Source: Escherichia coli (GTDB lineage Bacteria > Pseudomonadota > Gammaproteobacteria > Enterobacterales > Enterobacteriaceae). Taken from it: a stretch of 64,000 nt of DNA. The stretch lies in NCBI RefSeq assembly GCF_024502345.1, contig NZ_JALDNN010000001.1. One strand, written 5' to 3'. Shown here piece after piece: positions 1 to 64,000 of the stretch; positions within the stretch are counted from its first letter, which is position 1, and every line of letters starts with the position of its first letter. Both the position numbers and the translations under genes were made by a program. The notes below the pieces were generated by a model. That model worked only from the letters and a program-made list of their open reading frames with translations. It searched no databases and was not told where the DNA came from.

Positions 1-168
1 ACGCGTCATTACTCAGTGGAAAATTGCGCAGAGGAAAGCTGTCGAGACTGCAATAGTTGCATTCGCCCCAGCTTTTCCCTTTCGCGTAGCGCCCTTATTC
101 GCCTGAACGCGGCGAATGCTCGTTTTGTCTATCAACCGTTTACACGCGATCAGCGGGCGAGGGGGTAA
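1..168 (+). CDS. possible 3' end of an upstream ORF cut by the window edge (frame 1 open from nt 1, stop TAA at 166-168)
   Basis: 55 stop-free codons from the window edge, ending 2 nt before the ATG at 171; too short to assign a family. Confidence 0.25.
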   Translation, partial: TRHYSVENCAEESCRDCNSCIRPSFSLSRSALIRLNAANARFVYQPFTRDQRARG

Positions 169-170
169 CT

Positions 171-938
171 ATGCAACCCAGCCCTGCCATGCAGGCATTA
201 ATTGAGCAGATTTATCACACCTTTCGTCGTTATCGGGTGCCGCAGAAATTTGTGGTTTGTTGTGAATATTGCCTGAGTCAGCAGGAACAAAAGGCATTAC
301 GGAGTACATCGTTACGAGCGATCCCGTATTCCTTAATCAATGCCTGGAATAGTAGCCCAGGGCCTGATCCGCAAAATAGCGATGAGGTCCGCTATTTTCT
401 GCCGCGTTTACTGGAATTTGTTGCACAGGGGCATTTTGACAATATTCACGTAGTTTTTTCTCTGCGCCGTATCAACCTTGCCAACAAAGAAAACTGGCGT
501 GCGGATGAACGGGCAATTTTACAGCGATTTGCCTGCCAGTATATGACTGATTGGGTATCCGGCGATGAAGCTGTCGAATTACAGTATATGCTGGAAATGT
601 TTTTCCGTGCCGATATCGCTCTTGCGCCATTGCTGGATGCCATTAATTCAGTTCCCGGCTTTTGGTCGACCGTTTCTCTTGCCTGTTTATTGAACAGATA
701 TTGTGAGGATTATATCAGAGATAACCAGGACGATATCGATAACGCCATTACCACCCAAATCAATGCCTGGGCTAGAAATAATCATCCTTTACTGAAAGAA
801 AGAGCGCGGCAAGCGATTGAGAACCCGCTAAAACAGCCCGAACCAATGACAGAATATCATGTCTGGGAAGATGACTGGATAATTGATGAGTGTTTATGCG
901 CGATGTATGACGCATCATCCGAATCACCAGGAAAATAA
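171..938 (+). CDS. hypothetical soluble protein, 255 aa, no family recognised
   Basis: ORF track; ATG preceded by GAGGGGG; AT-rich relative to glpD; cysteine clusters near both termini (VVCCEYC and ECLCAMY); not recognisable as any K-12 protein of this locus. Confidence 0.55.
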   Translation: MQPSPAMQALIEQIYHTFRRYRVPQKFVVCCEYCLSQQEQKALRSTSLRAIPYSLINAWNSSPGPDPQNSDEVRYFLPRLLEFVAQGHFDNIHVVFSLRRINLANKENWRADERAILQRFACQYMTDWVSGDEAVELQYMLEMFFRADIALAPLLDAINSVPGFWSTVSLACLLNRYCEDYIRDNQDDIDNAITTQINAWARNNHPLLKERARQAIENPLKQPEPMTEYHVWEDDWIIDECLCAMYDASSESPGK

Positions 939-940
939 AA

Positions 941-1546
941 ATGATTAAATTCCGGCTTTATATTCCCCCTGTAATTCTCGGTTTTGTTATCGTGCCATTA
1001 TTGGTATGGCCGACGGTTATTGTCTTAGCCGTACTTATATTCACGTTAACTTTTCTGGCAGAAATAATATTCTCCTTTCCGCTCCTGGTTGTACGTATTT
1101 CTCTTCAGGAATTACAACTTGAGTTAATGGTTGAATATGCACTTTTTTTCAGTGTAATGGCTGGCATCGGTTGGCAATTCTCCCGCAGAACGCCTCCTGA
1201 ATTAAAAAACAGACTGCATTGCTGGCTGGTCTTTTCGCCGGTCTATTTCTGGTTAATTCTCTCGAATTTCATTCTTTATATTTCTCCAGAGAAATCAGCG
1301 TTGCTGGAAAATATCCGAAATTTCTTTCTGACGTTTGTCTGGCCTCCCCTGAATTTTTCCCCTTTTTGGCCGCAGCCTTGGACTGATTTTGTCGGCCCGA
1401 TTAGTGCACAGCTTGGTTTTGCATTGGGATATTATTGCCATTGGTGCAGAAAAAATAGAAACCAGAGGAAGAAGTGGGGCGATTGGGTAACGTGCTTAAG
1501 TTTGGCGATTTTAGCTCAGGGGCCGTTATTCAATTATTTACAATGA
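941..1546 (+). CDS. hypothetical polytopic inner-membrane protein, 201 aa
   Basis: ATG 2 nt after the stop of the previous ORF, AGGAAA upstream; 4-5 hydrophobic helices; basic C-terminal tail (CRKNRNQRKKWG); 35-38% GC in two sampled 60-nt stretches. Confidence 0.5.
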   Translation: MIKFRLYIPPVILGFVIVPLLVWPTVIVLAVLIFTLTFLAEIIFSFPLLVVRISLQELQLELMVEYALFFSVMAGIGWQFSRRTPPELKNRLHCWLVFSPVYFWLILSNFILYISPEKSALLENIRNFFLTFVWPPLNFSPFWPQPWTDFVGPISAQLGFALGYYCHWCRKNRNQRKKWGDWVTCLSLAILAQGPLFNYLQ

Positions 1547-1567
1547 ATAGTCTAAGGAATCCAAATA

Positions 1568-1590
1568 GCCCGGTTGCACTTCAACCGGGC
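1568..1590. terminator. stem-loop (GCCCGGTT-loop-AACCGGGC) in the convergent gap just downstream of the glpD stop
   Basis: inverted repeat read directly; lies between the ends of convergent genes. Confidence 0.4.
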
Positions 1591-1597
1591 ATCATCC

Positions 1598-3103
1598 TTA
1601 CGACGCCAGCGACAACTTCTGCTGCGTATATTCCACCAGCCACTGACTCACACGAGATTGTTGATCCGCATTCAGCCACATGCCTTGTTTTGTGCGACGC
1701 CAAAGGGCATCGTCGGTGCGGCGGACCCATTCGTGATCCACCAGGTATTTCAGTTCCGCTTCGTAGAACTCATGACCGAAATCCTCCCCGAGGTCGCTTA
1801 TCGCCCCCGCATTGCCGAGCAGCAGCTCGCTGTTGCTGCCGTAAGTGCGTGCGTAATGACGCGCCAGCGATTCAGTCAGGAATGGATAGCGACGGCGCAG
1901 ACGAGCTGCGTAATCGTCGCGGTCGCCTTCAATGGCACCACCCGGCAGCACGCTCTCTTTCGTCCATGCCGGGCCAATGCCCTGATAATACGGCGTCAGT
2001 TTTTCCAGCGCATGTTCCGCCAGTTTGCGGTAGGTGGTCAACTTACCGCCGAATACCGACAGCAGCGGTGCTTTGCCGTTTTCATCATGGATATCAAGGG
2101 TGTAATCACGGGTAATAGCCTGCGGCGAGTCGGACTCATCATCACACAGCGGACGCACACCGGAGTAGGTCCAGACGATATCGTCACGGCTTAACTGCTT
2201 TTTAAAGTGCGTGTTATACACTTTCAGCAGGTAATTGATTTCACTCTCTTCAATCTTCACCGCTTTCGGATCGCCTTTGTATTCCACATCGGTGGTGCCG
2301 ATGATGGAAAACTCGTCCATCCACGGGATCACGAACACAATGCGTTTATCTTCGTTTTGCAGAATGTAGGCCTGCTTTTGGGTATGCACGCGCGGCACCA
2401 CAATATGGCTGCCTTTGATCAGGCGAATGCCATAAGGCGAAGGCAGATGCATCCCGTCGTCGAAGAACTGTTTCACCCACGGGCCGGTGGCGTTAACCAA
2501 GCCGCGCGCTTGCCAGCTATATTTTTTGCCGGTATCGATATCTTCCGCTTCCACAATCCACAGGCCGTTTTCGCGGCGAGCAGAGGTGGCGCGAGTCCGA
2601 GTAAGCACTTCGCCGCCTTTACGCACCACCATCTGGGCGTTGGCGAGTACCAGACGGGCGTCGTCTACCCAACAGTCAGAATATTCGAATCCGCGCTTAA
2701 TTTCCGGTTTTAACACTGAATTTGCGCCAAAACGCAAACCGGTTGATCCCGGCAGGCTGGTGCGTTTACCCAGATGATCGTACATAAACAGACCAATGCG
2801 AATCATCCACGCCGGGCGCAGATGCGGACGATGTGGCAGGCGAAAACGCATCGGGAAGGCGATATGCGGAGCCATTTTCAGCAGCACTTCACGTTCAGCC
2901 AGCGCCTCGCTGACCAGGCGGAATTCATAGTGCTCAAGGTAGCGCAGGCCACCGTGAATGAGTTTTGAACTGGCGGAAGAGGTCGCGCAAGCGAGATCCT
3001 GCGCCTCCAGCATCAGCACGGATAAACCGCGTCCAGCGGCGTCTGCCGCGATACCAGCACCATTGATGCCGCCACCTATCACAATCAGATCTTTGGTTTC
3101 CAT
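1598..3103 (-). CDS. glpD: aerobic glycerol-3-phosphate dehydrogenase (FAD-dependent)
   Basis: 501-aa product from METKDLIVIGGGINGAGIA (FAD-binding GxGxxG); ORF track extends 5 codons upstream; matches K-12 GlpD from memory. Confidence 0.95.
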   Translation of the reverse strand: METKDLIVIGGGINGAGIAADAAGRGLSVLMLEAQDLACATSSASSKLIHGGLRYLEHYEFRLVSEALAEREVLLKMAPHIAFPMRFRLPHRPHLRPAWMIRIGLFMYDHLGKRTSLPGSTGLRFGANSVLKPEIKRGFEYSDCWVDDARLVLANAQMVVRKGGEVLTRTRATSARRENGLWIVEAEDIDTGKKYSWQARGLVNATGPWVKQFFDDGMHLPSPYGIRLIKGSHIVVPRVHTQKQAYILQNEDKRIVFVIPWMDEFSIIGTTDVEYKGDPKAVKIEESEINYLLKVYNTHFKKQLSRDDIVWTYSGVRPLCDDESDSPQAITRDYTLDIHDENGKAPLLSVFGGKLTTYRKLAEHALEKLTPYYQGIGPAWTKESVLPGGAIEGDRDDYAARLRRRYPFLTESLARHYARTYGSNSELLLGNAGAISDLGEDFGHEFYEAELKYLVDHEWVRRTDDALWRRTKQGMWLNADQQSRVSQWLVEYTQQKLSLAS

Positions 3104-3136
3104 GCTGCCCTCATTCACTTTCGTTAAAGCTCATAA

Positions 3137-3154
3137 ATGTTCGTTATCGAACAT
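3137..3154. promoter_or_regulatory. GlpR operator-like palindrome (ATGTTCGTTATCGAACAT) in the glpD / glpEGR divergent control region
   Basis: perfect-ish inverted repeat of the TGTTCG...CGAACA type in the divergent intergenic region. Confidence 0.5.
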
Positions 3155-3214
3155 ATTAGCAAAGAATCGCCCTTTAGGTAACATTGAAAAAACATTTTAG
3201 AGTGATATGTATAA

Positions 3215-3619
<405 letters not shown>

Positions 3620-3651
3620 CGCTTTATACTGTCCCCTTTTGTGTGGAATAA

Positions 3652-4494
<843 letters not shown>

Positions 4495-4510
4495 TTCCAG
4501 GGATTTATAA

Positions 4511-5269
4511 ATGAAACAAACACAACGTCACAACGGTATTATCGAACTGGTTAAACAGCAGGGTTATGTCAGTACTGAAGAGCTGGTAGAGCATTTCTCC
4601 GTCAGCCCGCAGACTATTCGCCGCGACCTCAATGAGCTGGCGGAGCAAAACCTGATCCTGCGTCACCATGGCGGTGCGGCGCTGCCTTCCAGTTCGGTTA
4701 ACACGCCGTGGCACGATCGTAAAGCCACCCAGACCGAAGAAAAAGAGCGTATTGCCCGCAAAGTGGCGGAGCAAATCCCCAACGGCTCGACGCTGTTTAT
4801 CGATATCGGCACCACCCCGGAAGCGGTGGCGCACGCGCTGCTTAATCACAGCAATTTGCGCATTGTCACCAACAATCTCAACGTCGCTAACACGTTGATG
4901 GTAAAAGAAGATTTTCGCATTATTCTCGCCGGTGGCGAATTACGTAGCCGCGATGGTGGGATCATAGGTGAAGCGACGCTCGATTTTATCTCCCAGTTCC
5001 GCCTTGATTTCGGCATTCTGGGGATAAGCGGCATCGATAGCGACGGCTCGCTGCTGGAGTTCGATTACCACGAAGTTCGCACCAAACGCGCCATTATTGA
5101 GAACTCGCGCCACGTTATGCTGGTTGTCGATCACTCGAAATTTGGCCGTAACGCGATGGTCAATATGGGCAGCATCAGCATGGTAGATGCCGTCTACACC
5201 GACGCCCAGCCGCCAGTAAGCGTGATGCAGGTGCTGACGGACCACCATATTCAACTGGAGCTGTGCTGA
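4511..5269 (+). CDS. glpR: DeoR-family repressor of the glycerol-3-phosphate regulon
   Basis: 252 aa; N-terminal HTH, DeoR-type C-terminal domain; gene order glpEGR. Confidence 0.93.
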   Translation: MKQTQRHNGIIELVKQQGYVSTEELVEHFSVSPQTIRRDLNELAEQNLILRHHGGAALPSSSVNTPWHDRKATQTEEKERIARKVAEQIPNGSTLFIDIGTTPEAVAHALLNHSNLRIVTNNLNVANTLMVKEDFRIILAGGELRSRDGGIIGEATLDFISQFRLDFGILGISGIDSDGSLLEFDYHEVRTKRAIIENSRHVMLVVDHSKFGRNAMVNMGSISMVDAVYTDAQPPVSVMQVLTDHHIQLELC

Positions 5270-6849
5270 TCCTGCAATGCTTCCCAGGTCAGACCAAAAC
5301 GCGCCAGGTATTTGCGTAGCCGATCCGCGTCATTGACGCTGGCTTTGCCCTGGCGCGAAACATCAAAAAGCTGTCGTCCGGCAGCAGAAAGCGACTTTGC
5401 CTGGCGGCAGATAGCGATAACGTGTTCCAGTTGCATACGGTCGAAGAGATCGATGTTTTCTGCCTCTGCGCCCAGCAACGCCGTAAGCGCGGAGGGGCGG
5501 CTCTCCTGCCAGTTAAAGCGCAGACGGTTTATCTCATCTTCAACCACGTCCAGAGTAATGCGTCCGCTAGAGGCAAAGGTTGCCATTCGCGTGACGCTGG
5601 CAGAAAGCTCGCGAAAGTTACCGCGCCATGTTGCCTGGGGAGATGTCGCAAAGGCCAGCCAGGCGCGCCGCGCTTCGGTGTTAAAACGCACGCTGTCGCC
5701 GGTGAGTGAAGCGTGGCGCTCCACTTCATAATCCAGGTTAGGTTCAATATCTTCCTGGCGCTGGCGTAGCCCCGGCAGGGTGAAGGTCCAGAGATTGATC
5801 CGCGCGTACAGGTCTTCGCGAAATTTTCCTTCGGCAACCAGCTGGCGCAAATCACGCACCGTTCCGGCGATAAGCTGAAAATCACTGCTCACCTGGCGAT
5901 CGCTGCCAAACGGATAAAAGGTTTTTTCTTCAATGGCTTTAAGCAGCATTGCCTGTTCGTCTGCGCCCAGTTCGCCAATCTCATCAAGAAACAACATTCC
6001 ACCGTTGGCGCTACGTAATAATCCTTCACGGGATTCCCGCGCCCCGGTAAACGCGCCTTTTACATGACCAAACAGCGTCGACATGGCGGTATCGCCGCGC
6101 AGGGTTGCGCAGTTCACTTCCACAAACGCGCCGCTAAACTGATGCCGCGCCTGTTTTAATTCAAATATACGTCGCGCCAGAAATGACTTGCCCGCACCGG
6201 TTGGGCCGTTTAGCAGGATCGGTGCGCGGGATTTAATCGCCACTTTTTCAATCTGCTCAATCATGCGGTTGAAGTGCGGGTTACGCGTGGCAATGCCGGA
6301 CTTAAGAAAATCAAGCGTTTGCTGGCGTTCCTCGGCAAAGCGGCTGGCGATGGCGTTATAACGGCTTAAATCGAGATCGATAATCGTCACTTCACCTGCG
6401 CCGCGCGGCTGTTCTTTTTTGCGCGGAGGTGAAGATTGTATCAACCGGGCGGGCAGGTAACGCGCTTCCGCCAGCAGAAACCAGCAAATCTGCGCGACGT
6501 GGGTGCCGGTGGTGATGTGAATTAAATAGTCTTCTTTTTCTGGCTGAAACTCGTAACCACGGGCGAAATCATGCAGGCAGGCGTAAACCTCTTCGAAATC
6601 CCACGGGTTATGCAGTTCAATCTCAACGCTCACCACTTCTGTTTCTGGCGAAACGCTGGCGATATCGCGTTTAAGCGTTTCAAATAGCGAGCGCGAGCGG
6701 GCGTCATGCAATAATTCCAGTCGATCGATGACCAACGATTCTTGCTGGCATAAACAGAGTGTCGGACGCCATTTCGACCAGCGCTGACTGCCGCGCCCGG
6801 CATAATCCAGCACCGTTCCGACAAAGCCAAAAGCCACTGTTTTACGCAT
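5251..6849 (-). CDS. rtcR: sigma-54-dependent transcriptional activator of rtcBA
   Basis: 532 aa; Walker A GPTGAGKS and GAFTGA signature of bacterial enhancer-binding proteins; 3' end overlaps glpR by 19 nt (convergent). Confidence 0.93.
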
Positions 6850-6983
6850 CTTAGATATCCTTATAAAAGACGATATTTCATTATCGGTGAATTGGTTTTG
6901 TGGAAAATCTCCGTTTACGGACGTAAAGATTTAACCTATTTAAAAACAATGAATTAAAAAATTAATCTGCTTATTTAATTTTC

Positions 6984-6999
6984 TGGCACGACGGTTGCA
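6984..6999 (+). promoter_or_regulatory. sigma-54 (-24/-12) promoter for rtcBA: TGGCAC-N5-TTGCA
   Basis: exact TGGCACgacggTTGCA about 40 nt upstream of the rtcB ATG, next to a divergent sigma-54 activator gene. Confidence 0.75.
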
Positions 7000-7037
7000 A
7001 TTATCACGACAGCAAACAACGAAAAGAGAAAAACAAA

Positions 7038-8264
7038 ATGAATTACGAATTACTGACCACTGAAAATGCCCCGGTAAAAATGTGGACCAAAGGCGTGCCG
7101 GTAGAAGCCGATGCGCGTCAGCAACTTATTAATACGGCGAAGATGCCGTTTATTTTCAAACATATTGCGGTAATGCCTGATGTACACCTGGGTAAAGGTT
7201 CCACCATTGGTAGCGTGATCCCGACCAAAGGGGCGATTATTCCGGCGGCGGTGGGCGTGGATATTGGCTGTGGAATGAACGCGCTGCGTACCGCGTTAAC
7301 GGCGGCAGACCTGCCTGAAAACCTGGCAGAGCTGCGTCAGGCGATTGAAACTGCGGTGCCGCACGGACGTACCACTGGCCGTTGTAAACGTGATAAAGGC
7401 GCATGGGAAAACCCGCCTGTTAACGTCGATGCGAAATGGGCTGAGCTTGAAGCCGATTATCAGTGGTTAACGCAAAAATATCCGCGTTTCCTTAACACTA
7501 ACAACTATAAACACCTGGGAACGCTGGGAACGGGTAACCACTTTATTGAAATCTGCCTTGATGAGTCGGACCAGGTGTGGATTATGCTGCACTCCGGTTC
7601 ACGCGGAATTGGTAACGCCATCGGGACTTACTTTATCGATTTGGCACAAAAAGAGATGCAGGACCAGCTTGAAACGTTGCCATCGCGCGACCTGGCGTAC
7701 TTTATGGAAGGTACGGAATACTTTGATGATTACCTAAGAGCCGTGGCCTGGGCGCAGCTTTTCGCCAGCCTTAACCGCGATGCGATGATGGAAAACGTGG
7801 TAACGGCGTTGCAGAGCATTACGCAGAAAACGGTCAGACAGCCACAAACGCTGGCGATGGAAGAGATCAACTGTCACCACAACTATGTGCAAAAAGAACA
7901 GCACTTTGGTGAAGAGATCTACGTGACGCGTAAAGGCGCGGTGTCTGCGCGTGCTGGTCAATATGGAATTATTCCCGGTTCGATGGGAGCAAAAAGCTTT
8001 ATCGTCCGTGGGCTGGGAAATGAAGAGTCGTTCTGTTCGTGCAGCCACGGTGCCGGGCGGGTAATGAGCCGTACTAAAGCGAAAAAACTGTTCAGCGTGG
8101 AAGATCAAATTCGTGCTACCGCGCATGTGGAATGCCGTAAAGATGCCGAAGTGATCGACGAAATCCCGATGGCGTATAAAGATATTGATGCGGTGATGGC
8201 GGCACAAAGCGATCTGGTGGAAGTTATCTACACCCTGCGTCAGGTGGTGTGCGTAAAAGGATAA
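7038..8264 (+). CDS. rtcB: RNA-splicing ligase RtcB (3'-phosphate/5'-hydroxyl RNA ligase)
   Basis: 408 aa; RtcB family recognised by sequence and by context with rtcA and rtcR. Confidence 0.93.
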   Translation: MNYELLTTENAPVKMWTKGVPVEADARQQLINTAKMPFIFKHIAVMPDVHLGKGSTIGSVIPTKGAIIPAAVGVDIGCGMNALRTALTAADLPENLAELRQAIETAVPHGRTTGRCKRDKGAWENPPVNVDAKWAELEADYQWLTQKYPRFLNTNNYKHLGTLGTGNHFIEICLDESDQVWIMLHSGSRGIGNAIGTYFIDLAQKEMQDQLETLPSRDLAYFMEGTEYFDDYLRAVAWAQLFASLNRDAMMENVVTALQSITQKTVRQPQTLAMEEINCHHNYVQKEQHFGEEIYVTRKGAVSARAGQYGIIPGSMGAKSFIVRGLGNEESFCSCSHGAGRVMSRTKAKKLFSVEDQIRATAHVECRKDAEVIDEIPMAYKDIDAVMAAQSDLVEVIYTLRQVVCVKG

Positions 8265-9284
<1,020 letters not shown>

Positions 9285-9297
9285 TGTAAAGATGTAA

Positions 9298-9321
9298 GCC
9301 GGATCCAATGCATTATCCGGC
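9298..9321. terminator. palindromic hairpin (GCCGGAT...ATCCGGC) between convergent rtcA and malT
   Basis: inverted repeat read directly in the 42-nt convergent gap. Confidence 0.4.
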
Positions 9322-9326
9322 TAAAC

Positions 9327-12038
<2,712 letters not shown>

Positions 12039-12531
12039 TCACTTCACTGTGGAAAATGAGGAAATATTATTTTTTTTTGCGCTTCGTAATTAATGGTTAT
12101 AAGGTCGGCCAGAAACCTTTCTAATGCAAGCGATGACGTTTTTTTATGTGTCTGAATTTGCACTGTGTCACAATTCCAAATCTTTATTAACAACTCACCT
12201 AAAACGACGCTGATCCAGCGTGAATACTGGTTTCCCTTATGTTCATCAGATTCATTTAAGCAAGGGTTTCTTCTTCATTCCTGATGAAAGTGCCATCTAT
12301 AAAGATGATCTTAATAAATCTATTAAGAATGAGATGGAGCACACTGGATATTTTACTTGTGAAACTGTTTCACTCCTTTACTTAATTTATAGAGTTACCT
12401 TCCGCTTTTTGAAAATACGCAACGGCCATTTTTTGCACTTAGATACAGATTTTCTGCGCTGTATTGCATTGATTTGCTGCTAATCCTGTGGTTTGCACTA
12501 GCTTTAAGTGGTTGAGATCACATTTCCTTGC

Positions 12532-12573
12532 TCATCCCCGCAACTCCTCCCTGCCTAATCCCCCGCAGGATGA
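12532..12573 (+). promoter_or_regulatory. MalT boxes (GGATGA and its complement TCATCC) in the malPQ promoter region
   Basis: two copies of the GGA(T/G)GA hexamer in opposite orientation 70-110 nt upstream of malP. Confidence 0.45.
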
Positions 12574-12620
12574 GGAAGGTCAACATCGAGCCTGGCAAAC
12601 TAGCGATAACGTTGTGTTGA

Positions 12621-15038
<2,418 letters not shown>

Positions 15039-15047
15039 GGAAGCTCG

Positions 15048-17132
15048 ATGGAAAGCAAACGTCTGGATAATGCCGCGCTGGCGGCGGGGATTAGCCCCAA
15101 TTACATCAATGCCCACGGTAAACCGCAGTCGATTAGCGCCGAAACCAAACGGCGTTTGCTTGACGCGATGCATCAACGTACCGCCACGAAAGTGGCGGTA
15201 ACGCCAGTCCCGAATGTCATGGTTTATACCAGCGGCAAAAAAATGCCGATGGTGGTGGAGGGCAGCGGCGAATATAGCTGGCTGCTGACCACCGAAGAAG
15301 GAACACAGTACAAAGGCCATGTAACGGGGGGCAAAGCGTTCAATCTACCGACGAAGTTGCCGGAAGGTTATCACACGCTGACACTCACCCAGGACGACCA
15401 GCGCGCGCATTGCCGGGTGATTGTCGCCCCGAAACGCTGTTACGAACCGCAGGCGTTGCTGAATAAACAAAAGCTGTGGGGTGCCTGCGTTCAGCTTTAT
15501 ACGCTGCGATCGGAAAAAAACTGGGGTATTGGGGATTTTGGCGATCTCAAAGCGATGCTGGTGGATGTGGCAAAACGTGGCGGGTCGTTCATCGGCCTGA
15601 ACCCGATTCATGCGCTCTATCCGGCAAATCCGGAGAGTGCCAGCCCATACAGCCCGTCTTCTCGCCGTTGGCTGAATGTGATTTATATCGACGTTAACGC
15701 CGTTGAAGATTTCCATCTTAGCGAAGAGGCTCAGGCCTGGTGGCAGTTGCCGACCACGCAACAGACGCTGCAACAGGCGCGCGATGCCGACTGGGTCGAT
15801 TACTCCACGGTTACCGCCCTAAAAATGACAGCATTACGAATGGCGTGGAAAGGTTTCGCGCAACGTGATGATGAGCAGATGGCCGCGTTTCGCCAGTTTG
15901 TTGCAGAGCAGGGCGACAGCCTGTTCTGGCAGGCAGCCTTTGATGCGCTACATGCCCAGCAAGTGAAAGAGGACGAAATGCGCTGGGGCTGGCCTGCATG
16001 GCCAGAGATGTATCAGAACGTGGATTCACCAGAAGTGCGTCAGTTCTGCGAAGAACATCGTAATGACGTCGATTTTTATCTCTGGTTGCAGTGGCTGGCT
16101 TACAGCCAGTTTGCCGCCTGCTGGGAGATAAGCCAGGGCTATGAAATGCCGATTGGCTTGTATCGTGATCTGGCGGTTGGCGTAGCGGAAGGTGGGGCGG
16201 AAACCTGGTGTGACCGTGAACTATATTGCCTGAAAGCGTCGGTTGGCGCGCCGCCGGATATCCTCGGCCCGTTGGGGCAGAACTGGGGATTACCGCCAAT
16301 GGACCCGCATATCATCACCGCGCGTGCCTATGAACCGTTTATCGAGCTGTTGCGTGCCAATATGCAAAACTGCGGCGCATTACGAATTGACCATGTGATG
16401 TCGATGCTGCGTTTGTGGTGGATACCGTATGGCGAGACGGCAGATCAGGGCGCGTATGTTCACTATCCGGTGGATGATCTGCTCTCGATTCTGGCACTCG
16501 AAAGTAAACGTCATCGCTGTATGGTGATTGGTGAAGATCTCGGTACCGTACCGGTAGAGATTGTCGGTAAGCTGCGCAGCAGCGGTGTGTACTCCTACAA
16601 AGTGCTCTATTTCGAAAACGACCACGAGAAGACGTTCCGTGCACCGAAAGCGTATCCGGAGCAGTCGATGGCGGTTGCGGCGACACATGACCTGCCTACG
16701 CTACGCGGCTACTGGGAGAGCGGGGATCTAACGCTGGGCAAAACCCTGGGGCTGTATCCGGATGAAGTGGTACTGCGCGGTCTGTATCAGGATCGCGAAC
16801 TGGCGAAGCAAGGGCTGCTGGATGCACTGCATAAATATGGTTGTCTGCCAAAACGTGCCGGGCATAAGGCATCGTTGATGTCGATGACGCCGACGCTGAA
16901 CCGTGGTTTGCAGCGCTACATTGCCGACAGTAACAGTGCTCTGTTAGGACTACAGCCGGAAGACTGGCTGGATATGGCCGAACCGGTGAATATTCCTGGC
17001 ACCAGTTACCAGTATAAAAACTGGCGACGCAAGCTTTCCGCAACGCTTGAGACGATGTTTGCCGATGATGGCGTGAACAAGTTGCTGAAGGATTTGGACA
17101 GACGGCGCAGAGCTGCAGCGAAGAAGAAGTAG
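15048..17132 (+). CDS. malQ: 4-alpha-glucanotransferase (amylomaltase)
   Basis: 694 aa; follows malP in the same orientation. Confidence 0.95.
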   Translation: MESKRLDNAALAAGISPNYINAHGKPQSISAETKRRLLDAMHQRTATKVAVTPVPNVMVYTSGKKMPMVVEGSGEYSWLLTTEEGTQYKGHVTGGKAFNLPTKLPEGYHTLTLTQDDQRAHCRVIVAPKRCYEPQALLNKQKLWGACVQLYTLRSEKNWGIGDFGDLKAMLVDVAKRGGSFIGLNPIHALYPANPESASPYSPSSRRWLNVIYIDVNAVEDFHLSEEAQAWWQLPTTQQTLQQARDADWVDYSTVTALKMTALRMAWKGFAQRDDEQMAAFRQFVAEQGDSLFWQAAFDALHAQQVKEDEMRWGWPAWPEMYQNVDSPEVRQFCEEHRNDVDFYLWLQWLAYSQFAACWEISQGYEMPIGLYRDLAVGVAEGGAETWCDRELYCLKASVGAPPDILGPLGQNWGLPPMDPHIITARAYEPFIELLRANMQNCGALRIDHVMSMLRLWWIPYGETADQGAYVHYPVDDLLSILALESKRHRCMVIGEDLGTVPVEIVGKLRSSGVYSYKVLYFENDHEKTFRAPKAYPEQSMAVAATHDLPTLRGYWESGDLTLGKTLGLYPDEVVLRGLYQDRELAKQGLLDALHKYGCLPKRAGHKASLMSMTPTLNRGLQRYIADSNSALLGLQPEDWLDMAEPVNIPGTSYQYKNWRRKLSATLETMFADDGVNKLLKDLDRRRRAAAKKK

Positions 17133-17143
17133 AGTGCGGTTGA

Positions 17144-17166
17144 TGCCGGATGCGATGCATCCGGCA
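17144..17166. terminator. perfect palindrome TGCCGGATGC-GAT-GCATCCGGCA between convergent malQ and gntT
   Basis: inverted repeat read directly; REP-like GC-rich hairpin. Confidence 0.45.
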
Positions 17167-17176
17167 GTCAGTGTTA

Positions 17177-18493
17177 TCAAATCACCATATTCAGCAGCAG
17201 ACAGCCTACCAGACCGCACACCGAGATAATGGTTTCCAGCATCGACCAGGATTTGATGGTCTCGCCGATAGTCAGGTTAAAGTACTCTTTGAACAGCCAG
17301 AAGCCTGGATCGTTCACATGAGAGAAAATCACACTACCGGAACCAACCGCAATAACCATTAGCTCCGGGCTAACACCCGTCGTTGCAATCAGCGGTGCCG
17401 CGATACCACCCGCAGTGATTGCCGCAACGGTTGCGGAACCCAGCGCGATACGCAGTACGGCAGCAATCGACCAGGCCATCAGCAGCGGAGAAATGTTGGT
17501 TTCGTGCATCATGGAAGCAATGTATTTGTCCACGCCGCTGTCTACCAGCACCTGCTTGAACGCACCGCCACCACCGATGATCAACAGCATCATCGCAATG
17601 ATTTTGATGGAAGAAACCAGCGTGTCGTTAATCTGATCCATTGAACGACCACGGTTTAGACCAAAGGTGAACATCGCAATCAGCACGGCAATCAGCGTAG
17701 CCATTACCGGGTCACCGAGGAACTCCGCTACCGGCAGGAAAGCGTGACCTTTCGGCAGGATCATTTCGGCAATCGCACGCATCGCCATCAGTACTACCGG
17801 CACCAGAGAGGTCCAGACGCTGACGCCAAAGCTCGGCATCTCTTCTTCGCTGAAGGTTTTCGCGCTGTAGAGACCTTCCGGAATTGGCTTATCGATACCT
17901 TTCAACACGCGAGCGTAAACCGGACCGGCGAGAATCACGGTCGGGATTGCCAGAATAGTACCGTACAGCAGGGTTTTACCCATGTCGGCATTGAAAATGG
18001 TGGCAATCGCAGTCGGACCCGGATGCGGTGGCAGGAAGCCGTGGGTCACAGACAGTGCAGCTGCCATTGGTACACCAACATACAGCAGTGGAATATTCGC
18101 AGAAGCCGCGATGGTAAACACCAGCGGCAGCATCAGCACAAAGCCCACTTCATAGAACAGGGCAAAACCAACGGTAAAACCGGTCAGTACCACCGCCCAC
18201 TGGATGTGTTTTTTACCAAATTTGGCAATCAGCGTGGTGGCGATACGTTGTGCGCCACCGCAGTCTGCCAGCATTTTGCCCAGCATTGCGCCAAAACCCA
18301 TGATCAGGGCAAGGCTACCGAGCGTCCCGCCGACACCGGCTTTGATGGAGCCAATAACTTTATCCAGCGGCATTCCTTGCATTAATCCAACAGCAAGCGC
18401 CACGAGGACGAGAGCGATGAAGCCGTTCATTTTGAAGCGGATCATCAGGAGTAATAACAAGATTACACCGATAGCAACAATGACTAATGGCAT
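17177..18493 (-). CDS. gntT: high-affinity gluconate:H+ symporter (GntP family)
   Basis: 438 aa; polytopic membrane protein. Confidence 0.92.
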   Translation of the reverse strand: MPLVIVAIGVILLLLLMIRFKMNGFIALVLVALAVGLMQGMPLDKVIGSIKAGVGGTLGSLALIMGFGAMLGKMLADCGGAQRIATTLIAKFGKKHIQWAVVLTGFTVGFALFYEVGFVLMLPLVFTIAASANIPLLYVGVPMAAALSVTHGFLPPHPGPTAIATIFNADMGKTLLYGTILAIPTVILAGPVYARVLKGIDKPIPEGLYSAKTFSEEEMPSFGVSVWTSLVPVVLMAMRAIAEMILPKGHAFLPVAEFLGDPVMATLIAVLIAMFTFGLNRGRSMDQINDTLVSSIKIIAMMLLIIGGGGAFKQVLVDSGVDKYIASMMHETNISPLLMAWSIAAVLRIALGSATVAAITAGGIAAPLIATTGVSPELMVIAVGSGSVIFSHVNDPGFWLFKEYFNLTIGETIKSWSMLETIISVCGLVGCLLLNMVI

Positions 18494-18650
18494 GATTTAC
18501 CTGGCCTTTCATTTGTTATGGGTAACGTCAATTTTCTGACGACAAGCTCTAATTATCCCAATCGGGAACAGAGATATTGCGGCACCACGACTGATACCCA
18601 CTAAAACTAATTATTGTAGTCAGATGTCAGGAGTATGTTTGGTACCCATG

Positions 18651-18669
18651 TGAATGATACGGGTAACAT
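18651..18669. promoter_or_regulatory. GntR operator-like palindrome (TGAATGATACGGGTAACAT) upstream of gntT
   Basis: matches the ATGTTACCCGTATCATTCA-type GntR site as I recall it; not verified. Confidence 0.4.
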
Positions 18670-18797
18670 CTGGCGTTTGAGAATCACCAGAGCGGGGTAA
18701 ATTTAAATTATGAGAGGTTGGTCATATTATCGCGGGGAAACGAAGGGAGGGATTTGCCAAAGCAATGCTGCGCCAACGTCTGGCACATGTTCAACGT

Positions 18798-18853
<56 letters not shown>

Positions 18854-19429
18854 TTAGTAGTAGGAGTGTTCGCCGCGCTGGTGTTCGGTGAGATCGCGCA
18901 CACCTTTCAGCTCCGGGAATTCGTTTAGCAGCTGCTTCTCGATCCCTTCTTTCAGCGTCACATCGACCATGGAACAACCGTTACAGCCGCCGCCAAATTG
19001 CAGAATGGCGTAACCGTCTTCGGTGATTTCCATCAGTGAAACGCGACCACCGTGACCAGCAAGCTGTGGGTTGATCTGCGACTGCAGCATATACTCCACG
19101 CGCTCCATCAGTGGTGCATCGTCTGCCACTTTACGCATTTTGGCGTTAGGCGCTTTCAGTGTTAGCTGAGAACCCAACTGGTCGGTAACAAAATCGATCT
19201 CTGCATCTTCCAGGTAAGGAGCGCTTAACTCATCAACATACGCGGTCAGCAGGTCAAATTTCAGGGCAGTGTCGGTGGCTTCCACGGCATCCGGCGGACA
19301 ATAAGAAACACCACATTCAGCGTTAGGCGTGCCAGGGTTAATCACAAATACGCGGATTTGTGTCCCTTCTTCCTGGTTTGCCAGCAGTTTGGCAAAGTGC
19401 GCTTGTGCAGCATCGGAAATACGGATCAT
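18854..19429 (-). CDS. nfuA: Fe-S cluster carrier protein NfuA
   Basis: 191 aa; C-terminal Nfu domain with CxxC (GGGCNGC). Confidence 0.93.
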
Positions 19430-19487
19430 AGTAATGGCCTAATAGTTGACTATTTTAGTTGGTTATAATACGCCCATCATCGAGGCT

Positions 19488-20979
<1,492 letters not shown>

Positions 20980-21005
20980 GCACTTTTGAATGGCGAGACA
21001 GAACT

Positions 21006-21884
21006 TTACTGACTCGCCGCAGCCAACTCTTCTTCTGACAGCCCGGTAAATCGCAGAACGTCCTCAAGAGGGACTCCGGCATCCAGCATGGTTTTGGCAA
21101 TAGCACGTATACCTTTCTGAAACCCCTCCTGCCGCAATCTTTCCGCAATAGTCATTAAACTCTCCTTGTGTTTCGGTGAACGTTCGGCAACGCCGTCGAT
21201 AAAATCGTTAAAACGTACCGCATCGCCGGTTTGCAAGATGTAATTAAACAGCCCTTTGATTTGTCTGTCATTAGCGTATCCACTACTTAATAAGCAGGCC
21301 ATTTGCTCTACCAGCCCCATCAGGTCGCGTTGACGAATATGTTTTTGAATTAACTCCAGCAGCGCCATACGTCGGTGCTGCATGATTTCATCATCAGGCA
21401 TGACGGTGACATCAATCAGCGGAAATGCGGAGGCATAAAGCTGCCTTGCCAGTTTGGGATTGGCGAAACAATCCAGCCAACACAGCGAATAGGGATAGGG
21501 GCTTTCAATACCGTGGTAAAACAACAATGGCACCACCATCGGCAACGTTTTGTATCCAGCATCAAGGTGATTTTGCATTGCGGCAATAGCGTAACGCATC
21601 ATGCGAAATGCGATCAGTTTGTTTGAAGTGCTTTGATGTTCAATCAGACAATAGATGTATCCTGGTCCTTGTTCTGTTTTCACCGACCACAGCACATCGG
21701 AATAGCTTTCACGCAGATCGTCATCAATAAAGCTGTTCGACTCCAGCTTGAGGGTTTTCATATCACAGAGCGCGTGAATGGGTGCCGGTAAATGAAACGC
21801 AAGAAAATCGCGTGCCGTCTCCGGTTGGCGTAAAAATAGTTTGAACAGCGCATCGTGTGGGGTGGAACTCTGCTTTTTGCTCAT
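21006..21884 (-). CDS. rpnA: recombination-promoting nuclease RpnA (transposase_31 / PD-(D/E)XK family)
   Basis: 292 aa; recognised as YhgA by sequence and position. Confidence 0.85.
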
Positions 21885-22030
21885 GGCGTTCCTTCACCTG
21901 TTGTTTGAATGCCGCGACTCTACGCGCCACTCCACACCTGTGCATTAGCCAGTTTTCATCCCTGCAAGACGCTTTCAGAGGAACTTACGTCGCGCTGCAA
22001 GAATTGCATTTTTATGGAAAGCCGCACGCA

Positions 22031-22064
22031 AAAAAGCCCGGATGCAAACGCATACCGGGCTTTT
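22031..22064 (-). terminator. rho-independent terminator downstream of feoC (hairpin AGCCCGG...CCGGGCT followed by T-run on the minus strand)
   Basis: stem-loop plus TTTTTTG on the minus strand just after the feoC stop. Confidence 0.55.
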
Positions 22065-22086
22065 CAAAACAGGCGATGGAGTATGG

Positions 22087-22323
22087 TTAACGCAGCGCCC
22101 ACCACTCGCGCAGACAGGCTTTTCCTTCCGGGCAGCTTTTACAACTGCCGGAGAGGCAGCCGTCAGGTTCTTCCTGAATCCGCACGGCTTTGCCCATACT
22201 TTCCAGTTGTTGCAGCATGGCGTTAATCATTGGCTGTGGAGTGTTCAATGTCTTGCTTATCTGGGCCGCTTCCATACGGCCCCGTAACGCCAACAAATCA
22301 CGCACCTGAATAAGTGAAGCCAT
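22087..22323 (-). CDS. feoC: ferrous iron transport protein C (Fe-S dependent transcriptional regulator-like)
   Basis: 78 aa from [13 protein letters not shown]; start ATG overlaps the feoB stop. Confidence 0.88.
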
Positions 22324-24644
22324 TAATGGCAATCACCGGTGGTGCTGGCTGCGCAGCAACTACTTACCGACTTGCGGGTTGCCAGCAGTTCGATATCCAC
22401 CCGGCTACGCGCGCGGCGCAGCAGACCGATAACCACGATGTTAAACAGGATAACCGCCAGAATGCACACCAGGCTGTAAGTTGGGTGCTGACTGTAGCTG
22501 GCGACCTGATAGAACAATGTTGCCAGTGAGTAAGCGATATTCAGCCCCCACAGGATGGAGAAGCCCATCCAGCCACGGCTTGATTCACGGGCGATGGCTC
22601 CCATCACCGAGATGCACGGTACATACAGCAGGACGAAAATCAGGTAGCTGTATGCGGCAGCTGCGCTACCGAATTTCTGATCCATCACGCCCATCGCCCC
22701 GGTACCCATTTCGCCGTCGCCTTTGCTAGCTTCAATGGGGTTCATCAGTACGCTAAGGCTGAAGGTGTCTTTCAGGCTCTGCCAGGTTTCATCTACCGCG
22801 CTGAACAACTCTTCACCGAGGTTAAATTCCGCCGGATTGAACTCTTCGTCCTGAATATTTTCTGCGGTGTAGAGGGTGTTGAGCGTACCCACCACCACTT
22901 CTTTCGCCATTGCACCCGTAAACAGGCCAACTGTTGCCTGCCAGTTATCTTCATGCACGCCAATCGGCTTGAAGACCGGGGTGATCACCCGGCTGACGGA
23001 AGCCAGCGCCGAGTCGTTGATGTTATCGACGATTTTCCCGCTCAACGAGAAGCTGTTGAAAGCGCTCAGGAAAATGCTGACGATGATAATCACTTTACCA
23101 GCACGCAGAACGAAGCCTTTCAGACGCTGCCAGGTCTGGATAATCAGGCTTTTAACGTGTGGTACATGGTAGACCGGCAGCTCCATGACAAACGGCGTCG
23201 CTTCACCGCGCATGATGGTGTACTTGAGCATCAGGCCAGTCAGCACCGCCATCACGATACCCAGCATATACAGCGAGAAGACCGCCAGCGCACCGTTCTG
23301 CCCGAAGAAGGCAGCCGCGAATACTGCGAAGATAGCCAGACGCGCGCCGCAGGACATAAACGGTGCCATCATGATGGTCATCAGACGTTCACGCGGTGCA
23401 TCAAGCGTACGTGCACCCATTACCGACGGTACGTTACAACCGAAACCGACGATCAGCGGCACAAAGGATTTCCCCGGCAAGCCCAGCGCCTGCATCAGGC
23501 GGTCCATCACAAACGCTGCACGCGCCATATAGCCGGAGTCCTCAAGGAAGGAGAGGAACAGGTACATCATGCCGATCTGCGGCACCAGTGGCAGCACGGT
23601 GTTAATACCGCCACCCAGGCCCTGGGCGAGGAAGATAGTCAGCCAGTCCGGGAAGTGGAGCGTGTAGCCAATCCATTGAATACCATGCACAAATAGCGCC
23701 ACGGAGCCGACGTCAAACAGCGGCTGTAACGCCCCGCCGATGTTGATAGCCAGCAGGAACATCAGGTACATCACAAAGAGGAAAATCGGCAGACCGAGGA
23801 AACGGTTGAGCACGATTTTATCTACCGCAGTGGTGAAACGGCTGGGTTCTGCCGTCAGGGTGTTGCTTACCACATCACAGATGGCCGCAATGCACTGGTA
23901 ACGCGCATCGGCAATGTGCAGCGCCGGATCGTCCATCTCATTACGCAGACGGGCGAGGGCGGCATCAAGATGCTGCGACGCTTCACCGGCGTAGGCGCGG
24001 CTGTAGATATCGCCTTCCAGCATTTGCAGGCCCAGCCAGCGACGTTGTTTCAGCGGGATGTCGGAAGGCATCACTTTTGCCAGTGAATCTGCTTCGTTGA
24101 GCAGCGGCTGTGCGTAATGCACCAGTTCCACATTCTCGTTAGCTTTATAGCGATCAATCGCCAGCTTGAGCGCTTCAATACCGCGACCACGGGTTGAAAC
24201 CAGCGGGATCACCGGACAGCCAAGACGCGCCGACAGAGCATCAATTTCAATACGAATATTTTGCTTCTCGGCAATGTCGAGCATGTTCAGTGCCACGATG
24301 CAGGGAATGCCGAGTTCCAGCAGTTGTAGCGTCAGGTACAGGTTACGCTCAAGGTTAGACGCATCCACCACGTTAATCAGCAGGTCGGCGTCGCCACTCA
24401 AAATGTAGTGACAGGCGATTTGCTCATCGAGCGAGGTCTGCGATGAGATGGTGGTCAGAGAATAGGTGCCGGGCAGGTCCACCAGCGTGACCTGATGATC
24501 GGTGGTGGAGAATTGCCCTTCTTTACGTTCGACGGTAACGCCAGCCCAGTTACCTACACGCTGACGTGCGCCAGTGAGCTGGTTAAATAAGGTTGTCTTG
24601 CCAGAATTTGGATTACCAATTAAGCCAATGGTTAATTTTTTCAT
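22323..24644 (-). CDS. feoB: ferrous iron transporter B (GTPase plus membrane permease)
   Basis: 773 aa from [18 protein letters not shown] (G1 motif). Confidence 0.95.
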
Positions 24645-24660
24645 TGTTGTTATCACCGTA

Positions 24661-24888
24661 TTAACAGGAAACCGCTTCCACTTCTAATAAGGCCAGATCT
24701 TTTTTGCGTAATACCAGGCTCACACGACGGGTTTCGATATGAATGGGGTCGCCGAGTGGAGCGACGCGCACCACATTAAAAGAGGAGCCAGGTAACATGC
24801 CTAGAGAAAGCAGTTTTTGGCGATATGCCGGGCTGATTTCACGGGAAAAGCCAGTGATTTTCCACGCAGTATCTGGAGTGTATTGCAT
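24661..24888 (-). CDS. feoA: ferrous iron transport protein A
   Basis: 75 aa; immediately upstream of feoB. Confidence 0.9.
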
Positions 24889-24999
24889 AGGTGCCTACTT
24901 GTTTCTCATTAACTGGATAACTACCTCATGGGGCGTTTGACAGCGACATGAGACCAGATGATTTGCCAACGAAGGAGAGATTAAATAATCAACAGTACA

Positions 25000-25018
25000 A
25001 TGATAATGAGAATGGTTT
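25000..25018. promoter_or_regulatory. Fur-box-like sequence (TGATAATGAGAATGGTTTC) upstream of feoA
   Basis: about 13 of 19 matches to GATAATGATAATCATTATC by eye. Confidence 0.4.
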
Positions 25019-25077
25019 CTATCAGCAATACTTAAAATGTGTGCGAATGTTGGTTTGAATAATAATCTGACTCAATG

Positions 25078-25091
25078 TTGATGTGGCTCAA
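25078..25091. promoter_or_regulatory. FNR-like half-palindrome TTGAT-N4-CTCAA upstream of feoA
   Basis: 9 of 10 matches to TTGAT-N4-ATCAA. Confidence 0.35.
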
Positions 25092-25225
25092 GGTTATATC
25101 GCAGCGAAAATATAATTCGAATAGAGAATTACCAGGACTGGCTAATGTTTAATTAAGGTTTCAGTTGTTAATGAAGTGATAAATATTAACGAAATATATT
25201 GTGAGTTTGGCTGTGGAATAAATAT

Positions 25226-25297
25226 GCCGGAGATATTCTCCGGCACTTTTATGTCAGGCAAGGCGTTCGTTGCCAGATGCGGCGTGAACGCCTTATC
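25226..25297. repeat. hairpin (GCCGGAGATATTCTCCGGC) plus REP-like element (GCCAGATGCGGCGTGAACGCCTTATC) downstream of tex/yhgF
   Basis: inverted repeats read directly; the second resembles the enterobacterial REP consensus. Confidence 0.4.
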
Positions 25298-25325
25298 GCG
25301 CAGGTTTAGGGGCCAGTCCGGGCGT

Positions 25326-27647
25326 TTAACGTTTTTTGCCCATTGCTGCCGCCAGCGCGTCCATCATCGCGCTGTTACCGGCAGGCTGCGCTTCACGACC
25401 GCGTGGTTTGGCTGCCGGGCGGTTGTTTTGCGGGCGATCGTTACCGCCGCCGCGACGAGAGTTGGTTTCGCCAGGCTGCTCGTCCAGACGCATGGTCAGG
25501 GCGATACGTTTACGCTGAAGATCCACTTCCAGCACTTTCACCTTCACAATGTCGCCCGCTTTCACCACGGTATGCGGATCTTCTACAAACTTGTTCGACA
25601 ATGAAGAGATGTGAACCAGGCCGTCCTGATGCACGCCGATATCGACAAACGCGCCAAAGTTGGTGACGTTGGTCACCGCACCTTCGAGGATCATACCCGG
25701 TTGCAGGTCGTTCATTGTCTCGACGCCATCGGCAAACTGAGCGGTTTTAAATTCCGGACGCGGATCGCGACCCGGTTTTTCCAGCTCTTTGATGATGTCA
25801 GTTACTGTCGGCACACCGAATTTTTCATCAGTAAAGTCAGACGCTTTCAGGTTACGCAGTTCGCTGCTGTTACCCATCAGATCTTTCAGTGCCTGCTGTG
25901 TTGCTGCCAGAATGCGTTCCACCACCGGATAGGCTTCCGGGTGGACGGTAGACGCGTCCAGCGGGTTATCACCGTGGTTAATGCGCAGGAAGCCCGCGCA
26001 CTGCTCGAAGGCTTTCGGCCCCAGACGGCTGACTTTCAGCAGTTGCTGACGGTTCTTGAACTGGCCGTTCTCATCGCGCCAGGCCACGATGTTTTGCGCC
26101 ATCATGCGCGTCAGGCCCGCCACGCGGGTTAATAGCGGAACAGAAGCGGTGTTGAGATCGACGCCAACGGCGTTTACGCAGTCTTCTACTACTGCATCCA
26201 GTTTGCGGGCCAGTTGCGTCTGGCTGACGTCATGCTGATACTGACCTACGCCGATAGATTTCGGATCGATTTTCACCAGCTCCGCCAGCGGATCCTGCAA
26301 ACGGCGGGCGATAGATACCGCACCACGCAGCGAAACGTCGAGATCCGGGAACTCCTGCGCTGCCAGCTCGGAAGCTGAGTAAACCGACGCGCCAGCTTCG
26401 CTGACGATCACTTTCTGTGCGGTCACTTTCGGGAACTGCTTCTGCACGTCGAGATAGAAACGTTCAGTTTCGCGGGAAGCTGTACCGTTGCCGATCGCCA
26501 CCAGTTCAACGTTATGTTTTTCACACAAGGCAGCAACGGTCATCGCTGCTTTTGCGGCTTGTCCGGTGTGCGGGTAAATGGTATCGGTCGCCACCAGTTT
26601 GCCAGTGGCATCGACCACCGCCACTTTTACCCCGGTACGCAGACCCGGATCGAGGCCCATCGTTGCACGCAGTCCGGCAGGGGCCGCCATCAGCAGATCG
26701 TGCAGGTTACGGGCAAAGACGTTGATTGCTTCATCTTCCGCGCGTTCGCGCACGGTACCCATCAGTTCGGTTTCCAGATGCATCAGCACCTTGATGCGCC
26801 AGGTCCAGCTCACTACGCCTTTGCGCCAGCTATCCGCCGGGGCATTGTTCAGGCGCAGGCCAAGGTGATCCATGATGATTTGCTCGCAATAGCTCTCTTT
26901 GGGCGGCTCATCGAACTGCGGATCGGCATTCAGCGAAAGCTGGAGTACGCCTTCGTTACGCCCACGGAACATCGCCAGCGCGCGGTGAGAAGGCACCGTG
27001 GACAACGGTTCGTGATGATCGAAATAGTCGCGGAATTTCGCCCCTTCCTCTTCTTTACCGCTCACCACCGTAGAAACCAAATGCGCGTTCTTCCACAGAT
27101 AATCACGCACTTTCGCCAGCAGCGCGGCATCTTCGGCAAACCGTTCCATCAGGATATAGCGCGCGCCATCCAGCGCGGCTTTGGTATCTGCCACGCCTTT
27201 ATCGGCATCAACATATTGTGCAGCGGCGACTTCTGGCGTGTGTGACGGATCGCTCCACAGCAGGTCAGCCAACGGCTCAAGCCCTGCTTCAATGGCGATT
27301 TGCCCGCGGGTGCGGCGTTTAGGTTTGTAGGGCAGGTAGAGGTCTTCGAGTTCGGTTTTGCTTAGGGTGGCGTTGATGGCCTTCGCCAGATCATCGGTGA
27401 GTTTGCCTTGCTCGGAAATGGATTTGAGGATCGCCTGACGTCTCTCTTCCAGCTCGCGCAGATAGCTCAGACGCGTTTCCAGATTACGCAGCTGCGTGTC
27501 ATCCAGACCGCCGGTGATTTCCTTACGATAACGTGCGATAAACGGCACGGTATTCCCTTCGTCAAGCAGGCGAACGGCAGCGTCAACCTGTTCCGGGCGC
27601 GCCTGAATTTCACCCGCAATAATGCGGCAGAACGAATCATTCATCAT
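25326..27647 (-). CDS. yhgF: Tex-like transcription accessory protein (HhH and S1 RNA-binding domains)
   Basis: 773 aa; C-terminal S1 domain ([19 protein letters not shown]). Confidence 0.92.
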
Positions 27648-27743
27648 GGTTTGAGTTCATCTTTTCGGATCAAAAATCAGGGGATAGTTATACGGACTGG
27701 CTGGCAAAAATGCCAGCCATCGGCAGGAGGTTAAGACTCTTCC

Positions 27744-28220
27744 TTACGGTTTCACGTACTCGATAGCATTAACATACCAGCTCGCTTCCCCGGCAGGGGT
27801 ATTCACCACCGCCAGATCGCCGACTTCTTTTTTCAGCAATGCGCGGGCCATCGGGGAATCGATAGAGATGTAATCTTTACGGCCAAAAATTTCATCGTAG
27901 CCGACAATACGGAAACGGTGAGTCACGCCATCGTCGTTTTCAATCTCCACCCACGCGCCAAAAAAGACTTTGCCTTCCTGCTGAGGGGAGTAATCGACGA
28001 TTTTGAGATTTTCCAGGCATTTAGTGAGATAGCGCACGCGACGGTCGATTTCACGCAGACGCTTTTTATTATACTGATAGTCAGCATTTTCGCTGCGGTC
28101 GCCCAGACTTGCGGCCCAGGTCACCTTTTTTGTGACCTCCGGGCGTTCTTCACGCCAGAGATAATTAAGCTCTTGTTTGAGTTTTTCATACCCTTCCCGG
28201 GTAACCAGGGGCGTTTTCAT
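27744..28220 (-). CDS. greB: transcription elongation (transcript cleavage) factor GreB
   Basis: 158 aa from MKTPLVTREGYEKL; ORF track start is an upstream extension. Confidence 0.92.
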   Translation of the reverse strand: MKTPLVTREGYEKLKQELNYLWREERPEVTKKVTWAASLGDRSENADYQYNKKRLREIDRRVRYLTKCLENLKIVDYSPQQEGKVFFGAWVEIENDDGVTHRFRIVGYDEIFGRKDYISIDSPMARALLKKEVGDLAVVNTPAGEASWYVNAIEYVKP

Positions 28221-28447
28221 CTCGTTGATTCCCTTTGTCTGTTTGATAATGCGCACATTGGGTATAACGTGATCATATCAACAGAATCAATAATGTTTCG
28301 CCGAATAAATTGTATACTTAAGCTGCTGTTTAATATGCTTTGTAACAATTTAGGCTGAAATTCATACCAGATTTAGCTGGTGACGAACGTGAGCTTTTTT
28401 AAGAATACACGCTTACAAATTGTTGCGAACCTTTGGGAGTACAAACA

Positions 28448-30516
<2,069 letters not shown>

Positions 30517-30520
30517 ATAA

Positions 30521-30553
30521 ACGGGAGGCGAAGGTGCCTCCCGTTTTGCTTTC
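30521..30553 (+). terminator. rho-independent terminator after envZ (ACGGGAGG...CCTCCCGT followed by TTTGCTTTC)
   Basis: GC-rich stem-loop plus T-rich tail, in the gap between convergent envZ and pckA. Confidence 0.6.
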
Positions 30554-30591
30554 TATAAGATACTGGATAGATATTCTCCAGCTTCAAATCA

Positions 30592-32214
30592 TTACAGTTT
30601 CGGACCAGCCGCTACCAGCGCGGCACCCGCAGGGGTGTCGGTGTATTTATCGAAGTTGTCGATAAACAGTTTCGCCAGGGTTTCGGCTTTTTCCTGCCAC
30701 TGTTCCGGAGAAGCGTAGGTGTTACGCGGATCGAGAATCTTCGTGTCTACGCCCGGCAGTTCGGTTGGGATCGCCAGGTTAAACATCGGCAGAGTGAAGG
30801 TTTCTGCATTATCCAGCGAACCGTTGAGGATGGCGTCGATAATGGCGCGGGTATCTTTAATCGAGATACGTTTGCCAGTGCCGTTCCAGCCAGTGTTAAC
30901 CAGATAAGCCTGCGCGCCCGCCGCCTGCATACGTTTCACCAGCACTTCTGCGTACTGAGTCGGGTGCAGCGACAGGAACGCCGCGCCGAAGCAAGCGGAG
31001 AAGGTTGGCGTCGGTTCGGTGATGCCGCGCTCTGTACCGGCCAGTTTGGCGGTGAAGCCAGAGAGGAAGTGGTACTGGGTTTGATCGGCAGTCAGACGAG
31101 AAACCGGTGGCAGCACACCAAAGGCGTCTGCGGTCAGGAAGATAACTTTCGTTGCGTGGCCCGCTTTGGAAACCGGCTTAACGATGTTATCGATGTGATA
31201 GATCGGATAAGAAACGCGGGTGTTCTCGGTTTTTGAACCATCATCAAAGTCGATAGTGCCATCTTCACGCACGGTGACGTTTTCCAGCAGCGCATCGCGA
31301 CGGATAGCGTTGTAGATTTCAGGTTCCGCTTCTTTCGACAGCTTGATGGTTTTCGCGTAGCAGCCGCCTTCGAAGTTAAACACACCGTCATCGTCCCAGC
31401 CGTGCTCGTCATCACCAATCAGGCGACGTTTCGGGTCGGTGGAAAGGGTGGTTTTACCAGTGCCGGAAAGGCCGAAGAACACCGCAACATCGCCTTTCTC
31501 ACCAACGTTGGCGGAGCAGTGCATAGAAGCGATACCTTTCAGCGGCAGCAGGTAGTTCATCATCGAGAACATCCCTTTCTTCATTTCGCCGCCGTACCAG
31601 GTGCCGCCAATCAGCTGCATGCGCTCGGTCAGGTTAAAAGCCACGAAGTTTTCGGAATTCAGACCCTGTTCTTTCCACTGCGGGTTAGTGCACTTCGCGC
31701 CGTTCATAACGATAAAGTCAGGTTTGAAACCTGCCAGCTCTTCATCGCTCGGGCGAATAAACATGTTTTTGACAAAATGCGCCTGCCAGGCCACTTCGGT
31801 GATGAAACGGACGGAAAGACGAGTATCCGGGTTCGCACCACAGAAGGCGTCGACAACGAACAGACGTTTGCCGGAAAGCTGTTTGGTCACCAGGCCTTTC
31901 AGAAGTTGCCAGGTTTCCGGAGAGAGAGGTTTGTTATCGTTCTTACCTTTGCCTTTGTCTGCCCACCAGAAAGTATCGCGAGTGGTATCGTCACGGACGA
32001 TATACTTATCTTTTGGTGAACGACCGGTGAAGATCCCGGTATCGACGGCAACGGCACCCAGATTAGTTAACACCCCGCGCTCATAACCTGTCAGGCTCGG
32101 ATCGAGCTCTTCCTGATACAGCAGGTCGTAGCTTGGGTTGTAAACGATATCATGTACGTCACTGATACCATAAGCCTCGAGTTCTTGCGGGGTCAAACCA
32201 TTGTTAACGCGCAT
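30592..32214 (-). CDS. pckA: phosphoenolpyruvate carboxykinase (ATP)
   Basis: 540 aa from [16 protein letters not shown]; kinase P-loop GLSGTGKTT; ORF track start is a 23-codon upstream extension. Confidence 0.95.
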
Positions 32215-32592
32215 TTCACTGCTCCTTAGCCAATATGTATTGCCTGAATAGTAAAGTCTTTTTGGGGGTGTTAACCGCGACAAGGCTCATAGATTTACGT
32301 ATCTGGAGAAATTCATATTTGACAAAAAACTCCGTGATTCCTGTCACGAAACGGTTGCTATTATCGCAGAAATAGCATTTTAGGTGTGGAAAATGTTCTC
32401 AAAAGGTTAAATCTTGGTTTATATGGCGGGAATATTGTGAGTGGAATCGCATTCCTGAATGAAATTGATGCAAATTCAACCGGTAAAGTATCGATTCACC
32501 ACGCTAACTTTTTTTGATTATTTTCTGAAAAAAGCAAAATACTACTGCCCGGATGCGATAATTAACCCACCTTTTGATTCTGGATAACCAAC

Positions 32593-34094
32593 ATGGATAA
32601 CGTTGAACTTTCACCCGCAACACGCTGGGGGATGATTGCTACCGGATTACTTCAGGGTCTGGTTTGCTACCTGCTGATCGTCTGGCTTTCCGGAAAAAAT
32701 CACAGTTGGATTGTTTATGGCGTGCCTGCGACCGTTGCGTTTTCATCCGTTTTACTCTTCTCCGTGATCTCTTTTAAACAGAAGCGCCTTTGGGGATGGC
32801 TGGCGCTGGTGTTTATTGCCACGCTGGGGATGAGTGGCTGGTGCTTTTACTGTGGGGCGAGTTGTTTAAACTTGTTGGCATCACGTTTTTCAAAACGCTC
32901 TTTTTTGCAACCGACTGGTTTATTTATCTCACGTTAGGTCTGGTTACCGCGCTGGCGGTGATCCTCGCGCGAACACAGTCACGTTTAATCGACTCTATTC
33001 AAAAGTTGTTCACGTTAATCGCCACGGGGTTGCTGCCGTTAGTCTCATTGCTAACCCTGATGTTTATCATCACCCTGCCGTTTACGGGCCTGAGCGCGAT
33101 TTCTCGCCACATCTCCGCCGCCGGGTTGCTGTTGACGCTGGCCTTTTTGCAATTGATCTTAATGGCTATTGTCCGCGATCCGCAAAAAGCGTCTCTTCCC
33201 TGGACGGGGCCGTTGCGTTGCCTGATTAAAACCGCTTTGCTGGTTGCTCCGCTGTATGTGTTCGTCGCCGCCTGGGCGTTATGGCTGCGGGTCGCTCAGT
33301 ACGGCTGGACTGTCGACCGCTTGCAGGGCGCGCTGGCGGTGCTGGTGTTACTGGTGTGGTCGCTGGGGTATTTTGTCAGCATTGTCTGGCGTAAAGGGCA
33401 AAATCCCCTTGTTCTTCAAGGCAAAGTGAACCTTGCGGTTTCGGTATTGGTGTTGGTGATACTGGTGCTTCTTAATTCGCCGGTGCTGGACAGTATGCGC
33501 ATTAGCGTGAACAGTCATATGGCGCGTTATCAGAGCGGTAAAAACACGCCAGACCAGGTAACTATCTACATGCTCGAACACAGCGGTCGCTATGGACGTG
33601 CGGCGCTTGAGTCGCTGAAAAGCGATGCCGAGTTTATGAAAGACCCGAAACGCTCGTGGGATCTGCTGATGGCGTTAGATGGGGAGCAAAGTCTTCAGAA
33701 GGTGGTGTCGGAAAAATCATTAGCCGAAAATGTGTTAATTGCCCCTGGTTCTGGTAAACCGGATGCGACATTCTGGTCGGCCTTAATCCAGGATCGCTAT
33801 AACGTGATGACCTGTATTGAAAAAGACGCCTGCGTACTGGTCGAGCAAGATCTGAATAGTGATGGCAGGGCAGAGCGGATCCTCTTTGCCTTTGATGATG
33901 AAAGATACATTGTCTATGGCTTTGATCCTGACAAGAAAGAATGGCAAGAGCTTACGATGAGTTTACTTCCGCGTGATATAACGAAAGAAAAATTACTCAC
34001 AGCTGCGAAGGATGGAAAACTGGGAACGAAGCCTAAAGCGTGGCGCGATCTTGTAGTGGATGGTGAAAGGCTGGGTGTGAATCTGAATGAGTGA
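32593..34094 (+). CDS. yhgE: YhgE-like polytopic inner-membrane protein; reading frame appears interrupted near 32780-32940
   Basis: two overlapping ORFs in different frames (32593-32937 and 32790-34094), both membrane-protein-like; a single uninterrupted frame is not present in this sequence. Confidence 0.55.
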
Positions 34095-34156
34095 CAAAGC
34101 GCATCAGGTGTATTAGTCGTAAAATCCGGCAGAGCCCTCTCTGCCGGACATACTCA

Positions 34157-35041
34157 TTAATGAACTTGCGGATCTGCCGGAGACGCGTTGTTGCGGATTT
34201 CAGCAATATCCATCGCATTGAACAGATAGTGGTTACCGCAGTAATCACAATGCATGTCAATTTCGCCATCTTCCGCCAGGATGCTATCGACTTCTTCATC
34301 AGGCAGCGTTTTCAGCGCATCGGCGCAACGTTCACGCGAGCAGGTGCATTTGAACTCCACATCCTGCGGATCGTAAACCGTCACCTCTTCTTCGTGATAC
34401 AAACGCCACAACACTTCGTTTGCCGGTAAGGTCAGCAGTTCTTCGGTTTTGATGGTTTCGGTTAGCGTCGCCAGGTGGTCGAAGTCGTCCTGCTGGGCAT
34501 TTTGCGCAGGCATTACCTGCAACAACATACCGCCCGCAGCCGGTTTGCCGTCTACGTCGCCGGTGCGAATAAACAGGCGCGTCGGCAGCTGTTCAGAACG
34601 CATAAAGTAATCTTCCAGGCAGGCCGCCAGGGTATCTCCTTCCAGACCCACCACGCCCTGATAGCGCTCACCTTCGCTCGGGGTAATGGTGATCACCACG
34701 TAACCATTGCCGACCAGCGTTTTCAGGTCGGCATTTTCTGGAATTTCGCCCTGCACGCGCGCCACACCGCGCATCTGCTGGTTGTTGTTACCGTTAATAA
34801 CCGCCAGATTCATCGGACCGTCGCCCTGCAGCTGTACGGTGATATCACCATCAAACTTCAGCGTAGCGGTTAACAGGCTGGTCGCAACCAGCAGTTCTGC
34901 CAGCACGTTTTTAACGGGCTGCGGATAATCGTGGTTCTCAAGGATCTGTTGCAGGGTTTCCGAAACGGTTACCAGTTCGCCGCGCACGGCAAAGTTTTCA
35001 AACAGATAGCGATGTAATTGGTCATGTTGCGGCATAATCAT
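34157..35041 (-). CDS. hslO: redox-regulated chaperone Hsp33
   Basis: C-terminal zinc centre CTCSRERC ... HCDYCGNHY. Confidence 0.94.
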
Positions 35042-35059
35042 CTCTCTTGCAGGTGACAG

Positions 35060-35461
35060 TTATTCACTGTCGCCGTGTTTAAATCGTAACAGGTCGCGGC
35101 GCTCTTTTTTGTCCGGGCGTCGGTCCGGGTGCGGCATGGTTAAGGCATTAAGTTTACGTGCCAGCGCCATTTTTTCGCGTTTCTCTACACTTTCCGCAGT
35201 CTCTTCATACAGCAAGGCAGCCTCGCTGGCGGGGCGACGCTGTTCAGTAATCGCCTTTACAATCACCGTGCGTTCGTCATTTCCCTGGCGCAGAGTGAGC
35301 GTGGCATTCAGCTCGACGATTTTGCTCGGCTTGCTGCGCTGCCCGTTGTAATGCACCTTACCGCCTTCAATCATTTCACGGGCCAGCGCGCGGGTTTTAT
35401 AAAAACGGGCAGCCCATAGCCATTTATCCAGTCGAACCTCAACAGCAGGTTTTTCTTTCAT
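35060..35461 (-). CDS. hslR: heat shock protein Hsp15 (S4-like RNA-binding, ribosome-associated)
   Basis: 133 aa; basic S4-type protein adjacent to hslO. Confidence 0.92.
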   Translation of the reverse strand: MKEKPAVEVRLDKWLWAARFYKTRALAREMIEGGKVHYNGQRSKPSKIVELNATLTLRQGNDERTVIVKAITEQRRPASEAALLYEETAESVEKREKMALARKLNALTMPHPDRRPDKKERRDLLRFKHGDSE

Positions 35462-35471
35462 GGCGTCTCCT

Positions 35472-36140
35472 TCACATTAGCGAGGGGATCAGGCGGCGGT
35501 AGTCATTCAGTGACGGATGGCGTTGATACTGTTTCTCGGCAATCCCTGAGTCAGGATTAGTCACGCCGAGGCAGTAACGAATACCAAATTGCGCGGCAGC
35601 ATCGAGAATCGCTTCGCTGTCATCAATAAACAGCGTTCTTTCAGCTTTCAGACCCGTAGCTTCGGCCACCGCATGCCATAACCGCTGATCCTCTTTCGGA
35701 TAACCAAATGTGTGGGTGGAAAGTAATAAATCAAGGTGTGCGTCCAGACCGGTATGCTCAAGTTTTACCGCCAGGTTGTGCGGATGCGCATTGGTGAGCA
35801 AAATTCGCTGCTTACCGCTGGCTTTCAGTGCCTCAAGAAACGGAATGGTATCTTCACGCAGTACGGCACGCGGTCCCATCTCGGTGGTCATCGCACAGAT
35901 ATCCAGACCCAGTTGCTCACTCCAGTAATCAAGACAGTACCAGTTTAGCGTATGCTGTACGTCGTGATATTGCTGGCGCATATATTCCATCGCTTCCTGT
36001 GGCGTAACCCCGTTTTTCGCGCCCCATGTTTCAGGCACCAGCTTTTGCCAGAAATAGTTATCGAAGGCGAGGTCGAGCAACGTGCCGTCCATATCCAGCA
36101 GAACGGTATCTACGTCCTGCCAGGCAATGTTGATATGCAT
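35472..36140 (-). CDS. yrfG: HAD-family nucleotidase/phosphatase YrfG
   Basis: 222 aa from MHINIAWQDVDTVLLDMDGTLLD (HAD motif I). Confidence 0.88.
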   Translation of the reverse strand: MHINIAWQDVDTVLLDMDGTLLDLAFDNYFWQKLVPETWGAKNGVTPQEAMEYMRQQYHDVQHTLNWYCLDYWSEQLGLDICAMTTEMGPRAVLREDTIPFLEALKASGKQRILLTNAHPHNLAVKLEHTGLDAHLDLLLSTHTFGYPKEDQRLWHAVAEATGLKAERTLFIDDSEAILDAAAQFGIRYCLGVTNPDSGIAEKQYQRHPSLNDYRRLIPSLM

Positions 36141-36204
36141 GAGGGAAATCTCCAGAGTGAAGCAATTTGCGCGACAGGGTAGCATAACCTGCCGCGCAAA
36201 CGTG

Positions 36205-38340
36205 TTATTCGATAAGGCTTTCTGAAGGGGTGATCAGTTGCGGGTTCAGGCAGCTTTCATAATAGGCCTGAATCTTCATCATGCGAGTGCGATGACGCTG
36301 GTAACGCCGCCAGGCCTGTACGCCATTGTAAATGGCGCTACCCAGCATCGTCAGTAGCAGCAGCGTGGTGCTGAGATAGCGCCACAGGCCGGAACGATCC
36401 GGGATCGGATGAAGGCCTATATGCTGCGTACCATTGGCGTTAGTGAAGATTTTTGTGACGATACCCTCGGCGTTAAACGGCGTATGCATCAGCATTTGTG
36501 CCAGTTTCTGGAAAGCGTTCCACTGTTCTTGCGGCGGGTAGTCGTAAAGTGATGCCGAAGGCCAGGGCTGATCAACAAAATCGCTGCCTTCGTCGCTGAC
36601 AATCAGGAATCCGCCGGGGGCCGGACTGTTTAGTGATTGTGCTGCTCGCGCCGTTTCATGCGTGATAAACGGCGCGGTGGAGGTTGCCACCAGGTTATCC
36701 AGCGATTCCGCACTCACCGGGCGTAATAACACATTCACGCCATCGAGCTTCCCGGCGTTGGCGCGTTTTACCAGCGCGTCCCAGTCTTTACTGTTGCCGA
36801 GATTGACCAGCGCATTTTTCAGTCGCACACAGTCATCTTTGGCAGAACACAGATCCGCTGTCTTCAGTACAATGTCGCCAAAATCATCAAGCAATACCAT
36901 GCCGGATTTTTGAATCGCTGAACGTAATGAGGCACTGACGCGAGATTCATCTTCCGGTTTAGGGTGCAGCTGGCGATTAACTGCTTCAGTCAATGCCGTC
37001 GCTTTGTTGACCAGCTCAGATTCTGGTAATGGTAATGAGCGGGCGTCATTCCAGATGATCTGCGAGCAGTCAAACGGTAAAAAAGGTGAATTGGTTTTCG
37101 CGCTCCAGGTTCCGGAAGTGCGAATATTACACATTCCCGTACCGCTAATACGCAATGTATCGCCTACCCGCACGCCAGCGTCAGCCAGTTGTTTTACGCT
37201 GGTGGCTTCAATGGTCTGCGCGCCTTTCATCCATGAGAGAGTGAATTTCAGCGGCATATCCAGCGGGATCCAGAATAACAGCATAAACAGCACCAGCAGC
37301 GAGCCCGCAGCGATAATCGTACTGCGCAGCCAGTGCTGTAACGGAAAGTTTTTTACTTCATCATGCAGCGAAAGATATCGTCCCTGACGCACTACATGGC
37401 GGTCGAGATAGATATCGATATCGGTTTGTTGACCGAGATCCTGAGCAATGTATGGCTGCCAGTGTGCGGGATAGACCAGGTCGATAATACCGAGTGAAAT
37501 ATTGTTGATCTGTTCCTGATCGTTTTCGCCAAACAATCCCCAACGACGGGGTGTACCGCGCAGACAATGAATTTCCCGCAGGGAGGATTTTGCCGGGGGG
37601 GCGAATAGCCCCCACAGACCTGCGCCCAGCAGCAGTAATGCGCCGCCTGCCAGCCACGGAACAAATACATCCGGGGTAATCAGGCAGAAAAAGAACATCA
37701 GAAAGGAGGCGACGATCAGCAACGCTTCACGCAGCCCGCGCGGACGACTCAGCGCATACTCTTCATGCGTTTCTTTGCGAATATTGAGTAGCTCGATTTG
37801 CTCACTCTCTTCCCCGCGAATCGACGCCTGCGTGGACGGAACAGGTTGCAAGGCATAGCCGCGCGTTTCCTGCATGTACTCCTGCAGCGTATGACCGTTG
37901 AGTGAAATAACCAACGGCAGCGAATCGGTATGAATCAGTTCAACGGTATTCTCATCGTTGATGTACTGTTCCCAGAAGGGGGGCAGGTGGACTTCTACCG
38001 AATCGAGGTAGTAACGCCATTTATTCGGATCGTCGGTAGAGATGCCGTAACGTGTGATAGCGTGTGTCAGCATCATGACGTTGTTGCTTTCGGCATTCAG
38101 CGCCAGAGAGATCGGTGCCGCGCTGGCTCCCGTTGGGCCAGGCACCTGTAATACCTGCGTCAGGCTCTCAAGATAATTTTCAACGGCGCTACGTTCTTCA
38201 GGTGTGAGTTTACGCGTTTGCGCATCCGCGAAGGCGTTGGTCCAGGGCAGCTGACGCCGTCTGGATCGCACTTTTATCAGCCATCCCGCAAGTAGTGAGC
38301 AGGCCAGCAAAGCAGCTAAAAAAATCACAATGGTGCTCAT
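36205..38340 (-). CDS. igaA: inner-membrane repressor of the Rcs phosphorelay IgaA (YrfF)
   Basis: 711 aa; N-terminal TM segment, large membrane protein; position next to yrfG and nudE. Confidence 0.9.
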   Translation of the reverse strand: MSTIVIFLAALLACSLLAGWLIKVRSRRRQLPWTNAFADAQTRKLTPEERSAVENYLESLTQVLQVPGPTGASAAPISLALNAESNNVMMLTHAITRYGISTDDPNKWRYYLDSVEVHLPPFWEQYINDENTVELIHTDSLPLVISLNGHTLQEYMQETRGYALQPVPSTQASIRGEESEQIELLNIRKETHEEYALSRPRGLREALLIVASFLMFFFCLITPDVFVPWLAGGALLLLGAGLWGLFAPPAKSSLREIHCLRGTPRRWGLFGENDQEQINNISLGIIDLVYPAHWQPYIAQDLGQQTDIDIYLDRHVVRQGRYLSLHDEVKNFPLQHWLRSTIIAAGSLLVLFMLLFWIPLDMPLKFTLSWMKGAQTIEATSVKQLADAGVRVGDTLRISGTGMCNIRTSGTWSAKTNSPFLPFDCSQIIWNDARSLPLPESELVNKATALTEAVNRQLHPKPEDESRVSASLRSAIQKSGMVLLDDFGDIVLKTADLCSAKDDCVRLKNALVNLGNSKDWDALVKRANAGKLDGVNVLLRPVSAESLDNLVATSTAPFITHETARAAQSLNSPAPGGFLIVSDEGSDFVDQPWPSASLYDYPPQEQWNAFQKLAQMLMHTPFNAEGIVTKIFTNANGTQHIGLHPIPDRSGLWRYLSTTLLLLTMLGSAIYNGVQAWRRYQRHRTRMMKIQAYYESCLNPQLITPSESLIE

Positions 38341-38659
38341 GCTTTCCCCATCTTACTTAGTCTGTCAGGCGTGGTCAGTCGCACCGGACACAATACATGA
38401 TTCTGCGGTTGGCTATCGGCAAGCGTGGAGTTTAACTTGAGCATCATTAAGCACATCACAGTAACCGCTGATCATAGCAAACCCTCTGAAGGCGGAATAT
38501 CAGCAAATTCCTGGAGTTATTTCAACCTATTGACTTTTAATTTGATTTGAGGACGATTATTTATTAAGTTACATAAATGTAAATAACATGCAATTCACAT
38601 TGCCGAAAGCGTGTCCGATATCGCACAATAACCGCTGATTTCACAGCATAGATCCCACG

Positions 38660-39220
38660 ATGAGCAAATCATTACAAAAACCCACCATTCTGAATGTTGA
38701 AACTGTAGCCCGTTCCCGACTGTTTACCGTCGAGAGCGTGGGTCTGGAGTTCAGCAATGGCGTGCGGCGTGTTTATGAACGAATGCGTCCAACCAACCGG
38801 GAAGCAGTGATGATTGTGCCGATTGTGGACGATCACCTGATCCTGATCCGCGAATACGCAGTGGGAACTGAATCCTACGAATTAGGTTTTTCGAAAGGAT
38901 TAATTGATCCGGGTGAAAGCGTCTACGAAGCCGCTAACCGCGAGCTAAAAGAAGAGGTTGGATTTGGTGCGAACGATCTGACTTTTTTGAAGAAGCTCAG
39001 CATGGCACCGTCTTACTTTTCCAGCAAAATGAATATCGTGGTAGCGCAAGATCTCTACCCGGAATCGCTGGAAGGCGATGAGCCAGAGCCGCTACCACAG
39101 GTGCGCTGGCCGCTGGCGCATATGATGGATTTGCTGGAAGACCCTGACTTCAACGAAGCGCGTAATGTCAGCGCGCTGTTCCTCGTGCGCGAATGGTTGA
39201 AAGGGCAGGGGCGAGTGTAA
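38660..39220 (+). CDS. nudE: ADP-sugar / adenosine nucleotide hydrolase, Nudix family
   Basis: 186 aa; Nudix box GLIDPGESVYEAANRELKEEVGF. Confidence 0.93.
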   Translation: MSKSLQKPTILNVETVARSRLFTVESVGLEFSNGVRRVYERMRPTNREAVMIVPIVDDHLILIREYAVGTESYELGFSKGLIDPGESVYEAANRELKEEVGFGANDLTFLKKLSMAPSYFSSKMNIVVAQDLYPESLEGDEPEPLPQVRWPLAHMMDLLEDPDFNEARNVSALFLVREWLKGQGRV

Positions 39221-39233
39221 ATGCGTGAAGTTT

Positions 39234-39330
39234 GCCTGATGCACAACGCTTATCAGGCTTATGGGATTCCTGCAATATATTGAGTTTTCACGATTTTGTT
39301 AGCCGGATAACGCGTTCACCCGTATCCGGC
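39234..39330. repeat. two REP-like palindromic units (39234-39258 and 39302-39330) between nudE and mrcA
   Basis: GCCTGATGC...TTATCAGGC and GCCGGATAACGCG...CCGGC read directly. Confidence 0.55.
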
Positions 39331-39361
39331 ATAAACAAGTGCACTTTGTCAGCAAACTGAA

Positions 39362-39379
39362 AAGGCGCCGAAGCGCCTT
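39362..39379. terminator. bidirectional terminator hairpin (AGGCGCC-GAA-GCGCCT with flanking T/A runs) at the 3' end of mrcA
   Basis: stem-loop with T-runs on both strands. Confidence 0.55.
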
Positions 39380-39384
39380 TTTAA

Positions 39385-41961
39385 TCAGAACAATTCCTGT
39401 GCCTCGCCATTATCGATAATGGTCGTTCCCACCTCGTGCACCGCCTGTTGTGTCGGCTGCGTACCTTCGATGAAATACTCTTCGCGGCTGTTGCCACCAT
39501 TAGCTAACTGCCCGGTGCTGCGATCGATTTTCACCGTCACAATACCTGGCGGCGGCGTCAGCGGCTGCTCCGGCACACCTTCAAGAACGGCTTTCATATA
39601 AGCGTCCCATGCAGGCTGGGCGCTCTTGGCACCGCCTTCGTAACCTGATATCTGATCTTTAATCGCTCCGGAAGCCGTTGTATGACCGAGATTACGACGG
39701 TGATCATCAAAGCCAATCCAGACCGAGGTCACAACGCCCGGACCGTAACCCGAGAACCACGCATCTTTCGAACTGTTAGTGGTACCGGTTTTCCCGCCGA
39801 TATCGCGACGCTGCAAATCACGACCTGCACGCCAGCCGGTACCCTGCCAGCCTGGCTCACCAAAGATATTGGTGTTCAAAGCACTCTTAATCAGGAATGC
39901 CAGCGGAGTGTTGATGACGTGCGGTGCGTACTCCTGCGCGCCAGTCTTCGCCACTAACGCCTGATTTGCCTGCTCCAGCTGCGGCATTGGTACAGAAACA
40001 TTCTGCTGCTCGCGGGAGATAGCGACATCTTCAACATCGTTATTTTCCAGCACGTTCGATTTCTGCGTATCACCGTAAATCACTGGAATATCGCATTCCG
40101 GGCAGGCTACTTTCGGTTTCGCTTCGAAAATCACGCCGCCCTGATCGTTTTCAATTTTGCTGATAAACCACGGGTCCACCAGGAAGCCGCCGTTCGCCAT
40201 GACCGCGTAGCCGCGCGCCACCTGCATTGGGGTGAAGGACGCTGAACCCAGCGCCAGCGATTCGGTGTGGACAATGTTTTGCGCCGGGAAGCCGAAGCGT
40301 TGCAGATATTCTGCAGCGTAGTCGACGCCCATCGCTCGCATTGCGCGTACCATCACCACGTTTTTCGACTGACCCAGCCCCTGACGTAAGCGAATTGGAC
40401 CGGCATACTGCGGTGGTGAGTTTTTCGGCTGCCAGTCAGAACCGGCACCTGCGTCCCAGCGAGAAATTGGCACATCGTTCAACATACTTGCCAGCGTCAG
40501 ACCTTTATCCATCGCCGCGGTGTAGAGGAACGGTTTGATGTTGGAACCCACCTGACGCAGTGCCTGGGTGGCGCGGTTAAACTTGCTCTGATTGAAATCA
40601 AAGCCACCGACCAGCGCCATAACGGCACCATTTTGCGGATTGATCGACACCAGTGCCGAGTTCACTTCCGGCACTTGTGCCAGCCACCATGCATCGCCAA
40701 CCTGACGAACCCAGATTTGCTGGCCCGTTTGCAGAACATCGGTCACTTTACGCGGCGTCGGTCCCTGCTGAGTATCCGAACGGTAAGGACGCGCCCAGCG
40801 AACGCCTTCCATACTCAATGCGACGGTCGACCCGTCCGCCAGCATTGCCGTCGCTTCCTGAGGATTGGCGCTGGTGACTGCGGCAGGCAGCAGCGGACCA
40901 TAGGTCGGCAGCGCCTTCAGCGTATCGGTAATCTTGTTGTTATCCCACGCCGACTCGCCCACTTTCCACAGCACATTTGCCGGGCCGCGATAGCCGTGGC
41001 GCATGTCGTAGTCCAGCACGTTATTACGTACCGCCTGCTGTGCGGCCTGCTGCACTTTGCGGGTGATGGTGGTGTAAATGCGATAACCGTCTTCATAGGC
41101 ACTTTCGCCATAACGGTTATACATCTCCTGGCGCACCATTTCGCTCAGGTACGGCGCAGAAAAAGCAATCTCCGGCGCGTGATAGTTAGCGTTAATCGCC
41201 TCAGTGCGTGTCTGATCGAACTGTTGTTGGGTGATATACCCTTCATCCAGCATCCGCGACAGTACGACGTTACGCCGCGCGACGGCACGATCCATTGAGT
41301 AGAGCGGATTAAAGGTGGAAGGCGCTTTCGGCAGCCCGGCGATCACAGCCATTTCGTTCAGCGTCAGTTGGTCGACCGTTTTACCGAAATAGACTTGTGC
41401 CGCAGCACCGACACCATAGGCGCGGTAACCAAGGTAAATCTTGTTCAGATAAAGCTCGAGGATCTCGTCTTTCGTCAGCAACTGTTCAATGCGAATCGCG
41501 AGGAAGACTTCCTTAATCTTACGCATCAGCGTGCGTTCTGGACTGAGGAAGAAATTTCTCGCCAGCTGCTGGGTAATGGTACTCGCCCCTTGTGACGCGT
41601 GGCCGGAGAACAGCGCCACACTTGCCGCACGGAAGATCCCCACCGGGTCAACGCCGTGATGCTCGTAGAAGCGGCTGTCTTCCGTCGCGATAAAGGCTTT
41701 CACCATCTCTGGCGGGATTTGATCCAGCGTAACCGGAATACGACGTTTCTCACCGTATTGAGCAATCAGCTCGCCATCGGCGCTGTAAATCTGCATCGGA
41801 ATTTGCAGGCGAACATCTTTTAATGTCGCCACATCCGGCAGTTGTGGCTCGATGTAGCGGTATAGGCCATAAATCGAGCCTGCTCCCAGCAGAATGCAAC
41901 AGACTGCAAGGATCAAAAAATACTTTACGAACTTCACTGGAAATTTCCCATTTAGTTTCAT
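39385..41961 (-). CDS. mrcA: penicillin-binding protein 1A (bifunctional glycosyltransferase/transpeptidase)
   Basis: transglycosylase motif EDSRFYEHHG, transpeptidase SxxK region; annotated K-12 start probably 8 codons downstream (GTG at 41937, 850 aa). Confidence 0.94.
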   Translation of the reverse strand: MKLNGKFPVKFVKYFLILAVCCILLGAGSIYGLYRYIEPQLPDVATLKDVRLQIPMQIYSADGELIAQYGEKRRIPVTLDQIPPEMVKAFIATEDSRFYEHHGVDPVGIFRAASVALFSGHASQGASTITQQLARNFFLSPERTLMRKIKEVFLAIRIEQLLTKDEILELYLNKIYLGYRAYGVGAAAQVYFGKTVDQLTLNEMAVIAGLPKAPSTFNPLYSMDRAVARRNVVLSRMLDEGYITQQQFDQTRTEAINANYHAPEIAFSAPYLSEMVRQEMYNRYGESAYEDGYRIYTTITRKVQQAAQQAVRNNVLDYDMRHGYRGPANVLWKVGESAWDNNKITDTLKALPTYGPLLPAAVTSANPQEATAMLADGSTVALSMEGVRWARPYRSDTQQGPTPRKVTDVLQTGQQIWVRQVGDAWWLAQVPEVNSALVSINPQNGAVMALVGGFDFNQSKFNRATQALRQVGSNIKPFLYTAAMDKGLTLASMLNDVPISRWDAGAGSDWQPKNSPPQYAGPIRLRQGLGQSKNVVMVRAMRAMGVDYAAEYLQRFGFPAQNIVHTESLALGSASFTPMQVARGYAVMANGGFLVDPWFISKIENDQGGVIFEAKPKVACPECDIPVIYGDTQKSNVLENNDVEDVAISREQQNVSVPMPQLEQANQALVAKTGAQEYAPHVINTPLAFLIKSALNTNIFGEPGWQGTGWRAGRDLQRRDIGGKTGTTNSSKDAWFSGYGPGVVTSVWIGFDDHRRNLGHTTASGAIKDQISGYEGGAKSAQPAWDAYMKAVLEGVPEQPLTPPPGIVTVKIDRSTGQLANGGNSREEYFIEGTQPTQQAVHEVGTTIIDNGEAQELF

Positions 41962-42056
41962 TTGGGCAGTTTATAAACAAACGCGCGGTAGTATAAAGGC
42001 AAGCCAGACGCATTGATATACCCGTCAGAGTGACGGGTGATAAGGAGATCATCACA

Positions 42057-42836
42057 ATGGCATTTAAGATCTGGCAAATTGGTTTGCATTTACAACAGCA
42101 AGAAGCGGTAGCGGTTGCTATCGTGCGGGGCGCAAAAGAATGCTTTTTGCAACGCTGGTGGCGGTTGCCGCTGGCGCACGACATTATCAAAGATGGGCGG
42201 ATTGTTGATGCGCAGCGGCTGGCTAAAACGTTGTTACCGTGGAGTCGCGAACTGCCGCAGCGCCATCACATCATGTTGGCATTTCCCGCCAGTCGCACAT
42301 TACAGCGGTCATTTCCGCGCCCGTCGATGTCCCTCGGTGAGCGGGAGCAAACGGCCTGGCTGTCCGGGACGATGGCTCGCGAGCTGGATATGGATCCGGA
42401 CTCCCTGCGCTTCGATTACAGCGAAGACTCACTCAGTCCCGCCTATAACGTGACTGCCGCGCAAAGCAAAGAGCTGGCAACGCTGCTTACTCTGGCAGAA
42501 AGGTTGCGTGTTCATGTTAGTGCGATCACCCCGGATGCCAGTGCATTACAGCGATTCCTGCCTTTTTTACCTTCTCATCAGCAATGTCTGGCCTGGCGTG
42601 ATAACGAACAGTGGCTGTGGGCGACACGCTATCGCTGGGGGCGCAAACTGGCGGTGGGGATGACTAGCGCGAAGGAGCTGGCGGCAGCGTTATCCGTTGA
42701 TCCCGAAAGCGTCGCGATATGTGGCGAAGGCGGATTTGATCCCTGGGAGGCCGTTTCTGTTCGTCAGCCGCCGCTACCGCCGCCTGGTGGAGACTTTGCC
42801 ATCGCGCTGGGGCTGGCGCTTGGGAAGGCGTACTGA
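42057..42836 (+). CDS. hofM: type IV pilus / DNA-uptake assembly protein HofM (PilM-like)
   Basis: 259 aa from MAFKIWQIG; first gene of hofMNOPQ. Confidence 0.85.
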   Translation: MAFKIWQIGLHLQQQEAVAVAIVRGAKECFLQRWWRLPLAHDIIKDGRIVDAQRLAKTLLPWSRELPQRHHIMLAFPASRTLQRSFPRPSMSLGEREQTAWLSGTMARELDMDPDSLRFDYSEDSLSPAYNVTAAQSKELATLLTLAERLRVHVSAITPDASALQRFLPFLPSHQQCLAWRDNEQWLWATRYRWGRKLAVGMTSAKELAAALSVDPESVAICGEGGFDPWEAVSVRQPPLPPPGGDFAIALGLALGKAY

Positions 42837-43375
42837 TGAACCCGCCAATTAATTTTTTGCCCTGGCGACAGCAACGCCGGACCGCTTTTCTTCGTTTCTG
42901 GTTGCTGATGTTCGTTGCGCCTCTGCTGCTGGCCGTCGGGATAACGCTAATACTGCGTCTGACAAGCAGCGCCGAAGCGCGCATAGACGCCGTTTTGCTT
43001 CAGGCGGAACAACAACTCGCCCGCAGCTTACAGATAACGAAACCACGTTTGCTGGAGCGCCAACAAATTCGTGAGCAGCGTTTGCAAAGGCAGCGCCAGC
43101 GACAATTTACCCGCGACTGGCAATCTGCGCTGGAAGCACTGGCGGCGCTTTTACCCGAGCACGCCTGGCTGACAACGATAAGCTGGCAGCAGGGAACGCT
43201 GGAGATCAAGGGGCTGACAACAAGCATTACCGCGTTAAACGCACTAGAAATGTCACTCCGCCAGGATGCGTCTTTTCATCTCAATCAGCGGGGAGCCACG
43301 CAGCAGGATGCGCAGGGACGCTGGCAATTTGAGTATCAGTTAACAAGGAAGGTTAGCGATGAACATGTTCTTTGA
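42836..43375 (+). CDS. hofN: HofN (PilN-like)
   Basis: 179 aa; single N-terminal TM; start overlaps the hofM stop. Confidence 0.85.
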   Translation: MNPPINFLPWRQQRRTAFLRFWLLMFVAPLLLAVGITLILRLTSSAEARIDAVLLQAEQQLARSLQITKPRLLERQQIREQRLQRQRQRQFTRDWQSALEALAALLPEHAWLTTISWQQGTLEIKGLTTSITALNALEMSLRQDASFHLNQRGATQQDAQGRWQFEYQLTRKVSDEHVL

Positions 43376-43799
43376 CTGGTGGTTCGCCACATCACCCCGC
43401 CTCCGCCAGCTTTGCTGGGCAGTCTGGTTGCTGATGTTAGTTACGCTCATTTTTCTATCATCGACACACCATGAAGAGCGCGACGCATTAATTCGACTAC
43501 GGGCAAGTCATCACCAGCAGTGGGCCGCACTGTATCGCCTGGTAGACACCACTCCCTTCAGCGAGGAAAAAACGCTGCCCTTTTCGCCACTGGATTTTCA
43601 GTTATCCGGCGCGCAACTGGTTTCCTGGCATCCATCCGCGCAGGGAGGCGAGTTGGCGTTGAAAACGCTGTGGGAAGCAGTGCCGTCGGCATTTACACGG
43701 CTGGCAGAGCGCAACGTCAGCGTGAGCCGTTTTTCGTTAAGCGTGGAAGGTGATGATCTTTTGTTCACGCTACAACTGGAGACGCCGCATGAGGGTTAA
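43359..43799 (+). CDS. hofO: HofO (PilO-like)
   Basis: 146 aa; overlaps hofN by 17 nt. Confidence 0.8.
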   Translation: MNMFFDWWFATSPRLRQLCWAVWLLMLVTLIFLSSTHHEERDALIRLRASHHQQWAALYRLVDTTPFSEEKTLPFSPLDFQLSGAQLVSWHPSAQGGELALKTLWEAVPSAFTRLAERNVSVSRFSLSVEGDDLLFTLQLETPHEG

Positions 43800-44193
43800 A
43801 CGCTGGTTGTTGGCAGGTATTGCATTGTGCCTTTTAACCGGTATGCGTGACCCTTTTAAACCGCCGGAAGATCTATGCCGGATTAGCGAACTTAGCCAGT
43901 GGCGCTATCAGGGGATGGTAGGGCGAGGCGAACGCATCATCGGTGTAATAAAAGACGGGCAAAAGAAATGGCGACGGGTGCAGCAAAACGATGTGCTGGA
44001 AAACGGCTGGACAATTTTACAGCTGACGCCAGACGTACTAACGCTGGGTACCGGGACAAACTGCGAACCGCCACAATGGTTGTGGCAACGGCAAGGAGAT
44101 ACAAATGAAGCAATGGATAGCCGCACTACTGTTGATGCTGATACCCGGCGTACAGGCGGCAAAGCCGCAAAAAGTGACGCTGATGGTGGATGA
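43789..44193 (+). CDS. hofP: HofP (PilP-like lipoprotein)
   Basis: 134 aa from MRVKRWLLAGIALCLLTG (lipoprotein-like signal); overlaps hofO by 11 nt. Confidence 0.8.
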   Translation: MRVKRWLLAGIALCLLTGMRDPFKPPEDLCRISELSQWRYQGMVGRGERIIGVIKDGQKKWRRVQQNDVLENGWTILQLTPDVLTLGTGTNCEPPQWLWQRQGDTNEAMDSRTTVDADTRRTGGKAAKSDADGG

Positions 44194-45343
44194 CGTTCCG
44201 GTAGCTCAGGTGTTGCAGGCGCTGGCTGAACAGGAGAAGTTGAACCTGGTGGTGTCGCCAGACGTCAGCGGTACGGTGTCGTTACATCTAACAGATGTTC
44301 CCTGGAAGCAGGCACTACAAACTGTAGTGAAAAGCGCCGGACTGATAACGCGCCAGGAGGGCAACATTCTCTCGGTGCATTCCGTTGCCTGGCAGAATGA
44401 CAATATCGCCCGTCAGGAGGCGGAGCAGGCGCGGGCGCAGGCAAATCTGCCGCTGGAAAATCGCAATATTACTCTGCAATACGCCGACGCCGGAGAGCTG
44501 GCGAAAGCGGGGGAGAAGCTACTGAGTGCCAAAGGGAGTATGACCGTCGATAAACGCACCAATCGCCTTTTGCTGCGAGATAACAAAACGGCGTTAAGCG
44601 CGCTTGAACAATGGGTAGCGCAAATGGATCTGCCGGTCGGGCAGGTTGAGCTGTCGGCGCATATTGTCACCATTAATGAAAAAAGTTTGCGTGAGTTAGG
44701 CGTGAAATGGACGCTGGCCGATGCGCAACACGCTGGTGGCGTTGGGCAAGTCACCACGCTTGGTAGCGACCTCTCCGTAGCGACGGCGACAACGCATGTC
44801 GGTTTTAACATTGGGCGCATCAACGGACGCTTGCTGGATCTTGAGCTTTCCGCGCTCGAACAAAAACAGCAGCTGGATATTATCGCCAGTCCGCGTCTGC
44901 TGGCCTCACATCTTCAGCCTGCCAGCATTAAACAGGGGAGCGAAATTCCATATCAGGTTTCCAGCGGGGAAAGTGGCGCGACGTCGGTGGAATTTAAAGA
45001 GGCCGTCCTGGGGATGGAGGTCACGCCCACGGTGTTACAAAAAGGTCGCATCCGGCTGAAATTACACATCAGCCAGAACGTTCCGGGGCAGGTGCTACAG
45101 CAGGCCGATGGCGAAGTGCTGGCGATTGATAAGCAGGAGATCGAAACGCAGGTCGAGGTCAAAAGCGGAGAAACGTTGGCGCTGGGCGGCATTTTTACCC
45201 GTAAAAATAAATCGGGTCAGGATAGCGTACCGTTGCTTGGCGACATTCCCTGGTTCGGGCAATTATTTCGTCATGACGGAAAAGAAGATGAACGACGCGA
45301 GTTAGTGGTGTTTATCACGCCACGACTGGTTTCCAGTGAGTAA
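44105..45343 (+). CDS. hofQ: outer-membrane secretin HofQ (DNA uptake pore)
   Basis: 412 aa; signal peptide; secretin C-terminal domain (VPLLGDIPWFGQLF). Confidence 0.92.
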   Translation: MKQWIAALLLMLIPGVQAAKPQKVTLMVDDVPVAQVLQALAEQEKLNLVVSPDVSGTVSLHLTDVPWKQALQTVVKSAGLITRQEGNILSVHSVAWQNDNIARQEAEQARAQANLPLENRNITLQYADAGELAKAGEKLLSAKGSMTVDKRTNRLLLRDNKTALSALEQWVAQMDLPVGQVELSAHIVTINEKSLRELGVKWTLADAQHAGGVGQVTTLGSDLSVATATTHVGFNIGRINGRLLDLELSALEQKQQLDIIASPRLLASHLQPASIKQGSEIPYQVSSGESGATSVEFKEAVLGMEVTPTVLQKGRIRLKLHISQNVPGQVLQQADGEVLAIDKQEIETQVEVKSGETLALGGIFTRKNKSGQDSVPLLGDIPWFGQLFRHDGKEDERRELVVFITPRLVSSE

Positions 45344-45743
45344 ACAGCCGTAAAAGCGGTAATGTTTTTATGCTGAACGTGTTTCATCTATTTGACGCGC
45401 GCAGGTATTTAGCATACAAGGAGTACCGATTTGAGAGTTGGTGCTCTTCGCTGCCTGCGTTCCATGATGATGATTTATCATTCAGGCGGCATTTTGCTGT
45501 CTTTTTTACGCTAATCTTACCCGGTGATTTATCGCCAGAGCGGTGGTAGCAAGGCAGCGCGCTTGCAGCGACCAGATATGCAGAGGGATGGGTGATTTAT
45601 TCAGTTGCCAAACCCGCTGGAGTATTGAGATAATTTTCAGTCTGACTCTCGCAATATCTTATGAGGTTTCAGTTCATGTCCTGCGGCGCTCTCTGAGCGA
45701 AGCGGGTTTATCATTAACGAATAGTCTTAGTAGTACCGAAAAA

Positions 45744-46265
45744 ATGGCAGAGAAACGCAATATCTTTCTGGTTGGGCCTATGGGTGCCGGAAAAAGCACT
45801 ATTGGGCGCCAGTTAGCTCAACAACTCAATATGGAATTTTACGATTCCGATCAAGAGATTGAGAAACGAACCGGAGCTGATGTGGGCTGGGTTTTCGATT
45901 TAGAAGGCGAAGAAGGCTTCCGCGATCGCGAAGAAAAGGTCATCAATGAGTTGACCGAGAAACAGGGTATTGTGCTGGCTACTGGCGGCGGCTCTGTGAA
46001 ATCCCGTGAAACGCGTAACCGTCTTTCCGCTCGTGGCGTTGTCGTTTATCTTGAAACGACCATCGAAAAGCAACTTGCACGCACGCAGCGTGATAAAAAA
46101 CGCCCGTTGCTGCACGTTGAAACACCGCCGCGTGAAGTTCTGGAAGCGTTGGCCAATGAACGCAATCCGCTGTATGAAGAGATTGCCGACGTGACCATTC
46201 GTACTGATGATCAAAGCGCTAAAGTGGTTGCAAACCAGATTATTCACATGCTGGAAAGCAACTAA
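45744..46265 (+). CDS. aroK: shikimate kinase I
   Basis: 173 aa from [19 protein letters not shown] (Walker A); ORF track start is a 67-codon upstream extension. Confidence 0.95.
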
Positions 46266-46321
46266 TTCTGGCTTTATATACACTCGTCTGCGGGTACAGT
46301 AATTAAGGTGGATGTCGCGTT

Positions 46322-47410
46322 ATGGAGAGGATTGTCGTTACTCTCGGGGAACGTAGTTACCCAATTACCATCGCATCTGGTTTGTTTAATGAACCAGCTT
46401 CATTCTTACCGCTGAAATCGGGCGAGCAGGTCATGTTGGTCACCAACGAAACCCTGGCTCCTCTGTATCTCGATAAGGTCCGCGGCGTACTTGAACAGGC
46501 GGGTGTTAACGTCGATAGCGTTACCCTCCCTGACGGCGAGCAGTATAAAAGCCTGGCTGTACTCGATACCGTCTTTACGGCGTTGTTACAAAAGCCGCAT
46601 GGTCGCGATACTACGCTGGTGGCGCTTGGCGGCGGCGTAGTGGGCGATCTGACCGGCTTCGCGGCGGCGAGTTATCAGCGCGGTGTTCGTTTCATTCAAG
46701 TCCCGACGACGTTACTGTCGCAGGTCGATTCCTCCGTTGGCGGCAAAACTGCGGTCAACCATCCCCTCGGTAAAAACATGATTGGCGCGTTCTACCAGCC
46801 TGCTTCAGTGGTGGTGGATCTCGACTGTCTGAAAACGCTTCCCCCGCGTGAGTTAGCGTCGGGGCTGGCAGAAGTCATCAAATACGGCATTATTCTTGAC
46901 GGTGCGTTTTTTAACTGGCTGGAAGAGAATCTGGATGCGTTGTTGCGTCTGGACGGTCCGGCAATGGCGTACTGTATTCGCCGTTGTTGTGAACTGAAGT
47001 CAGAAGTTGTCGCCGCCGACGAGCGCGAAACCGGGTTACGTGCTTTACTGAATCTGGGACACACCTTTGGTCATGCCATTGAAGCTGAAATGGGGTATGG
47101 CAATTGGTTACATGGTGAAGCGGTCGCTGCGGGTATGGTGATGGCGGCGCGGACGTCGGAACGTCTCGGGCAGTTTAGTTCTGCCGAAACGCAGCGTATT
47201 ATAACCCTGCTCACGCGGGCTGGGTTACCGGTCAATGGGCCGCGCGAAATGTCCGCGCAGGCGTATTTACCGCATATGCTGCGTGACAAGAAAGTCCTTG
47301 CGGGAGAGATGCGCTTAATTCTTCCGTTGGCAATTGGTAAGAGTGAAGTTCGCAGCGGCGTTTCGCACGAGCTTGTTCTTAACGCCATTGCCGATTGTCA
47401 ATCAGCGTAA
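46322..47410 (+). CDS. aroB: 3-dehydroquinate synthase
   Basis: 362 aa; NAD-binding GGGVVGD. Confidence 0.95.
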
Positions 47411-47501
47411 CAACAAGAAAGGTCAGGCCGCTTATCAAGCGGTCTATTAGCTTCAGGTTAATTGCAACGTGGTAAGCATTAACCTTTTAGTGGGGTGTTA
47501 A

Positions 47502-48788
47502 ATGGATGAATTCAAACCAGAAGACGAGCTGAAACCCGATCCCAGCGATCGTCGTACTGGTCGTTCTCGTCAATCTTCTGAACGTTCTGAGCGTACTGAA
47601 CGTGGCGAACCGCAGATCAATTTTGATGATATTGAACTTGATGACACTGACGATCGCCGTCCGACTCGTGCGCAAAAAGAGCGCAATGAGGAACCGGAAA
47701 TCGAAGAAGAAATTGACGAATCCGAAGATGAAACCGTGGATGAAGAGCGCGTAGAGCGTCGTCCGCGTAAGCGCAAAAAAGCAGCCAGTAAACCCGCTTC
47801 TCGTCAGTATATGATGATGGGCGTCGGCATTCTGGTTCTACTGCTGTTGATCATCGGTATCGGTTCTGCGCTAAAAGCCCCCTCGACCACTTCCAGCGAT
47901 CAAACCGCGTCTGGCGAGAAGAGTATTGATCTTGCTGGCAATGCGACCGATCAGGCGAATGGCGTGCAGCCAGCGCCGGGAACCACGTCTGCGGAAAATA
48001 CTCAGCAGGATGTTTCTCTGCCACCGATCTCTTCTACGCCGACTCAAGGGCAAACCCCGGCGGCAACGGATGGTCAACAACGTGTTGAAGTGCAGGGTGA
48101 CCTGAACAATGCGCTGACCCAGCCACAAAATCAGCAACAGTTGAACAATGTGGCGGTCAATTCCACATTGCCGACCGAACCCGCGACTGTCGCGCCTGTT
48201 CGCAATGGCAATGCATCCCGTGAAACGGCGAAAACGCAAACCGCTGAACGTCCGGCCACTACGCGTCCAGCTCGCCAGCAGGCAGTGATTGAACCGAAAA
48301 AACCGCAAGCAACCGTGAAAACGGAGCCGAAGCCGGTAGCACAGACGCCGAAGCGTACTGAACCAGCTGCCCCTGTGGCGAGCACGAAGGCACCGGCTGC
48401 GACTTCTACGCCAGCACCAAAAGAGACGGCGACTACGGCTCCAGTACAGACGGCATCCCCGGCGCAAACCACGGCAACACCAGCCGCTGGAGGGAAGACC
48501 GCAGGTAATGTTGGTTCGTTGAAATCGGCACCGTCCAGCCATTACACTCTGCAGCTGAGCAGTTCCTCTAACTACGACAACCTGAACGGTTGGGCGAAGA
48601 AAGAGAATCTGAAAAACTACGTTGTCTATGAAACGACGCGTAATGGTCAGCCGTGGTATGTCCTGGTTTCTGGCGTGTACGCTTCGAAAGAAGAGGCGAA
48701 AAAAGCGGTATCTACATTGCCAGCAGATGTTCAGGCCAAAAACCCGTGGGCGAAACCGCTGCGTCAGGTACAGGCCGATCTGAAGTAA
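47502..48788 (+). CDS. damX: cell-division protein DamX (SPOR domain)
   Basis: 428 aa; acidic N-terminus, single TM, long P/T/A/Q-rich low-complexity linker, C-terminal SPOR domain. Confidence 0.93.
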
Positions 48789-48894
48789 TCAAGGTTATCT
48801 CCCGCAATGGTTTATCGTTGCGGGAGTTGCCTGAAGCGCTGGATGCTGTCGGAGCTTTCTCCACAGCCGGAGAAGGTGTAATTAGTTAGTCAGC

Positions 48895-49731
48895 ATGAAG
48901 AAAAATCGCGCTTTTTTGAAGTGGGCAGGGGGCAAGTATCCCCTGCTTGATGATATTAAACGGCATTTGCCCAAGGGCGAATGTCTGGTTGAGCCTTTTG
49001 TAGGTGCCGGGTCGGTGTTTCTCAACACCGACTTTTCTCGTTATATCCTTGCCGATATCAATAGCGACCTGATCAGTCTCTATAACATTGTGAAGATGCG
49101 TACTGATGAGTACGTACAGGCCGCACGCGAGCTGTTTGTTCCCGAAACAAATTGCGCCGAGGTTTACTATCAGTTCCGCGAAGAGTTCAACAAAAGCCAG
49201 GATCCGTTCCGTCGGGCGGTACTGTTTTTATATTTGAACCGCTACGGTTACAACGGCCTGTGTCGTTACAATCTGCGCGGTGAGTTTAACGTGCCGTTTG
49301 GCCGCTACAAAAAACCCTATTTCCCGGAAGCAGAGTTGTATCACTTCGCTGAAAAAGCGCAGAATGCCTTTTTCTATTGTGAGTCTTACGCCGATAGCAT
49401 GGCGCGCGCAGATGATGCATCCGTCGTCTATTGCGATCCGCCTTATGCACCGCTGTCTGCGACCGCCAACTTTACGGCGTATCACACAAACAGTTTTACG
49501 CTTGAACAACAAGCGCATCTGGCGGAGATCGCCGAAGGTCTGGTTGATCGCCATATTCCTGTGCTGATCTCCAATCACGATACGATGTTAACGCGTGAGT
49601 GGTATCAGCGCGCAAAATTGCATGTCGTCAAAGTTCGACGCAGTATAAGCAGCAACGGCGGCACACGTAAAAAGGTGGACGAACTGCTGGCTTTGTACAA
49701 ACCAGGAGTCGTTTCACCCGCGAAAAAATAA
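48895..49731 (+). CDS. dam: DNA adenine methyltransferase (GATC)
   Basis: 278 aa; catalytic DPPY motif (VYCDPPYAP). Confidence 0.96.
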
Positions 49732-49748
49732 TTCTCAAGGAGAAGCGG

Positions 49749-50426
49749 ATGAAACAGTATTTGATTGCCCCCTCAATTCTGTCGGCTGATTTTGCCCGCC
49801 TGGGTGAAGATACCGCAAAAGCCCTGGCAGCTGGCGCTGATGTCGTGCATTTTGACGTCATGGATAACCACTATGTTCCCAATCTGACGATTGGGCCAAT
49901 GGTGCTGAAATCCTTGCGTAACTACGGCATTACCGCCCCTATCGACGTACACCTGATGGTGAAACCTGTCGATCGCATTGTGCCTGATTTCGCTGCCGCT
50001 GGTGCCAGCATCATTACCTTTCATCCAGAAGCCTCCGAGCATGTTGACCGCACGCTGCAACTGATTAAAGAAAATGGCTGTAAAGCGGGACTGGTATTTA
50101 ACCCGGCGACACCGCTGAGCTATCTGGATTACGTGATGGATAAGCTGGATGTGATCCTGCTGATGTCCGTCAATCCTGGTTTCGGCGGTCAGTCGTTCAT
50201 TCCTCAAACACTGGATAAACTGCGCGAAGTACGTCGTCGTATCGACGAGTCTGGCTTTGACATTCGTCTGGAAGTAGACGGTGGCGTGAAGGTGAACAAC
50301 ATTGGCGAAATCGCTGCGGCGGGCGCGGATATGTTCGTCGCCGGTTCGGCAATCTTCGACCAGCCAGACTACAAAAAAGTCATTGATGAAATGCGCAGTG
50401 AACTGGCAAAGGTAAGTCATGAATAA
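49749..50426 (+). CDS. rpe: ribulose-phosphate 3-epimerase
   Basis: 225 aa. Confidence 0.95.
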
Positions 50427-51177
50427 GTTTGAAGATATTCGCGGCGTCGCTTTTGATCTTGATGGTACGCTGGTCGACAGTGCTCCCGGTCTTGCTGCTG
50501 CGGTAGATATGGCGCTGTATGCGCTGGAGTTGCCCATCGCAGGTGAAGAACGCGTTATTACCTGGATTGGTAACGGCGCAGATGTTCTGATGGAGCGCGC
50601 ATTGACCTGGGCGCGTCAGGAACGTGCGACTCAGCGTAAAACAATGGGTAAACCGCCCGTTGATGACGACATTCCGGCAGAAGAACAGGTACGTATTCTG
50701 CGTAAACTGTTCGATCGCTACTATGGCGAGGTTGCCGAAGAGGGGACGTTTTTGTTCCCGCACGTTGCCGATACGTTGGGCGCGTTGCAGGCTAAAGGCC
50801 TGCCGCTAGGCCTGGTCACCAACAAACCGACGCCGTTCGTCGCGCCGCTGCTCGAAGCCTTAGATATTGCCAAATACTTTAGCGTGGTTATCGGCGGCGA
50901 TGATGTGAAAAACAAAAAACCGCATCCGGACCCGCTGTTACTGGTGGCTGAGCGGATGGGAATTGCCTCACAAGAGATGCTGTTTGTCGGCGACTCACGC
51001 AATGATATTCAGGCGGCAAAAGCGGCAGGTTGCCCATCAGTTGGCTTAACCTACGGATATAACTACGGCGAGGCTATCGATCTCAGCCAGCCTGATGTAA
51101 TTTATCAGTCTATAAATGACCTTCTGCCCGCATTAGGGCTTCCGCATAGCGAAAATCAGGAATCGAAAAATGACTAA
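50419..51177 (+). CDS. gph: phosphoglycolate phosphatase (HAD family)
   Basis: 252 aa; HAD motif [10 protein letters not shown]; overlaps rpe by 8 nt. Confidence 0.95.
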
Positions 51178-52174
51178 GCCCATCGTTTTTAGTGGCGCAC
51201 AGCCCTCAGGTGAATTGACCATTGGTAACTACATGGGTGCGCTGCGTCAGTGGGTAAACATGCAGGATGACTACCATTGCATTTACTGTATCGTTGACCA
51301 ACACGCGATCACCGTGCGCCAGGATGCACAGAAGCTGCGTAAAGCGACGCTGGATACGCTGGCCTTGTATCTGGCTTGTGGTATCGATCCTGAGAAAAGC
51401 ACCATTTTTGTTCAGTCCCACGTACCAGAACATGCGCAGTTAGGCTGGGCACTGAACTGCTATACCTACTTCGGCGAACTGAGCCGCATGACCCAGTTTA
51501 AAGATAAATCTGCGCGTTATGCCGAGAACATCAACGCTGGTCTGTTTGACTATCCGGTGCTGATGGCTGCGGACATCCTGCTGTATCAAACTAATCTGGT
51601 ACCGGTGGGTGAAGACCAGAAACAGCACCTGGAACTGAGTCGCGATATCGCCCAGCGTTTCAACGCGCTGTATGGCGAGATCTTTAAGGTGCCGGAGCCG
51701 TTTATTCCGAAATCTGGCGCGCGCGTAATGTCGCTGCTGGAGCCGACCAAGAAGATGTCCAAGTCTGACGATAACCGCAATAACGTTATCGGCCTGCTGG
51801 AAGATCCGAAATCGGTAGTGAAGAAAATCAAACGCGCGGTCACTGACTCCGACGAGCCGCCGGTAGTTCGCTACGATGTGCAGAACAAAGCGGGCGTTTC
51901 CAACCTGCTGGATATCCTTTCTGCGGTAACGGGCCAGAGCATCCCAGAACTGGAAAAACAGTTCGAAGGCAAGATGTATGGTCATCTGAAAGGTGAAGTG
52001 GCTGATGCCGTTTCCGGTATGCTGACTGAATTGCAGGAACGCTATCACCGTTTCCGCAACGATGAAGCCTTCCTGCAACAGGTGATGAAAGACGGCGCAG
52101 AAAAAGCCAGTGTACACGCTTCCCGTACGCTGAAAGCGGTGTACGAAGCGATTGGTTTTGTGGCGAAGCCGTAA
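51170..52174 (+). CDS. trpS: tryptophan--tRNA ligase
   Basis: 334 aa; class I KMSKS motif present. Confidence 0.96.
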
Positions 52175-52189
52175 TATCAAAACGCTCGG

Positions 52190-52232
52190 ACGGTCCCCTC
52201 GCCCCTTTGGGGAGAGGGTTAGGGTGAGGGGA
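52190..52232. repeat. 43-bp GC-rich palindromic repeat unit (copy 1 of 2 identical direct copies)
   Basis: ACGGTCCCCTCGCCCCTTTGGGGAGAGGGTTAGGGTGAGGGGA, identical to 59897-59939; resembles the boxC class of enterobacterial intergenic repeats (class name from memory, unverified). Confidence 0.8.
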
Positions 52233-52300
52233 GCAGGGAAGCGCCAGTGGGAATTACCCTTTGCTCGCATTGTCGAATAAATCACTTCGTCATCACTCTG

Positions 52301-52327
52301 AAACCGGGGAAACCCGGTTTTTTTATC
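52301..52327 (+). terminator. rho-independent terminator of the trpS operon (AAACCGGGGAAACCCGGTTT + T-run)
   Basis: perfect stem-loop followed by TTTTTTT. Confidence 0.75.
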
Positions 52328-52442
52328 CTCATTTGCAATAATCCGAAAAAATGTGAAGCGCCTCGCCGTTTCCACATCTCACAGTTGCCACTTATCTTCA
52401 TTTTAATGAAGATATAAACATTCATTTTATTGAAAATATATT

Positions 52443-53348
52443 ATGCGTCGAACGTTTATCAAAAAAGAAGGCGTCGTTATCACGACGCTGGCCCGTTATT
52501 TGTTGGGTGAAAAATGCGGTAATAGGTTGAAAACCATAGATGAGCTGGCAACTGAATGCCGTTCATCCGTTGGCCTGACGCAGGCCGCGTTGAAAACGCT
52601 GGAATCAAGCGGAGCGATACGGATTGAACGCCGTGGGCGCAATGGCAGTTATCTGGTCGAGATGGATAACAAAGCATTGCTGAGTCATGTGGATATCAAC
52701 AACGTGGTATGTGCGATGCCTTTGCCCTATACCCGCTTGTACGAAGGTTTAGCGAGCGGATTGAAAGCCCAGTTTGATGGCATTCCTTTTTACTATGCGC
52801 ATATGCGCGGCGCGGATATTCGCGTGGAGTGTTTACTTAACGGCGTGTATGACATGGCGGTGGTTTCCCGACTGGCGGCGGAAAGTTATCTCACGCAAAA
52901 AGGGTTTTGCCTCGCGCTGGAGTTGGGGCCGCACACCTACGTTGGCGAGCACCAGTTGATTTGCCGTAAAGGCGAGTCCGCAAACGTGAAGCGCGTGGGG
53001 CTGGATAACCGTTCGGCGGATCAGAAAATCATGACCGATGTTTTTTTTGGCGGTAGTGATGTGGAACGAGTCGATCTCTCTTATCACGAGAGTTTACAAC
53101 GCATTGTTAAAGGCGATGTCGATGCGGTGATCTGGAACGTGGTGGCGGAAAACGAACTGACCATGCTGGGATTAGAGGCGACGCCGCTCACAGACGATCC
53201 GCGATTTTTACAGGCCACCGAAGCCGTGGTCCTGACGCGAGTCGATGATTACCCAATGCAACAACTGCTGCGTGCCGTTGTAGATAAACACGCCCTGCTT
53301 GCCCATCAACAACGGGTGGTGAGTGGGGAACAGGAACCCAGTTATTAA
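52443..53348 (+). CDS. yhfZ: putative transcriptional regulator YhfZ
   Basis: 301 aa; first gene of the yhfZ-yhfS cluster. Confidence 0.8.
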   Translation: MRRTFIKKEGVVITTLARYLLGEKCGNRLKTIDELATECRSSVGLTQAALKTLESSGAIRIERRGRNGSYLVEMDNKALLSHVDINNVVCAMPLPYTRLYEGLASGLKAQFDGIPFYYAHMRGADIRVECLLNGVYDMAVVSRLAAESYLTQKGFCLALELGPHTYVGEHQLICRKGESANVKRVGLDNRSADQKIMTDVFFGGSDVERVDLSYHESLQRIVKGDVDAVIWNVVAENELTMLGLEATPLTDDPRFLQATEAVVLTRVDDYPMQQLLRAVVDKHALLAHQQRVVSGEQEPSY

Positions 53349-53364
53349 ACGAAAGGCATCTGAT

Positions 53365-53727
53365 ATGGAAACCAGACTCAACCTGCTTTGCGAGGCAGGC
53401 GTTATTGATAAGGACGTCTGCAAAGGCATGATGCAGGTCGTCAACGTACTGGAAAAAGAGTGCCATCTGCCGGTGCGCAGTGAGCAAGGAACGATGGCGA
53501 TGACACATATGGCGAGTGCACTGATGCGCAGTCGCCGTGGTGAAGAAATTGAGCCATTGGATAACGAGTTGCTGGCAGAACTGGCGCAATCCAGCCACTG
53601 GCAAGCCGTTGTGCAATTGCATCAGGTGTTGTTGAAGGAATTCGCACTGGAAGTTAACCCGTGTGAAGAAGGCTATTTGCTGGCCAACCTTTATGGATTA
53701 TGGATGGCTGCTAACGAAGAGGTTTGA
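53365..53727 (+). CDS. yhfY: small PRD-domain-like protein YhfY
   Basis: about 120 aa from METRLNLLCEAG; ORF track start is 14 codons upstream. Confidence 0.7.
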   Translation: METRLNLLCEAGVIDKDVCKGMMQVVNVLEKECHLPVRSEQGTMAMTHMASALMRSRRGEEIEPLDNELLAELAQSSHWQAVVQLHQVLLKEFALEVNPCEEGYLLANLYGLWMAANEEV

Positions 53728-53810
53728 AGCTCCCGACAAATCCACGTCGCACAACCTAAATATTCAAAAAAATGAATATTTAATTCAAGGAACAGAAACG
53801 AGGCAACAAG

Positions 53811-54974
53811 ATGTTTGTAGAAGCATTGAAACGCCAGAACCCGGCGCTGATTTCCGCCGCACTAAGTTTGTGGCAGCAGGGCAAGATCGCCCCGGACAGC
53901 TGGGTGATCGACGTGGATCAGGTACTGGAAAACGGTAAGCGACTGATTGAGACGGCGCGGCTTTACGGCATTGAACTGTATCTGATGACCAAGCAGTTTG
54001 GCCGTAACCCATGGCTGGCGGAAAAATTGCTGGCATTAGGTTACAGCGGCATTGTGGCGGTGGATTACAAAGAGGCGCGAGTCATGCGCCACGCTGGTTT
54101 GTCGGTGGCGCATCAGGGGCATCTGGTACAAATCCCTTGTCATCAGGTTGCTGACGCCGTTGAACAGGGCACCGACGTCATCACCGTGTTTACTCTCGAC
54201 AAAGCGCGGGAAGTTTCTGCGGCAGCGGTGAAGGCCGGGCGAATCCAGTCTGTGCTGCTTAAAGTTTATAGCGACGATGATTTTCTTTATCCGGGCCAGG
54301 AGAGCGGTTTTGCCCTCAAGGTGTTGCCGGAGATTGTCGCCGAAATCCAGAATCTGCCAGGGCTACATTTGGCGGGACTTACCCATTTCCCTTGCCTGCT
54401 TTGGGATGAGGCTGCCGGGAAAGTTTTGCCAACACCGAATCTTCACACGCTGGTACAAGCACGGGATCAACTGGCGAAATCTGGTATTGCGATTGAGCAA
54501 CTGAACGCGCCTTCAGCGACCAGCTGCACTTCGCTGCCATTGCTGGCGGAATACGGTGCGACTCATGCCGAACCCGGTCATGCGCTGACCGGTACTATTC
54601 CGGCAAACCAGCAGGGCGATCAGCCTGAACGTATCGCGATGCTCTGGTTGAGTGAAATCTCCCATCATTTCCGTGGCGACAGCTACTGCTACGGCGGCGG
54701 TTACTACCGTCGTGGTCATGCGCAACATGCGCTGGTGTGTACGCCAGAAAATCAAAAGATTACTGAAACCAATCTCAAAACTGTGGATGACAGCAGTATC
54801 GACTACACCCTGTCGCTGGCAGGCGAGTTTCCGGTAAGCAGTGCAGTAGTGCTCTGTTTTCGCACGCAGATTTTTGTCACTCGTAGTGATGTGGTGCTGG
54901 TGTCCGGTATTCACCGTGGCGAACCAGAAATCGTCGGTCGTTATGACAGTCTTGGAAACTCTCTGGGGGCGTAA
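53811..54974 (+). CDS. yhfX: PLP-dependent alanine-racemase-fold protein YhfX
   Basis: 387 aa. Confidence 0.8.

Positions 54975-64000: not shown

Follow-up and report, generated by a model that had tools for sequence, protein, structure and literature searches.

A predicted, polymorphic four-gene operon at a fixed site between glgP and glpD in Escherichia

The window analyzed here is a stretch of 64,000 nucleotides of Escherichia coli DNA. Positions 1 to 1546 are the distal part of a predicted four-gene operon (g1 to g4) that fills the interval between glgP and glpD. Comparison across species indicates an old operon of the genus Escherichia, passed on at one fixed place in the chromosome. The best overall explanation is an old, fixed-site Escherichia operon that exists in several haplotypes and tentatively has a role in the envelope. 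We give this explanation about an even chance of being right.

Extending upstream in a 99.8% identical genome (locus L001) recovered the whole locus, in the order glgP, g1, g2, g3, g4, glpD. The window contains the end of g2 and all of g3 and g4 (Table 1). These genes are co-directional, and glpD is convergent with g4. The spacers between g2, g3, and g4 are 2 nt each, with the junctions ...GGGGGTAA ct ATG and ...GGAAAATAA aa ATG. An earlier note on this DNA had suggested that the operon might continue beyond the start of the window and had stated that the partial frame was not the C terminus of GlgP. Both statements were correct. The upstream DNA encodes g1 and the rest of g2, and the partial frame is the C terminus of the 236-aa g2.

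Table 1. Features at the start of the window
Feature	Position	Strand	Source or remark
g2, C-terminal part (last 55 codons)	1..168	+	Frame listed as 16..168, running off the window start
g3, 255 aa	171..938	+	ORF list
g4, 201 aa	941..1546	+	ORF list
GC-rich hairpin between convergent g4 and glpD	1568..1590		Terminator scan and fold
glpD	1598..3103	-	Annotation of the 99.8% identical locus L001

Conservation marks the three frames as genes and not chance ORFs: E. albertii and thousands of E. coli genomes share them, and their dN/dS was 0.21 to 0.23. The GC content was 0.454 for g3 and 0.416 for g4, versus 0.552 for glpD. The GC3 was 0.445 and 0.436, respectively, versus 0.61 to 0.64 in glpD, glpE, glpG, and glpR. 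Rare codons made up 6 to 7% of the window cassette versus 1 to 3% of its neighbors. The GC and codon comparison with glpD thus shows a deviation from the neighboring genes (GC3 of about 0.44). Together with the ORF list and the 2-nt junctions, it bears out the earlier description of tightly spaced, AT-rich reading frames. The earlier note had named three things that would count against it, namely, matches to well-characterized housekeeping families, presence of the cassette in essentially all E. coli including K-12, and the lack of a GC or codon deviation. None of the three was seen.

The hairpin (GCCCGGTTG-CACTT-CAACCGGGC) contains 9 pairs, of which 7 are GC, and the terminator scan placed a T-run after it on the minus strand. 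It folds with a dG of -23.5 kcal/mol (z = -5.5), and 0 of 200 shuffles folded as well. It is the glpD terminator and probably also marks the end of the operon. The promoter scan returned sites no more often than in shuffled sequence, and Rfam had no match anywhere in the window.

At least 80% of positions 1 to 1650 was present in 2943 of 5426 complete E. coli genomes (about half). Both g2 and g3 were present in 2277 of the 5426. At least part of the g2-g3 segment was present in 3020, and the genomes shown with less than 80% coverage of this segment are covered over g3 only. Carriers include STEC, O104:H4, and ExPEC lineages. The locus was chromosomal and single copy at every place where it was found. 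It occupies the same glgP-glpD site in E. coli, E. albertii, and E. marmotae. The E. albertii version contains two extra genes. A gene for an ankyrin-repeat protein is present in this version. The E. marmotae locus is haplotype B.

Haplotype A, the type in the window, contains g1-g2-g3-g4. Haplotype B contains g1, a gene for a PstS-like lipoprotein, and g4. The lipoprotein gene replaces g2-g3 and was present in 885 of the 5426 complete E. coli genomes. A clean swap of the DNA from the g1 stop to ~40 nt before the g4 start distinguishes haplotype A from haplotype B. Both have the same DNA over the final 11 codons of the middle gene, and the swap junction falls within this tail. Haplotype C has lost g2 by an internal deletion and contains internal stop codons in g1 and g4. 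Haplotype D contains the auf fimbrial operon instead of g1, followed by g2-g3-g4, and it retains a 3' remnant of g1.

The glgP-glpD interval is the recognized variable region GR 24, which contains the auf operon in ExPEC (PMC12928451). The GR 24/auf island of ExPEC lies in the same chromosomal interval as the window's genes (PMC12928451; PMC5956150), and in B2/ExPEC strains the auf operon is immediately upstream of the same g2-g3-g4 genes. It differs in that the haplotype of the window contains g1 and not auf. The literature that we found on this interval covers the auf genes only and does not mention g1 or g2 to g4. Our literature searches, including the TosR RNA-seq supplements, returned nothing on these genes, and the mentions of yzgL were incidental.

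In K-12, all of the locus but the first ~230 nt of g1 is gone. The alignment of MG1655 with the full locus breaks off ~230 nt into g1 and resumes at the end of glpD. The remaining 5' part of g1 is K-12 yzgL, and K-12 thus carries a deletion. The earlier note had the absence from K-12 and the yzgL layout right, and the MG1655 comparison confirms both. Its description of the cassette as strain-specific inserted DNA does not fit the same site in three species or a K-12 deletion that leaves a g1 stub. It also does not fit the lack of flanking integrase genes and att-like repeats or the lack of plasmid and phage copies of g3.

The locus does not have the marks of a mobile genomic island (integrase or transposase, tRNA/att site, flanking direct repeats). 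No integrase was present in the annotated loci. The only flanking repeats were 14 to 23 nt, which is chance level, and none was at the glgP or glpD boundaries. IS elements were secondary insertions in single strains only. With g3 as the sole query, we found no copies in phages or on genuine plasmids.

The first gene, g1, encodes a polytopic membrane module of ~200 aa fused to a periplasmic PstS-like binding domain. It matches Pfam PF12849 (PBP_like_2) at 3e-31 and solved PstS proteins at an E value of 1e-18. The R..SG(S/T) anion loop is kept in the PstS-like domain, and g1 has R..SGS. The g1 domain and the haplotype B lipoprotein, which are 57% identical, are clear homologues of the PstS/PBP_like_2 component of the Pst ABC transporter. 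They score 119 to 121 bits against TIGR02136. The g1 domain, at 121 bits, is under the NCBIfam PstS cut-off of 206.6, so it is homologous but no curated PstS. Unlike a Pst transporter, the locus lacks genes for PstC, PstA, and PstB in every haplotype examined. Its g1 also includes a fused, polytopic membrane module that is confined to Escherichia, and g2, g3, and g4 have no counterparts in the Pst system. The likeness is confined to g1, upstream of the window. The g1 membrane module recurs in a 375-aa protein of E. albertii (E value of 1e-20). Since the separate PstS-like lipoprotein precedes the module protein g4 in haplotype B, the module and the binding domain occur both fused and split.

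The last gene, g4, encodes a basic (pI 9.3), polytopic membrane protein. Homologues were found only in E. coli, E. albertii, E. marmotae, and Escherichia sp. Its dN/dS was 0.23. By profile similarity, it is a probable paralogue of the membrane module that forms the N-terminal part of g1, here as a free-standing protein. An hhalign comparison of the g4 profile with the g1 membrane-module profile gave a probability of 75% and an E value of 2.5e-5, collinear over 164 columns, in one profile comparison with shallow alignments. The first comparison, with a shallow g1 profile, gave 4.7%, and the value rose to 75% when the E. albertii paralogue was added. Single-sequence BLAST of g4 against full-length g1 was not significant.

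The second gene, g2 (14458-15168 of L001), encodes a cytoplasmic protein. No homologues were found outside Escherichia/Shigella. It has no Pfam match and no credible PADLOC match. Its dN/dS was 0.21. The sole NCBIfam match was NF007301, at 22 to 27 bits versus a cut-off of 373 and over residues 7 to 49 only. Some RefSeq records of g2 are labeled as YbbD family; we rejected this label, which corresponds to the sub-threshold, partial NF007301 match. The AF2 model of g2 was built from a shallow 8-sequence alignment and was unusable because its pLDDT was 57. Kinship of g2 with g3 was also rejected. A BLAST hint at an E value of 0.006 became a probability of only 0.1% in profile comparison. The 5' end of g2 has no paralogous copies elsewhere in E. 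coli genomes.

The third gene, g3, encodes an acidic (pI 4.9), cytoplasmic, all-alpha protein. A confident model predicts a repeat-like, all-alpha fold of 12 helices. Helical-repeat (HEAT/TOG/ARM-like) and DUF1266-like bacterial proteins are among the closest known systems. By full-length similarity (phmmer) and conserved residues, g3 belongs to a family of all-alpha proteins of ~250 aa. The family contains 461 clusters at 50% identity and has no Pfam entry. Its motifs in g3 are C30-x3-C34 (usually CxxCC in the family), FLPR at residues 76 to 79, and E113. Y15, F18, C30, C34, FLPR(76-79), and E113 are 90 to 99% conserved in a 111-sequence alignment of the family.

An HMM from this alignment identified g3-family members in ~60 genomes from several phyla. 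These distant relatives were retrieved with a degenerate DNA pattern for E-x-K-[YH]-FLPR-x-L-[ED] and then filtered with the HMM. The filter removed the false positives of the pattern scan, such as many Burkholderia loci. Metagenome contigs with distant relatives were too short for gene context. The distant relatives stand alone beside housekeeping genes, with no conserved neighbors and no g1-, g2-, or g4-like partners, so g3 need not act with membrane proteins. Another enterobacterium contains two tandem g3-family copies without g1 or g4.

An envelope-associated system built around the membrane module, and not a toxin-antitoxin pair, an immunity cassette, or a phage defense, is a possible reading of these genes that we put forward tentatively. 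The module would act together with the periplasmic oxyanion-binding domains. The g2 and g3 proteins, which are cytoplasmic and translationally coupled to g4, would be cytoplasmic partners or regulators of the module. Since a binding protein can take the place of g2-g3, the middle cassette may be a functionally independent cargo. We found no homology that gives g2, g3, or g4 a function.

The locus may go further and be an undescribed modular envelope system, with an Escherichia-specific module, exchangeable periplasmic domains, and haplotypes under balancing selection. We give this version little weight. Its core would be the polytopic module, with six or seven hydrophobic segments counted by eye. 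The module would be fused to a PstS-like domain in g1 or to another domain in the 375-aa protein of E. albertii, and it would be free as g4. The cytoplasmic partners would be g2, g3, and, in E. albertii, the ankyrin protein. The haplotypes would be long-lived and common to E. coli, E. albertii, and E. marmotae. The balancing selection would be imposed by phages, competitors, or the host.

The main alternative to an envelope system is that g2-g3 is horizontally acquired cargo in a recombination hot spot and is functionally unlinked to g1 and g4. This has some chance of being correct, well short of an even one. The pair may have a cytoplasmic function of its own, for example, as a Cys-dependent enzyme or a metal/redox protein. 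The near-invariant C30, C34, R79, and E113 suggest a ligand site or an active site more than a surface for docking. The low GC3, the stand-alone g3 relatives with variable housekeeping neighbors, and the tandem copies in another enterobacterium also favor cargo. So do the exchange of the g2-g3 block as a unit with the PstS-like lipoprotein gene and the variable nature of the interval (GR 24, with auf in ExPEC; PMC12928451). However, g2, g3, and g4 retain their 2-nt coupling in different E. coli lineages, in E. albertii, and where auf replaces g1, and g2 and g4 were found at the glgP-glpD locus only.

The earlier note had considered a toxin/immunity-type or phage-defense-type module. We do not retain this view. 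Pfam, NCBIfam, and PADLOC gave no significant match for g2 to g4, and the PDB gave no support for either role. PADLOC-DB 2.0 had no credible match for g1 to g4 or for the haplotype B proteins; its sole match was QueC, at a chance-level E value of 0.056, on the 55-residue g2 fragment. PHROGs had no significant match for g2, g3, or g4 (best E value of 0.005). The cassette resembles type II toxin-antitoxin and polymorphic toxin/immunity cassettes in having small, tightly coupled genes that evolve fast, are low in GC, and vary in presence. It differs in that its proteins are larger than typical toxin-antitoxin components and that it is not mobile. It also lacks a toxin domain, a DNA-binding antitoxin, and a delivery gene, and g2 to g4 match no type II toxin-antitoxin family.

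An orphan immunity array is improbable. It would have g2, g3, g4, and the E. albertii ankyrin protein guard against toxins delivered by competitors. Its appeal lies in the small, fast-evolving, co-directional genes with deep allelic classes, the tandem g3 paralogues, the ankyrin-repeat gene of E. albertii, and the all-alpha, repeat-like fold predicted for g3. The N terminus of g2 is also weakly linked to NF007301, which weakly matches K-12 YbbD, encoded downstream of rhsD. However, tblastn of g2 against the K-12 ybbD region was not significant. No haplotype contains a toxin, Rhs/CdiA/PAAR/VgrG, or secretion gene at the locus. The upstream genes are g1, which encodes a membrane-anchored PstS-like protein and no effector, auf fimbrial genes, or glgP. 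The upstream neighbors tested for distant g3 relatives were Der, MetZ, MurJ, LysS, and similar genes, not toxins. The families matched by at least 2 of 149 neighbors of these relatives included no toxin or immunity family. Near-invariant residues such as those of g3 are unusual for immunity proteins.

Selection on the operon genes is purifying but relaxed, and the genes evolve fast and have an atypical composition. Their dN/dS was 0.14 to 0.23, versus 0.04 in glpD and glpG (0.037 for glpD). One strain contains premature stops in g1 and g4, and another contains a g3 frameshift. The databases contain many partial proteins of this locus. The locus is dispensable, given how often it contains pseudogenes or deletions. 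These lesions and the K-12 deletion would suit decaying, functionless relics that persist by drift, a reading we consider very unlikely. Against it, dN/dS is ~0.2 over a dS of ~0.2, which means that most amino acid changes have been removed. Thousands of genomes also have intact frames, as does a sister species, with 84 to 86% protein identity.

A new anti-phage system in which g4 is the effector in the membrane and g2 or g3 the sensor in the cytoplasm would suit a variably present, AT-rich, tightly coupled, fast-evolving cassette that pairs soluble proteins with a membrane protein, but we give it hardly any credence, given the PADLOC and PHROGs results, the lack of nuclease, NTPase, TIR, SIR2, or protease domains in g2, g3, and g4, the lack of defense genes or mobile elements among annotated neighbors or in any haplotype, a core position, between glgP and glpD, that is the same in three species, and a cassette replaceable by a solute-binding lipoprotein.

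K-12 lacks g1 to g4, so these genes were never studied, and databases call them hypothetical. The tempting but unsupported label of defense or toxin can be removed from the cassette. The analysis provides an ancestral polymorphic operon as a starting point, rather than an insertion, with yzgL as its K-12 remnant. It also places g3 in a large family that Pfam does not cover and gives it a confident new all-alpha model and a conserved Cys/FLPR/Glu motif. The alternative haplotypes at one site in three species are a tractable case for the upkeep of accessory envelope loci.

The earlier note had described three co-directional, tightly spaced, AT-rich frames convergent with glpD. The ORF list bears this out. 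The frames are the end of g2, g3, and g4, three of the four genes (g1 to g4) of the glgP-glpD interval. The 2-nt spacers read from the sequence are TAA-ct-ATG (g2/g3) and TAA-aa-ATG (g3/g4). g3 and g4 have lower GC and GC3 and more rare codons than their neighbors (table). The rest of the operon, which the note sought upstream of the window, was recovered from a 99.8% identical genome (L001), where the remainder of g2 and g1 lie behind glgP. The gene order there is glgP, terminator, g1, g2, g3, g4, and convergent glpD.

Coordinates, composition, and selection estimates for features of the locus and its surroundings (dN/dS and dS are Nei-Gojobori estimates from 6-10 alleles per gene; L001 is the full-locus reference)
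Feature	Location	Strand	Description	GC	GC3	Rare codons	dN/dS	Mean dS
g1	L001		502-505 aa				0.14	0.26
g2, partial frame	window 16..168, open at window start	+	ORF list; last 55 codons of g2 (236 aa in L001)				0.21	0.17
g3	window 171..938	+	ORF list; 255 aa (also in L001)	0.454	0.445	6-7%	0.21	0.21
g4	window 941..1546	+	ORF list; 201 aa (also in L001)	0.416	0.436	6-7%	0.23	0.20
Hairpin	window 1568-1590		between g4 and glpD; 9 bp, 7 GC pairs, dG -23.5 kcal/mol, z-score -5.5
glpD	window 1598-3103	minus	ORF list; convergent with g2-g3-g4	0.552	0.618	1-3%	0.037	0.14
glpG	window 3664-4494						0.040	0.045
glpE, glpG, glpR				0.538-0.539	0.61-0.64	1-3%
yzgL	K-12 NC_000913.3 3563724-3564005		compared with L001 12925-13154
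Type B lipoprotein	O157:H7 (L008) 3192-4184		330 aa
Segments swapped, A/B	L001 14428-15900; L008 3152-4146
Shared 11-codon tail	window 905-940 = L001 15905-15940; L008 4150-4186		30/36 nt
14-nt direct repeat	L001 14447-14460 and 15930-15943 (window 930-943)		13/14 identical
auf operon and g1 3' remnant, type D	L121 4440-4510; L124 7235-14400		remnant directly upstream of g2
E. albertii extra gene	L125 4094-5221		375-aa protein
E. albertii extra gene	L125 7400-8452		350-aa ankyrin-repeat protein downstream of g4
Tandem g3 paralogues	L003 8001-9586		262 and 261 aa, 11 nt apart
pckA	window 30592-32283	minus
Split membrane-protein gene	window 32593-34094		two overlapping ORFs in different frames, 114 aa + 434 aa

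K-12 lacks the cassette and has yzgL instead, as the note stated. MG1655 aligns with L001 through glgP and ~230 nt of g1, and the next match begins only at the end of glpD. The ~270 nt separating the two match nothing in the full locus. yzgL corresponds to the first ~76 codons of g1. By this alignment, it is what a deletion in K-12 has left of the 5' end of g1.

In g1, an N-terminal hydrophobic region of ~200 aa is followed, at the C terminus, by a PBP_like_2 domain (Pfam, 3e-31) that retains the R..SGS loop. The domain matches solved PstS proteins at an E value of 1.5e-18. The match of g1 to TIGR02136 scored 121 bits, under the cutoff of 206.6. g4 was found only in Escherichia and encodes a basic (pI 9.3), polytopic protein. 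It is probably a paralogue of the g1 membrane module. Earlier, shallower tests of g4 against g1 were negative or weak. The 375-aa protein of E. albertii contains the same module (30% identity, E 1e-20) joined to a different, unrelated domain at its C terminus. With this sequence added to the module profile, hhalign aligned the g4 profile collinearly over 164 columns (75% probability, E 2.5e-5), including the motif (V/I)xP(I/V)(S/G)A(Q/H)(L/I)xF(A/S)LGY.

g2 homologues were confined to Escherichia and Shigella. The only family match of g2 was to NF007301, from which its "YbbD family" label probably stems. That assignment was rejected because the match is partial and below threshold, and g2 has no similarity to K-12 ybbD. 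A Cys cluster near its C terminus is not kept in the most distant homologue, and the quality of its AF2 model was too low for use.

g3 belongs to a large, unannotated, structurally confident family. Its close relatives are from Escherichia only. An exhaustive phmmer search (E<=1e-3) retrieved 461 cluster representatives of 240-270 aa, in which Y15, F18, C30, C34 (usually in CxxCC), P78, R79 (FLPR), and E113 are kept at 90-99%. When 100,044 species genomes were scanned with a degenerate motif and the matches filtered with an HMM, ~60 distant loci remained, belonging to Bacteroidota, Beta- and Alphaproteobacteria, and Actinomycetota. Their neighbors vary from locus to locus, with nothing like g1, g2, or g4 among them. 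In a Pfam census of 149 neighbors, the families listed with at least two neighbors included no toxin, immunity, or defense family; the commonest had three members each. Ten large upstream neighbors include Der, MetZ, MurJ, LysS, DauA, an MFS exporter, and a benzoyl-CoA-reductase-like activase, and three of the ten are essentially without annotation. Such housekeeping company argues against a toxin/immunity or defense link through g3. The family also occurs as tandem duplicates and as a two-domain fusion. One tandem pair lies between genes for an aldo-keto reductase and a beta-lactamase-family (PF00144) protein, on a metagenome contig (L003) which its flanking genes suggest is enterobacterial. 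g1, g2, and g4 are absent from that contig.

By megablast, at least 80% of window 1-1650 is present in 2943 of 5426 complete E. coli genomes. All matches are chromosomal and adjoin glpD, with identities of about 80% to 99.8%. g2 and g3 together are present at >=80% coverage in 2277 genomes, and the g2-g3 segment at least in part in 3020. The interval is known as GR 24 (PMC12928451; PMC5956150), and of its contents auf alone is mentioned there.

We distinguished four haplotypes. Type A (g1-g2-g3-g4) is that of the window, L001, L009, L122, and L123. Type B contains g1, a PstS-like lipoprotein, and g4. It occurs in O157:H7 and others, including L006 and L127 (885/5426 genomes), and in E. marmotae. 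The lipoprotein has the lipobox LLAGC and 57% identity to the g1 binding domain, and the g4 allele has 70% identity to that of the window. Type C has an internally deleted g2, and its g1 and g4 are pseudogenes. Type D, from B2/ExPEC strains, has the seven-gene auf fimbrial operon in place of g1, followed by g2-g3-g4. A 3' remnant of g1 (ending VENVGYVPMNKMLH, then stop) remains upstream of g2, which indicates that type D derives from type A.

Types A and B differ by a clean swap. g3 and the type B lipoprotein share their final 11 codons (MYDASSESPGK and LYEASPESSGQ), which places the right-hand junction within the 3' terminus of that gene, the middle one of the three in type B. This tail is the same DNA in both types, so the ribosome-binding context of g4 travels with g4. 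A 14-nt direct repeat, GGAWAATAAAAATG, exactly brackets the g2-g3 block, its copies ending at the start codons of g2 and g4. It may reflect chance, a common ribosome-binding context, or a cassette boundary.

The note took the cassette for strain-specific inserted DNA. This reading is not supported: presence of the operon is ancestral and its absence secondary, since the same site is occupied in E. albertii and E. marmotae and signs of mobility are missing. E. albertii has glgP-g1-(375 aa)-g2-g3-g4-(350-aa ankyrin protein)-glpD. Types A and B thus each occur in two species. The annotations of all haplotypes lack an integrase, and the repeats within the interval are short ones, at a level expected by chance. 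g3 had no match among 50,697 phage records. Its sole matches in the plasmid collection were a weak one in Deinococcus and one in PLSDB record NZ_OL790696.1 (4,795,340 bp). That record carries the chromosomal glgP-glpD locus and is evidently a chromosome wrongly filed as a plasmid.

g1-g4 are under purifying but relaxed selection, with deep allelic lineages. g3 protein identity among E. coli lineages (86-91%) is almost as low as that of E. coli to E. albertii (84-85%), and that of GlpD is 98-99%. Premature stops, frameshifts, and deletions are frequent at the locus. Synonymous diversity of glpD is ~3 times that of glpG, two genes apart. This would be consistent with linkage that extends the old haplotypes of the locus into glpD.

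At the center of the locus is a membrane module accompanied by periplasmic binding domains, fused to it in g1 and split from it in type B (lipoprotein plus g4). The free-standing module of type A, g4, is in translational coupling with two cytoplasmic proteins. The favored, though tentative, reading is envelope-associated sensing or uptake, in which g2 and g3 would work on the cytoplasmic side of g4. The main rival, equally tentative, views g2-g3 as cargo with an independent function, located at a recombination hot spot. Three further readings are less likely than either of these. The toxin/immunity- or phage-defense-type module proposed in the note, like a toxin-antitoxin pair, has several results against it: g2, g3, and g4 were negative in PADLOC, Pfam, NCBIfam, and PHROGs, no haplotype has an effector or delivery gene, and the position is fixed and nonmobile. 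An immunity array is improbable; a functionless relic, on which the frequent decay and the purifying selection both bear, is more so; and defense is the least probable of all.

Elsewhere in the window, a membrane-protein gene beside pckA appears as two ORFs. Going by the K-12 map, it is probably yhgE with a frameshift. The split may alternatively be an ORF-calling artifact.

Thousands of genomes already have g1-g4 annotated as "hypothetical," and the interval's variability is recognized, so the existence of the feature is not new. How the operon is built, where yzgL comes from, the three-species haplotype series, the recurrent membrane module, and the large g3 family appear to have no description in the literature searched. 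With no evidence favoring a toxin or defense reading, the locus is a real, widespread, and uncharacterized one.

Follow-up and report, generated by a model that had tools for sequence, protein, structure and literature searches.

Introduction

Bacterial RtcB is well studied as an enzyme, whilst far less is established about the substrates it meets in the cell and the proteins that assist it. To our knowledge, the systems in which RtcB accompanies a Band-7 protein and a tRNA-like RNA are known solely from comparative genomics. [quoted passage not shown] Other descriptions touch on the same theme. RlaP, the RNA-ligase-associated Polβ nucleotidyltransferase, extends damaged RNA 3' ends with nucleotides (PMC12776372). 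In Anabaena, long tRNA arrays (L-arrays) are linked to an HNH gene and are co-regulated with rtcB under translational stress (PMC8421152), and the TrcR regulon takes in rtcB, HNH genes and the operon alr0739-alr0740, which pairs a hypothetical gene with a slipin (Band-7) gene (PMC10272220).

Here, we consider a gene at the start of a 64,000-nucleotide stretch of Escherichia coli DNA (hereafter the window; contig NZ_JALDNN010000001.1 of assembly GCF_024502345.1). Its product belongs, almost certainly, to a widespread protein family whose members repeatedly lie beside RtcB genes in other bacteria, and we discuss what this genomic company could mean for a copy that has none of it in its own operon.

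Results

The target gene (positions 171..938, + strand) begins with an ATG and encodes 255 residues, annotated in RefSeq as hypothetical protein WP_001183157.1; its coordinates and length are identical to those given in an earlier, sequence-only reading of this DNA. That reading had described a soluble protein with an acidic C-terminal third, cysteine clusters near the N-terminus (VVCCEYC) and the C-terminus (ECLCAMY), a few internal cysteines and no recognisable catalytic motif, and this description holds in full. We consider the protein soluble because its GRAVY is -0.40 and it contains no hydrophobic segment. Its last third carries 17 Asp/Glu against 8 Lys/Arg (pI 4.4), and both clusters are real, the eight cysteines lying at positions 30, 31, 34, 122, 172, 178, 241 and 243. 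Searches with the target against Pfam, NCBIfam, PADLOC, PHROGs and PDB sequences returned zero matches, as did a search of the PDB with the family profile.

Among E. coli alleles, pairwise dN/dS (omega) ranges from 0.16 to 0.29, indicating purifying selection, and a full-length copy is present in 2961 of 5426 complete E. coli genomes (~55%), always on the chromosome and almost always as a single copy. Considering these values together with the 461 clusters of relatives described below, the target is a genuine gene and not a chance open reading frame. It also diverges quickly: alleles share 85-99.7% nucleotide identity, and between strains dN reaches 0.076 and dS 0.41, as compared with a dN of ~0.004-0.009 and a dS of at most 0.23 for glpD. 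At the protein level, the divergence is 10-20 times that of flanking core genes.

Searching 1.84 billion representatives exhaustively with phmmer (E<=1e-3) retrieved these 461 clusters from many phyla, mostly of 240-270 aa and 62 of them at E<=1e-10. Non-enteric members match the target across most of its length with E-values of 1e-8 to 1e-48, and BLASTP aligns it at 27-31% identity (E 1e-10 to 1e-19) with members encoded in the Band-7 and RtcB operons discussed below. We see hardly any room for doubt that the target belongs here. None of 70 diverse members matched Pfam, and no name for the family was found in Pfam, in NCBIfam or in the literature retrieved; thousands of 'hypothetical protein' entries are thereby brought into one defined family. 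A phage origin gained no support, no relatives being found among the viral contigs.

AlphaFold2, supplied with an alignment of 70 sequences, predicts twelve helices for the target with high scores (pLDDT 90.3, pTM 0.90), and according to this model it is an all-α HEAT-like helical-repeat protein. Foldseek against AFDB50 finds the same predicted fold in uncharacterised proteins of Proteobacteria, Bacteroidota, Firmicutes, Actinobacteria, Chloroflexi, Myxococcota and Deinococcota (TM 0.65-0.88 over ~250 columns, probability 1.00). HEAT-like repeat proteins of ~250 aa, such as the AlkD/AlkC 'DNA alkylation repair' proteins and the MIF4G and TOG domains, form one comparison; the target gave no match to the Pfam DNA_alkylation profile of AlkD-like HEAT-like repeat DNA glycosylases.

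Eight positions are near-invariant in the full-length family alignment (Y15, F18, C30, C34, P78, R79, E113 and W200), and R49, E72, K/R74, E82, R100 and W109 are further conserved. All eight are kept in 14 Escherichia alleles, with the exception of a single allele that has Cys at position 79. Two of the eight belong to a three-cysteine knuckle, Cys30-Cys31-Glu-Tyr-Cys34 (codons at 258..272, + strand), which the model places in a long loop past the first helix. This is a CCxxC variant of a motif that takes the form CxxCC or CxCC in most members. Amongst 70 members, 68 have cysteine at positions 30 and 34, 51 in column 33 and 19 in column 31, and at least three cysteines fall within a seven-residue window in 130 of 146 members (89%), the spacings CxxCC, CxCC, CxCxxC and CCxxC being interchangeable. 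Conservation of this N-terminal cluster is far above chance, and its residues fit a putative small metal or redox site.

The C-terminal pair, Cys241-Leu-Cys243 (codons at 891..899, + strand), is a feature of the Escherichia lineage, with cysteine at these positions in 3-4 of 70 members. The sequence-only reading had suggested that the two clusters might meet in one metal site and so bring the termini together. The N-terminal cysteines of this proposal are conserved; the C-terminal ones are not, as Cys241 and Cys243 are missing in ~95% of the family, and a set of four ligands drawn from both termini is not conserved family-wide. However, both clusters are invariant within Escherichia, the C-terminal pair in all 14 alleles and in spite of its place in residues 221-255, where the protein varies most, and for this reason a lineage-specific contribution of C241/C243 to a metal site in Escherichia is possible. 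About half of the family also carries an HHSxE motif, which is lost in the enteric clade; an exchange of ligands, with the C-terminal cysteines compensating for the lost histidines, is unsupported by the counts (69/57/12/8).

A scan of species-representative genomes provided 80 loci of the family, 79 of them usable, and in 77 of the 79 the gene is single-copy. Pfam domains on 142 immediate neighbours include RtcB (8), RlaP (6), Polβ nucleotidyltransferases (3-5) and WYL+WCX (3). A same-strand RtcB gene occurs at 16 of the 79 loci, often directly adjacent and with overlapping stop and start codons, and ~62 of the 79 have no RNA-repair neighbours. The linkage to RtcB is strong in some clades only, defining sub-clades and not the whole family.

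In the Flavobacteriaceae, the usual island comprises a divergent WYL/WCX regulator, followed by RtcB, the family gene and two RlaP paralogs, with Band-7, a second RtcB, PrfH and a TPR protein farther out; gene order varies by genus, and the linkage is kept. Clustering and a barcoded Pfam scan resolved the two RlaP paralogs, WYL+WCX and Band-7 amongst these partners; PrfH and RtcB were identified separately. Same-strand arrays of 12-18 tRNA genes are found at these loci too. The flavobacterial members form a single clade in a neighbour-joining tree, outside which lie a Verrucomicrobia locus, where the family gene and RtcB are separated by 6 nt, and a Flavobacterium locus with WYL and RlaP; the linkage has therefore arisen, or persisted, independently. 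Separate lineages that show it are the flavobacterial clade, L054, L044, L008 and a proteobacterial group. A low-GC metagenome contig is a further independent instance: WYL is divergent from the family gene, and a tRNA-like element, Band-7, 13 tRNA genes and RtcB follow. The target itself does not resemble the RtcB-linked flavobacterial members (26 median bits) more closely than it does unlinked ones (39).

The subtree nearest the enteric clade, whose loci bear most directly on the E. coli protein, contains proteobacterial relatives linked to Band-7, often with an HNH gene and long tRNA arrays upstream. At locus L101, the order is 22 tRNA genes, HNH, a weak tRNA-like match, Band-7, the family gene and RtcB, the family gene standing 48 and 15 nt from its two neighbours. 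L100 follows the same plan up to the family gene, after which an integrase interrupts, and L097-L099 in the same subtree lack RtcB and Band-7 neighbours. A metagenome scan from this subtree added 23 loci. Downstream flank exceeds 1.3 kb at 13 of these, and RtcB follows the family gene at all 13, a figure that partly reflects ascertainment since the seeds were mostly Band-7-linked. Band-7 precedes the family gene in 14 loci, usually behind a single tRNA-like gene whose anticodon varies. The RtcB proteins encoded directly after the proteobacterial members are 63-67% identical to E. coli RtcB along their whole length.

How does the E. coli locus compare? The window does contain an rtcR-rtcBA operon 4-6 kb from the target: rtcR, the activator of the rtcBA RNA-repair operon (5251..6849, - strand), which we mention as context with no link to the target implied, and rtcB, encoding the RNA 3'-phosphate ligase (7038..8264, + strand), 6.1 kb from the target with four core genes between. 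We give this proximity little weight because it is not conserved. A related enteric species has the target at the same site and no rtc operon, K-12 has rtcBA without the target, and one E. coli strain has kept the target and deleted rtcB; K-12 and S7 each hold just one of the two. E. coli RtcB is nonetheless a candidate partner that the target could meet in trans. Within positions 1-12000 of the window, no Band-7, RlaP or WYL gene and no tRNA-like or Y RNA was found (Rfam, E<=1, for the RNAs), and the target shares its operon with neither RtcB nor Band-7, being flanked by a YbbD-like gene and a membrane protein gene.

These neighbours form part of a variable low-GC insert bordered by the core genes glgP and glpD. 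Two insert genes have a GC content of 45% and 42%, against 55% for glpD (1598..3103, - strand), the convergent gene at the right border. In its commonest form, the insert consists of four same-strand genes in the order PstS-like, YbbD-like, target and membrane protein, the last three with 2 nt between each. The product of the first joins a multi-pass membrane region at its N-terminus to a PstS-like binding domain. The YbbD-like gene (236 aa, 'YbbD family' in PGAP) is cut by the start of the window, its 3' end occupying 1..168 (+ strand) and its stop lying 2 nt before the target ATG. On the other side, the gene for a 201-aa membrane protein (941..1546, + strand) starts 2 nt past the target stop; its product has hydrophobic segments and no match in Pfam or NCBIfam, and the gene occurs solely in Escherichia and near enteric relatives. 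When the insert was scanned for promoters and terminators, only the glpD terminator hairpin exceeded shuffled sequences.

The YbbD-like gene is confined to Escherichia/Shigella and close relatives, and its product has no Pfam domain; the model predicted for it is of low confidence (pLDDT 61) and gave no fold match. Its family label derives from a 22.6-bit match over 43 residues, where the cut-off is 373, and tblastn detects no similarity to the rhsD-ybbC-ylbH-ybbD region of K-12; judged by these comparisons, the label is unsupported.

The composition of the insert is far from fixed, and its genes also differ much more in sequence between E. coli strains than the flanks do. Some E. coli strains have a fimbrial operon in place of the PstS-like gene, one has deleted the YbbD-like gene (locus L013), and in K-12 the insert is reduced to its first 346 nt, annotated yzgL. 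In a 70%-identical enteric species (L125), the membrane gene is missing and the other three genes are in place, and another enterobacterium carries two tandem paralogs of the target, 41% and 52% identical, at an unrelated site without any of the insert neighbours. The sequence-only reading had proposed asking whether homologues always adjoin the membrane protein and the upstream gene. Beyond Escherichia and the enteric bacteria closest to it, homologues of the membrane, YbbD-like and PstS-like genes are never nearby, so that a dedicated partnership with the membrane or upstream gene is refuted on the terms that reading had set. An obligate partnership with any of the three fails likewise, each being missing in some enteric genome.

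Discussion

The repeated and partly independent operon linkage of its relatives suggests that this family plays an accessory role in RtcB repair, and we consider a functional link between the family and RtcB repair very likely. Wherever the context of the family is conserved, its members belong to RtcB-centred RNA-repair islands, where they would most likely act as an adaptor or cofactor that binds the RNA substrate, RtcB or the Band-7 scaffold, with a Cys knuckle that could hold a metal or serve as a redox-sensitive site. The Escherichia lineage possesses an orphan copy that has lost its Band-7/RtcB operon and kept the invariant residues, housed between glgP and glpD in a small insert gained by horizontal transfer, amongst lineage-specific and dispensable neighbours. 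With moderate confidence, we see the target as an orphan that assists RtcB in RNA repair and is probably not catalytic itself. The sequence-only reading had left the choice between an effector, an immunity or antitoxin-like partner and a regulator; the evidence points instead to an RNA-repair accessory family.

Does the orphan still perform this task? The retained invariant residues and the purifying selection argue that the core molecular activity of the E. coli copy has been kept, and it may still work with the E. coli RtcB encoded 6 kb off, or it may have found a new role. We can only tentatively suggest that it remains active in RNA repair, and on balance lean slightly towards doubt.

The main rival to an orphaned repair protein is a change of function, whereby the enteric copy would have been recruited together with the YbbD-like protein, and sometimes the membrane-anchored PstS-like and the small membrane protein, into a signalling or envelope process unconnected with RNA repair, where it would serve as an adaptor that binds proteins. 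The YbbD-like and target genes are 1-2 nt apart, a spacing suggestive of translational coupling, and both E. coli and the 70%-identical enteric species have the two together. RNA-repair partners are absent from the insert, and the enteric clade unites the loss of HHSxE with a new invariant C-terminal Cys pair and with a protein divergence far in excess of that of the flanking core genes. However, each of the proposed partners is dispensable somewhere, be it the YbbD-like gene at L013, the PstS-like gene where the fimbrial operon replaces it, or the membrane gene at L125; the enterobacterium with tandem paralogs has none of them; and the retention of family-invariant residues argues for an unchanged core activity. 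We find such a recruitment rather unlikely, albeit deserving of serious consideration.

A further possibility concerns the mechanism and would operate inside the same RtcB system. RtcB employs Mn2+ and an active-site cysteine, and the human ligase requires a redox protector. Perhaps the Cys knuckle binds a metal or an Fe-S cluster where the protein dimerises or meets a partner, and the protein acts as a metallochaperone or redox protector of the metal- and Cys-dependent active site of RtcB, or is itself an enzyme. The tight linkage of the family gene to RtcB would suit this alternative, as would the persistence of three or more clustered cysteines in 89% of members although their positions shift; the lack of a conserved fourth ligand in the same chain fits an intermolecular site. 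On the other hand, the family has no similarity to known Fe-S, zinc-finger or oxidoreductase families, cysteine ligands are atypical for Mn2+, and 16 of the 146 members have fewer than three cysteines in the cluster, all of which leads us to regard a cluster-carrying or catalytic role as improbable.

Very unlikely, finally, is the idea that the insert is an island of orphan immunity genes against Rhs/CDI-type toxins, the target neutralising a toxin by binding it: whilst the protein resembles polymorphic-toxin immunity proteins in being small, fast-evolving (allelic dS up to 0.4), strain-variable and encoded in a low-GC insert, is preceded by a gene with a 'YbbD family' label (K-12 ybbD sits after an Rhs fragment), has tandem paralogs in one enterobacterium and comes from a family found in taxa rich in polymorphic toxins, there is no adjacent toxin gene, the label is unsupported, no immunity or defence match emerged from PADLOC, Pfam or NCBIfam, the family is rarely arrayed, selection on the target is purifying overall, the recurrent neighbours of relatives are RNA-repair genes, and the large proteins encoded near them are T9SS cargo or metabolic enzymes without Rhs or toxin hallmarks.

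Returning to the accessory-protein reading, we could speculate further that the family is an unrecognised, dedicated third subunit or cofactor of E. coli-type RtcB, bridging the Band-7 scaffold and the tRNA-like RNA via a metal site at the Cys knuckle, and that the orphan copy in around half of E. coli tunes tRNA/rRNA repair in trans. This bolder proposal is, in our estimation, unlikely to hold in full; if true, differences between strains in tolerance to ribotoxins or ribosome-targeting antibiotics would be partly traceable to the target. More broadly, an uncharacterised conserved family is recognised here as the constant middle gene of Band-7/RtcB operons and as a part of tRNA-array and RNA-repair islands, and the RtcB-operon linkage of relatives provides the E. 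coli gene with a testable function. The homologue is found in a genetically tractable species, in ~55% of complete genomes and not in K-12, where strains with and without it occur naturally; these strains, an E. coli-type partner RtcB and mutants of the Cys knuckle all offer experimental handles.

Where does the family fit amongst known systems? Archease and the other subunits of eukaryotic and archaeal RtcB complexes offer an analogy only, as small non-ligase proteins genetically coupled to RtcB, by which a cofactor role suggests itself. Archease is an α/β protein, in contrast to the predicted all-α solenoid of this family, and the two have no sequence or fold match. The L-array islands of Anabaena offer another comparison: members of the family sit beside 12-22 tRNA genes, an HNH gene and RtcB, although no tRNA array lies near the E. 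coli target. The TrcR regulon likewise combines a pair of a hypothetical gene and a slipin gene with rtcB and HNH genes. A further likeness is to the operons of Band-7, b7a-tRNA and RtcB. The E. coli target differs from these in having no Band-7 gene, tRNA-like RNA or adjacent rtcB; relatives of it, however, lie past the tRNA-like gene and between the Band-7 gene and rtcB, and the RtcB that follows them is of the E. coli type, with 63-67% identity.

Variability at the glgP-glpD junction of E. coli

In E. coli, the junction between glgP and glpD is a hotspot of variation (window 1-1546; in other genomes L001:12809-16597, L012, L014 and L006:7520-8134, where L-numbers denote the loci from genomes and metagenome contigs compared for the 255-aa target and its family, with coordinates within each locus). 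The YbbD-like gene, the target gene and the membrane protein gene are preceded by a PstS-like gene in some strains and by a fimbrial operon in others. In K-12, yzgL is no more than the initial 346 nt of the insert, what is left of the PstS-like gene region at its 5' end. Between E. coli strains, dS reaches up to 0.41 in the insert genes, about 2-4 times higher than in glgP, glpD and glpG on the flanks (window 171-1546, compared with window 1598-4494). This excess suggests that the allelic lineages are old or that recombination has brought in alleles repeatedly.

One insert gene (L001:12934-14442), whose product is annotated as a phosphate-binding protein of the PstS family, carries ~200 N-terminal residues ahead of its PBP_like_2 domain; because these contain around six hydrophobic segments, the protein is a membrane-anchored binding domain, unlike the classical periplasmic PstS. 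For the gene directly upstream of the target (window 1-168; also L001:14458-15168 and L128:6641-7131), PGAP gives the label 'YbbD family protein', which is unsupported: the NCBIfam match scores 22.6 bits where the cut-off is 373, and a tblastn comparison with the K-12 ybbD pseudogene region found no similarity.

The target and rtc loci are not co-dependent, since E. coli strain S7 (L013:10083-10768) keeps the target but has lost rtcB by deletion and retains rtcR and rtcA only as truncated pseudogenes.

Genomic contexts of the wider family

In flavobacterial islands, the family member is directly followed by tandem genes for two distinct RlaP-family nucleotidyltransferase paralogs of ~248 and ~352 aa (L062:8669-10485, L077:8675-10470 and seven further flavobacterial loci). 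Two RtcB paralogs per island are also seen, at L062 (6629-8020 and 11780-13171), L075, L078, L084 and L086: the divergent one (26% identity to E. coli RtcB) is the partner of the family member, and the more canonical one (33%) that of PrfH and a TPR protein.

A second recurrent context may be the neighbourhood of very large WGR/DUF4132 proteins, which lie near two unrelated family members, one in a proteobacterial genome and one in Actinomadura (L097:11195-19760, which also holds an AAA_5 ATPase, and L009:12607-15873). In Pseudoclavibacter, two separate stretches of a 570-aa protein (P0135, L010:4688-6400) match the family, so that the protein looks like two family domains fused in tandem.

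tRNA genes in the RNA-repair operons and islands

Most operons combining Band-7, a family member and RtcB have a lone tRNA or tRNA-like gene upstream of Band-7, at a distance of 200-400 nt (L100:8478-8551, L102:198-270, L109:2354-2428, L110:8192-8268, L115:8153-8229, L117:8181-8256 and L008:9065-9115). Anticodons vary (Thr, Met, Asn, Ile), and some copies reach only a weak tRNA score; this gene is probably the predicted 'band 7-associated tRNA'.

The RtcB/RlaP/Band-7/WYL islands with family members also contain same-strand arrays of 12-22 tRNA genes each (L047:1150-3779, L075:13974-15733, L078:14805-16007, L081:9932-11449, L086:14406-16298, L008:2543-4073 and L101:5279-7673), found in Flavobacteriaceae, a low-GC metagenome contig and a high-GC proteobacterial contig. 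Some arrayed tRNAs are odd (L077:12870-12942, L068:12669-12741, L101:7345-7417 and L060:14060-14131): in one the anticodon is called as tca ('SeC'), in two it is undetermined and two bases long, and another, a Cys tRNA, has the anticodon aca. Such unusual calls suggest non-canonical or decoy tRNAs. The arrays as a whole resemble the 'L-arrays' known from cyanobacteria.

Follow-up and report, generated by a model that had tools for sequence, protein, structure and literature searches.

The question addressed here is what is encoded by the last gene of a strain-dependent island of the Escherichia coli chromosome, a gene for a 201-amino-acid (aa) protein, and with which of its neighbors that protein works. 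The gene lies near the start of a 64,000-nt stretch of E. coli chromosome (GCF_024502345.1, NZ_JALDNN010000001.1; analyzed as a whole and hereafter called the window), whose first 1600 bases match 3336 complete E. coli chromosomes; its neighbors are glpD, glpE, glpG, glpR and rtcR. At the 99.6% identical locus of strain OkiPb01717 (L001; sampled loci are cited by L numbers) it closes a run of four genes that lie in one direction between glgP and glpD and encode, in order, a 502-505-aa fusion of a transmembrane domain to a PstS-like domain (the fusion), a 236-aa YbbD-like protein, a 255-aa protein and the 201-aa protein, with intergenic gaps of 15, 2 and 2 nt. The glgP-glpD locus is O-island 133 (OI-133) in O157:H7. 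The region between glpD and glgP is listed in the literature as variable, expression of the island is reported to be low, and deletion of OI-133 in EHEC TUV93-0 reduced type III secretion in a screen (PMC3378721; PMC10877973); our literature search found no study of the 201-aa gene itself. We tentatively read the 201-aa protein as the membrane subunit of a PstS-like binding-protein module, at a probability of roughly 0.45.

The gene occupies positions 941 to 1546 of the plus strand as an ATG-start ORF in the ORF listing of the window, and the three peptides quoted in the initial annotation were all found in its translation (Table 1). RefSeq carries the ORF at L001 as a CDS for a hypothetical protein (WP_000589361.1), the sampled genomes likewise have it as an intact, annotated CDS, and most of the 4146 E. 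coli genomes with the gene have an intact copy. The sequence places the ATG 2 nt past the upstream stop (TAA, 936-938), as the initial annotation had it, and the same spacing recurs in L001, L004-L009 and L002/L008; in L021 the two genes overlap in the ATGA manner, and in L010 they overlap by 13 nt. Tight coupling to the upstream ORF, as a 2-nt spacer or an overlap, is thus kept whichever gene precedes, and start codon, Shine-Dalgarno sequence and coupling are conserved across copies of the gene. A full-length frame is retained in E. coli, E. albertii, E. marmotae, E. whittamii and other Escherichia species. Pairwise Nei-Gojobori comparison of nine loci gave a mean dN of 0.103, a mean dS of 0.455 and a dN/dS of ~0.23, with dS reaching 1.0, a divergence comparable to that between E. 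coli and Salmonella; in the same strains dN/dS was 0.034 for glpD and 0.028 for glpG. A sliding window located the strongest constraint at aa 80-114 and 140-174 (dN/dS 0.08-0.09, and 0.08 over the latter) and the weakest at aa 40-74 (0.56-0.69), and a search for diversifying selection by the same means found dN/dS above 1 in no window. Low dN/dS across alleles indicates that the frame is constrained as a protein: the ORF is a real gene under purifying selection and not a chance reading frame. The RefSeq CDS, the intact copies and the dN/dS together speak against the possibility, allowed for in the initial annotation, that the frame is not translated.

Base composition sets the gene apart from its surroundings, with a GC content of 41.6% against about 54-55% in the flanks and a GC3 of 0.44 against 0.58-0.64 in flanking genes; the locus in which it sits is variable, low in GC and strain-dependent. 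At the 3' end of the island the GC-rich hairpin listed in Table 1 is a clear glpD terminator, with its T-run on the minus strand, and is also the sole hairpin available for ending the island operon. At the other end a strong glgP terminator hairpin with a T-run (L001 3826-3852) is followed by a perfect TATAAT (L001 3902-3907) ~20 nt upstream of the start region of the fusion gene, so the operon probably has its own promoter. No Pho box was found upstream of the operon, and Rfam had no match in the locus or anywhere in the window. Among nine strains mean dS was 0.137 (maximum 0.237) for glpD (1598-3103), which adjoins the island, and 0.083 (maximum 0.159) for glpG (3664-4494), two genes off; the higher value for glpD fits recombination or old alleles spilling over from the island.

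The residue composition of the 201-aa protein (Leu 16%, Phe 10%, Ile, Val and Pro 8% each, Trp 5%) is accompanied by a Kyte-Doolittle maximum of 2.8, and family-averaged minima on the Hessa scale are clear at aa 11-44, 60-78 and 96-114 and weaker at aa 119-137 and 182-200. This profile upholds the initial call of a small polytopic membrane protein, for which four to five hydrophobic segments had been claimed. The basic cluster CRKNRNQRKKWG is likewise present, but its description as a C-terminal tail does not hold, 21 residues following it that include the weakly hydrophobic last helix. The first hydrophobic stretch carries a G-x-x-x-x-P-L-L motif and a membrane-embedded acidic residue, E41, whose acidic character is kept in the membrane domain of the fusion (E42; D in two sequences). 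The first basic loop has a PE.K motif in common with the fusion (SAPEKRE), and the most conserved block holds a GPISAQLGFALGYY motif whose counterpart in the fusion is IPVGAHISFSLGYG. The C-terminal helix occurs in two allelic forms, ending in …LAILAQGPLFNYLQ or …FVTLGMMAWALR.

Table 1. Features of the window in and around the 201-aa gene, with residue numbers of the 201-aa protein where these apply.
Feature	Residues	Position	Strand	Remarks
'YbbD family' gene (236 aa), 3' end		1-168	+	cut by the window start; stop 2 nt before the 255-aa gene
255-aa protein gene		171-938	+	cytoplasmic all-alpha (HEAT-like); translationally coupled to the 201-aa gene
AGGA Shine-Dalgarno sequence		929-932	+	within 3' end of the upstream gene; 8 nt 5' of the ATG
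N-terminal hydrophobic stretch (TM1, possibly a helical hairpin)	8-44	962-1072	+	hydropathy, alignment
Quoted peptide VILGFVIVPLLVWPTVIVLAVLIFTLTFL	11-39
Second hydrophobic helix	60-78	1118-1174	+	Hessa minimum; within the least constrained aa 40-74
Basic loop RRTPPELKNR	81-91	1181-1213	+	predicted cytoplasmic
Quoted peptide HCWLVFSPVYFWLILSNFILYI	93-114
Third hydrophobic helix	96-114	1226-1282	+	strongly constrained, dN/dS 0.09
Most conserved block	122-168	1304-1444	+	aromatic/proline-rich segment W134, P136, F139, W147
Basic cluster CRKNRNQRKKWG (quoted peptide)	169-180	1445-1480	+	predicted cytoplasmic loop
Weakly hydrophobic C-terminal helix	182-200	1484-1540	+
GC-rich hairpin		1568-1590	.	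between the convergent 201-aa gene and glpD; L001 7568-7590

Orientation in the membrane can be approached through the fusion, in which the equivalent basic loop comes before the last transmembrane helix, the one leading into the periplasmic binding domain. Since that domain must be periplasmic, this helix must run from inside to outside and the basic loop preceding it must be cytoplasmic. Transferred to the 201-aa protein, the arrangement would give about five helices, with the N-terminus in and the C-terminus out, and would leave both basic loops (aa 81-91 and 169-180) on the cytoplasmic side; 12 of the 15 K/R residues fall inside under a five-helix N-in model. The AlphaFold2 model of the protein is unreliable (pLDDT 48.6, pTM 0.32) and too poor for fold comparison.

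Relatives were sought in several collections. Searches of Pfam, NCBIfam, PADLOC, PHROG and PDB sequences with the 201-aa protein, its family profile and 14 members gave no family match, and against Pfam the 201-aa protein had no match even at E<=10. Every match in a word-indexed search of 5.8 billion proteins came from Escherichia (E. coli, E. albertii, E. marmotae and unnamed species), many of the seemingly distant ones being frameshifted copies, and an exhaustive HMM search of 1.84 billion representatives gave 42 matches, all of them Escherichia copies or fragments except one protein, P0103. Scanning 100,044 species genomes (one per species) added matches only in E. whittamii and two unnamed Escherichia species. 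The sole divergent homologue is therefore P0103, which is 33% identical, lacks the C-terminal helix and is encoded on a short metagenomic contig (L010), where a homologue of the 255-aa protein precedes it with the 13-nt overlap mentioned above and the downstream neighbor is not glpD. That 278-aa homologue (L010 121-957) begins '...ELAGTDP', the N-terminal motif of the YbbD-like protein, and looks like the product of a deletion joining the start of a YbbD-like gene to a 255-aa homologue. A known housekeeping membrane protein, which the initial annotation had named as a finding that would count against it, was not among the homologues. By these searches the 201-aa protein is an Escherichia-restricted inner-membrane protein of no known family.

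Individual candidates were rejected as well. The PstS/PBP_like_2 domain (PF12849) is absent from the 201-aa protein and present in the fusion and in a second PstS-like protein of the locus (PBP2, below). An ABC importer permease (BPD_transp_1) was rejected on the lack of a Pfam or NCBIfam match and of an ATPase gene in the operon, a CPBP/Abi intramembrane protease (PF02517) on the lack of a Pfam match among 14 family members, and a PADLOC-DB defence or abortive-infection protein on the lack of any family match at E<=0.1 to the five proteins that the locus variants encode. For a phage holin, spanin or lysis protein the sole PHROG match was a spurious one to an Rz-like spanin (E 0.21, 23 residues). 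An immunity protein of a polymorphic toxin system is not indicated by the upstream gene, which encodes the HEAT-like 255-aa protein or a PstS-like protein and not a toxin, nor a Rhs, CDI, T6SS or colicin locus by the flanks, which are instead glgP and glpD or a fimbrial operon.

The other products of the operon are somewhat better defined. In the fusion, a 'PstS family' product, the first ~200 residues form a polytopic membrane domain and residues 249-485 match PBP_like_2 (4.4e-31). With 119 bits the binding domain falls short of the NCBIfam cut-off for PstS (206.6 bits), and its closest solved relatives are short PstS proteins (E ~1e-17); given this score and the search for a Pho box, phosphate is only a putative ligand. 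The similarity of the 236-aa protein to YbbD is weak and spans 43 residues. The 255-aa protein is modeled with confidence as an all-alpha repeat (pLDDT 81, pTM 0.84) and has full-length, uncharacterized structural relatives in many phyla (TM ~0.7, 18-24% identity); two diverged paralogues of it stand in tandem at another locus, an enterobacterial contig (L011 8001-9586), without the membrane gene. Only three to four genes lie between glgP and glpD, and neither an ATPase gene nor a large permease gene was found there.

The membrane domain of the fusion, itself in no family library, proved to be the one relative of the 201-aa protein within its own operon. Direct BLASTP of the 201-aa protein against the fusion gave no significant alignment, and the link is visible only by profile-profile comparison: hhalign aligned the 201-aa family (A4) with the N-terminal domain of the fusion (A3) at a probability of 91.4% and an E value of 9e-7, colinearly from residues 2-171 of the former to 2-168 of the latter. 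The score of this match was 48.6, compared with 12.9 for a reversed control, 13.7±2.6 (maximum 22.2) for 60 column shuffles and 24.0±2.6 (maximum 29.6) for 60 helix-preserving shuffles of intact 20-column blocks; the profiles are shallow and hydrophobic (Neff ~1.7, identity ~18-20%), and the controls argue against a composition artefact. A MAFFT alignment of both families was colinear end to end, with F15, P19, L21, the acidic position 41, G77, E87, W95, P100, W134, W147, P153, F160, L162, G163 and Y164 shared, and the hydrophobic segments agreed in number and order (Hessa minima of the fusion at 12-43, 52-70, 92-110, 123-150 and 181-199). The two proteins (for the fusion, e.g. WP_123000048.1) thus have in common ~170 colinear residues, a hydropathy layout and an operon, together with a G-x-P-[LI]-L motif, an acidic residue in the first stretch, PE.K, W..L.F.P and P-x-x-[AS]-[QH]-[LI]-x-F-x-L-G-Y followed by a basic loop and a last helix; unlike the fusion, the 201-aa protein has no attached binding domain. 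Homology of the 201-aa protein to the ~200-aa N-terminal membrane domain of the fusion, a new result, is on these alignments well supported, shallow as they are.

A second line of evidence comes from the arrangement of the genes. In L002, L008, L018 and L021 (O157:H7) the 201-aa gene directly follows, at 2 nt or with an overlap, a gene for a 330-aa signal-anchored PstS-like protein (PBP2), which is 59% identical to the binding domain of the fusion and has only an N-terminal hydrophobic signal or anchor. This pair, found in about a quarter of the genomes that carry the 201-aa gene, looks like a split version of the fusion; as it stands beside the fusion gene, the same two domains are encoded once fused and once split. 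By 'Rosetta-stone' logic the free-standing domain would then be the membrane subunit of a binding-protein module. It would associate in the membrane with the homologous domain of the fusion and, in the loci that have it, also with the separate PstS-like paralogue encoded just upstream. In the window's own variant the neighbors to which it is translationally coupled are the two cytoplasmic proteins of 236 and 255 aa, which its conserved basic loops, predicted to be cytoplasmic, could dock.

The locus as a whole takes several forms. Variant A, the form in the window, has the order fusion, YbbD-like, 255 and 201; variant B has fusion, 255 and 201; and variant C, in O157:H7, has the fusion, the 330-aa PstS-like paralogue and 201. 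In a B2-type form a chaperone-usher fimbrial operon, probably auf (L006 1-4283, L007 1-4283, L020 1-4835), takes the place of the fusion and the YbbD-like, 255 and 201 genes remain; in L020 an IS3 interrupts the fimbrial gene, and the membrane gene is reduced to a 5' remnant. Forms truncated by IS1, as in K-12, retain only the remnant yzgL, at whose position a truncated piece of the fusion gene lies, and in L003 (3357-4945, NZ_AP027716) an IS1 similarly truncates the fusion and everything up to glpD is gone. Copies of IS1 have hit the locus repeatedly, in some strains between island genes or within the 201-aa gene, which they split. In E. whittamii (L017 5539-6341) the 255-aa gene is frameshifted into two ORFs and the downstream 199-aa membrane gene is intact. 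A metagenome-assembled genome of a related lineage (L014, GCA_913778145.1) has an extra 176-aa secreted protein between glgP and the fusion (5205-5735), and its operon, with fusion, YbbD-like and 255 genes, is missing the membrane gene from the 3' end.

Across 5426 complete E. coli genomes the 201-aa gene was found in 4146 (76%), with at least 80% of its length covered in 3876, and was not found in 1280; it is always chromosomal, never on a plasmid, with a median of one copy in the 4146. Counts of 3011 genomes with the 255-aa gene and of 885 with the second PstS-like gene at full coverage fit the view that one or the other precedes it. Nucleotide identity is bimodal, at least 95% in 2952 genomes and 60-80% in 1112, with 82 in between, and the 60-80% class is the one seen in split-variant loci. 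At the protein level the free-standing form is more polymorphic within E. coli (63-99% identity) than the membrane domain (83-99%) and the binding domain (90-98%) of the fusion, the 255-aa protein (82-96%) and the YbbD-like protein (90-99%). Similar allele types of the 201-aa protein also occur in other Escherichia species; the deep classes reflect either trans-species polymorphism or introgression.

Some of these variants tell against a simple form of the membrane-subunit reading. The B2-type strains, with the fimbrial operon where the fusion would be and with intact, constrained YbbD-like, 255 and 201 genes, imply that the 201-aa protein is not strictly dependent on the fusion. Between L001 and L004 the membrane domains of the fusion are 99% identical and the 201-aa proteins 63%; no co-variation of alleles was seen between the fusion and the 201-aa gene, which argues against an allele-specific interaction. 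L014 retains the fusion and the two cytoplasmic partners and lacks the membrane gene. Taken with the recurrence of the 255/201 pair, the B2 loci, L014 and the shuffled alleles mean that the 201-aa protein may work mainly with the 255-aa protein. In its full form this alternative holds that it is a membrane partner or anchor of the cytoplasmic 255-aa protein (and of the YbbD-like protein), independent of the PstS-like proteins, and that these three genes are a module of their own, beside a PstS-like gene by history only. The pair keeps coupled or overlapping codons in the divergent L010, away from glpD; the B2-type strains keep all three genes; the 255-aa gene is also present in about 3011 of the 4146 genomes with the 201-aa gene; and a confident all-alpha repeat is a typical protein-binding scaffold. 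Yet in ~1100 genomes the membrane gene is present without a 255 or YbbD-like gene, members of the 255 family turn up where the membrane gene is missing (L011, L014), and in E. whittamii the membrane gene has outlived an intact 255 frame. A partnership with the 255-aa protein also leaves the homology to the membrane domain of the fusion unexplained, and we regard it as possible but doubtful.

That homology also weighs on the roles first proposed for the protein, of which that of membrane anchor gains from its likeness to a domain that carries a PstS-like part, and those of immunity protein and abortive-infection effector find no support, neither a family match nor a toxin gene having been found. 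A protein conferring immunity to a membrane-acting toxin, or an effector of abortive infection or another defence, might well be small, polytopic, low in GC and as polymorphic as this one, with alleles down to 63% identity in one species; RefSeq calls a neighboring gene 'YbbD family', and the ybbD of K-12 presumably adjoins a Rhs element. The tandem diverged paralogues of the 255-aa family in L011 and its scattered structural relatives in many phyla make up a pattern also seen in immunity proteins. Against this, PADLOC, PHROG, Pfam and NCBIfam returned nothing for the four proteins beyond the PstS domain and the weak 43-residue YbbD similarity, the locus is free of toxin, nuclease, Rhs/CDI and secretion genes, the 201-aa gene is absent from plasmids and occupies a fixed site between core genes in 76% of genomes, no window of it has dN/dS above 1, and kinship with the anchor domain of a binding protein points elsewhere; we consider a defence role quite improbable. 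We give as little credence to the idea that the gene is an evolutionary leftover, a decaying, functionless fragment of a duplicated fusion gene kept by linkage. Erosion of the locus across many lineages (by IS1 truncation of the K-12 type, IS1 insertion into the gene or frameshifts), the 1280 genomes without the gene and the low reported expression would suit such a relic, but a relic would hardly show, over alleles as far apart as a dS of 1.0, an overall dN/dS of 0.23 that falls to 0.08-0.09 in two blocks, or a full-length frame with conserved start, Shine-Dalgarno sequence and coupling in E. coli, E. albertii, E. marmotae, E. whittamii and other Escherichia.

As the membrane subunit of a binding-protein module, the 201-aa protein would have analogues rather than relatives among characterized systems. 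OpuA and GlnPQ are ABC importers whose substrate-binding domains are fused or tethered to membrane domains, and TRAP and TTT transporters have small membrane subunits; the likeness would lie in a periplasmic binding domain attached to, or encoded beside, a small polytopic membrane component. Unlike these systems, the 201-aa protein matches neither BPD_transp_1 nor a TRAP or TTT subunit in Pfam, the locus has neither an ATPase nor a large permease, and five helices fall short of a known transporter core unless several copies assemble. Pore-forming colicin and CDI immunity proteins are similar in size (~200 aa), in having several helices, in allelic diversity and in tight coupling to an upstream gene; unlike them, the 201-aa gene has no adjacent toxin, family match or positively selected segment and is chromosomal, fixed between core genes.

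The finding concerns a gene that about three quarters of complete E. coli genomes carry, O157:H7 included, and that had never been placed in a family. Should the module be simply a tethered binding protein with a redundant paralogue, it would be an ordinary one. A bolder version, which we think unlikely, is that the 201-aa protein, the fusion and, where present, the second PstS-like protein make up a previously undescribed binding-protein-dependent membrane device, a small anion transporter or sensor without ABC, TRAP or TTT components, confined to Escherichia and maintained as very old allelic lineages, which would explain the drop in type III secretion on deletion of OI-133. For an inner-membrane protein encoded at a fixed site on the chromosome, divergence within the species to as low as 63% protein identity, with synonymous divergence of the order seen between E. 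coli and Salmonella, is unusual and merits a population-genetic explanation. Through the link to the fusion, three or four 'hypothetical' genes become one testable module, with binding and membrane domains both fused and split, and work on the unexplained type III secretion effect of deleting OI-133 has a concrete place to start.

Follow-up and report, generated by a model that had tools for sequence, protein, structure and literature searches.

Positions of the feoABC control sites between tex and feoA in an O157-like allele of Escherichia coli

The window analysed here is a stretch of 64,000 nucleotides (64 kb) from Escherichia coli (RefSeq assembly GCF_024502345.1, contig NZ_JALDNN010000001.1), in which tex (yhgF) and feoA are both encoded on the minus strand and are separated by an intergenic segment of 437 bp (24889-25325; 40% G+C). 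The tex coding sequence occupies 25326-27647 with its stop codon at 25326-25328, and is annotated as the Tex family protein yhgF in the 99.8%-identical O157:H7 RefSeq record. The coding sequences of feoA (24661-24888, with the ATG at 24888) and feoB (22323-24656), likewise on the minus strand, were taken from the open reading frame list and the annotation, and the gene order around the locus is ompR-envZ, greB, yhgF, feoABC, rpnA and bioH. The 437-bp segment was matched in 5425 of 5426 complete E. coli genomes, with an O157:H7 chromosome as top match (99.8%). Its identity to K-12 is 97.3%; the K-12 allele carries 19 extra bases directly past the tex stop, and between the REP element described below and the feoA ATG the two alleles differ by ~12 single-base substitutions without indels. 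Because the alignment is gapless from the REP element to the ATG, K-12 positions (x, U00096.2) can be converted into window positions (w) by w = 25185 - (x - 3537888). The feoA ATG lies at x = 3538185 in U00096.2, and the feoA start is 3540163 in NC_000913.3. The segment is the already-described feoABC control region, in which Fur, FNR and ArcA signals converge on one promoter.

The initial annotation, made by eye, had placed an imperfect Fur box (25000-25018), a TTGAT-N4-CTCAA element resembling an FNR site (25078-25091), a perfect hairpin (25226-25244) and a REP-like unit (25272-25297) in this segment, and all four features were found at these positions. Measured from the ATG at 24888, the first two are indeed located 110-200 nt upstream of feoA, and the order in which the hairpin and the REP element separate them from the tex stop was confirmed. 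The annotation by eye had overlooked the promoter with its hexamers and start site, a second Fur cluster (~25067) and the ArcA site (25165-25185).

For a comparison across genera, 80 Enterobacteriaceae loci from ~25 genera were retrieved by FeoA, including Escherichia, Salmonella, Citrobacter, Klebsiella, Raoultella, Kluyvera, Enterobacter, Kosakonia, Cedecea and others, with tex upstream in almost every case. Intergenic conservation peaks over the near-invariant ATTGaTGATAaAAACCATTCTCATTATCATT (25029-24999), which extends from the -35 to the -10 region and matches the Fur footprint in position, and it drops sharply just past this block.

The feature closest to tex is a REP element (25260-25300, core 25272-25297), which was identified by its core and its palindrome and lies 29 nt past the tex stop, between the stop and the hairpin. 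The core GATGCGGCGTGAACGCCTTATC at 25276-25297 matched the consensus GATGCGGCGYRAACGCCTTATC exactly, where 0 matches are expected by chance, and the arms at 25260-25268 and 25286-25294 form a perfect 9-bp stem in an extragenic position between the tex stop and feoA. Dispersal of the element was evident from a 43-nt query, which was run against 5425 E. coli genomes at a stringent E-value and hit a median of 6 places in each, with a maximum of 16. What had been called REP-like is thus a genuine REP element. It has in common with REP elements in general the consensus core, the imperfect palindrome, the extragenic position after a stop codon and the many copies per genome, and differs from the typical case in being a single unit that does not form a BIME pair and in having a tail truncated relative to the K-12 allele. 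The adjoining stretch 25298-25325 is polymorphic: the 19 extra bases of K-12-type alleles form a CCTACG...CGTAGG palindrome flanking the REP element, which is missing from the O157-type window allele. Rfam yielded only sub-threshold matches for the REP element and the hairpin, among them the REP-derived naRNA4.

The hairpin GCCGGAG-ATATT-CTCCGGC at 25226-25244 has perfect arms of seven bases and extends to 9-10 pairs over 25224-25246. A terminator scan picked it up as terminator-like in either orientation; on the minus strand (25216-25246) it is a stem-loop from 25246 to 25224 with 10 pairs, six of them G-C, and a 3-nt loop, followed by the tail ATTTATTC (5 T in 8 nt) 80 nt past the tex stop. 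It therefore has the form of an intrinsic terminator, a G+C-rich stem-loop with a T-run in the same orientation downstream of a gene, and the 131-nt RNA fold gave z = -4.4. The T-tail is interrupted in the window allele (ATTTATT); in K-12 the tail reads TTTTTATT and is accompanied by an upstream A-run, giving the shape of a classic bidirectional terminator. Applying a crude filter, a hairpin with a T-run was found in 26 of 76 other loci, nearly all of these being canonical, non-homologous terminators that start 1-16 nt past the tex stop, which favours a role in termination for the E. coli hairpin. The supplements of Adams 2021, in files that are possibly incomplete, contained no coordinate for a tex 3' end matching the hairpin. 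The hairpin is most likely the tex terminator.

On the feoA side, a putative sigma-70 promoter was recognized with the -35 hexamer TTGCTG (25023-25028, minus strand; family consensus TTGATG), near-invariant in 79 loci, and the -10 hexamer TATCAT (25000-25005, minus strand) at a spacing of 17 bp. The -10 assignment is based on the position relative to the start implied by Park 2013 and on the drop in conservation just downstream. The transcription start site at 24993-24994 (minus strand, with an uncertainty of ~1 nt) was derived from Table S6 of Park 2013: back-calculation from the ArcA coordinates given there, which refer to starts from EcoCyc or Kim 2012, places the start at 3538079 and therefore at window position 24994, fitting TTGCTG-17-TATCAT. 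An entry for feoA was absent from the start-site supplements of Kim 2012. A simple consensus scan returned no sigma-70 promoter in the region, as expected for a promoter that depends on activators. For the yhgF-feoA spacer, Shimada 2014 predicted TTATCA-15-TTTAAT, ~22 bp downstream, and flagged H-NS binding; this 'constitutive' promoter (24978-25004) overlaps the -10 hexamer assigned here.

The Fur box at 25000-25018 (plus strand, ATGATAATGAGAATGGTTT) proved to be one register of an overlapping array at 24993-25026 that covers the putative -35 and -10 hexamers and the start site, the core-promoter overlap typical of Fur operators at iron-uptake genes. Judged by the 19-bp consensus the array is mediocre. 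The best frames, 24996-25014 and 25002-25020 (13/19 each) and 25008-25026 (12/19), lie in registers 6 bp apart, and sites with at least 13/19 occurred 17 times in the window against ~6 expected; the chance of at least one such match in a comparable region is 18%, so that by the 19-bp score on its own the match does not exceed chance expectation. Under the model of three contiguous GATAAT-like hexamers, the minimum for a Fur operator, 24996-25013 matched at 15/18 positions and was joint best in the 64 kb, where 0.17 such matches are expected (P ~0.007 for a 437-bp region of the same composition). The only other 15/18 match in the window, at 39409-39426 (ATTATCGATAATGGTCGT), falls in the 3'-terminal part of the mrcA coding sequence and was discarded as probably due to chance.

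These positions agree with published data for K-12. The Fur ChIP-exo footprint at 3538047-3538080, observed in iron-replete cells only (Gao 2023 supplement), converts to 25026-24993 and covers the box marked by eye; within it the window and K-12 are identical save for two edge bases. The information-theory sites of Chen 2007, with 13.4 bits at 3538065 and 10.9 bits at 3538059, fall at window positions 25008 and 25014, and their registers are offset from ours because the 19-bp model used there is centred 3 bp off the classical consensus frames. Relative to the deduced start the footprint spans -32 to +1, an arrangement that would amount to classic promoter occlusion. Furthermore, a feoA-lacZ fusion was repressed by Fur under anaerobic conditions (Beauchene 2015). 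In the Fur pan-regulon tables of Gao 2023, feoA is classed as 'accessory', and three of the nine strains show zero fold-change for it; one of these, judging from the column order, appears to be O157:H7 Sakai.

A second Fur box cluster adjoins the FNR site at 25058-25076. It corresponds to the 10.5-bit site of Chen 2007 at 3538006 (window 25067), which, in the account given there, covers one of the two Fur boxes that Kammler 1993 had marked at feo. The cluster reached 11/19 in three registers 6 bp apart, is moderately conserved and is centred at ~-73 from the deduced start, outside the published ChIP-exo footprint.

The FNR element at 25078-25091 reads TTGATGTGGCTCAA on the plus strand and TTGAGCCACATCAA in feoA sense, that is TTGAG-CCAC-ATCAA, which agrees with the TTGAT-N4-ATCAA dyad at 9 of 10 bases. 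Scored with a matrix built from 62 other ChIP-bound sites (Myers 2013, Table S6), it obtained 15.7-16.0 bits and was the top 14-mer of the 64-kb window, the runner-up reaching 12.3; 64 kb of random sequence would be expected to contain ~0.2 sites of this score, and with only 22 of the 62 training sites scoring higher the element stands near the middle of that set. Myers 2013 lists TTGAGCCACATCAA at 3537982 with 14.6 bits under the K-12 FNR ChIP-seq peak for feoA, which converts exactly to 25091-25078, and describes feoABC as FNR-activated with the effect masked by Fur in iron-replete medium.

The initial annotation had called both regulatory sites weak matches, which is correct for the Fur box with respect to the 19-bp consensus (13/19) and incorrect for the FNR element, whose score is the best of the window. 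Its conjecture of iron- and anaerobiosis-responsive control of feoABC through Fur and FNR is supported, as the mapped K-12 sites for both regulators coincide with the positions picked by eye and do not lie elsewhere in the region.

The half-sites TTGAG and ATCAA were kept in nearly all 80 loci while the 4-nt spacer varied freely (CCAC, CCAT, GAAT, TCAT, CAAG, CTAT and others), a pattern typical of dimer binding sites. Taken as TTG-N8-CAA, the element has its centre 70-71 bp away from the promoter core (25004-25013) in 78 of the 81 sequences compared; in one locus (L062) the interval is 61 bp, shorter by one helical turn. The interval between core and ATG, on the other hand, ranges from 52 to 254 bp across the loci. 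The Cedecea loci (L071 and L081) have no FNR site at the usual place and carry perfect FNR sites ~240 bp further upstream. In the window the FNR centre lies at ~-90.5, counted from a second-hand start site. A class II arrangement was considered and rejected, since the stretch 29-30 bp downstream from the centre of the FNR site contains no -10-like hexamer and is poorly conserved.

Further upstream, the ArcA site TTGTTAATGAAgTGATAAATA (25165-25185, plus strand) consists of the direct repeats TGTTA at 25167 and TGATA at 25178, 11 bp apart, its occupancy being known from K-12. There, Park 2013 reported a 17.6-bit site at 3537888-3537908, -191 to -171 from the start, with ChIP peaks at 3537845 and 3537882; feoABC was 3.7-fold lower without ArcA and was counted among 11 directly activated operons. 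Between the repeats the window and K-12 differ by an A to G exchange. On the minus strand the same bases contain the OmpR candidate TTATCAcTTCATTAACA (25182-25166), as Gerken 2020 showed that OmpR shifts a fragment with TTATCAtttcaTTAACA at -294..-278 from the ATG. As the ArcA site and the OmpR candidate share bases, two regulators of the OmpR family may compete or cooperate here. Gerken 2020 also proposed a moderately conserved RstA/OmpR-like box, CCAACAttcgCACACA, at -165..-150 from the ATG (25038-25053, minus strand; ~-59 to -44), and a fragment with CCAACAttcgCACACA only gave no OmpR shift; a role of RstA at this box would be conceivable.

Occupancy by Fur, FNR and ArcA and the OmpR gel shift have thus been shown in published work on the near-identical K-12 sequence, and presumably apply to the window allele as well.

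Adjacent to the ArcA site, an alignment of 18 genera revealed an AT-rich block, GAAACCTTAATTAAACATTAG (25143-25163, minus strand), whose conservation across genera equals that of the ArcA site. The ArcA/OmpR motif and GAAACCTTAATTAAACATTAG are both conserved, and their distance to the FNR site varies. On the bottom strand the block contains TGTTT and GGTTT 11 bp apart and, going by this spacing, might be a second direct-repeat pair for a response regulator; our search found no regulator assigned to it.

The feoA leader of ~106 nt (24889-24992, minus strand, with the start at ~24994) was characterized by alignments and folds. It contains a nearly invariant Shine-Dalgarno sequence, AAGTAGG (24900-24894), and a GC-rich hairpin in its middle, TCTCATG...CATGAGG (24953-24924), which keeps its position while its sequence changes from genus to genus. 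It is flanked by two conserved boxes, CGTTGGC and CAGTTAGCGA; in the group of Enterobacter, Lelliottia and Leclercia ~70 nt of the leader are missing. On average the central segment folded better than dinucleotide shuffles (mean z -1.39; p <=0.05 in 17 of 57), and the whole leader showed no excess stability over shuffles (mean z ~0). RNAalifold predicted no consensus structure in the leader, and a box1-box2 helix, with pairing potential in 75% of cells, displayed no covariation beyond shuffles. The leader matched no Rfam family, and neither a family nor a paper describing such a feoA leader element was found. A post-transcriptional element in the leader is thus a weak lead, and we regard its existence as unlikely. 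Equal reserve applies to a second candidate, according to which the strictly phased FNR site at ~-90 and the 25143-25163 block would represent a conserved multi-activator architecture.

Taken together, the data are very probably best explained by control of feoABC at one promoter through Fur, FNR and ArcA/OmpR, with the operon insulated from tex. Transcription would begin near 24994 at a weak sigma-70 promoter, TTGCTG-17-TATCAT, which would depend on activators. When iron is plentiful, iron-loaded Fur would occupy the overlapping array at 24993-25026, spanning the -35, the -10 and the start, and thereby exclude RNA polymerase, and the second Fur cluster beside the FNR site may reinforce this repression. 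In the absence of oxygen, FNR would bind its near-consensus site ~90 bp upstream of the start in a fixed helical position, most likely acting as an upstream activator of class I type that contacts the alpha subunit of the polymerase. Phosphorylated ArcA on the direct repeat ~180 bp upstream would add to the activation, and OmpR, which binds a fragment with the same sequence, may act there as well. The tex transcript would run through the REP element and then most likely terminate at the GC-rich hairpin with its T-rich tail, insulating feoABC from read-through.

It is hardly credible that the Fur- and FNR-like matches are without regulatory function and merely reflect chance resemblance in AT-rich DNA between genes. 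A G+C content of 40% and the abundance of 13/19 Fur matches (17 against ~6 expected, and 18% for a region like this) would be compatible with such a view. It is contradicted by the FNR match being the best in 64 kb and by the P of ~0.007 for the hexamer array, and both sites coincide with published in vivo binding data and are conserved across genera with fixed spacing. Given that the sites are used, the geometry might still differ from the one proposed, with transcription starting elsewhere, for example near 24971 from TTATCA-15-TTTAAT or from a second promoter, and with FNR acting other than as a simple activator at -90. We consider this unlikely. The promoter listed by Shimada 2014, the failure of the consensus scan to return any promoter, the probable existence of two promoters at feoABC of Yersinia pestis and the conservation of the stretch TGTTGATTATTTAA even in genera with short leaders would fit such a geometry; the Shimada hexamers, however, were guessed from the sequence and have a spacer of 15 bp, whereas the start implied by Park 2013 fits TTGCTG-17-TATCAT, conservation peaks over the -35 to -10 block and falls directly after it, and the lack of a -10-like hexamer at the class II distance, 29-30 bp past the FNR centre, argues against that arrangement.

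An unlikely alternative concerns the tex side, where the hairpin at 25224-25246 might not terminate tex and, together with the REP element, might instead mainly stabilize the mRNA 3' end, bind a protein or be the remnant of a mobile element, so that feoABC would receive some read-through from tex. The interrupted T-tail of the window allele, the missing 3' end in the dataset searched (Adams 2021), the apparent lack of the left arm in E. albertii and the low number of other loci passing the crude terminator filter (26/76) could be understood in this way. Against it, a stem of 9-10 pairs including 6 G-C precedes a tail with 5 T in 8 nt, K-12 with TTTTTATT and the upstream A-run has the bidirectional terminator shape, genera without the REP element possess a canonical terminator in the same slot, 5-16 nt past the tex stop, and feoABC expression tracks Fur, FNR and ArcA acting at its own promoter. 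We retain termination of tex at the hairpin as the preferred reading.

Among known systems the closest is feoABC of K-12 itself, which shares the locus, the gene order, the FNR 14-mer, the Fur array, the upstream Fur cluster, the ArcA site and the REP-ATG spacing, and differs by the ~12 single-base exchanges, including the A to G in the ArcA spacer and, where the Fur footprint ends beside the start site, AC for GT at 24995-24996. The Salmonella feoA promoter (L009) has a homologous promoter/Fur block and FNR site, and a TACA-N6-CACA-like box is present upstream of the -35 in both species; RstA binding was shown in Salmonella only, according to the description of Jeon 2008 in Gerken 2020. Y. 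pestis feoABC resembles that of E. coli in having a Fur site over the promoter and putative FNR and ArcA motifs. It differs in that no promoter sequence similarity is detectable, two promoters are likely, Fur represses only microaerobically, and fnr and arcA mutations had no effect on feoABC. As in FNR/CRP promoters of class I type, the dimer site of feoA is located well upstream of the -35 and appears to keep a constant helical phase. FNR sites are commonly located at -41.5, and the distance of ~-90 at feoA is longer than in most natural FNR promoters.

The analysis assigns coordinates to the feoABC control sites of an O157-like allele. The control sites themselves represent established E. 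coli biology and matter little beyond annotation, and the location of real operator sites by eye was borne out at feoABC. As one modest addition, the distance between FNR site and promoter is held within 1 bp across the Enterobacteriaceae while the length of the leader varies five-fold, and this fixed spacing is consistent with a helical-face-dependent activation from an unusually distant site.

Follow-up and report, generated by a model that had tools for sequence, protein, structure and literature searches.

A rare Escherichia coli yhgE allele, very probably null, with a 223-bp deletion between short direct repeats

The window analyzed here is a 64,000-nucleotide stretch of an E. coli contig, and its middle part holds the interval pckA (minus strand), yhgE (plus strand) and hslO (minus strand). 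Where a single yhgE gene would lie, the list of open reading frames (ORFs) gives two overlapping plus-strand ORFs in different frames. The features of the interval are as follows.

30592-32283, minus strand: pckA (ORF list).
32593..32937, plus strand: ORF A, 114 aa, with an ATG start and a TAG at 32935-32937 (ORF list and translation).
32790-34094, plus strand: downstream ORF, 434 aa if read from TTG 32790 and 432 aa from ATG 32796 (ORF list).
34157-35041, minus strand: hslO (ORF list).

ORF coordinates, stops and span lengths are deterministic properties of the sequence and not statistical ones. Read directly from the sequence, the downstream frame has a TAA at 32775-32777, is open from 32778 to a stop at 34092-34094, and has TTG 32790 and ATG 32796 as its first start codons. 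An earlier note on this DNA had described a frame break at the 5' end of yhgE, and both frames with their stops and starts are as it gave them. It had also seen three plausible transmembrane helices in the N-terminal part, and a Kyte-Doolittle scan of ORF A finds three hydrophobic 19-residue segments there (14-32, 40-58 and ~66-88).

Alignment of the window to the intact yhgE of strain 504239 and of K-12 identified the lesion as a 223-bp deletion with its junction at 32834/32835. The window has one clean gap of 223 nt and is nearly identical elsewhere; with the gap placed, the alignment covers 1,502 of the 1,725 positions, 97.9% of them identical in strain 504239 and 95.7% in K-12. Because 223 = 3 x 74 + 1, the deletion takes out 74 codons and adds a frame offset of +1, and a simple frame correction therefore does not restore the length. 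The gene is annotated as “DUF4153 domain-containing protein” in strain 504239 (1,725 nt, 574 aa) and as “putative transport protein YhgE” in K-12 (b3402, 1,725 nt), and it measures 1,725 nt in strain BDSF8-3 as well. Orthology to b3402 is indicated by the gene order envZ-pckA-yhgE-hslO-hslR-yrfG, which is that of K-12, together with the 95.7% identity over 1,502 nt.

We compared positions 32400-34200 with all 5,426 complete RefSeq E. coli genomes by megablast. Matches covering at least 80% of the query were found in 5,424 of them, with a best identity of only 98.1%, and the gene under these matches is yhgE. Among the matches listed, all consist of two pieces that span 2,024 bp, compared to 1,801 bp in the window. 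A 42-mer across the junction was present in none of the 5,426 genomes.

These results settle several points of the earlier note. Its placement of a frameshift somewhere in 32778-32937 was right, as the junction lies within that range, while the 1-2 nt indel that it proposed is replaced by a 223-bp deletion; the single 223-nt gap in the alignment rules out so small an indel. The length of about 574 aa that it gave for intact YhgE is that of the strain 504239 protein and agrees with the 1,725 nt of K-12 b3402. Its remark that this sequence could not encode 574 aa even after frame correction also stands, since 32593-34094 is 1502 nt, or 1725 minus 223. The note had named one observation that would overturn its view, namely a reference gene with the same sequence and a single start at about 32790/32796. 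The matches listed span 2,024 bp instead, and the annotated gene is 1,725 nt where examined.

The broken gene can be divided into the following parts.

32593..32834, plus strand: 5' portion of yhgE left in the native frame (reference nt 1-242, that is, codons 1-80 and two bases of codon 81), with hydrophobic segments 1-3.
32834..32842, plus strand: deletion junction, where a 9-bp direct repeat (imperfect in intact alleles) survives as the one copy GTGGCTGGT, with the break at 32834/32835.
32835..32937, plus strand: tail of ORF A past the junction, in the wrong frame; GGC TGG at 32836-32841 still encodes native G82 W83, and 31 non-native residues follow from 32842.
32835..34094, plus strand: 3' portion of yhgE, read in the native frame (reference codons 156-574 and the stop; 419 native codons).
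32790..32834, plus strand: spurious 5' extension of the downstream ORF, in which the 5' gene part is read out of frame.

Both ends of the deleted segment lie in a short direct repeat. GCGGCTGGT marks the left endpoint in intact alleles and GTGGCTGGT the right one, exactly 223 bp apart (reference nt ~242-250 and 465-473). The repeat, G[C/T]GGCTGGT, matches at 8 of 9 positions and contains a perfect 7-bp core, GGCTGGT. In context, the left endpoint of intact alleles reads GATGA-GCGGCTGGT-TGAAG (K-12: GCGGCTGGC) and the right one TTGAC-GTGGCTGGT-GCTTT, and the window at 32829-32847 reads GATGA-GTGGCTGGT-GCTTT, with the one remaining copy at 32834-32842. Over longer stretches, intact alleles carry the endpoint sequences GAGCGGCTGGT and ACGTGGCTGGT, and the window retains the single GAGTGGCTGGT; the 30-nt sequence across the junction is GGGGATGAGTGGCTGGTGCTTTTACTGTGG. 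One repeat copy and the intervening 214 bp are thus missing, and mobile-element sequence is not involved. The 64-kb window was scanned for signs of a mobile element or RNA gene, but tRNA and tmRNA genes are absent and Rfam gave nothing at the gathering threshold.

Loss of one repeat copy together with the intervening DNA is the textbook mark of slipped-mispairing or microhomology-mediated deletion, and spontaneous deletions between short direct repeats are classic in lacI of E. coli, where they are ascribed to replication slippage. The yhgE lesion has the same features: its endpoints fall in two short repeats, their spacing equals the deletion length, one copy is kept and the other lost, and there is no mobile element. 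In light of this established knowledge, the deletion most likely arose by one of these routes. Slipped-strand mispairing during replication, or another form of microhomology-mediated illegitimate recombination, between the 9-bp repeats would have deleted one copy and all DNA between the copies, leaving the gene 223 bp shorter.

One detail sets this junction apart from other short-repeat deletions. At the mismatched position, the base that survives is the T of the right-hand copy, which means either an exchange at the repeat's left edge or a parental allele that differed. Slippage within the perfect 7-bp core GGCTGGT alone would not be sufficient to retain this T. Either pairing continued through the one mismatched position, or codon 81 of the parental allele was a synonymous AGT; no such allele was matched among the 5,426 complete E. 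coli genomes.

The deletion removes approximately residues 82-155 of the 574-aa YhgE, within the DUF4153 domain. In a hydropathy scan, the intact protein has ~11 hydrophobic segments and ends in a soluble C-terminal region of ~200 aa; transmembrane segment 4 (100-118) lies in the deleted stretch, as does most of segment 5 (142-160). A ribosome starting at the native ATG (32593) would read 83 native residues, G82 and W83 still being native because the repeat re-encodes both, then 31 out-of-frame residues up to the TAG at 32935-32937. The 3' part (32835-34094) contains no further stops or indels and is without a native start codon; gene callers report it as a 432-aa “gene” as a result of the out-of-frame extension at 32790..32834.

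The intact protein covers positions 2-372 of the Pfam profile DUF4153 (PF13687) with a score of 110 bits, while the 432-aa ORF covers only positions 113-372 of 373 (76.8 bits, cut-off 27). No Pfam family reaches threshold for ORF A, and an NCBIfam scan of the intact and broken products returned no family. The window allele resembles YhgE/DUF4153 inner-membrane proteins in its pckA-yhgE-hslO synteny, its 96-98% nucleotide identity and its DUF4153 match above the gathering score; it differs from them in lacking residues ~82-155 and a continuous ORF, so that the complete domain is not found in one reading frame. The frame is disrupted relative to intact orthologues, conserved sequence is lost, and a stop occurs prematurely at 32935, as expected of a pseudogene. 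We consider it very probable that the yhgE of the window is a genuine, rare null allele produced by the 223-bp direct-repeat deletion, with loss of function predicted from the sequence of the broken gene.

Gene callers also predict the 3' ORF as a gene in its own right, and it is conceivable, although very unlikely, that yhgE has been split without being inactivated. The downstream ORF would then be translated from an internal start, giving 432 aa from ATG 32796 or a shorter product from GTG 32841 or TTG 32862. An N-terminally truncated YhgE with approximately six transmembrane segments and the C-terminal soluble domain would result, and some function would be kept. In favor of this reading, the 3' frame is uninterrupted for 1,260 nt, its dN/dS does not exceed that between intact alleles, and DUF4153 is still matched with 76.8 bits (threshold 27). 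That all 419 codons are perfectly open is also the outcome predicted by continued selection on a truncated product, but an open 3' frame is equally expected after a recent deletion. Moreover, no Shine-Dalgarno-like motif occurs at a usable spacing before 32796, where a GGGG directly abuts the ATG, and the only other candidate is a weak GGGGA located 10 nt before GTG 32841. Every candidate start also lies inside the translated ORF A, and the first third of DUF4153 (profile positions 1-112) is missing from any such product.

Programmed frameshifting, which the earlier note had listed as its least likely option, found no support and is extremely improbable. Under this reading, a -1 shift in the frame overlap would produce a fused YhgE of 500 aa without residues ~84-158. 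The arrangement does share features with the programmed -1 frameshifting of dnaX and IS3-family transposases: two overlapping frames are related by -1, the shift needed to pass from frame A to frame B, and heptamers of the form X XXY YYZ occur in the overlap, in phase with frame A after the junction (T TTA AAC at 32865-32871 and T TTT TTG at 32901-32907). A further point in favor is that the sequence following the second heptamer is folded slightly more stably than its shuffled counterparts (z = -2.07). However, both heptamers are unchanged in the two intact alleles compared (strain 504239 and K-12), in which they fall out of phase within one ordinary ORF and could not serve this purpose; they were thus there before the deletion, and shifting is not what they were selected for. 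Downstream of T TTA AAC the fold is unremarkable (z = +0.47), neither structure is convincing as a stimulator, and UUUAAAC is, to our knowledge, inefficient as a shift site in E. coli. Unlike in the dnaX and IS3-family systems, the two-frame arrangement is not conserved in homologues: the matches listed among the 5,424 genomes keep the extra 223 bp, the junction occurs in 0/5,426, and no intact relative needs a shift. The allele is also rare and probably young. We judge the heptamers to be a coincidence in a T-rich membrane-protein gene, and the null allele remains our preferred reading of the two frames.

The distribution of the junction indicates whether the deletion is real. The 30-nt junction is present at the loci of all four other data sets in which we recovered the allele, which come from three sources.

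NCBI assembly GCA_050022275.1, contig JBAOKM010000007.1: 100% identical to the window over 7.3 kb, and probably the origin of the window or clonal to it.
Logan assembly of run SRR24000611: 100% identical to the window over 5.6 kb.
ENA gut metagenome assembly ERZ28657917: 1 SNP relative to the window, at 33044.
ENA gut metagenome assembly ERZ27268145: 25 SNPs relative to the window, all inside pckA at 30979-31459.

The exact 432-aa and 114-aa products are both found in a collection of 15 billion proteins, in which the 114-aa product is recorded in one ENA metagenome contig. A search of JGI metagenome contigs with a 24-nt junction sequence gave zero matches. GCA_050022275.1 and SRR24000611 may derive from the same isolate as the window, and strictly independent support therefore comes from the two ENA metagenome assemblies. 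These two loci differ from the window by SNPs and are therefore not copies of one assembly.

A sequencing or assembly error, another of the options raised earlier, is thus contradicted by the occurrence of the same junction in independent assemblies. In its specific form, this explanation holds that the strain has an intact yhgE and that the 223-bp gap comes from mis-assembly across a short repeat. The endpoints are indeed short repeats, and the junction was found in no complete genome and no JGI metagenome, but a 9-bp repeat is far too short for assembly collapse, and the identical junction appears in four other public assemblies from different samples and assemblers, two of them with SNPs. 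This combination of samples, assemblers and SNPs rules out an assembly artefact, to which we assign next to no probability, and the deletion allele is a genuine, circulating and rare one. Of the three options in the earlier note, a real strain-specific pseudogene is the one supported. The reverse polarity, with the short form ancestral and the 223 bp inserted in other E. coli, is vanishingly improbable: nothing beyond the formal symmetry of an indel favors it, with the extra segment there is one ORF of 574 codons, the segment fits conserved DUF4153 profile positions, the matches listed all span the extra 223 bp, and the junction is in 0/5,426 complete genomes. As the lost piece is part of the conserved DUF4153 domain, it was the window allele that lost sequence, not the other strains that gained it.

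In one of the metagenome loci (ERZ27268145, contig k141_46626), which has the same junction, the 25 SNPs are clustered in ~480 bp of pckA and the rest is identical to the window. The cluster represents either a recombination tract beside the deletion allele or a strain-chimeric metagenome assembly.

The surroundings of yhgE are unremarkable. More than 40 flanking genes were checked, from gntX through frlB, and all are full length and without gaps, at 94-100% protein identity; the region is therefore not generally degraded or poorly assembled. Positions 19418-64000 of the window are collinear with a complete genome, the closest collinear one being that of BDSF8-3; apart from the deletion in yhgE and a small indel between yhgE and hslO, no rearrangement separates them. 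The first 19.5 kb of the window form an ordinary glpD-rtcR-malT-malPQ region.

Three smaller differences in the region were also seen. The yhgE-hslO spacer (34074-34098) is ~72 bp longer in BDSF8-3 (14901-14997 of the extracted locus, L007) than in the window and strain 504239, and a small repetitive extragenic element, present in some of these strains only, may account for the difference. The gene rpnA (21006-21884, minus strand) is an intact 292-aa ORF in the window and is annotated as a pseudogene with an internal stop in BDSF8-3. Several of the complete genomes nearest to the window (NZ_CP104613.1 is one) match the 19.9-kb stretch 34100-54000 in two pieces spanning ~25.8 kb, which implies that ~5.9 kb is present there and absent in the window, or the reverse arrangement.

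Sequence divergence gives an indication of the age of the lesion. The dN/dS ratio is 0.31 between the window allele and the nearest intact allele and 0.32 between two intact alleles, and there is thus no dN/dS signal of relaxed selection after inactivation. This unchanged ratio, together with the lack of extra stops or indels, suggests that the deletion is probably recent, with no sign of long decay.

The gene itself is more divergent than its neighbors. The YhgE protein is 90.9% identical to the BDSF8-3 allele, compared to 98-100% for most flanking genes between 19491 and 63527, and best nucleotide identity to the 5,426 complete genomes is only 98.1% in the yhgE region, compared to 99.0-99.5% in the flanks. 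Touchon et al. (2009; PMC2617782) include YhgE in a group of membrane-protein loci described as hotspots of phylogenetic incongruence, which they put down to diversifying selection on membrane proteins, and the divergence of yhgE seen here fits such a hotspot.

A published case of yhgE loss comes from the laboratory. Loss of the yhgE start codon arose in a laboratory-evolved, ampicillin-tolerant K-12 population (PMC7394356), from which it follows that the gene is dispensable. Taken together with the incongruence hotspot and the occurrence of the allele in gut metagenomes on two pckA backgrounds, this start-codon loss raises the possibility that losing yhgE is adaptive rather than neutral, and that the deletion allele might be spreading by recombination for that reason. 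Still less likely, low-level -1 slippage at T TTA AAC (32865-32871) could yield a shortened fusion protein; even jointly, these two possibilities are very unlikely. If the loss were adaptive, the gain might be evasion of phages or colicins, or higher antibiotic tolerance. A literature search on the function of E. coli YhgE or DUF4153 found nothing functional, and most papers that mention “yhgE” concern unrelated Gram-positive genes with the same name.

The yhgE of the window is an ordinary strain-specific pseudogene, and not a sequencing error or a recoding signal. Like other such pseudogenes of non-essential E. coli core genes, it has a single lesion in a dispensable gene with syntenic, intact surroundings; it is unusual in nothing, and it is rare (0/5,426 complete genomes). 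For annotation, the locus should be given as one yhgE pseudogene at 32593-34094, and not as the two genes (114 and 432 aa) that automatic callers produce. Beyond correct annotation the importance of the finding is small. The 24-30-nt junction could mark the lineage of a rare E. coli allele. The allele would be a further natural knockout of this conserved membrane protein and, as such, would confirm that yhgE is dispensable in the wild.

Follow-up and report, generated by a model that had tools for sequence, protein, structure and literature searches.

Does a short sequence that occurs twice in the control region of two divergent genes mark a pair of sites for one regulator, or have two unrelated stretches of DNA come to look alike by chance? 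The question is raised by an 11-bp word, TAACCGCTGAT, which is present twice in the region between igaA and nudE of Escherichia coli. igaA encodes an essential inhibitor of the Rcs envelope-stress phosphorelay, and nudE is a Nudix hydrolase gene. An initial annotation of the 64,000-nucleotide stretch of DNA analysed here (referred to as the window, in whose positions all coordinates are given) drew attention to the two copies and left both answers standing.

The igaA/nudE locus and the copies of the 11-mer

The window is part of the E. coli chromosome. With a 601-bp query centred on the repeat, matches of at least 95% identity were obtained in 5425 of the 5426 complete genomes of the species, and the 319-bp igaA/nudE intergenic region is identical in K-12 MG1655, whose U00096.3 coordinates are obtained by subtracting the window position from 3564809. 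One E. coli genome carries a second igaA/nudE region on a plasmid record, two being the maximum number of places per genome. The igaA gene starts on the minus strand (CAT at 38338-38340) and nudE starts with the ATG at 38660; yrfG and mrcA are the further flanking genes. The initial annotation named both genes correctly, and its description of the intergenic region as divergent, 319 bp long and AT-rich was correct in its coordinates and in its composition: the GC content of 38341-38659 is 42% versus 53% for the whole window, and it falls to 29% in the central part.

Both intergenic copies of TAACCGCTGAT are exact matches in the same orientation (Table 1), with a start-to-start distance of 167 bp, as the initial annotation had it. 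This distance corresponds to 15.9 helical turns, which places both copies on the same face of the helix. The CACA(G/A) element that had been noticed ahead of each copy is also there, as CACAG before copy 1 and CACAA before copy 2, so that the repeat is in fact a 16-nt one, CACA(G/A)TAACCGCTGAT, with 15 of 16 bases identical; in a gapped local alignment, one 2-nt gap stretches the similarity to 25 columns. On the minus strand, copy 1 reads ATCAGCGGTTA. Dyad symmetry is absent from the 11-mer. The count of two copies holds for the intergenic region and falls short for the window, as a third exact copy, inside the yrfG coding sequence, had been missed. A pattern scan of the 64-kb window also gave a one-mismatch copy at 7459.

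The repeat pair is nearly fixed within E. coli. The 41-nt context of copy 1 is identical in 5409 of the 5426 complete genomes, and that of copy 2 is exact in 5116 genomes and carries one or two mismatches in another 306.

Table 1. Coordinates of the genes, repeat copies and candidate elements at the igaA/nudE locus (window positions).
Feature	Position	Strand	Remark
igaA coding sequence, 711 aa	36205..38340	-	
nudE coding sequence, 186 aa	38660..39220	+	
Copy 1 of TAACCGCTGAT	38462..38472	+	exact match
Copy 2 of TAACCGCTGAT	38629..38639	+	exact match
Third copy of TAACCGCTGAT	35679..35689	+	exact match; inside yrfG coding sequence; flanks dissimilar
Extended copy 1, CACAGTAACCGCTGAT	38457..38472	+	
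Extended copy 2, CACAATAACCGCTGAT	38624..38639	+	
Candidate extended -10 element for igaA, TGCTATGAT	38471..38479	-	fits TGnTAnnnT
Candidate sigma-70 promoter of nudE	38600..38629	+	predicted; -35 TTGCCG 38600-38605, 18-nt spacer, -10 CACAAT 38624-38629
Most conserved intergenic blocks, ATATCAGCAAATTC and ATTTCAACCTATTGACTTTTAA	38497..38540		ATATCAGCAAATTC 38497-38510, ATTTCAACCTATTGACTTTTAA 38519-38540; distance from igaA -10 fixed
Conserved block TTACATAAATGTAAATAA	38568..38585		holds inverted repeat TTACAT-AA-ATGTAA (38568-38581)

Chance expectation for the repeat

Whether the repeat is surprising depends on the background with which it is compared. Taken within the intergenic region alone, it is mildly unusual: of 2000 dinucleotide-preserving shuffles of this region, 1.5% contained an exact direct repeat of 11 bases or longer (P = 0.015), and when its two halves were aligned locally with gaps, the score was 29, compared with 16.3 +/- 2.3 in shuffles (the 25-column match, P < 0.002). 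At the scale of the whole window, the repeat is not unusual. Order-1 Markov simulations give 4.9 +/- 2.0 exact direct pairs of 11 bases or longer within 320 bp, and the window has 10; all 64 kb had been scanned for the initial annotation.

For the word itself, the expected count per 64 kb is 0.03 under Markov models of order 0-1 and about 0.1 under models of order 2-4. The expectation rises at higher order because the word is built of oligonucleotides that are common in E. coli. With about 0.1 copies expected per 64 kb under these codon-aware models, the third copy, in yrfG, is therefore unremarkable (P about 0.1). Other direct repeats of at least 11 bases in the window start, for example, at 4638/4764, 9703/9953 and 45185/45485.

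Phylogenetic footprint and co-variation of the two sites

A scan with the NudE protein, limited to one genome per species, yielded 80 orthologous loci from Escherichia, Citrobacter, Salmonella, Enterobacter, Klebsiella, Raoultella, Kosakonia and other Enterobacteriaceae, and the regions were aligned with MAFFT (81 sequences). igaA and nudE are divergent neighbours in all of these orthologous loci, separated by a gap of 267-334 bp. The exact TAACCGCTGAT pair, searched for across the 80 orthologous regions, is present in E. coli only. Three other Escherichia lineages (L002, L003 and L005) have kept copy 1 and read TAAATACTGAT at the position of copy 2, a further one (L004) has kept copy 2 and reads TAACTGCTGAT at the position of copy 1, and E. 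albertii (L008) has neither copy in exact form. Outside Escherichia, neither exact copy was found at any of the loci in the set of 80.

The columns that the copies occupy are poorly conserved. Over the 81 sequences, the mean majority-base fraction is 0.78 for the whole region, 0.59 for copy 1 and 0.74 for copy 2, and when all 11-column windows of the intergenic region are ranked by conservation, copy 1 falls within the lowest 7% and copy 2 within the lowest 34%. Good conservation in copy 2 is limited to its first two bases (T, A), and the CGC core differs in almost every genus. The prefixes of the two extended copies also have different histories: that of copy 1 is CCCAGT in most other species, and that of copy 2, CACAAT, is invariant in all 81 sequences.

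If one protein were to read both sites, the two would be expected to share a consensus within each species, even where that consensus had drifted from the E. coli word. This is not seen outside Escherichia, where sites 1 and 2 agree on average at 7.03 of 16 positions within species and equally, at 7.03 of 16, between species, with a within-species maximum of 10. The two sites do not co-vary. Likewise, the halves of the region showed no significant similarity in the non-Escherichia consensus (P = 0.11), the best match there being a different segment. Within Escherichia, the ancestral sites were already alike at about 12-13 of 16 positions, and the match was completed by two or three point mutations along the E. 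coli lineage, all of which raised the similarity of site 1 to site 2.

The suggestion that the copies are paired sites for one regulator is thus not supported, as the motifs are not conserved in orthologous regions: the footprint finds the pair in E. coli only, in poorly conserved columns and without co-variation. Coincidence, the other possibility raised at the outset, is supported by the same lack of conservation and co-variation and by the window-wide background of 10 pairs versus 4.9.

Conserved candidate promoter elements on both sides

What the alignment does conserve lies next to the 11-mers rather than in them. On the nudE side, the -10 hexamer CACAAT is present in 81 of 81 sequences; the first four bases of the -35, TTGC, are equally invariant, and the full TTGCCG is found in 69 of 81. 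The spacer measures 18 nt in 77 of 81 sequences, and its middle part is variable. TTGCCG, 18 nt and CACAAT together have the look of a classic sigma-70 promoter footprint, and we take them as the probable promoter of nudE, with transcription expected to start at about 38636-38638, some 23 nt upstream of the ATG. Copy 2 begins on the last T of CACAAT and then covers the variable discriminator and the likely start site.

On the igaA side, a TGnTAnnnT element is kept at 38471-38479 in 80 of the 81 sequences, whereas its n positions vary freely, and there is no good -35 at 17 +/- 1 bp from it. This pattern suggests an extended -10 promoter of igaA, from which transcription would start near 38464; an alternative start may lie near U00096.3 position 3526320. 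Copy 1, read on the minus strand, consists of the last two bases of this candidate -10 plus the variable stretch downstream, which would hold the discriminator and the likely start site. A consensus scan gave a second promoter-like site on the minus strand, TTGAAA, an 18-nt spacer and GATATT, within 38497-38540. It is located 25 bp upstream of the candidate extended -10, and only about half of the species keep the terminal T of its GATATT.

In a genome-wide CRISPRi screen, several sgRNAs gave the strong multi-phage resistance phenotype of igaA knock-down (PMC7553319 S4 Table). They map to 38470-38489, 38485-38504 and 38513-38532 of the window, plus the leader at 38391-38425, and the igaA promoter should therefore lie in about 38470-38532. 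As the sgRNAs at 38485-38532 give the phenotype just as the one over 38470-38489 does, the sgRNA data do not separate the extended -10 from the TTGAAA/GATATT site.

The locus resembles known divergent back-to-back sigma-70 promoters, with its two genes 319 bp apart, its -35/-10-like hexamers, its conserved spacer length and its AT-rich centre. The 11-mer, however, is not among the conserved elements of this arrangement and overlaps the variable discriminator/start-site stretches of both promoters. The igaA side in turn is like other extended -10 (TGn) promoters in that TGnTAnnnT is kept in nearly all sequences (80 of 81) with its other positions free and no good -35, but it differs in having the second promoter-like site, and the element here is predicted from sequence. 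Since each copy starts inside a -10, the two copies would overlap analogous but unrelated low-constraint positions of two promoters. Relative to the transcription of these promoters, the copies are in opposite orientation.

A role of copy 1 in the RNA rather than in the DNA was also considered, namely that it belongs to a structure in the igaA 5' leader, pairing with TCTGCGGTT at 38402-38410 and controlling translation or stability. The inverted repeat formed by 38402-38410 and 38463-38471 is indeed complementary at 8 of 9 positions. However, RNAalifold predicted 0 conserved pairs on 44 orthologous leaders, the E. coli leader folds no better than shuffles (z = +0.42), and copy 1 would be mostly untranscribed if transcription starts near 38464. 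Such a structure is largely refuted by these data, and we regard it as extremely improbable. Under a permissive E-value, the only Rfam hits in 37800-39200 were two (E-values 0.96 and 2.5) that fell far short of the gathering scores. A cis-regulatory RNA in general was rejected for want of an Rfam match and of consensus pairs and for the same z value of +0.42.

Possible recent operators and IS1 insertions

Footprinting speaks to old regulatory sites, and a young pair has to be weighed separately. The copies might be recent E. coli operators, with one regulator binding just downstream of each -10 and co-repressing the two genes, perhaps through a loop of the intervening 167 bp. In favour of this, each copy overlaps positions of a core promoter at which repressors typically act, 15.9 helical turns separate the two, the pair has come close to fixation in E. 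coli, and the repeat is improbable within the intergenic region. Against this, the pair is missing even from sister Escherichia lineages, though the rest of the region is conserved there; the sites do not co-vary; the copies are oppositely oriented relative to their promoters; the third copy lies inside a coding sequence (yrfG); and a full-text literature search for the word gave unrelated primers only.

A further argument against recent operators comes from insertion sequences. At least three natural complete E. coli genomes carry IS1 in the igaA/nudE intergenic region. In one of them, strain EF7-18-51, the element (positions 441-1208 of locus L083) has inserted at 38531-38539, between the two copies and within the conserved TTGACTTTTAA block, where it is accompanied by a 9-bp target duplication and has increased the distance between the TAACCGCTGAT copies by about 770 bp. 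Although igaA is an essential gene, viability therefore does not depend on the 167-bp spacing. Taking both sides together, recent operators appear quite unlikely.

In its most explicit form, this proposal would make the two CACARTAACCGCTGAT words, 15.9 turns apart and found in E. coli only, putative operators of a factor that co-represses igaA, the brake on Rcs, together with nudE by looping. We consider this very unlikely. Were it true, it would be a very young regulatory link made by two or three point mutations. Near-identical sites, near-integral turns (15.9) and an overlap of each site with a core promoter are features that the locus shares with the operators of looping repressors of the LacI, GalR, DeoR and AraC types. 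Unlike those operators, the 11-mers are neither conserved nor co-varying, lack dyad symmetry and are not known to be bound by any protein, and IS1 between the sites is tolerated in EF7-18-51.

IS1 has been found upstream of igaA (yrfF) before. In laboratory-evolved mucoid clones, it is inserted at -20 to -47 from the igaA ATG (PMC3861542, PMC11541549). The insertions that cause mucoidy and the natural ones affect the same intergenic region, which is a known adaptive target (PMC3861542, PMC11541549), but they lie at -20 to -47 or at 38531-38539, and the 11-mers are not involved.

Origin of the similarity

The two sites might also have been made alike by a process that left no function behind: in the E. 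coli lineage they could have been homogenised by ectopic gene conversion over a short patch, or by an ancient duplication of the promoter-proximal segment of nudE. Three observations would fit such an origin, namely the reach of the gapped similarity in E. coli (25 columns), a second weak repeat, ATCAGCAAAT / ATGAGCAAAT, at the similar spacing of 161 bp, and the substitutions of the E. coli lineage, which all raised the similarity. We nevertheless hold it to be unlikely. The ancestral sites were already alike at about 12-13 of 16 positions, and only two or three point changes were needed; the non-Escherichia consensus holds no trace of a duplication; and the 156 bp between the copies are conserved at a fixed spacing in 81 of 81 sequences, with no insertion or duplication in Escherichia. 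It also counts against conversion that homology of less than 15 bp rarely seeds a conversion tract.

Two other kinds of origin were rejected. An ancient duplication in its own right does not agree with an inter-copy segment that is conserved at a fixed spacing in every species or with consensus halves that lack similarity. A mobile or repetitive element (REP/BIME, MITE or a target-site duplication) was set aside, given that all 81 sequences have the 156 bp between the copies at a fixed spacing and that the third copy has unrelated flanks; these 156 bp are ancestral, so the repeats are no target-site duplication.

Most likely, and in our view with high probability, the two 11-mers are a lineage-specific, coincidental identity without a function of their own. 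They sit in the divergent igaA/nudE promoter region, which has a strongly conserved overall layout in Enterobacteriaceae. Copy 2 would extend from the last base of the presumed nudE -10, CACAAT, through a variable discriminator/start-site stretch, and copy 1, on the opposite strand, from inside the presumed igaA extended -10 through the variable stretch downstream of it. Starting from ancestral Escherichia sites that matched at about 12-13 of 16 positions, two or three substitutions at unconstrained positions could have produced the 15 of 16 found in E. coli.

Several findings count against coincidence: the low probabilities within the intergenic region (P = 0.015 for the 11-mer and P < 0.002 for the 25 columns); near-fixation in E. 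coli; the 15.9-turn spacing; the third copy 2.8 kb away; and the fact that every E. coli-lineage change increased the similarity. The repeat is of no importance as a regulatory element, since it fails footprinting and stays within the chance background of the window.

A rigidly spaced, conserved control region

A by-product of this work is a map of the conserved igaA control region, comprising the candidate igaA extended -10, the candidate nudE promoter and three rigidly spaced blocks. Blocks at least 90% identical in all 81 sequences are TCGCACAAT (38621-38629), CATTGCCGAAAGCGTG (38598-38613), ATAGCAAA (38474-38481), TTACATAAATGTAAATAA, ATTTCAACCTATTGACTTTTAA and ATATCAGCAAATTC; the igaA ribosome-binding region reaches the same level. 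The spacings between ATATCAGCAAATTC, ATTTCAACCTATTGACTTTTAA, TTACATAAATGTAAATAA and CATTGCCGAAAGCGTG are rigid (21, 22 and 32 nt in 80-81 of the 81 sequences), and in all 81, a distance of 32 nt separates the TTACATAAATGTAAATAA block from the candidate nudE -35 downstream of it. The TTACAT-AA-ATGTAA inverted repeat within TTACATAAATGTAAATAA is a candidate protein-binding site. Taken as a whole, 38471-38629 looks like a strongly conserved double promoter with rigid spacing across Enterobacteriaceae, and it is in the conserved blocks, not in the 11-mers, that regulators of igaA should be sought.

The most conserved block, (T)ATCAGCAAATTC (38497-38510), agrees with the core consensus of IHF, WATCARNNNNTTR, in 12 of 13 positions. 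None of the consensus sequences of CRP, Cra, DnaA, sigma-E, sigma-32 and sigma-54 fitted the 11-mers or the conserved blocks, and these comparisons serve as leads only. The RcsB box, with the consensus TN(G/A)GAN4TC(T/C)NA (PMC7913699), was compared by eye with the most conserved block, TCAGCAAATTCCTG, and was rejected as a match on account of two mismatches at contacted positions.

The weak second direct repeat, ATCAGCAAAT / ATGAGCAAAT, is located at 38499-38508 and 38660-38669. Its first member falls in the most conserved block, and its second is the nudE start codon region.

Follow-up and report, generated by a model that had tools for sequence, protein, structure and literature searches.

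The pilMNOPQ genes of P. aeruginosa, N. meningitidis, M. xanthus and the V. cholerae competence pilus lie co-directionally in the same five-gene order as the hofMNOPQ genes of Escherichia coli. The orthologous operon of H. influenzae is comABCDE, which shows the same dependence on Sxy and CRP (PMC1635313) and whose CRP-S site likewise overlaps the upstream ORF. Enterobacterial promoters are predicted to contain two CRP-S sites, one of them >200 bp upstream, unlike that of H. influenzae. In E. coli, hofMNOPQ yields little transcript in the laboratory and is induced by Sxy plus CRP; yrfD (hofM) was induced 16-fold by Sxy in a CRP-dependent manner (PMC1635313). No known conditions make E. coli naturally competent; hofQ is needed for Sxy-induced DNA uptake, and its deletion abolishes Sxy-dependent transformation (PMC3330819).

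The window analysed here, a stretch of 64,000 nt of E. coli DNA, carries hofM, hofN, hofO, hofP and hofQ at 42057–45343. The five genes were read from the sequence as co-directional and intact, and their successive overlaps are 1, 17, 11 and 89 nt, as the preliminary description had given them (the last as an upper value that depended on the hofQ start). Its identification of the locus as hofMNOPQ also holds: the genes specify a PilMNOPQ-like module for assembly of a type IV pilus, with a secretin, and Pfam and NCBIfam domains and solved relatives agree. The gene boundaries are the same as in the closest strain (RefSeq annotation, 99.5% identity) and as in b3395–b3391 of E. coli K-12 MG1655 (formerly yrfDCBA-hofQ), with which the order, the protein lengths (259/179/146/134/412 aa) and all four overlaps are shared. 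Nucleotide identity to the K-12 genes is 97–99.8%. HofM, HofN, HofO and HofQ differ from their K-12 counterparts by 4, 5, 2 and 3 amino-acid substitutions, respectively, and neither the amino acids of HofP nor the 89 overlapped bases show any difference. The locus is thus an already known operon that is normally silent, and the finding is ordinary. We consider it very probable that it is the hofMNOPQ DNA-uptake operon, with HofQ made from its first ATG (44105) and with an 89-nt hofP/hofQ overlap that is real but passive. The features are collected in the table below.

Table. Features of the hofMNOPQ locus and its flanks (positions in the window)
Feature	Position	Strand	Description
Published hofM (yrfD) promoter fragment	41781-41906	+	Within the 5' coding end of the divergent mrcA
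Near-invariant 57-nt block	41963-42019	.	mrcA-hofM intergenic; 62 distinct sequences
Stem-loop ACCCGTCA-gag-TGACGGGT	42020-42038	+	Perfect 8-bp inverted repeat
hofM	42057-42836	+	PilM-like cytoplasmic component, 259 aa; ORF and annotation agree
hofN	42836-43375	+	PilN-like, 179 aa; Pfam PilN PF05137
hofO	43359-43799	+	PilO position, 146 aa; Pfam HofO PF25319
hofP	43789-44193	+	PilP-like periplasmic protein, 134 aa; Pfam HofP PF10748
hofQ Shine-Dalgarno AAGGAG	44093-44098	+	6 nt before ATG 44105; read from sequence
hofQ	44105-45343	+	Outer-membrane secretin, 412 aa; predicted signal peptide, N0(STN), N1 and secretin domains
hofP/hofQ dual-coding overlap	44105-44193	+	89 nt; two frames one base apart
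Terminator-like hairpin and T-run	45484-45512	+	140 nt downstream of hofQ; consensus scan

The M-N-O-P-Q order is co-directional with tight junctions, and the junction pattern is kept in about 80 species. The conserved overlapping or tight junctions of 1, 17 and 11 nt may serve translational coupling of the subunits of one complex, which would then be produced in linked amounts. HofM, HofN, HofO and HofP would make up the alignment subcomplex and HofQ the outer-membrane secretin of a type IV pilus-type DNA-uptake machine. A silent operon might instead be a decaying relic, its odd overlaps having arisen from relaxed selection: transcription in the laboratory is poor or undetectable (PMC1635313), the E. 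albertii type strain has nonsense codons in hofO and hofP, and some loci in Citrobacter and Phytobacter look disrupted. Decay is hard to reconcile, however, with five ORFs intact at their K-12 lengths, with the presence of the region in 5,424 of 5,426 complete E. coli genomes (coverage ≥80%), with the coding-type codon periodicity of both hofP and hofQ, with a junction architecture conserved across those species, and with the phenotype of the hofQ deletion (PMC3330819). We therefore regard the relic explanation as very unlikely.

Likeness to the type IVa PilMNOPQ proteins is seen in the PilN domain of HofN, in the PilP-like fold of the HofP model and in the N0(STN), N1 and secretin domains of HofQ. 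HofM resembles PilM at the profile level only. A search of the PDB with the single sequence returned no match, and against Pfam the PilM family was absent and T2SSL alone appeared, with a sub-threshold score of 17 bits. The profile of 71 HofM orthologues matched M. xanthus PilM (3jc8_M) with E = 4.3e-5 over residues 5–170, and T. thermophilus PilM (2ych) weakly (E = 0.034). HofM is also about 100 residues shorter than these PilM chains (259 aa against 377–395 aa), and its identity drops to 40–50% among orthologues. The hofM stop and the hofN start share 1 nt (TGATG). HofN matched PilN PF05137 with E = 5e-9 (36.5 bits, cut-off 22.8). Its N-terminus reads MNPPINFLPWR, and the motif (I/V)N(F/L)(L/M)PWR is retained in most of 37 orthologues. 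In the T. thermophilus PilM–PilN structure, the conserved N-terminal INLLP-type peptide of PilN binds PilM. The hofN/hofO overlap is 17 nt in most loci, and Enterobacter has a 3-nt gap instead. HofO falls in its own Pfam family (HofO PF25319, E = 1.4e-25) rather than in PilO, for which no Pfam model matched at E ≤ 0.01. Its sequence likeness to PilO is weak, and hofO lies where a pilO gene would be expected, after the PilN-like and before the PilP-like gene.

HofP covered Pfam PF10748 over model positions 1–132 of 132. In the AlphaFold2 model the mean pLDDT was 85–92 per 10-residue block over residues 31–100, the beta strands occupied residues 39–101, and residues 108–134 had pLDDT <50. When this model was compared with the PDB by Foldseek, the best 11 matches were PilP or related GspC/LspC domains, among them PilP (3jc8_P, 2ivw, 4av2_M, 2lc4, 2y4x and 2y4y), GspC-HR (3oss_C) and LspC. 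The HofP profile also matched PilP 3jc8_P, with E = 0.017. As modelled, HofP is predicted to have the PilP/GspC-HR beta-domain fold, the type that docks on secretin N0. PilP is a lipoprotein, whereas HofP is without a lipobox and has two invariant cysteines instead: the pattern [LVI][ASTVI][GAS]C was found in the first 32 residues of none of the 77 orthologues, and Cys14 of E. coli HofP is retained in 4 of them.

HofQ matched the Pfam Secretin family with E = 1.9e-47, as well as Secretin_N and STN, all above cut-offs. It scored 856 bits against the NCBIfam HofQ model NF007851, over residues 1–412 of 412, and about 448 bits (448.5) against the PilQ model TIGR02515, whose cut-off is 284. Among solved structures, PilQ of the V. 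cholerae competence pilus (6w6m) was the closest relative (E = 9e-75, residues 23–409). HofQ residues 22–23 align to residue 158 of 6w6m, to residue 322 of Neisseria PilQ (4av2) and to residue 338 of 9sh1. The N-terminal AMIN domains are typical of many T4aP PilQ proteins and are not universal. In HofQ the AMIN peptidoglycan-binding region was absent, and the signal peptide alone lies ahead of N0. HofQ is thus short (412 aa) and begins directly at N0, whereas V. cholerae and Neisseria PilQ carry an extra N-terminal AMIN-type region.

The preliminary description had called the start of HofQ uncertain. This doubt finds no support: among the in-frame candidates the first ATG alone has both a Shine-Dalgarno sequence and signal-peptide features, and the NF007851 match covers residue 1. 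From ATG 44105 the N-terminus reads MKQWIAALLLMLIPGVQA, followed by AKPQ, with a basic n-region (Lys), a hydrophobic core and a V-Q-A motif ahead of the predicted cleavage site. The call of a signal peptide was made from such simple sequence features and their conservation. The maximum 10-residue Kyte-Doolittle mean is 2.88 for this start and ≤1.5 for the other candidates, and the duplex with the 3' end of 16S rRNA is -8.5 kcal/mol, against -1.5 to -5.3 kcal/mol for the alternatives. The ribosome-binding site, which is embedded in the HofP codons for a conserved R-Q-G motif, is unpaired in the predicted mRNA fold (local fold z = -0.95, not unusual). Signal-peptide features are present at the aligned first start in all 79 orthologous loci, and an SD-like sequence precedes that start in 78 of them. 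HofQ is therefore predicted to initiate at ATG 44105, with its signal peptide cut after Ala18.

Because the overlap depends on this start, initiation further downstream in hofQ would make it an annotation artefact of the usual kind, a 5' extension of the downstream gene. Other in-frame start codons do exist, namely TTG 44132, ATG 44135, GTG 44174, ATG 44183 and GTG 44186, which would leave overlaps of 62, 59, 20, 11 and 8 nt, respectively. A 2008 survey found no real co-directional overlap above 60 bp, and classed all of 715 such overlaps >60 bp as misannotations, mostly due to mispredicted starts (PMC2478687). At each of the alternative starts in hofQ, however, Shine-Dalgarno sequence, basic n-region and hydrophobic core are all missing. 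To reach the outer membrane, a secretin must first be exported by Sec, for which it needs a signal peptide. Downstream Met codons are not conserved either (the equivalent of Met27 is Met in 15 of 79 loci), whereas the first start with its SD and signal peptide is conserved in 78–79 of the 79. In addition, the codon periodicity of the hofQ frame is already present within the overlap, and the NF007851 match begins with the very first residue. Initiation at ATG 44135, GTG 44174, ATG 44183 or GTG 44186 thus appears highly improbable. The literature searched yielded no experimental start-site, N-terminal or ribosome-profiling data on HofQ or HofP. Since HofQ is predicted to start at the first ATG, the 89-nt overlap is taken as real, which is the outcome that the preliminary description had attached to a first ATG with a signal peptide; the annotated start and the overlap can be regarded as settled as correct, as far as sequence evidence allows.

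The 89-nt overlap is a true local outlier, since in the surrounding 44.5 kb the co-directional overlaps outside hofMNOPQ are all ≤8 nt. Both gene ends of the hofP/hofQ pair are backed by orthologues, and the overlap is conserved across taxa. In this it is like an enterobacterially conserved co-directional overlap with both ends orthologue-supported, but it is longer than that overlap (89 nt here, 77–98 nt in most genera), beyond the 60-bp limit of the survey. The pair is absent from the supplementary lists of that survey (PMC2478687), and rules that flag each co-directional overlap >60 nt as an error would wrongly flag it.

In the hofQ frame the overlap encodes the predicted signal peptide (44105–44158) and the first 11 mature residues; in the other frame it encodes the HofP tail of 29 residues (106–134). 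Conservation of W97, W99 and G103 fixes the reading frame of HofP, and the hofP stop (TGA 44191–44193) sits within the codons GAT GAC for Asp29-Asp30 of HofQ. Among 78 Enterobacteriaceae loci, the overlap is 77–98 nt in 65 and exactly 89 nt in 37; the remaining loci overlap by 4, 38, 59–62, 122 or 140 nt. HofP ends at the hofQ ATG in Leclercia and a related MAG (4-nt overlap), the overlap is down to 38 nt in Phytobacter and Kosakonia, and it reaches 122–140 nt in Kluyvera ascorbata and one Enterobacter.

The variability of the codon positions changes where the overlap begins. Upstream of it, hofP codon position 3 varies most (p = 3e-10), and within it the most variable position becomes hofQ position 3 (p = 0.012), both in 17 gap-free sequences and by positional-entropy tests that assume independence of sites and of related sequences. 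The rank order of variability within the overlap is that of hofQ-only sequence. The constraint in the overlap follows the hofQ frame.

These observations can be brought together in a mechanism based on the two reading frames. Gly103 is the last conserved HofP residue, and its codon contributes to the hofQ ribosome-binding site. The two codons between Gly103 and the hofQ ATG offer hofP no stop, so that its frame, one base upstream of that of hofQ, runs on into hofQ. For a stop to arise in the hofP frame, a hofQ codon must end in T and the next one must either encode Lys, Asn, Asp or Glu or be an AGN codon for Ser or Arg. Before Ala19-Lys20, HofQ offers no such pairing, and the first stop actually used is the one in the Asp-Asp codons of its conserved VDDVP motif. 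When HofQ codons were resampled synonymously, the minimum overlap was 59 nt and the mode was 89 nt (43%). Since the hydrophobic signal-peptide codons cannot give a stop in the hofP frame, the 89-nt overlap appears to be a passive by-product of how hofQ begins.

A different explanation is that the overlapped C-terminal tail of HofP is functional and selected, being kept by dual-coding selection or for the HofP:HofQ ratio, with a possible role such as that of a flexible link with peptidoglycan or with the N0 domain of HofQ. The recurrence of 77–98 nt in those 65 loci, from many genera, would fit this explanation, as would the observations that HofP is 131–135 aa long in most genera with a conserved C-terminal ...AGGG ending (G-G-G or A-G-G-G) and that the PilP core domain binds secretin N0 in related systems (the complexes 3oss and 4av2 are among the fold matches). 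The conserved length and ending could reflect selection on the tail, but constraint on the HofQ VTL-V-VDD codons explains them equally well, and the HofQ amino-acid sequence alone reproduces both. Moreover, variation within the overlap has the hofQ pattern alone, with hofP position 3 varying least, the reverse of what a coding frame shows; disorder is predicted for the tail, and its length differs by genus, as in the Leclercia, Phytobacter/Kosakonia and Kluyvera/Enterobacter loci above. A selected tail is thus unlikely. Most likely, the 29 residues are a disordered, weakly constrained passenger and not a selected functional segment, and the tail would be dispensable.

The passive origin suggests a general reason for long overlaps that are not selected: hydrophobic signal-peptide codons yield no stops one base upstream, and an upstream gene that passes the downstream start in that frame would therefore be carried across the whole signal-peptide region. 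This reasoning could extend to other overlaps involving exported proteins. The practical value of the findings as a whole is small.

Upstream of the operon, the primers that Cameron & Redfield 2006 used for EMSA (PMC1635313) map to 41781–41906 with no mismatches. According to that paper, the fragment has a weak CRP-S site at either end (PMC1635313). The best match to the CRP-S core in the present sequence, TGCATcggaatTTGCA at 41792–41807, has 3 mismatches to TGCGA-N6-TCGCA, and no core with ≤2 mismatches was found in or near the mrcA–hofM intergenic region. According to published work, the operon is switched on by Sxy/TfoX and cAMP-CRP, which would act via weak CRP-S sites inside the coding sequence of the neighbouring mrcA.

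Between this fragment and hofM, the 57-nt block is nearly unchanged in 62 distinct sequences that span Escherichia to Klebsiella, whereas the identity of the HofM protein drops to 40–50%. It probably represents promoter and leader DNA, shared or divergent. The block contains TTTATA-16 nt-TATAAA, which is the same on both strands; the promoter scan did not report this element. The adjoining stem-loop is followed, after 3 nt, by the hofM Shine-Dalgarno sequence (AAGGAG, 42042–42047). Across the 62 sequences, 70% of the cells in the stem comparison were paired and 32 cells were changed on both sides; these pairing and covariation values were matched by none of 500 shuffles, and slid-partner controls were lower. 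The fold of the hofM leader RNA had z = -2.66. The block and the hairpin are concrete targets for asking why E. coli keeps its DNA-uptake machinery silent. It is unlikely that all of the following hold together: an overlap of ~90 nt that is genuine family-wide, a HofP tail selected as a flexible extension, for instance as a HofQ tether or for the ratio of the two proteins, and silencing of the operon by the 57-nt block and the covarying hairpin as an undescribed control element.

Downstream of hofQ, the terminator-like hairpin at 45484–45512 is a possible end of the operon; its score in the consensus scan was not above shuffled expectation. The same type of scan placed an aroK promoter-like site at 45605–45634, downstream of this hairpin.

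We listed the ORFs over window positions 40500-47500 and found five co-directional hof genes, hofM (formerly yrfD) to hofQ, whose successive junctions from hofM/hofN to hofP/hofQ overlap by 1, 17, 11, and 89 nt. The genes and boundaries given in the preliminary description were thus reproduced, and they agree with the RefSeq annotation of the best-matching genome and with K-12 MG1655 (b3395-b3391), both of which show the same gene ends. The hof genes are 97-99.8% identical to those of K-12 and all equal in length, with no difference in the amino acids of HofP or in the 89 bases of the overlap. Megablast detected the region 41500-46000 in 5,425 of 5,426 complete E. coli genomes, at least 80% of it in 5,424, and the best hits showed 99.5% identity. 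Outside the hof operon, co-directional overlaps in the surrounding 44.5 kb (feoC/feoB, ompR/envZ, rpe/gph, gph/trpS, yhfX/yhfW, yhfW/php, and frlD/frlC) are of 1-8 nt. Against this background, the hofP/hofQ overlap, which had been described as unusually long, is a real local outlier.

Coordinates of the hof genes and of candidate signals near them
Feature	Position	Strand	Location	Basis or remark
Hairpin ACCCGTCA-gag-TGACGGGT	42020-42038		Directly downstream of the conserved intergenic block, 3 nt before the hofM Shine-Dalgarno sequence	Perfect 8-bp stem
hofM	42057-42836	+		ORF listing
hofN	42836-43375	+		ORF listing
hofO	43359-43799	+		ORF listing
hofP	43789-44193	+		ORF listing
hofQ	44105-45343	+		ORF listing
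Terminator-like hairpin with T-run	45484-45512		hofQ-aroK spacer	Scan; not above shuffled expectation
Promoter-like TTGCCA-18-GATAAT with upstream TG	45605-45634		hofQ-aroK spacer	Scan; not above shuffled expectation

The preliminary description regarded the HofQ start as uncertain. The hofQ ORF opens after TAA at 44039, and its first start codon is the ATG at 44105. Ahead of this ATG, at a spacing of 6 nt, lies AAGGAG (44093-44098), whose duplex with the 3' end of the 16S rRNA has an energy of -8.5 kcal/mol. The product predicted from it begins MKQWIAALLLMLIPGVQA/AKPQ; its n-region contains Lys, its core is hydrophobic (Kyte-Doolittle mean of up to 2.88 over 10 residues), and it has a V-Q-A cleavage-type motif. 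At the five alternative starts (TTG 44132, ATG 44135, GTG 44174, ATG 44183, and GTG 44186), duplex energies are -1.5 to -5.3 kcal/mol and the spacing is poor. When these starts were checked for signal-peptide features, all lacked both a basic residue among positions 1-5 and a hydrophobic core (Kyte-Doolittle 1.5 or less). Secretins need Sec-dependent export, and a hofQ start without a signal peptide would therefore not be viable. We compared 80 loci, each with a gene for a HofQ relative, in different species ranging from Escherichia to Klebsiella; 79 were scorable for the start. In all 79, the n-region after the start aligned to 44105 is basic and the core hydrophobic, and in 78 an SD (Shine-Dalgarno)-like sequence lies ahead of this start. 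The equivalent of HofQ Met27 is Met in 15 of the 79 loci and Val in 50. Neither ribosome-profiling nor N-terminal data for the hof genes were located in the literature. Because of the SD, the signal-peptide features, and their conservation, the doubt is settled in favor of the first ATG: HofQ is predicted to start at 44105, and initiation there with a functional signal peptide, which the preliminary description had named as the outcome contrary to its own view, is what the sequence evidence indicates.

HofN, HofO, and HofP matched the Pfam families PilN, HofO, and HofP, respectively, the last along its full length. HofQ matched Pfam STN, Secretin_N, and Secretin, the NCBIfam model NF007851 'DNA uptake porin HofQ' with all 412 residues (1-412) covered, and the PilQ subfamily TIGR02515; no NCBIfam model matched HofM, HofN, HofO, or HofP. 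Among solved structures, PilQ (6w6m, E = 9e-75), the secretin of the V. cholerae competence pilus, is the closest relative of HofQ. Since this alignment begins at HofQ residue 23, HofQ has no AMIN-type region before N0. A search of the PDB with the single HofM sequence gave no meaningful match, and a profile of 71 HofM orthologues detected two PilM proteins, those of M. xanthus (E = 4.3e-5) and T. thermophilus (E = 0.034). With a profile of 77 HofP orthologues, PilP was the top match (E = 0.017). The AlphaFold2 model of HofP has a mean pLDDT of 85-92 per 10-residue block over residues 31-100, where the beta strands lie, and its best 11 Foldseek matches in the PDB were all PilP, GspC-HR, or LspC. 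Unlike canonical PilP, HofP has no lipobox (absent from 77/77 orthologues) and carries two invariant cysteines, C30 and C92, among the same orthologues. These domain, profile, and fold matches, together with the differences in HofP and HofQ, indicate that hofMNOPQ is a PilMNOPQ-like module whose secretin is short and whose PilP-like protein is not a lipoprotein.

The 89-nt overlap is real and can be explained. In the orthologue alignment, the hofP frame is fixed through the last conserved residues W97, W99, and G103. The hofP codons for R-Q-G (cgg caa gga g) are the hofQ ribosome-binding site, and the two codons between G103 and the hofQ ATG include no stop. From the hofQ ATG onward, hofP is read one base upstream of the hofQ frame, so that a hofP-frame stop requires two adjacent hofQ codons, the first with T as its last base and the second starting with AA, AG, or GA, namely Lys, Asn, Ser (AGY), Arg (AGR), Asp, or Glu. 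The second codon of HofQ is Lys, but the preceding ATG ends in G and gives no stop; the next suitable residue is Lys20, beyond the hydrophobic core of the signal peptide. In 20,000 rounds of synonymous-codon resampling of the HofQ N-terminus, based on local codon usage, the overlap came out at 59 nt in 12%, 86 nt in 22%, 89 nt in 43%, and longer in 22%; it was never below 59 nt, and the modal outcome was the observed 89 nt. The actual hofP stop, TGA at 44191-44193, is made by HofQ Asp29-Asp30 (GAT GAC) in the conserved VDDVP motif.

The overlap encodes HofP residues 106-134, and whether this tail is itself selected was considered from its length, variation, and predicted structure. Of 78 scorable loci, 65 have an overlap of 77-98 nt, and in 37 its length is exactly 89 nt. 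An overlap of just 4 nt occurs in a Leclercia MAG (UBA7405) and one further MAG; in both, HofP terminates at ATGA in the other frame. Phytobacter and Kosakonia have 38 nt, and Pseudocitrobacter, Raoultella, and two unclassified Enterobacteriaceae isolates have 59-62 nt. Longer overlaps were seen in Kluyvera ascorbata (122 nt) and one Enterobacter (140 nt). This shows that the tail can be lost as well as shortened or extended. Positional entropy was calculated from 17 sequences that align gap-free to the HofP of the window. In hofP-only sequence, it peaks at hofP codon position 3 (1.20 vs 0.60 and 0.45; Mann-Whitney p = 3e-10), whereas inside the overlap it is 0.88 at hofQ position 3, 0.59 at position 1, and 0.50 at position 2, which is hofP position 3 (p = 0.012); both p-values are indicative only, since sites and related sequences were treated as independent. 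The rank order inside the overlap equals that of hofQ-only sequence (0.99, 0.37, and 0.23), and the variation thus switches to the hofQ pattern. HofP residues 108-134 have an AlphaFold2 pLDDT below 50, and the conserved ...AGGG ending of the tail corresponds to the conserved V-T-L-V-V-D-D codons of HofQ read in the hofP frame. A functional HofP tail is accordingly quite improbable; from its variable length, hofQ-type variation, low pLDDT, and HofQ-dictated ending, the tail behaves as a weakly constrained passenger.

In a published survey, 715 co-directional overlaps above 60 bp were examined and 'not a single real one' was found; the longest real overlap was holD/rimI, 32-56 bp (Pallejà et al. 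2008, PMC2478687). The hofP/hofQ pair is absent from its supplementary lists. At 89 nt, the hofP/hofQ overlap is longer than that of holD/rimI, and by the criterion of the survey, agreement of both gene ends with orthologues, it qualifies as a real, conserved overlap. It is thus an exception to the rule of no real overlap above 60 bp, and a mechanistically trivial one.

The other junctions are conserved as well: 1 or 4 nt at hofM/hofN, 17 nt at hofN/hofO (a 3-nt gap in Enterobacter), and 11 nt at hofO/hofP, which would fit translational coupling of the subunits of one complex. Among the four internal starts, hofQ has the best-placed SD, and the mRNA at this start is predicted to be unstructured (z = -0.95) with the SD and AUG unpaired; hofQ can therefore probably initiate independently. 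We rejected the possibility that translation of hofP is required to unmask a hidden hofQ ribosome-binding site, since the unpaired SD and AUG give no sign of structure-based hofP-hofQ coupling in the predicted mRNA fold at the hofQ start. The hofQ-aroK spacer is 400 nt (window 45344-45744), and no Rfam family was hit at the gathering threshold in the whole window (1-64000).

The 'DNA as nutrient' role reportedly goes back to Palchevskiy and Finkel 2006, to whom it is credited in PMC1635313, PMC3330819, and later papers. [quoted passage not shown] Deletion of hofQ abolishes Sxy-dependent natural transformation (Sinha & Redfield 2012, PMC3330819). On these published grounds, the label of a cryptic DNA-uptake operon used in the preliminary description is sound and well established; previous work already covers the operon as well as its annotation and regulation. 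The EMSA primers of PMC1635313 match window positions 41781-41800 and 41885-41906 with 0 mismatches. The fragment (41781-41906) lies 150-275 bp upstream of the hofM ATG and falls wholly within the 5'-most ~160 nt of coding sequence in the divergent mrcA (minus strand); the DNA that regulates a silent operon therefore sits inside a gene of an essential pathway. A search of the window for the CRP-S core TGCGA-N6-TCGCA with up to 2 mismatches found none in or near the hofM upstream region and fewer matches window-wide than expected by chance. At 3 mismatches there were weak candidates only, such as TGCATcggaatTTGCA at 41792-41807, and the CRP-S cores upstream of hofM were thus not convincingly recovered. 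A later CRP-Sxy paper does not mention hofM.

Between mrcA and hofM, a 57-nt block (41963-42019, TGGGCAGTTTATAAACAAACGCGCGGTAGTATAAAGGCAAGCCnGAnGCATTGATATA) is almost invariant among 62 distinct sequences from Escherichia to Klebsiella, a degree of conservation far above that of the hofM coding sequence next to it. Within the block lies TTTATA-16 nt-TATAAA, which has the same reading on the opposite strand. Owing to this symmetry, it could act in both directions, for mrcA and for hofM, and may represent overlapping promoters of divergent orientation. A consensus promoter and terminator scan of 41650-42150 did not call this element and gave one unconvincing minus-strand site and no terminator; a literature search gave nothing relevant on a transcription start or promoter for mrcA or hofM. 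The hairpin downstream of the block has undergone compensatory change in Citrobacter, Enterobacter, and Kluyvera; in one Citrobacter, for instance, TTG/CAA replaces TCA/TGA. The hairpin is paired in 70% of alignment cells, with changes on both sides in 32 cells; both values were reached by 0 of 500 shuffles, and slid-partner controls were all lower. The leader RNA fold has a z of -2.66. On the minus strand, mrcA can be extended 8 codons upstream of the RefSeq start (GTG 41937, 850 aa) to ATG 41961 (858 aa, MKLNGKFPVKFVKY...), which adjoins the conserved block.

Some orthologous loci are irregular. In the E. albertii type strain NBRC 107761 (L002:3255-4090), hofO and hofP have in-frame stops at codons 70 and 34, respectively; the other three genes are intact, and the operon has probably been inactivated there. 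Automated boundary calls, which may produce artefacts, suggest loss of the hofM stop in Citrobacter amalonaticus (L011), a short hofM in Phytobacter massiliensis (L028), fragmented hofM and hofQ in Citrobacter koseri (L040), and a short hofO in Raoultella planticola (L075). Among loci L063 and L032, a contig labeled 'Chryseobacterium sp. 18061' has a hof operon of the Enterobacteriaceae type, at a HofQ identity of 71%, and 'Escherichia sp. ESNIH1' has a HofQ identity of only 74%; these two records probably reflect contamination or a mislabelled taxon.
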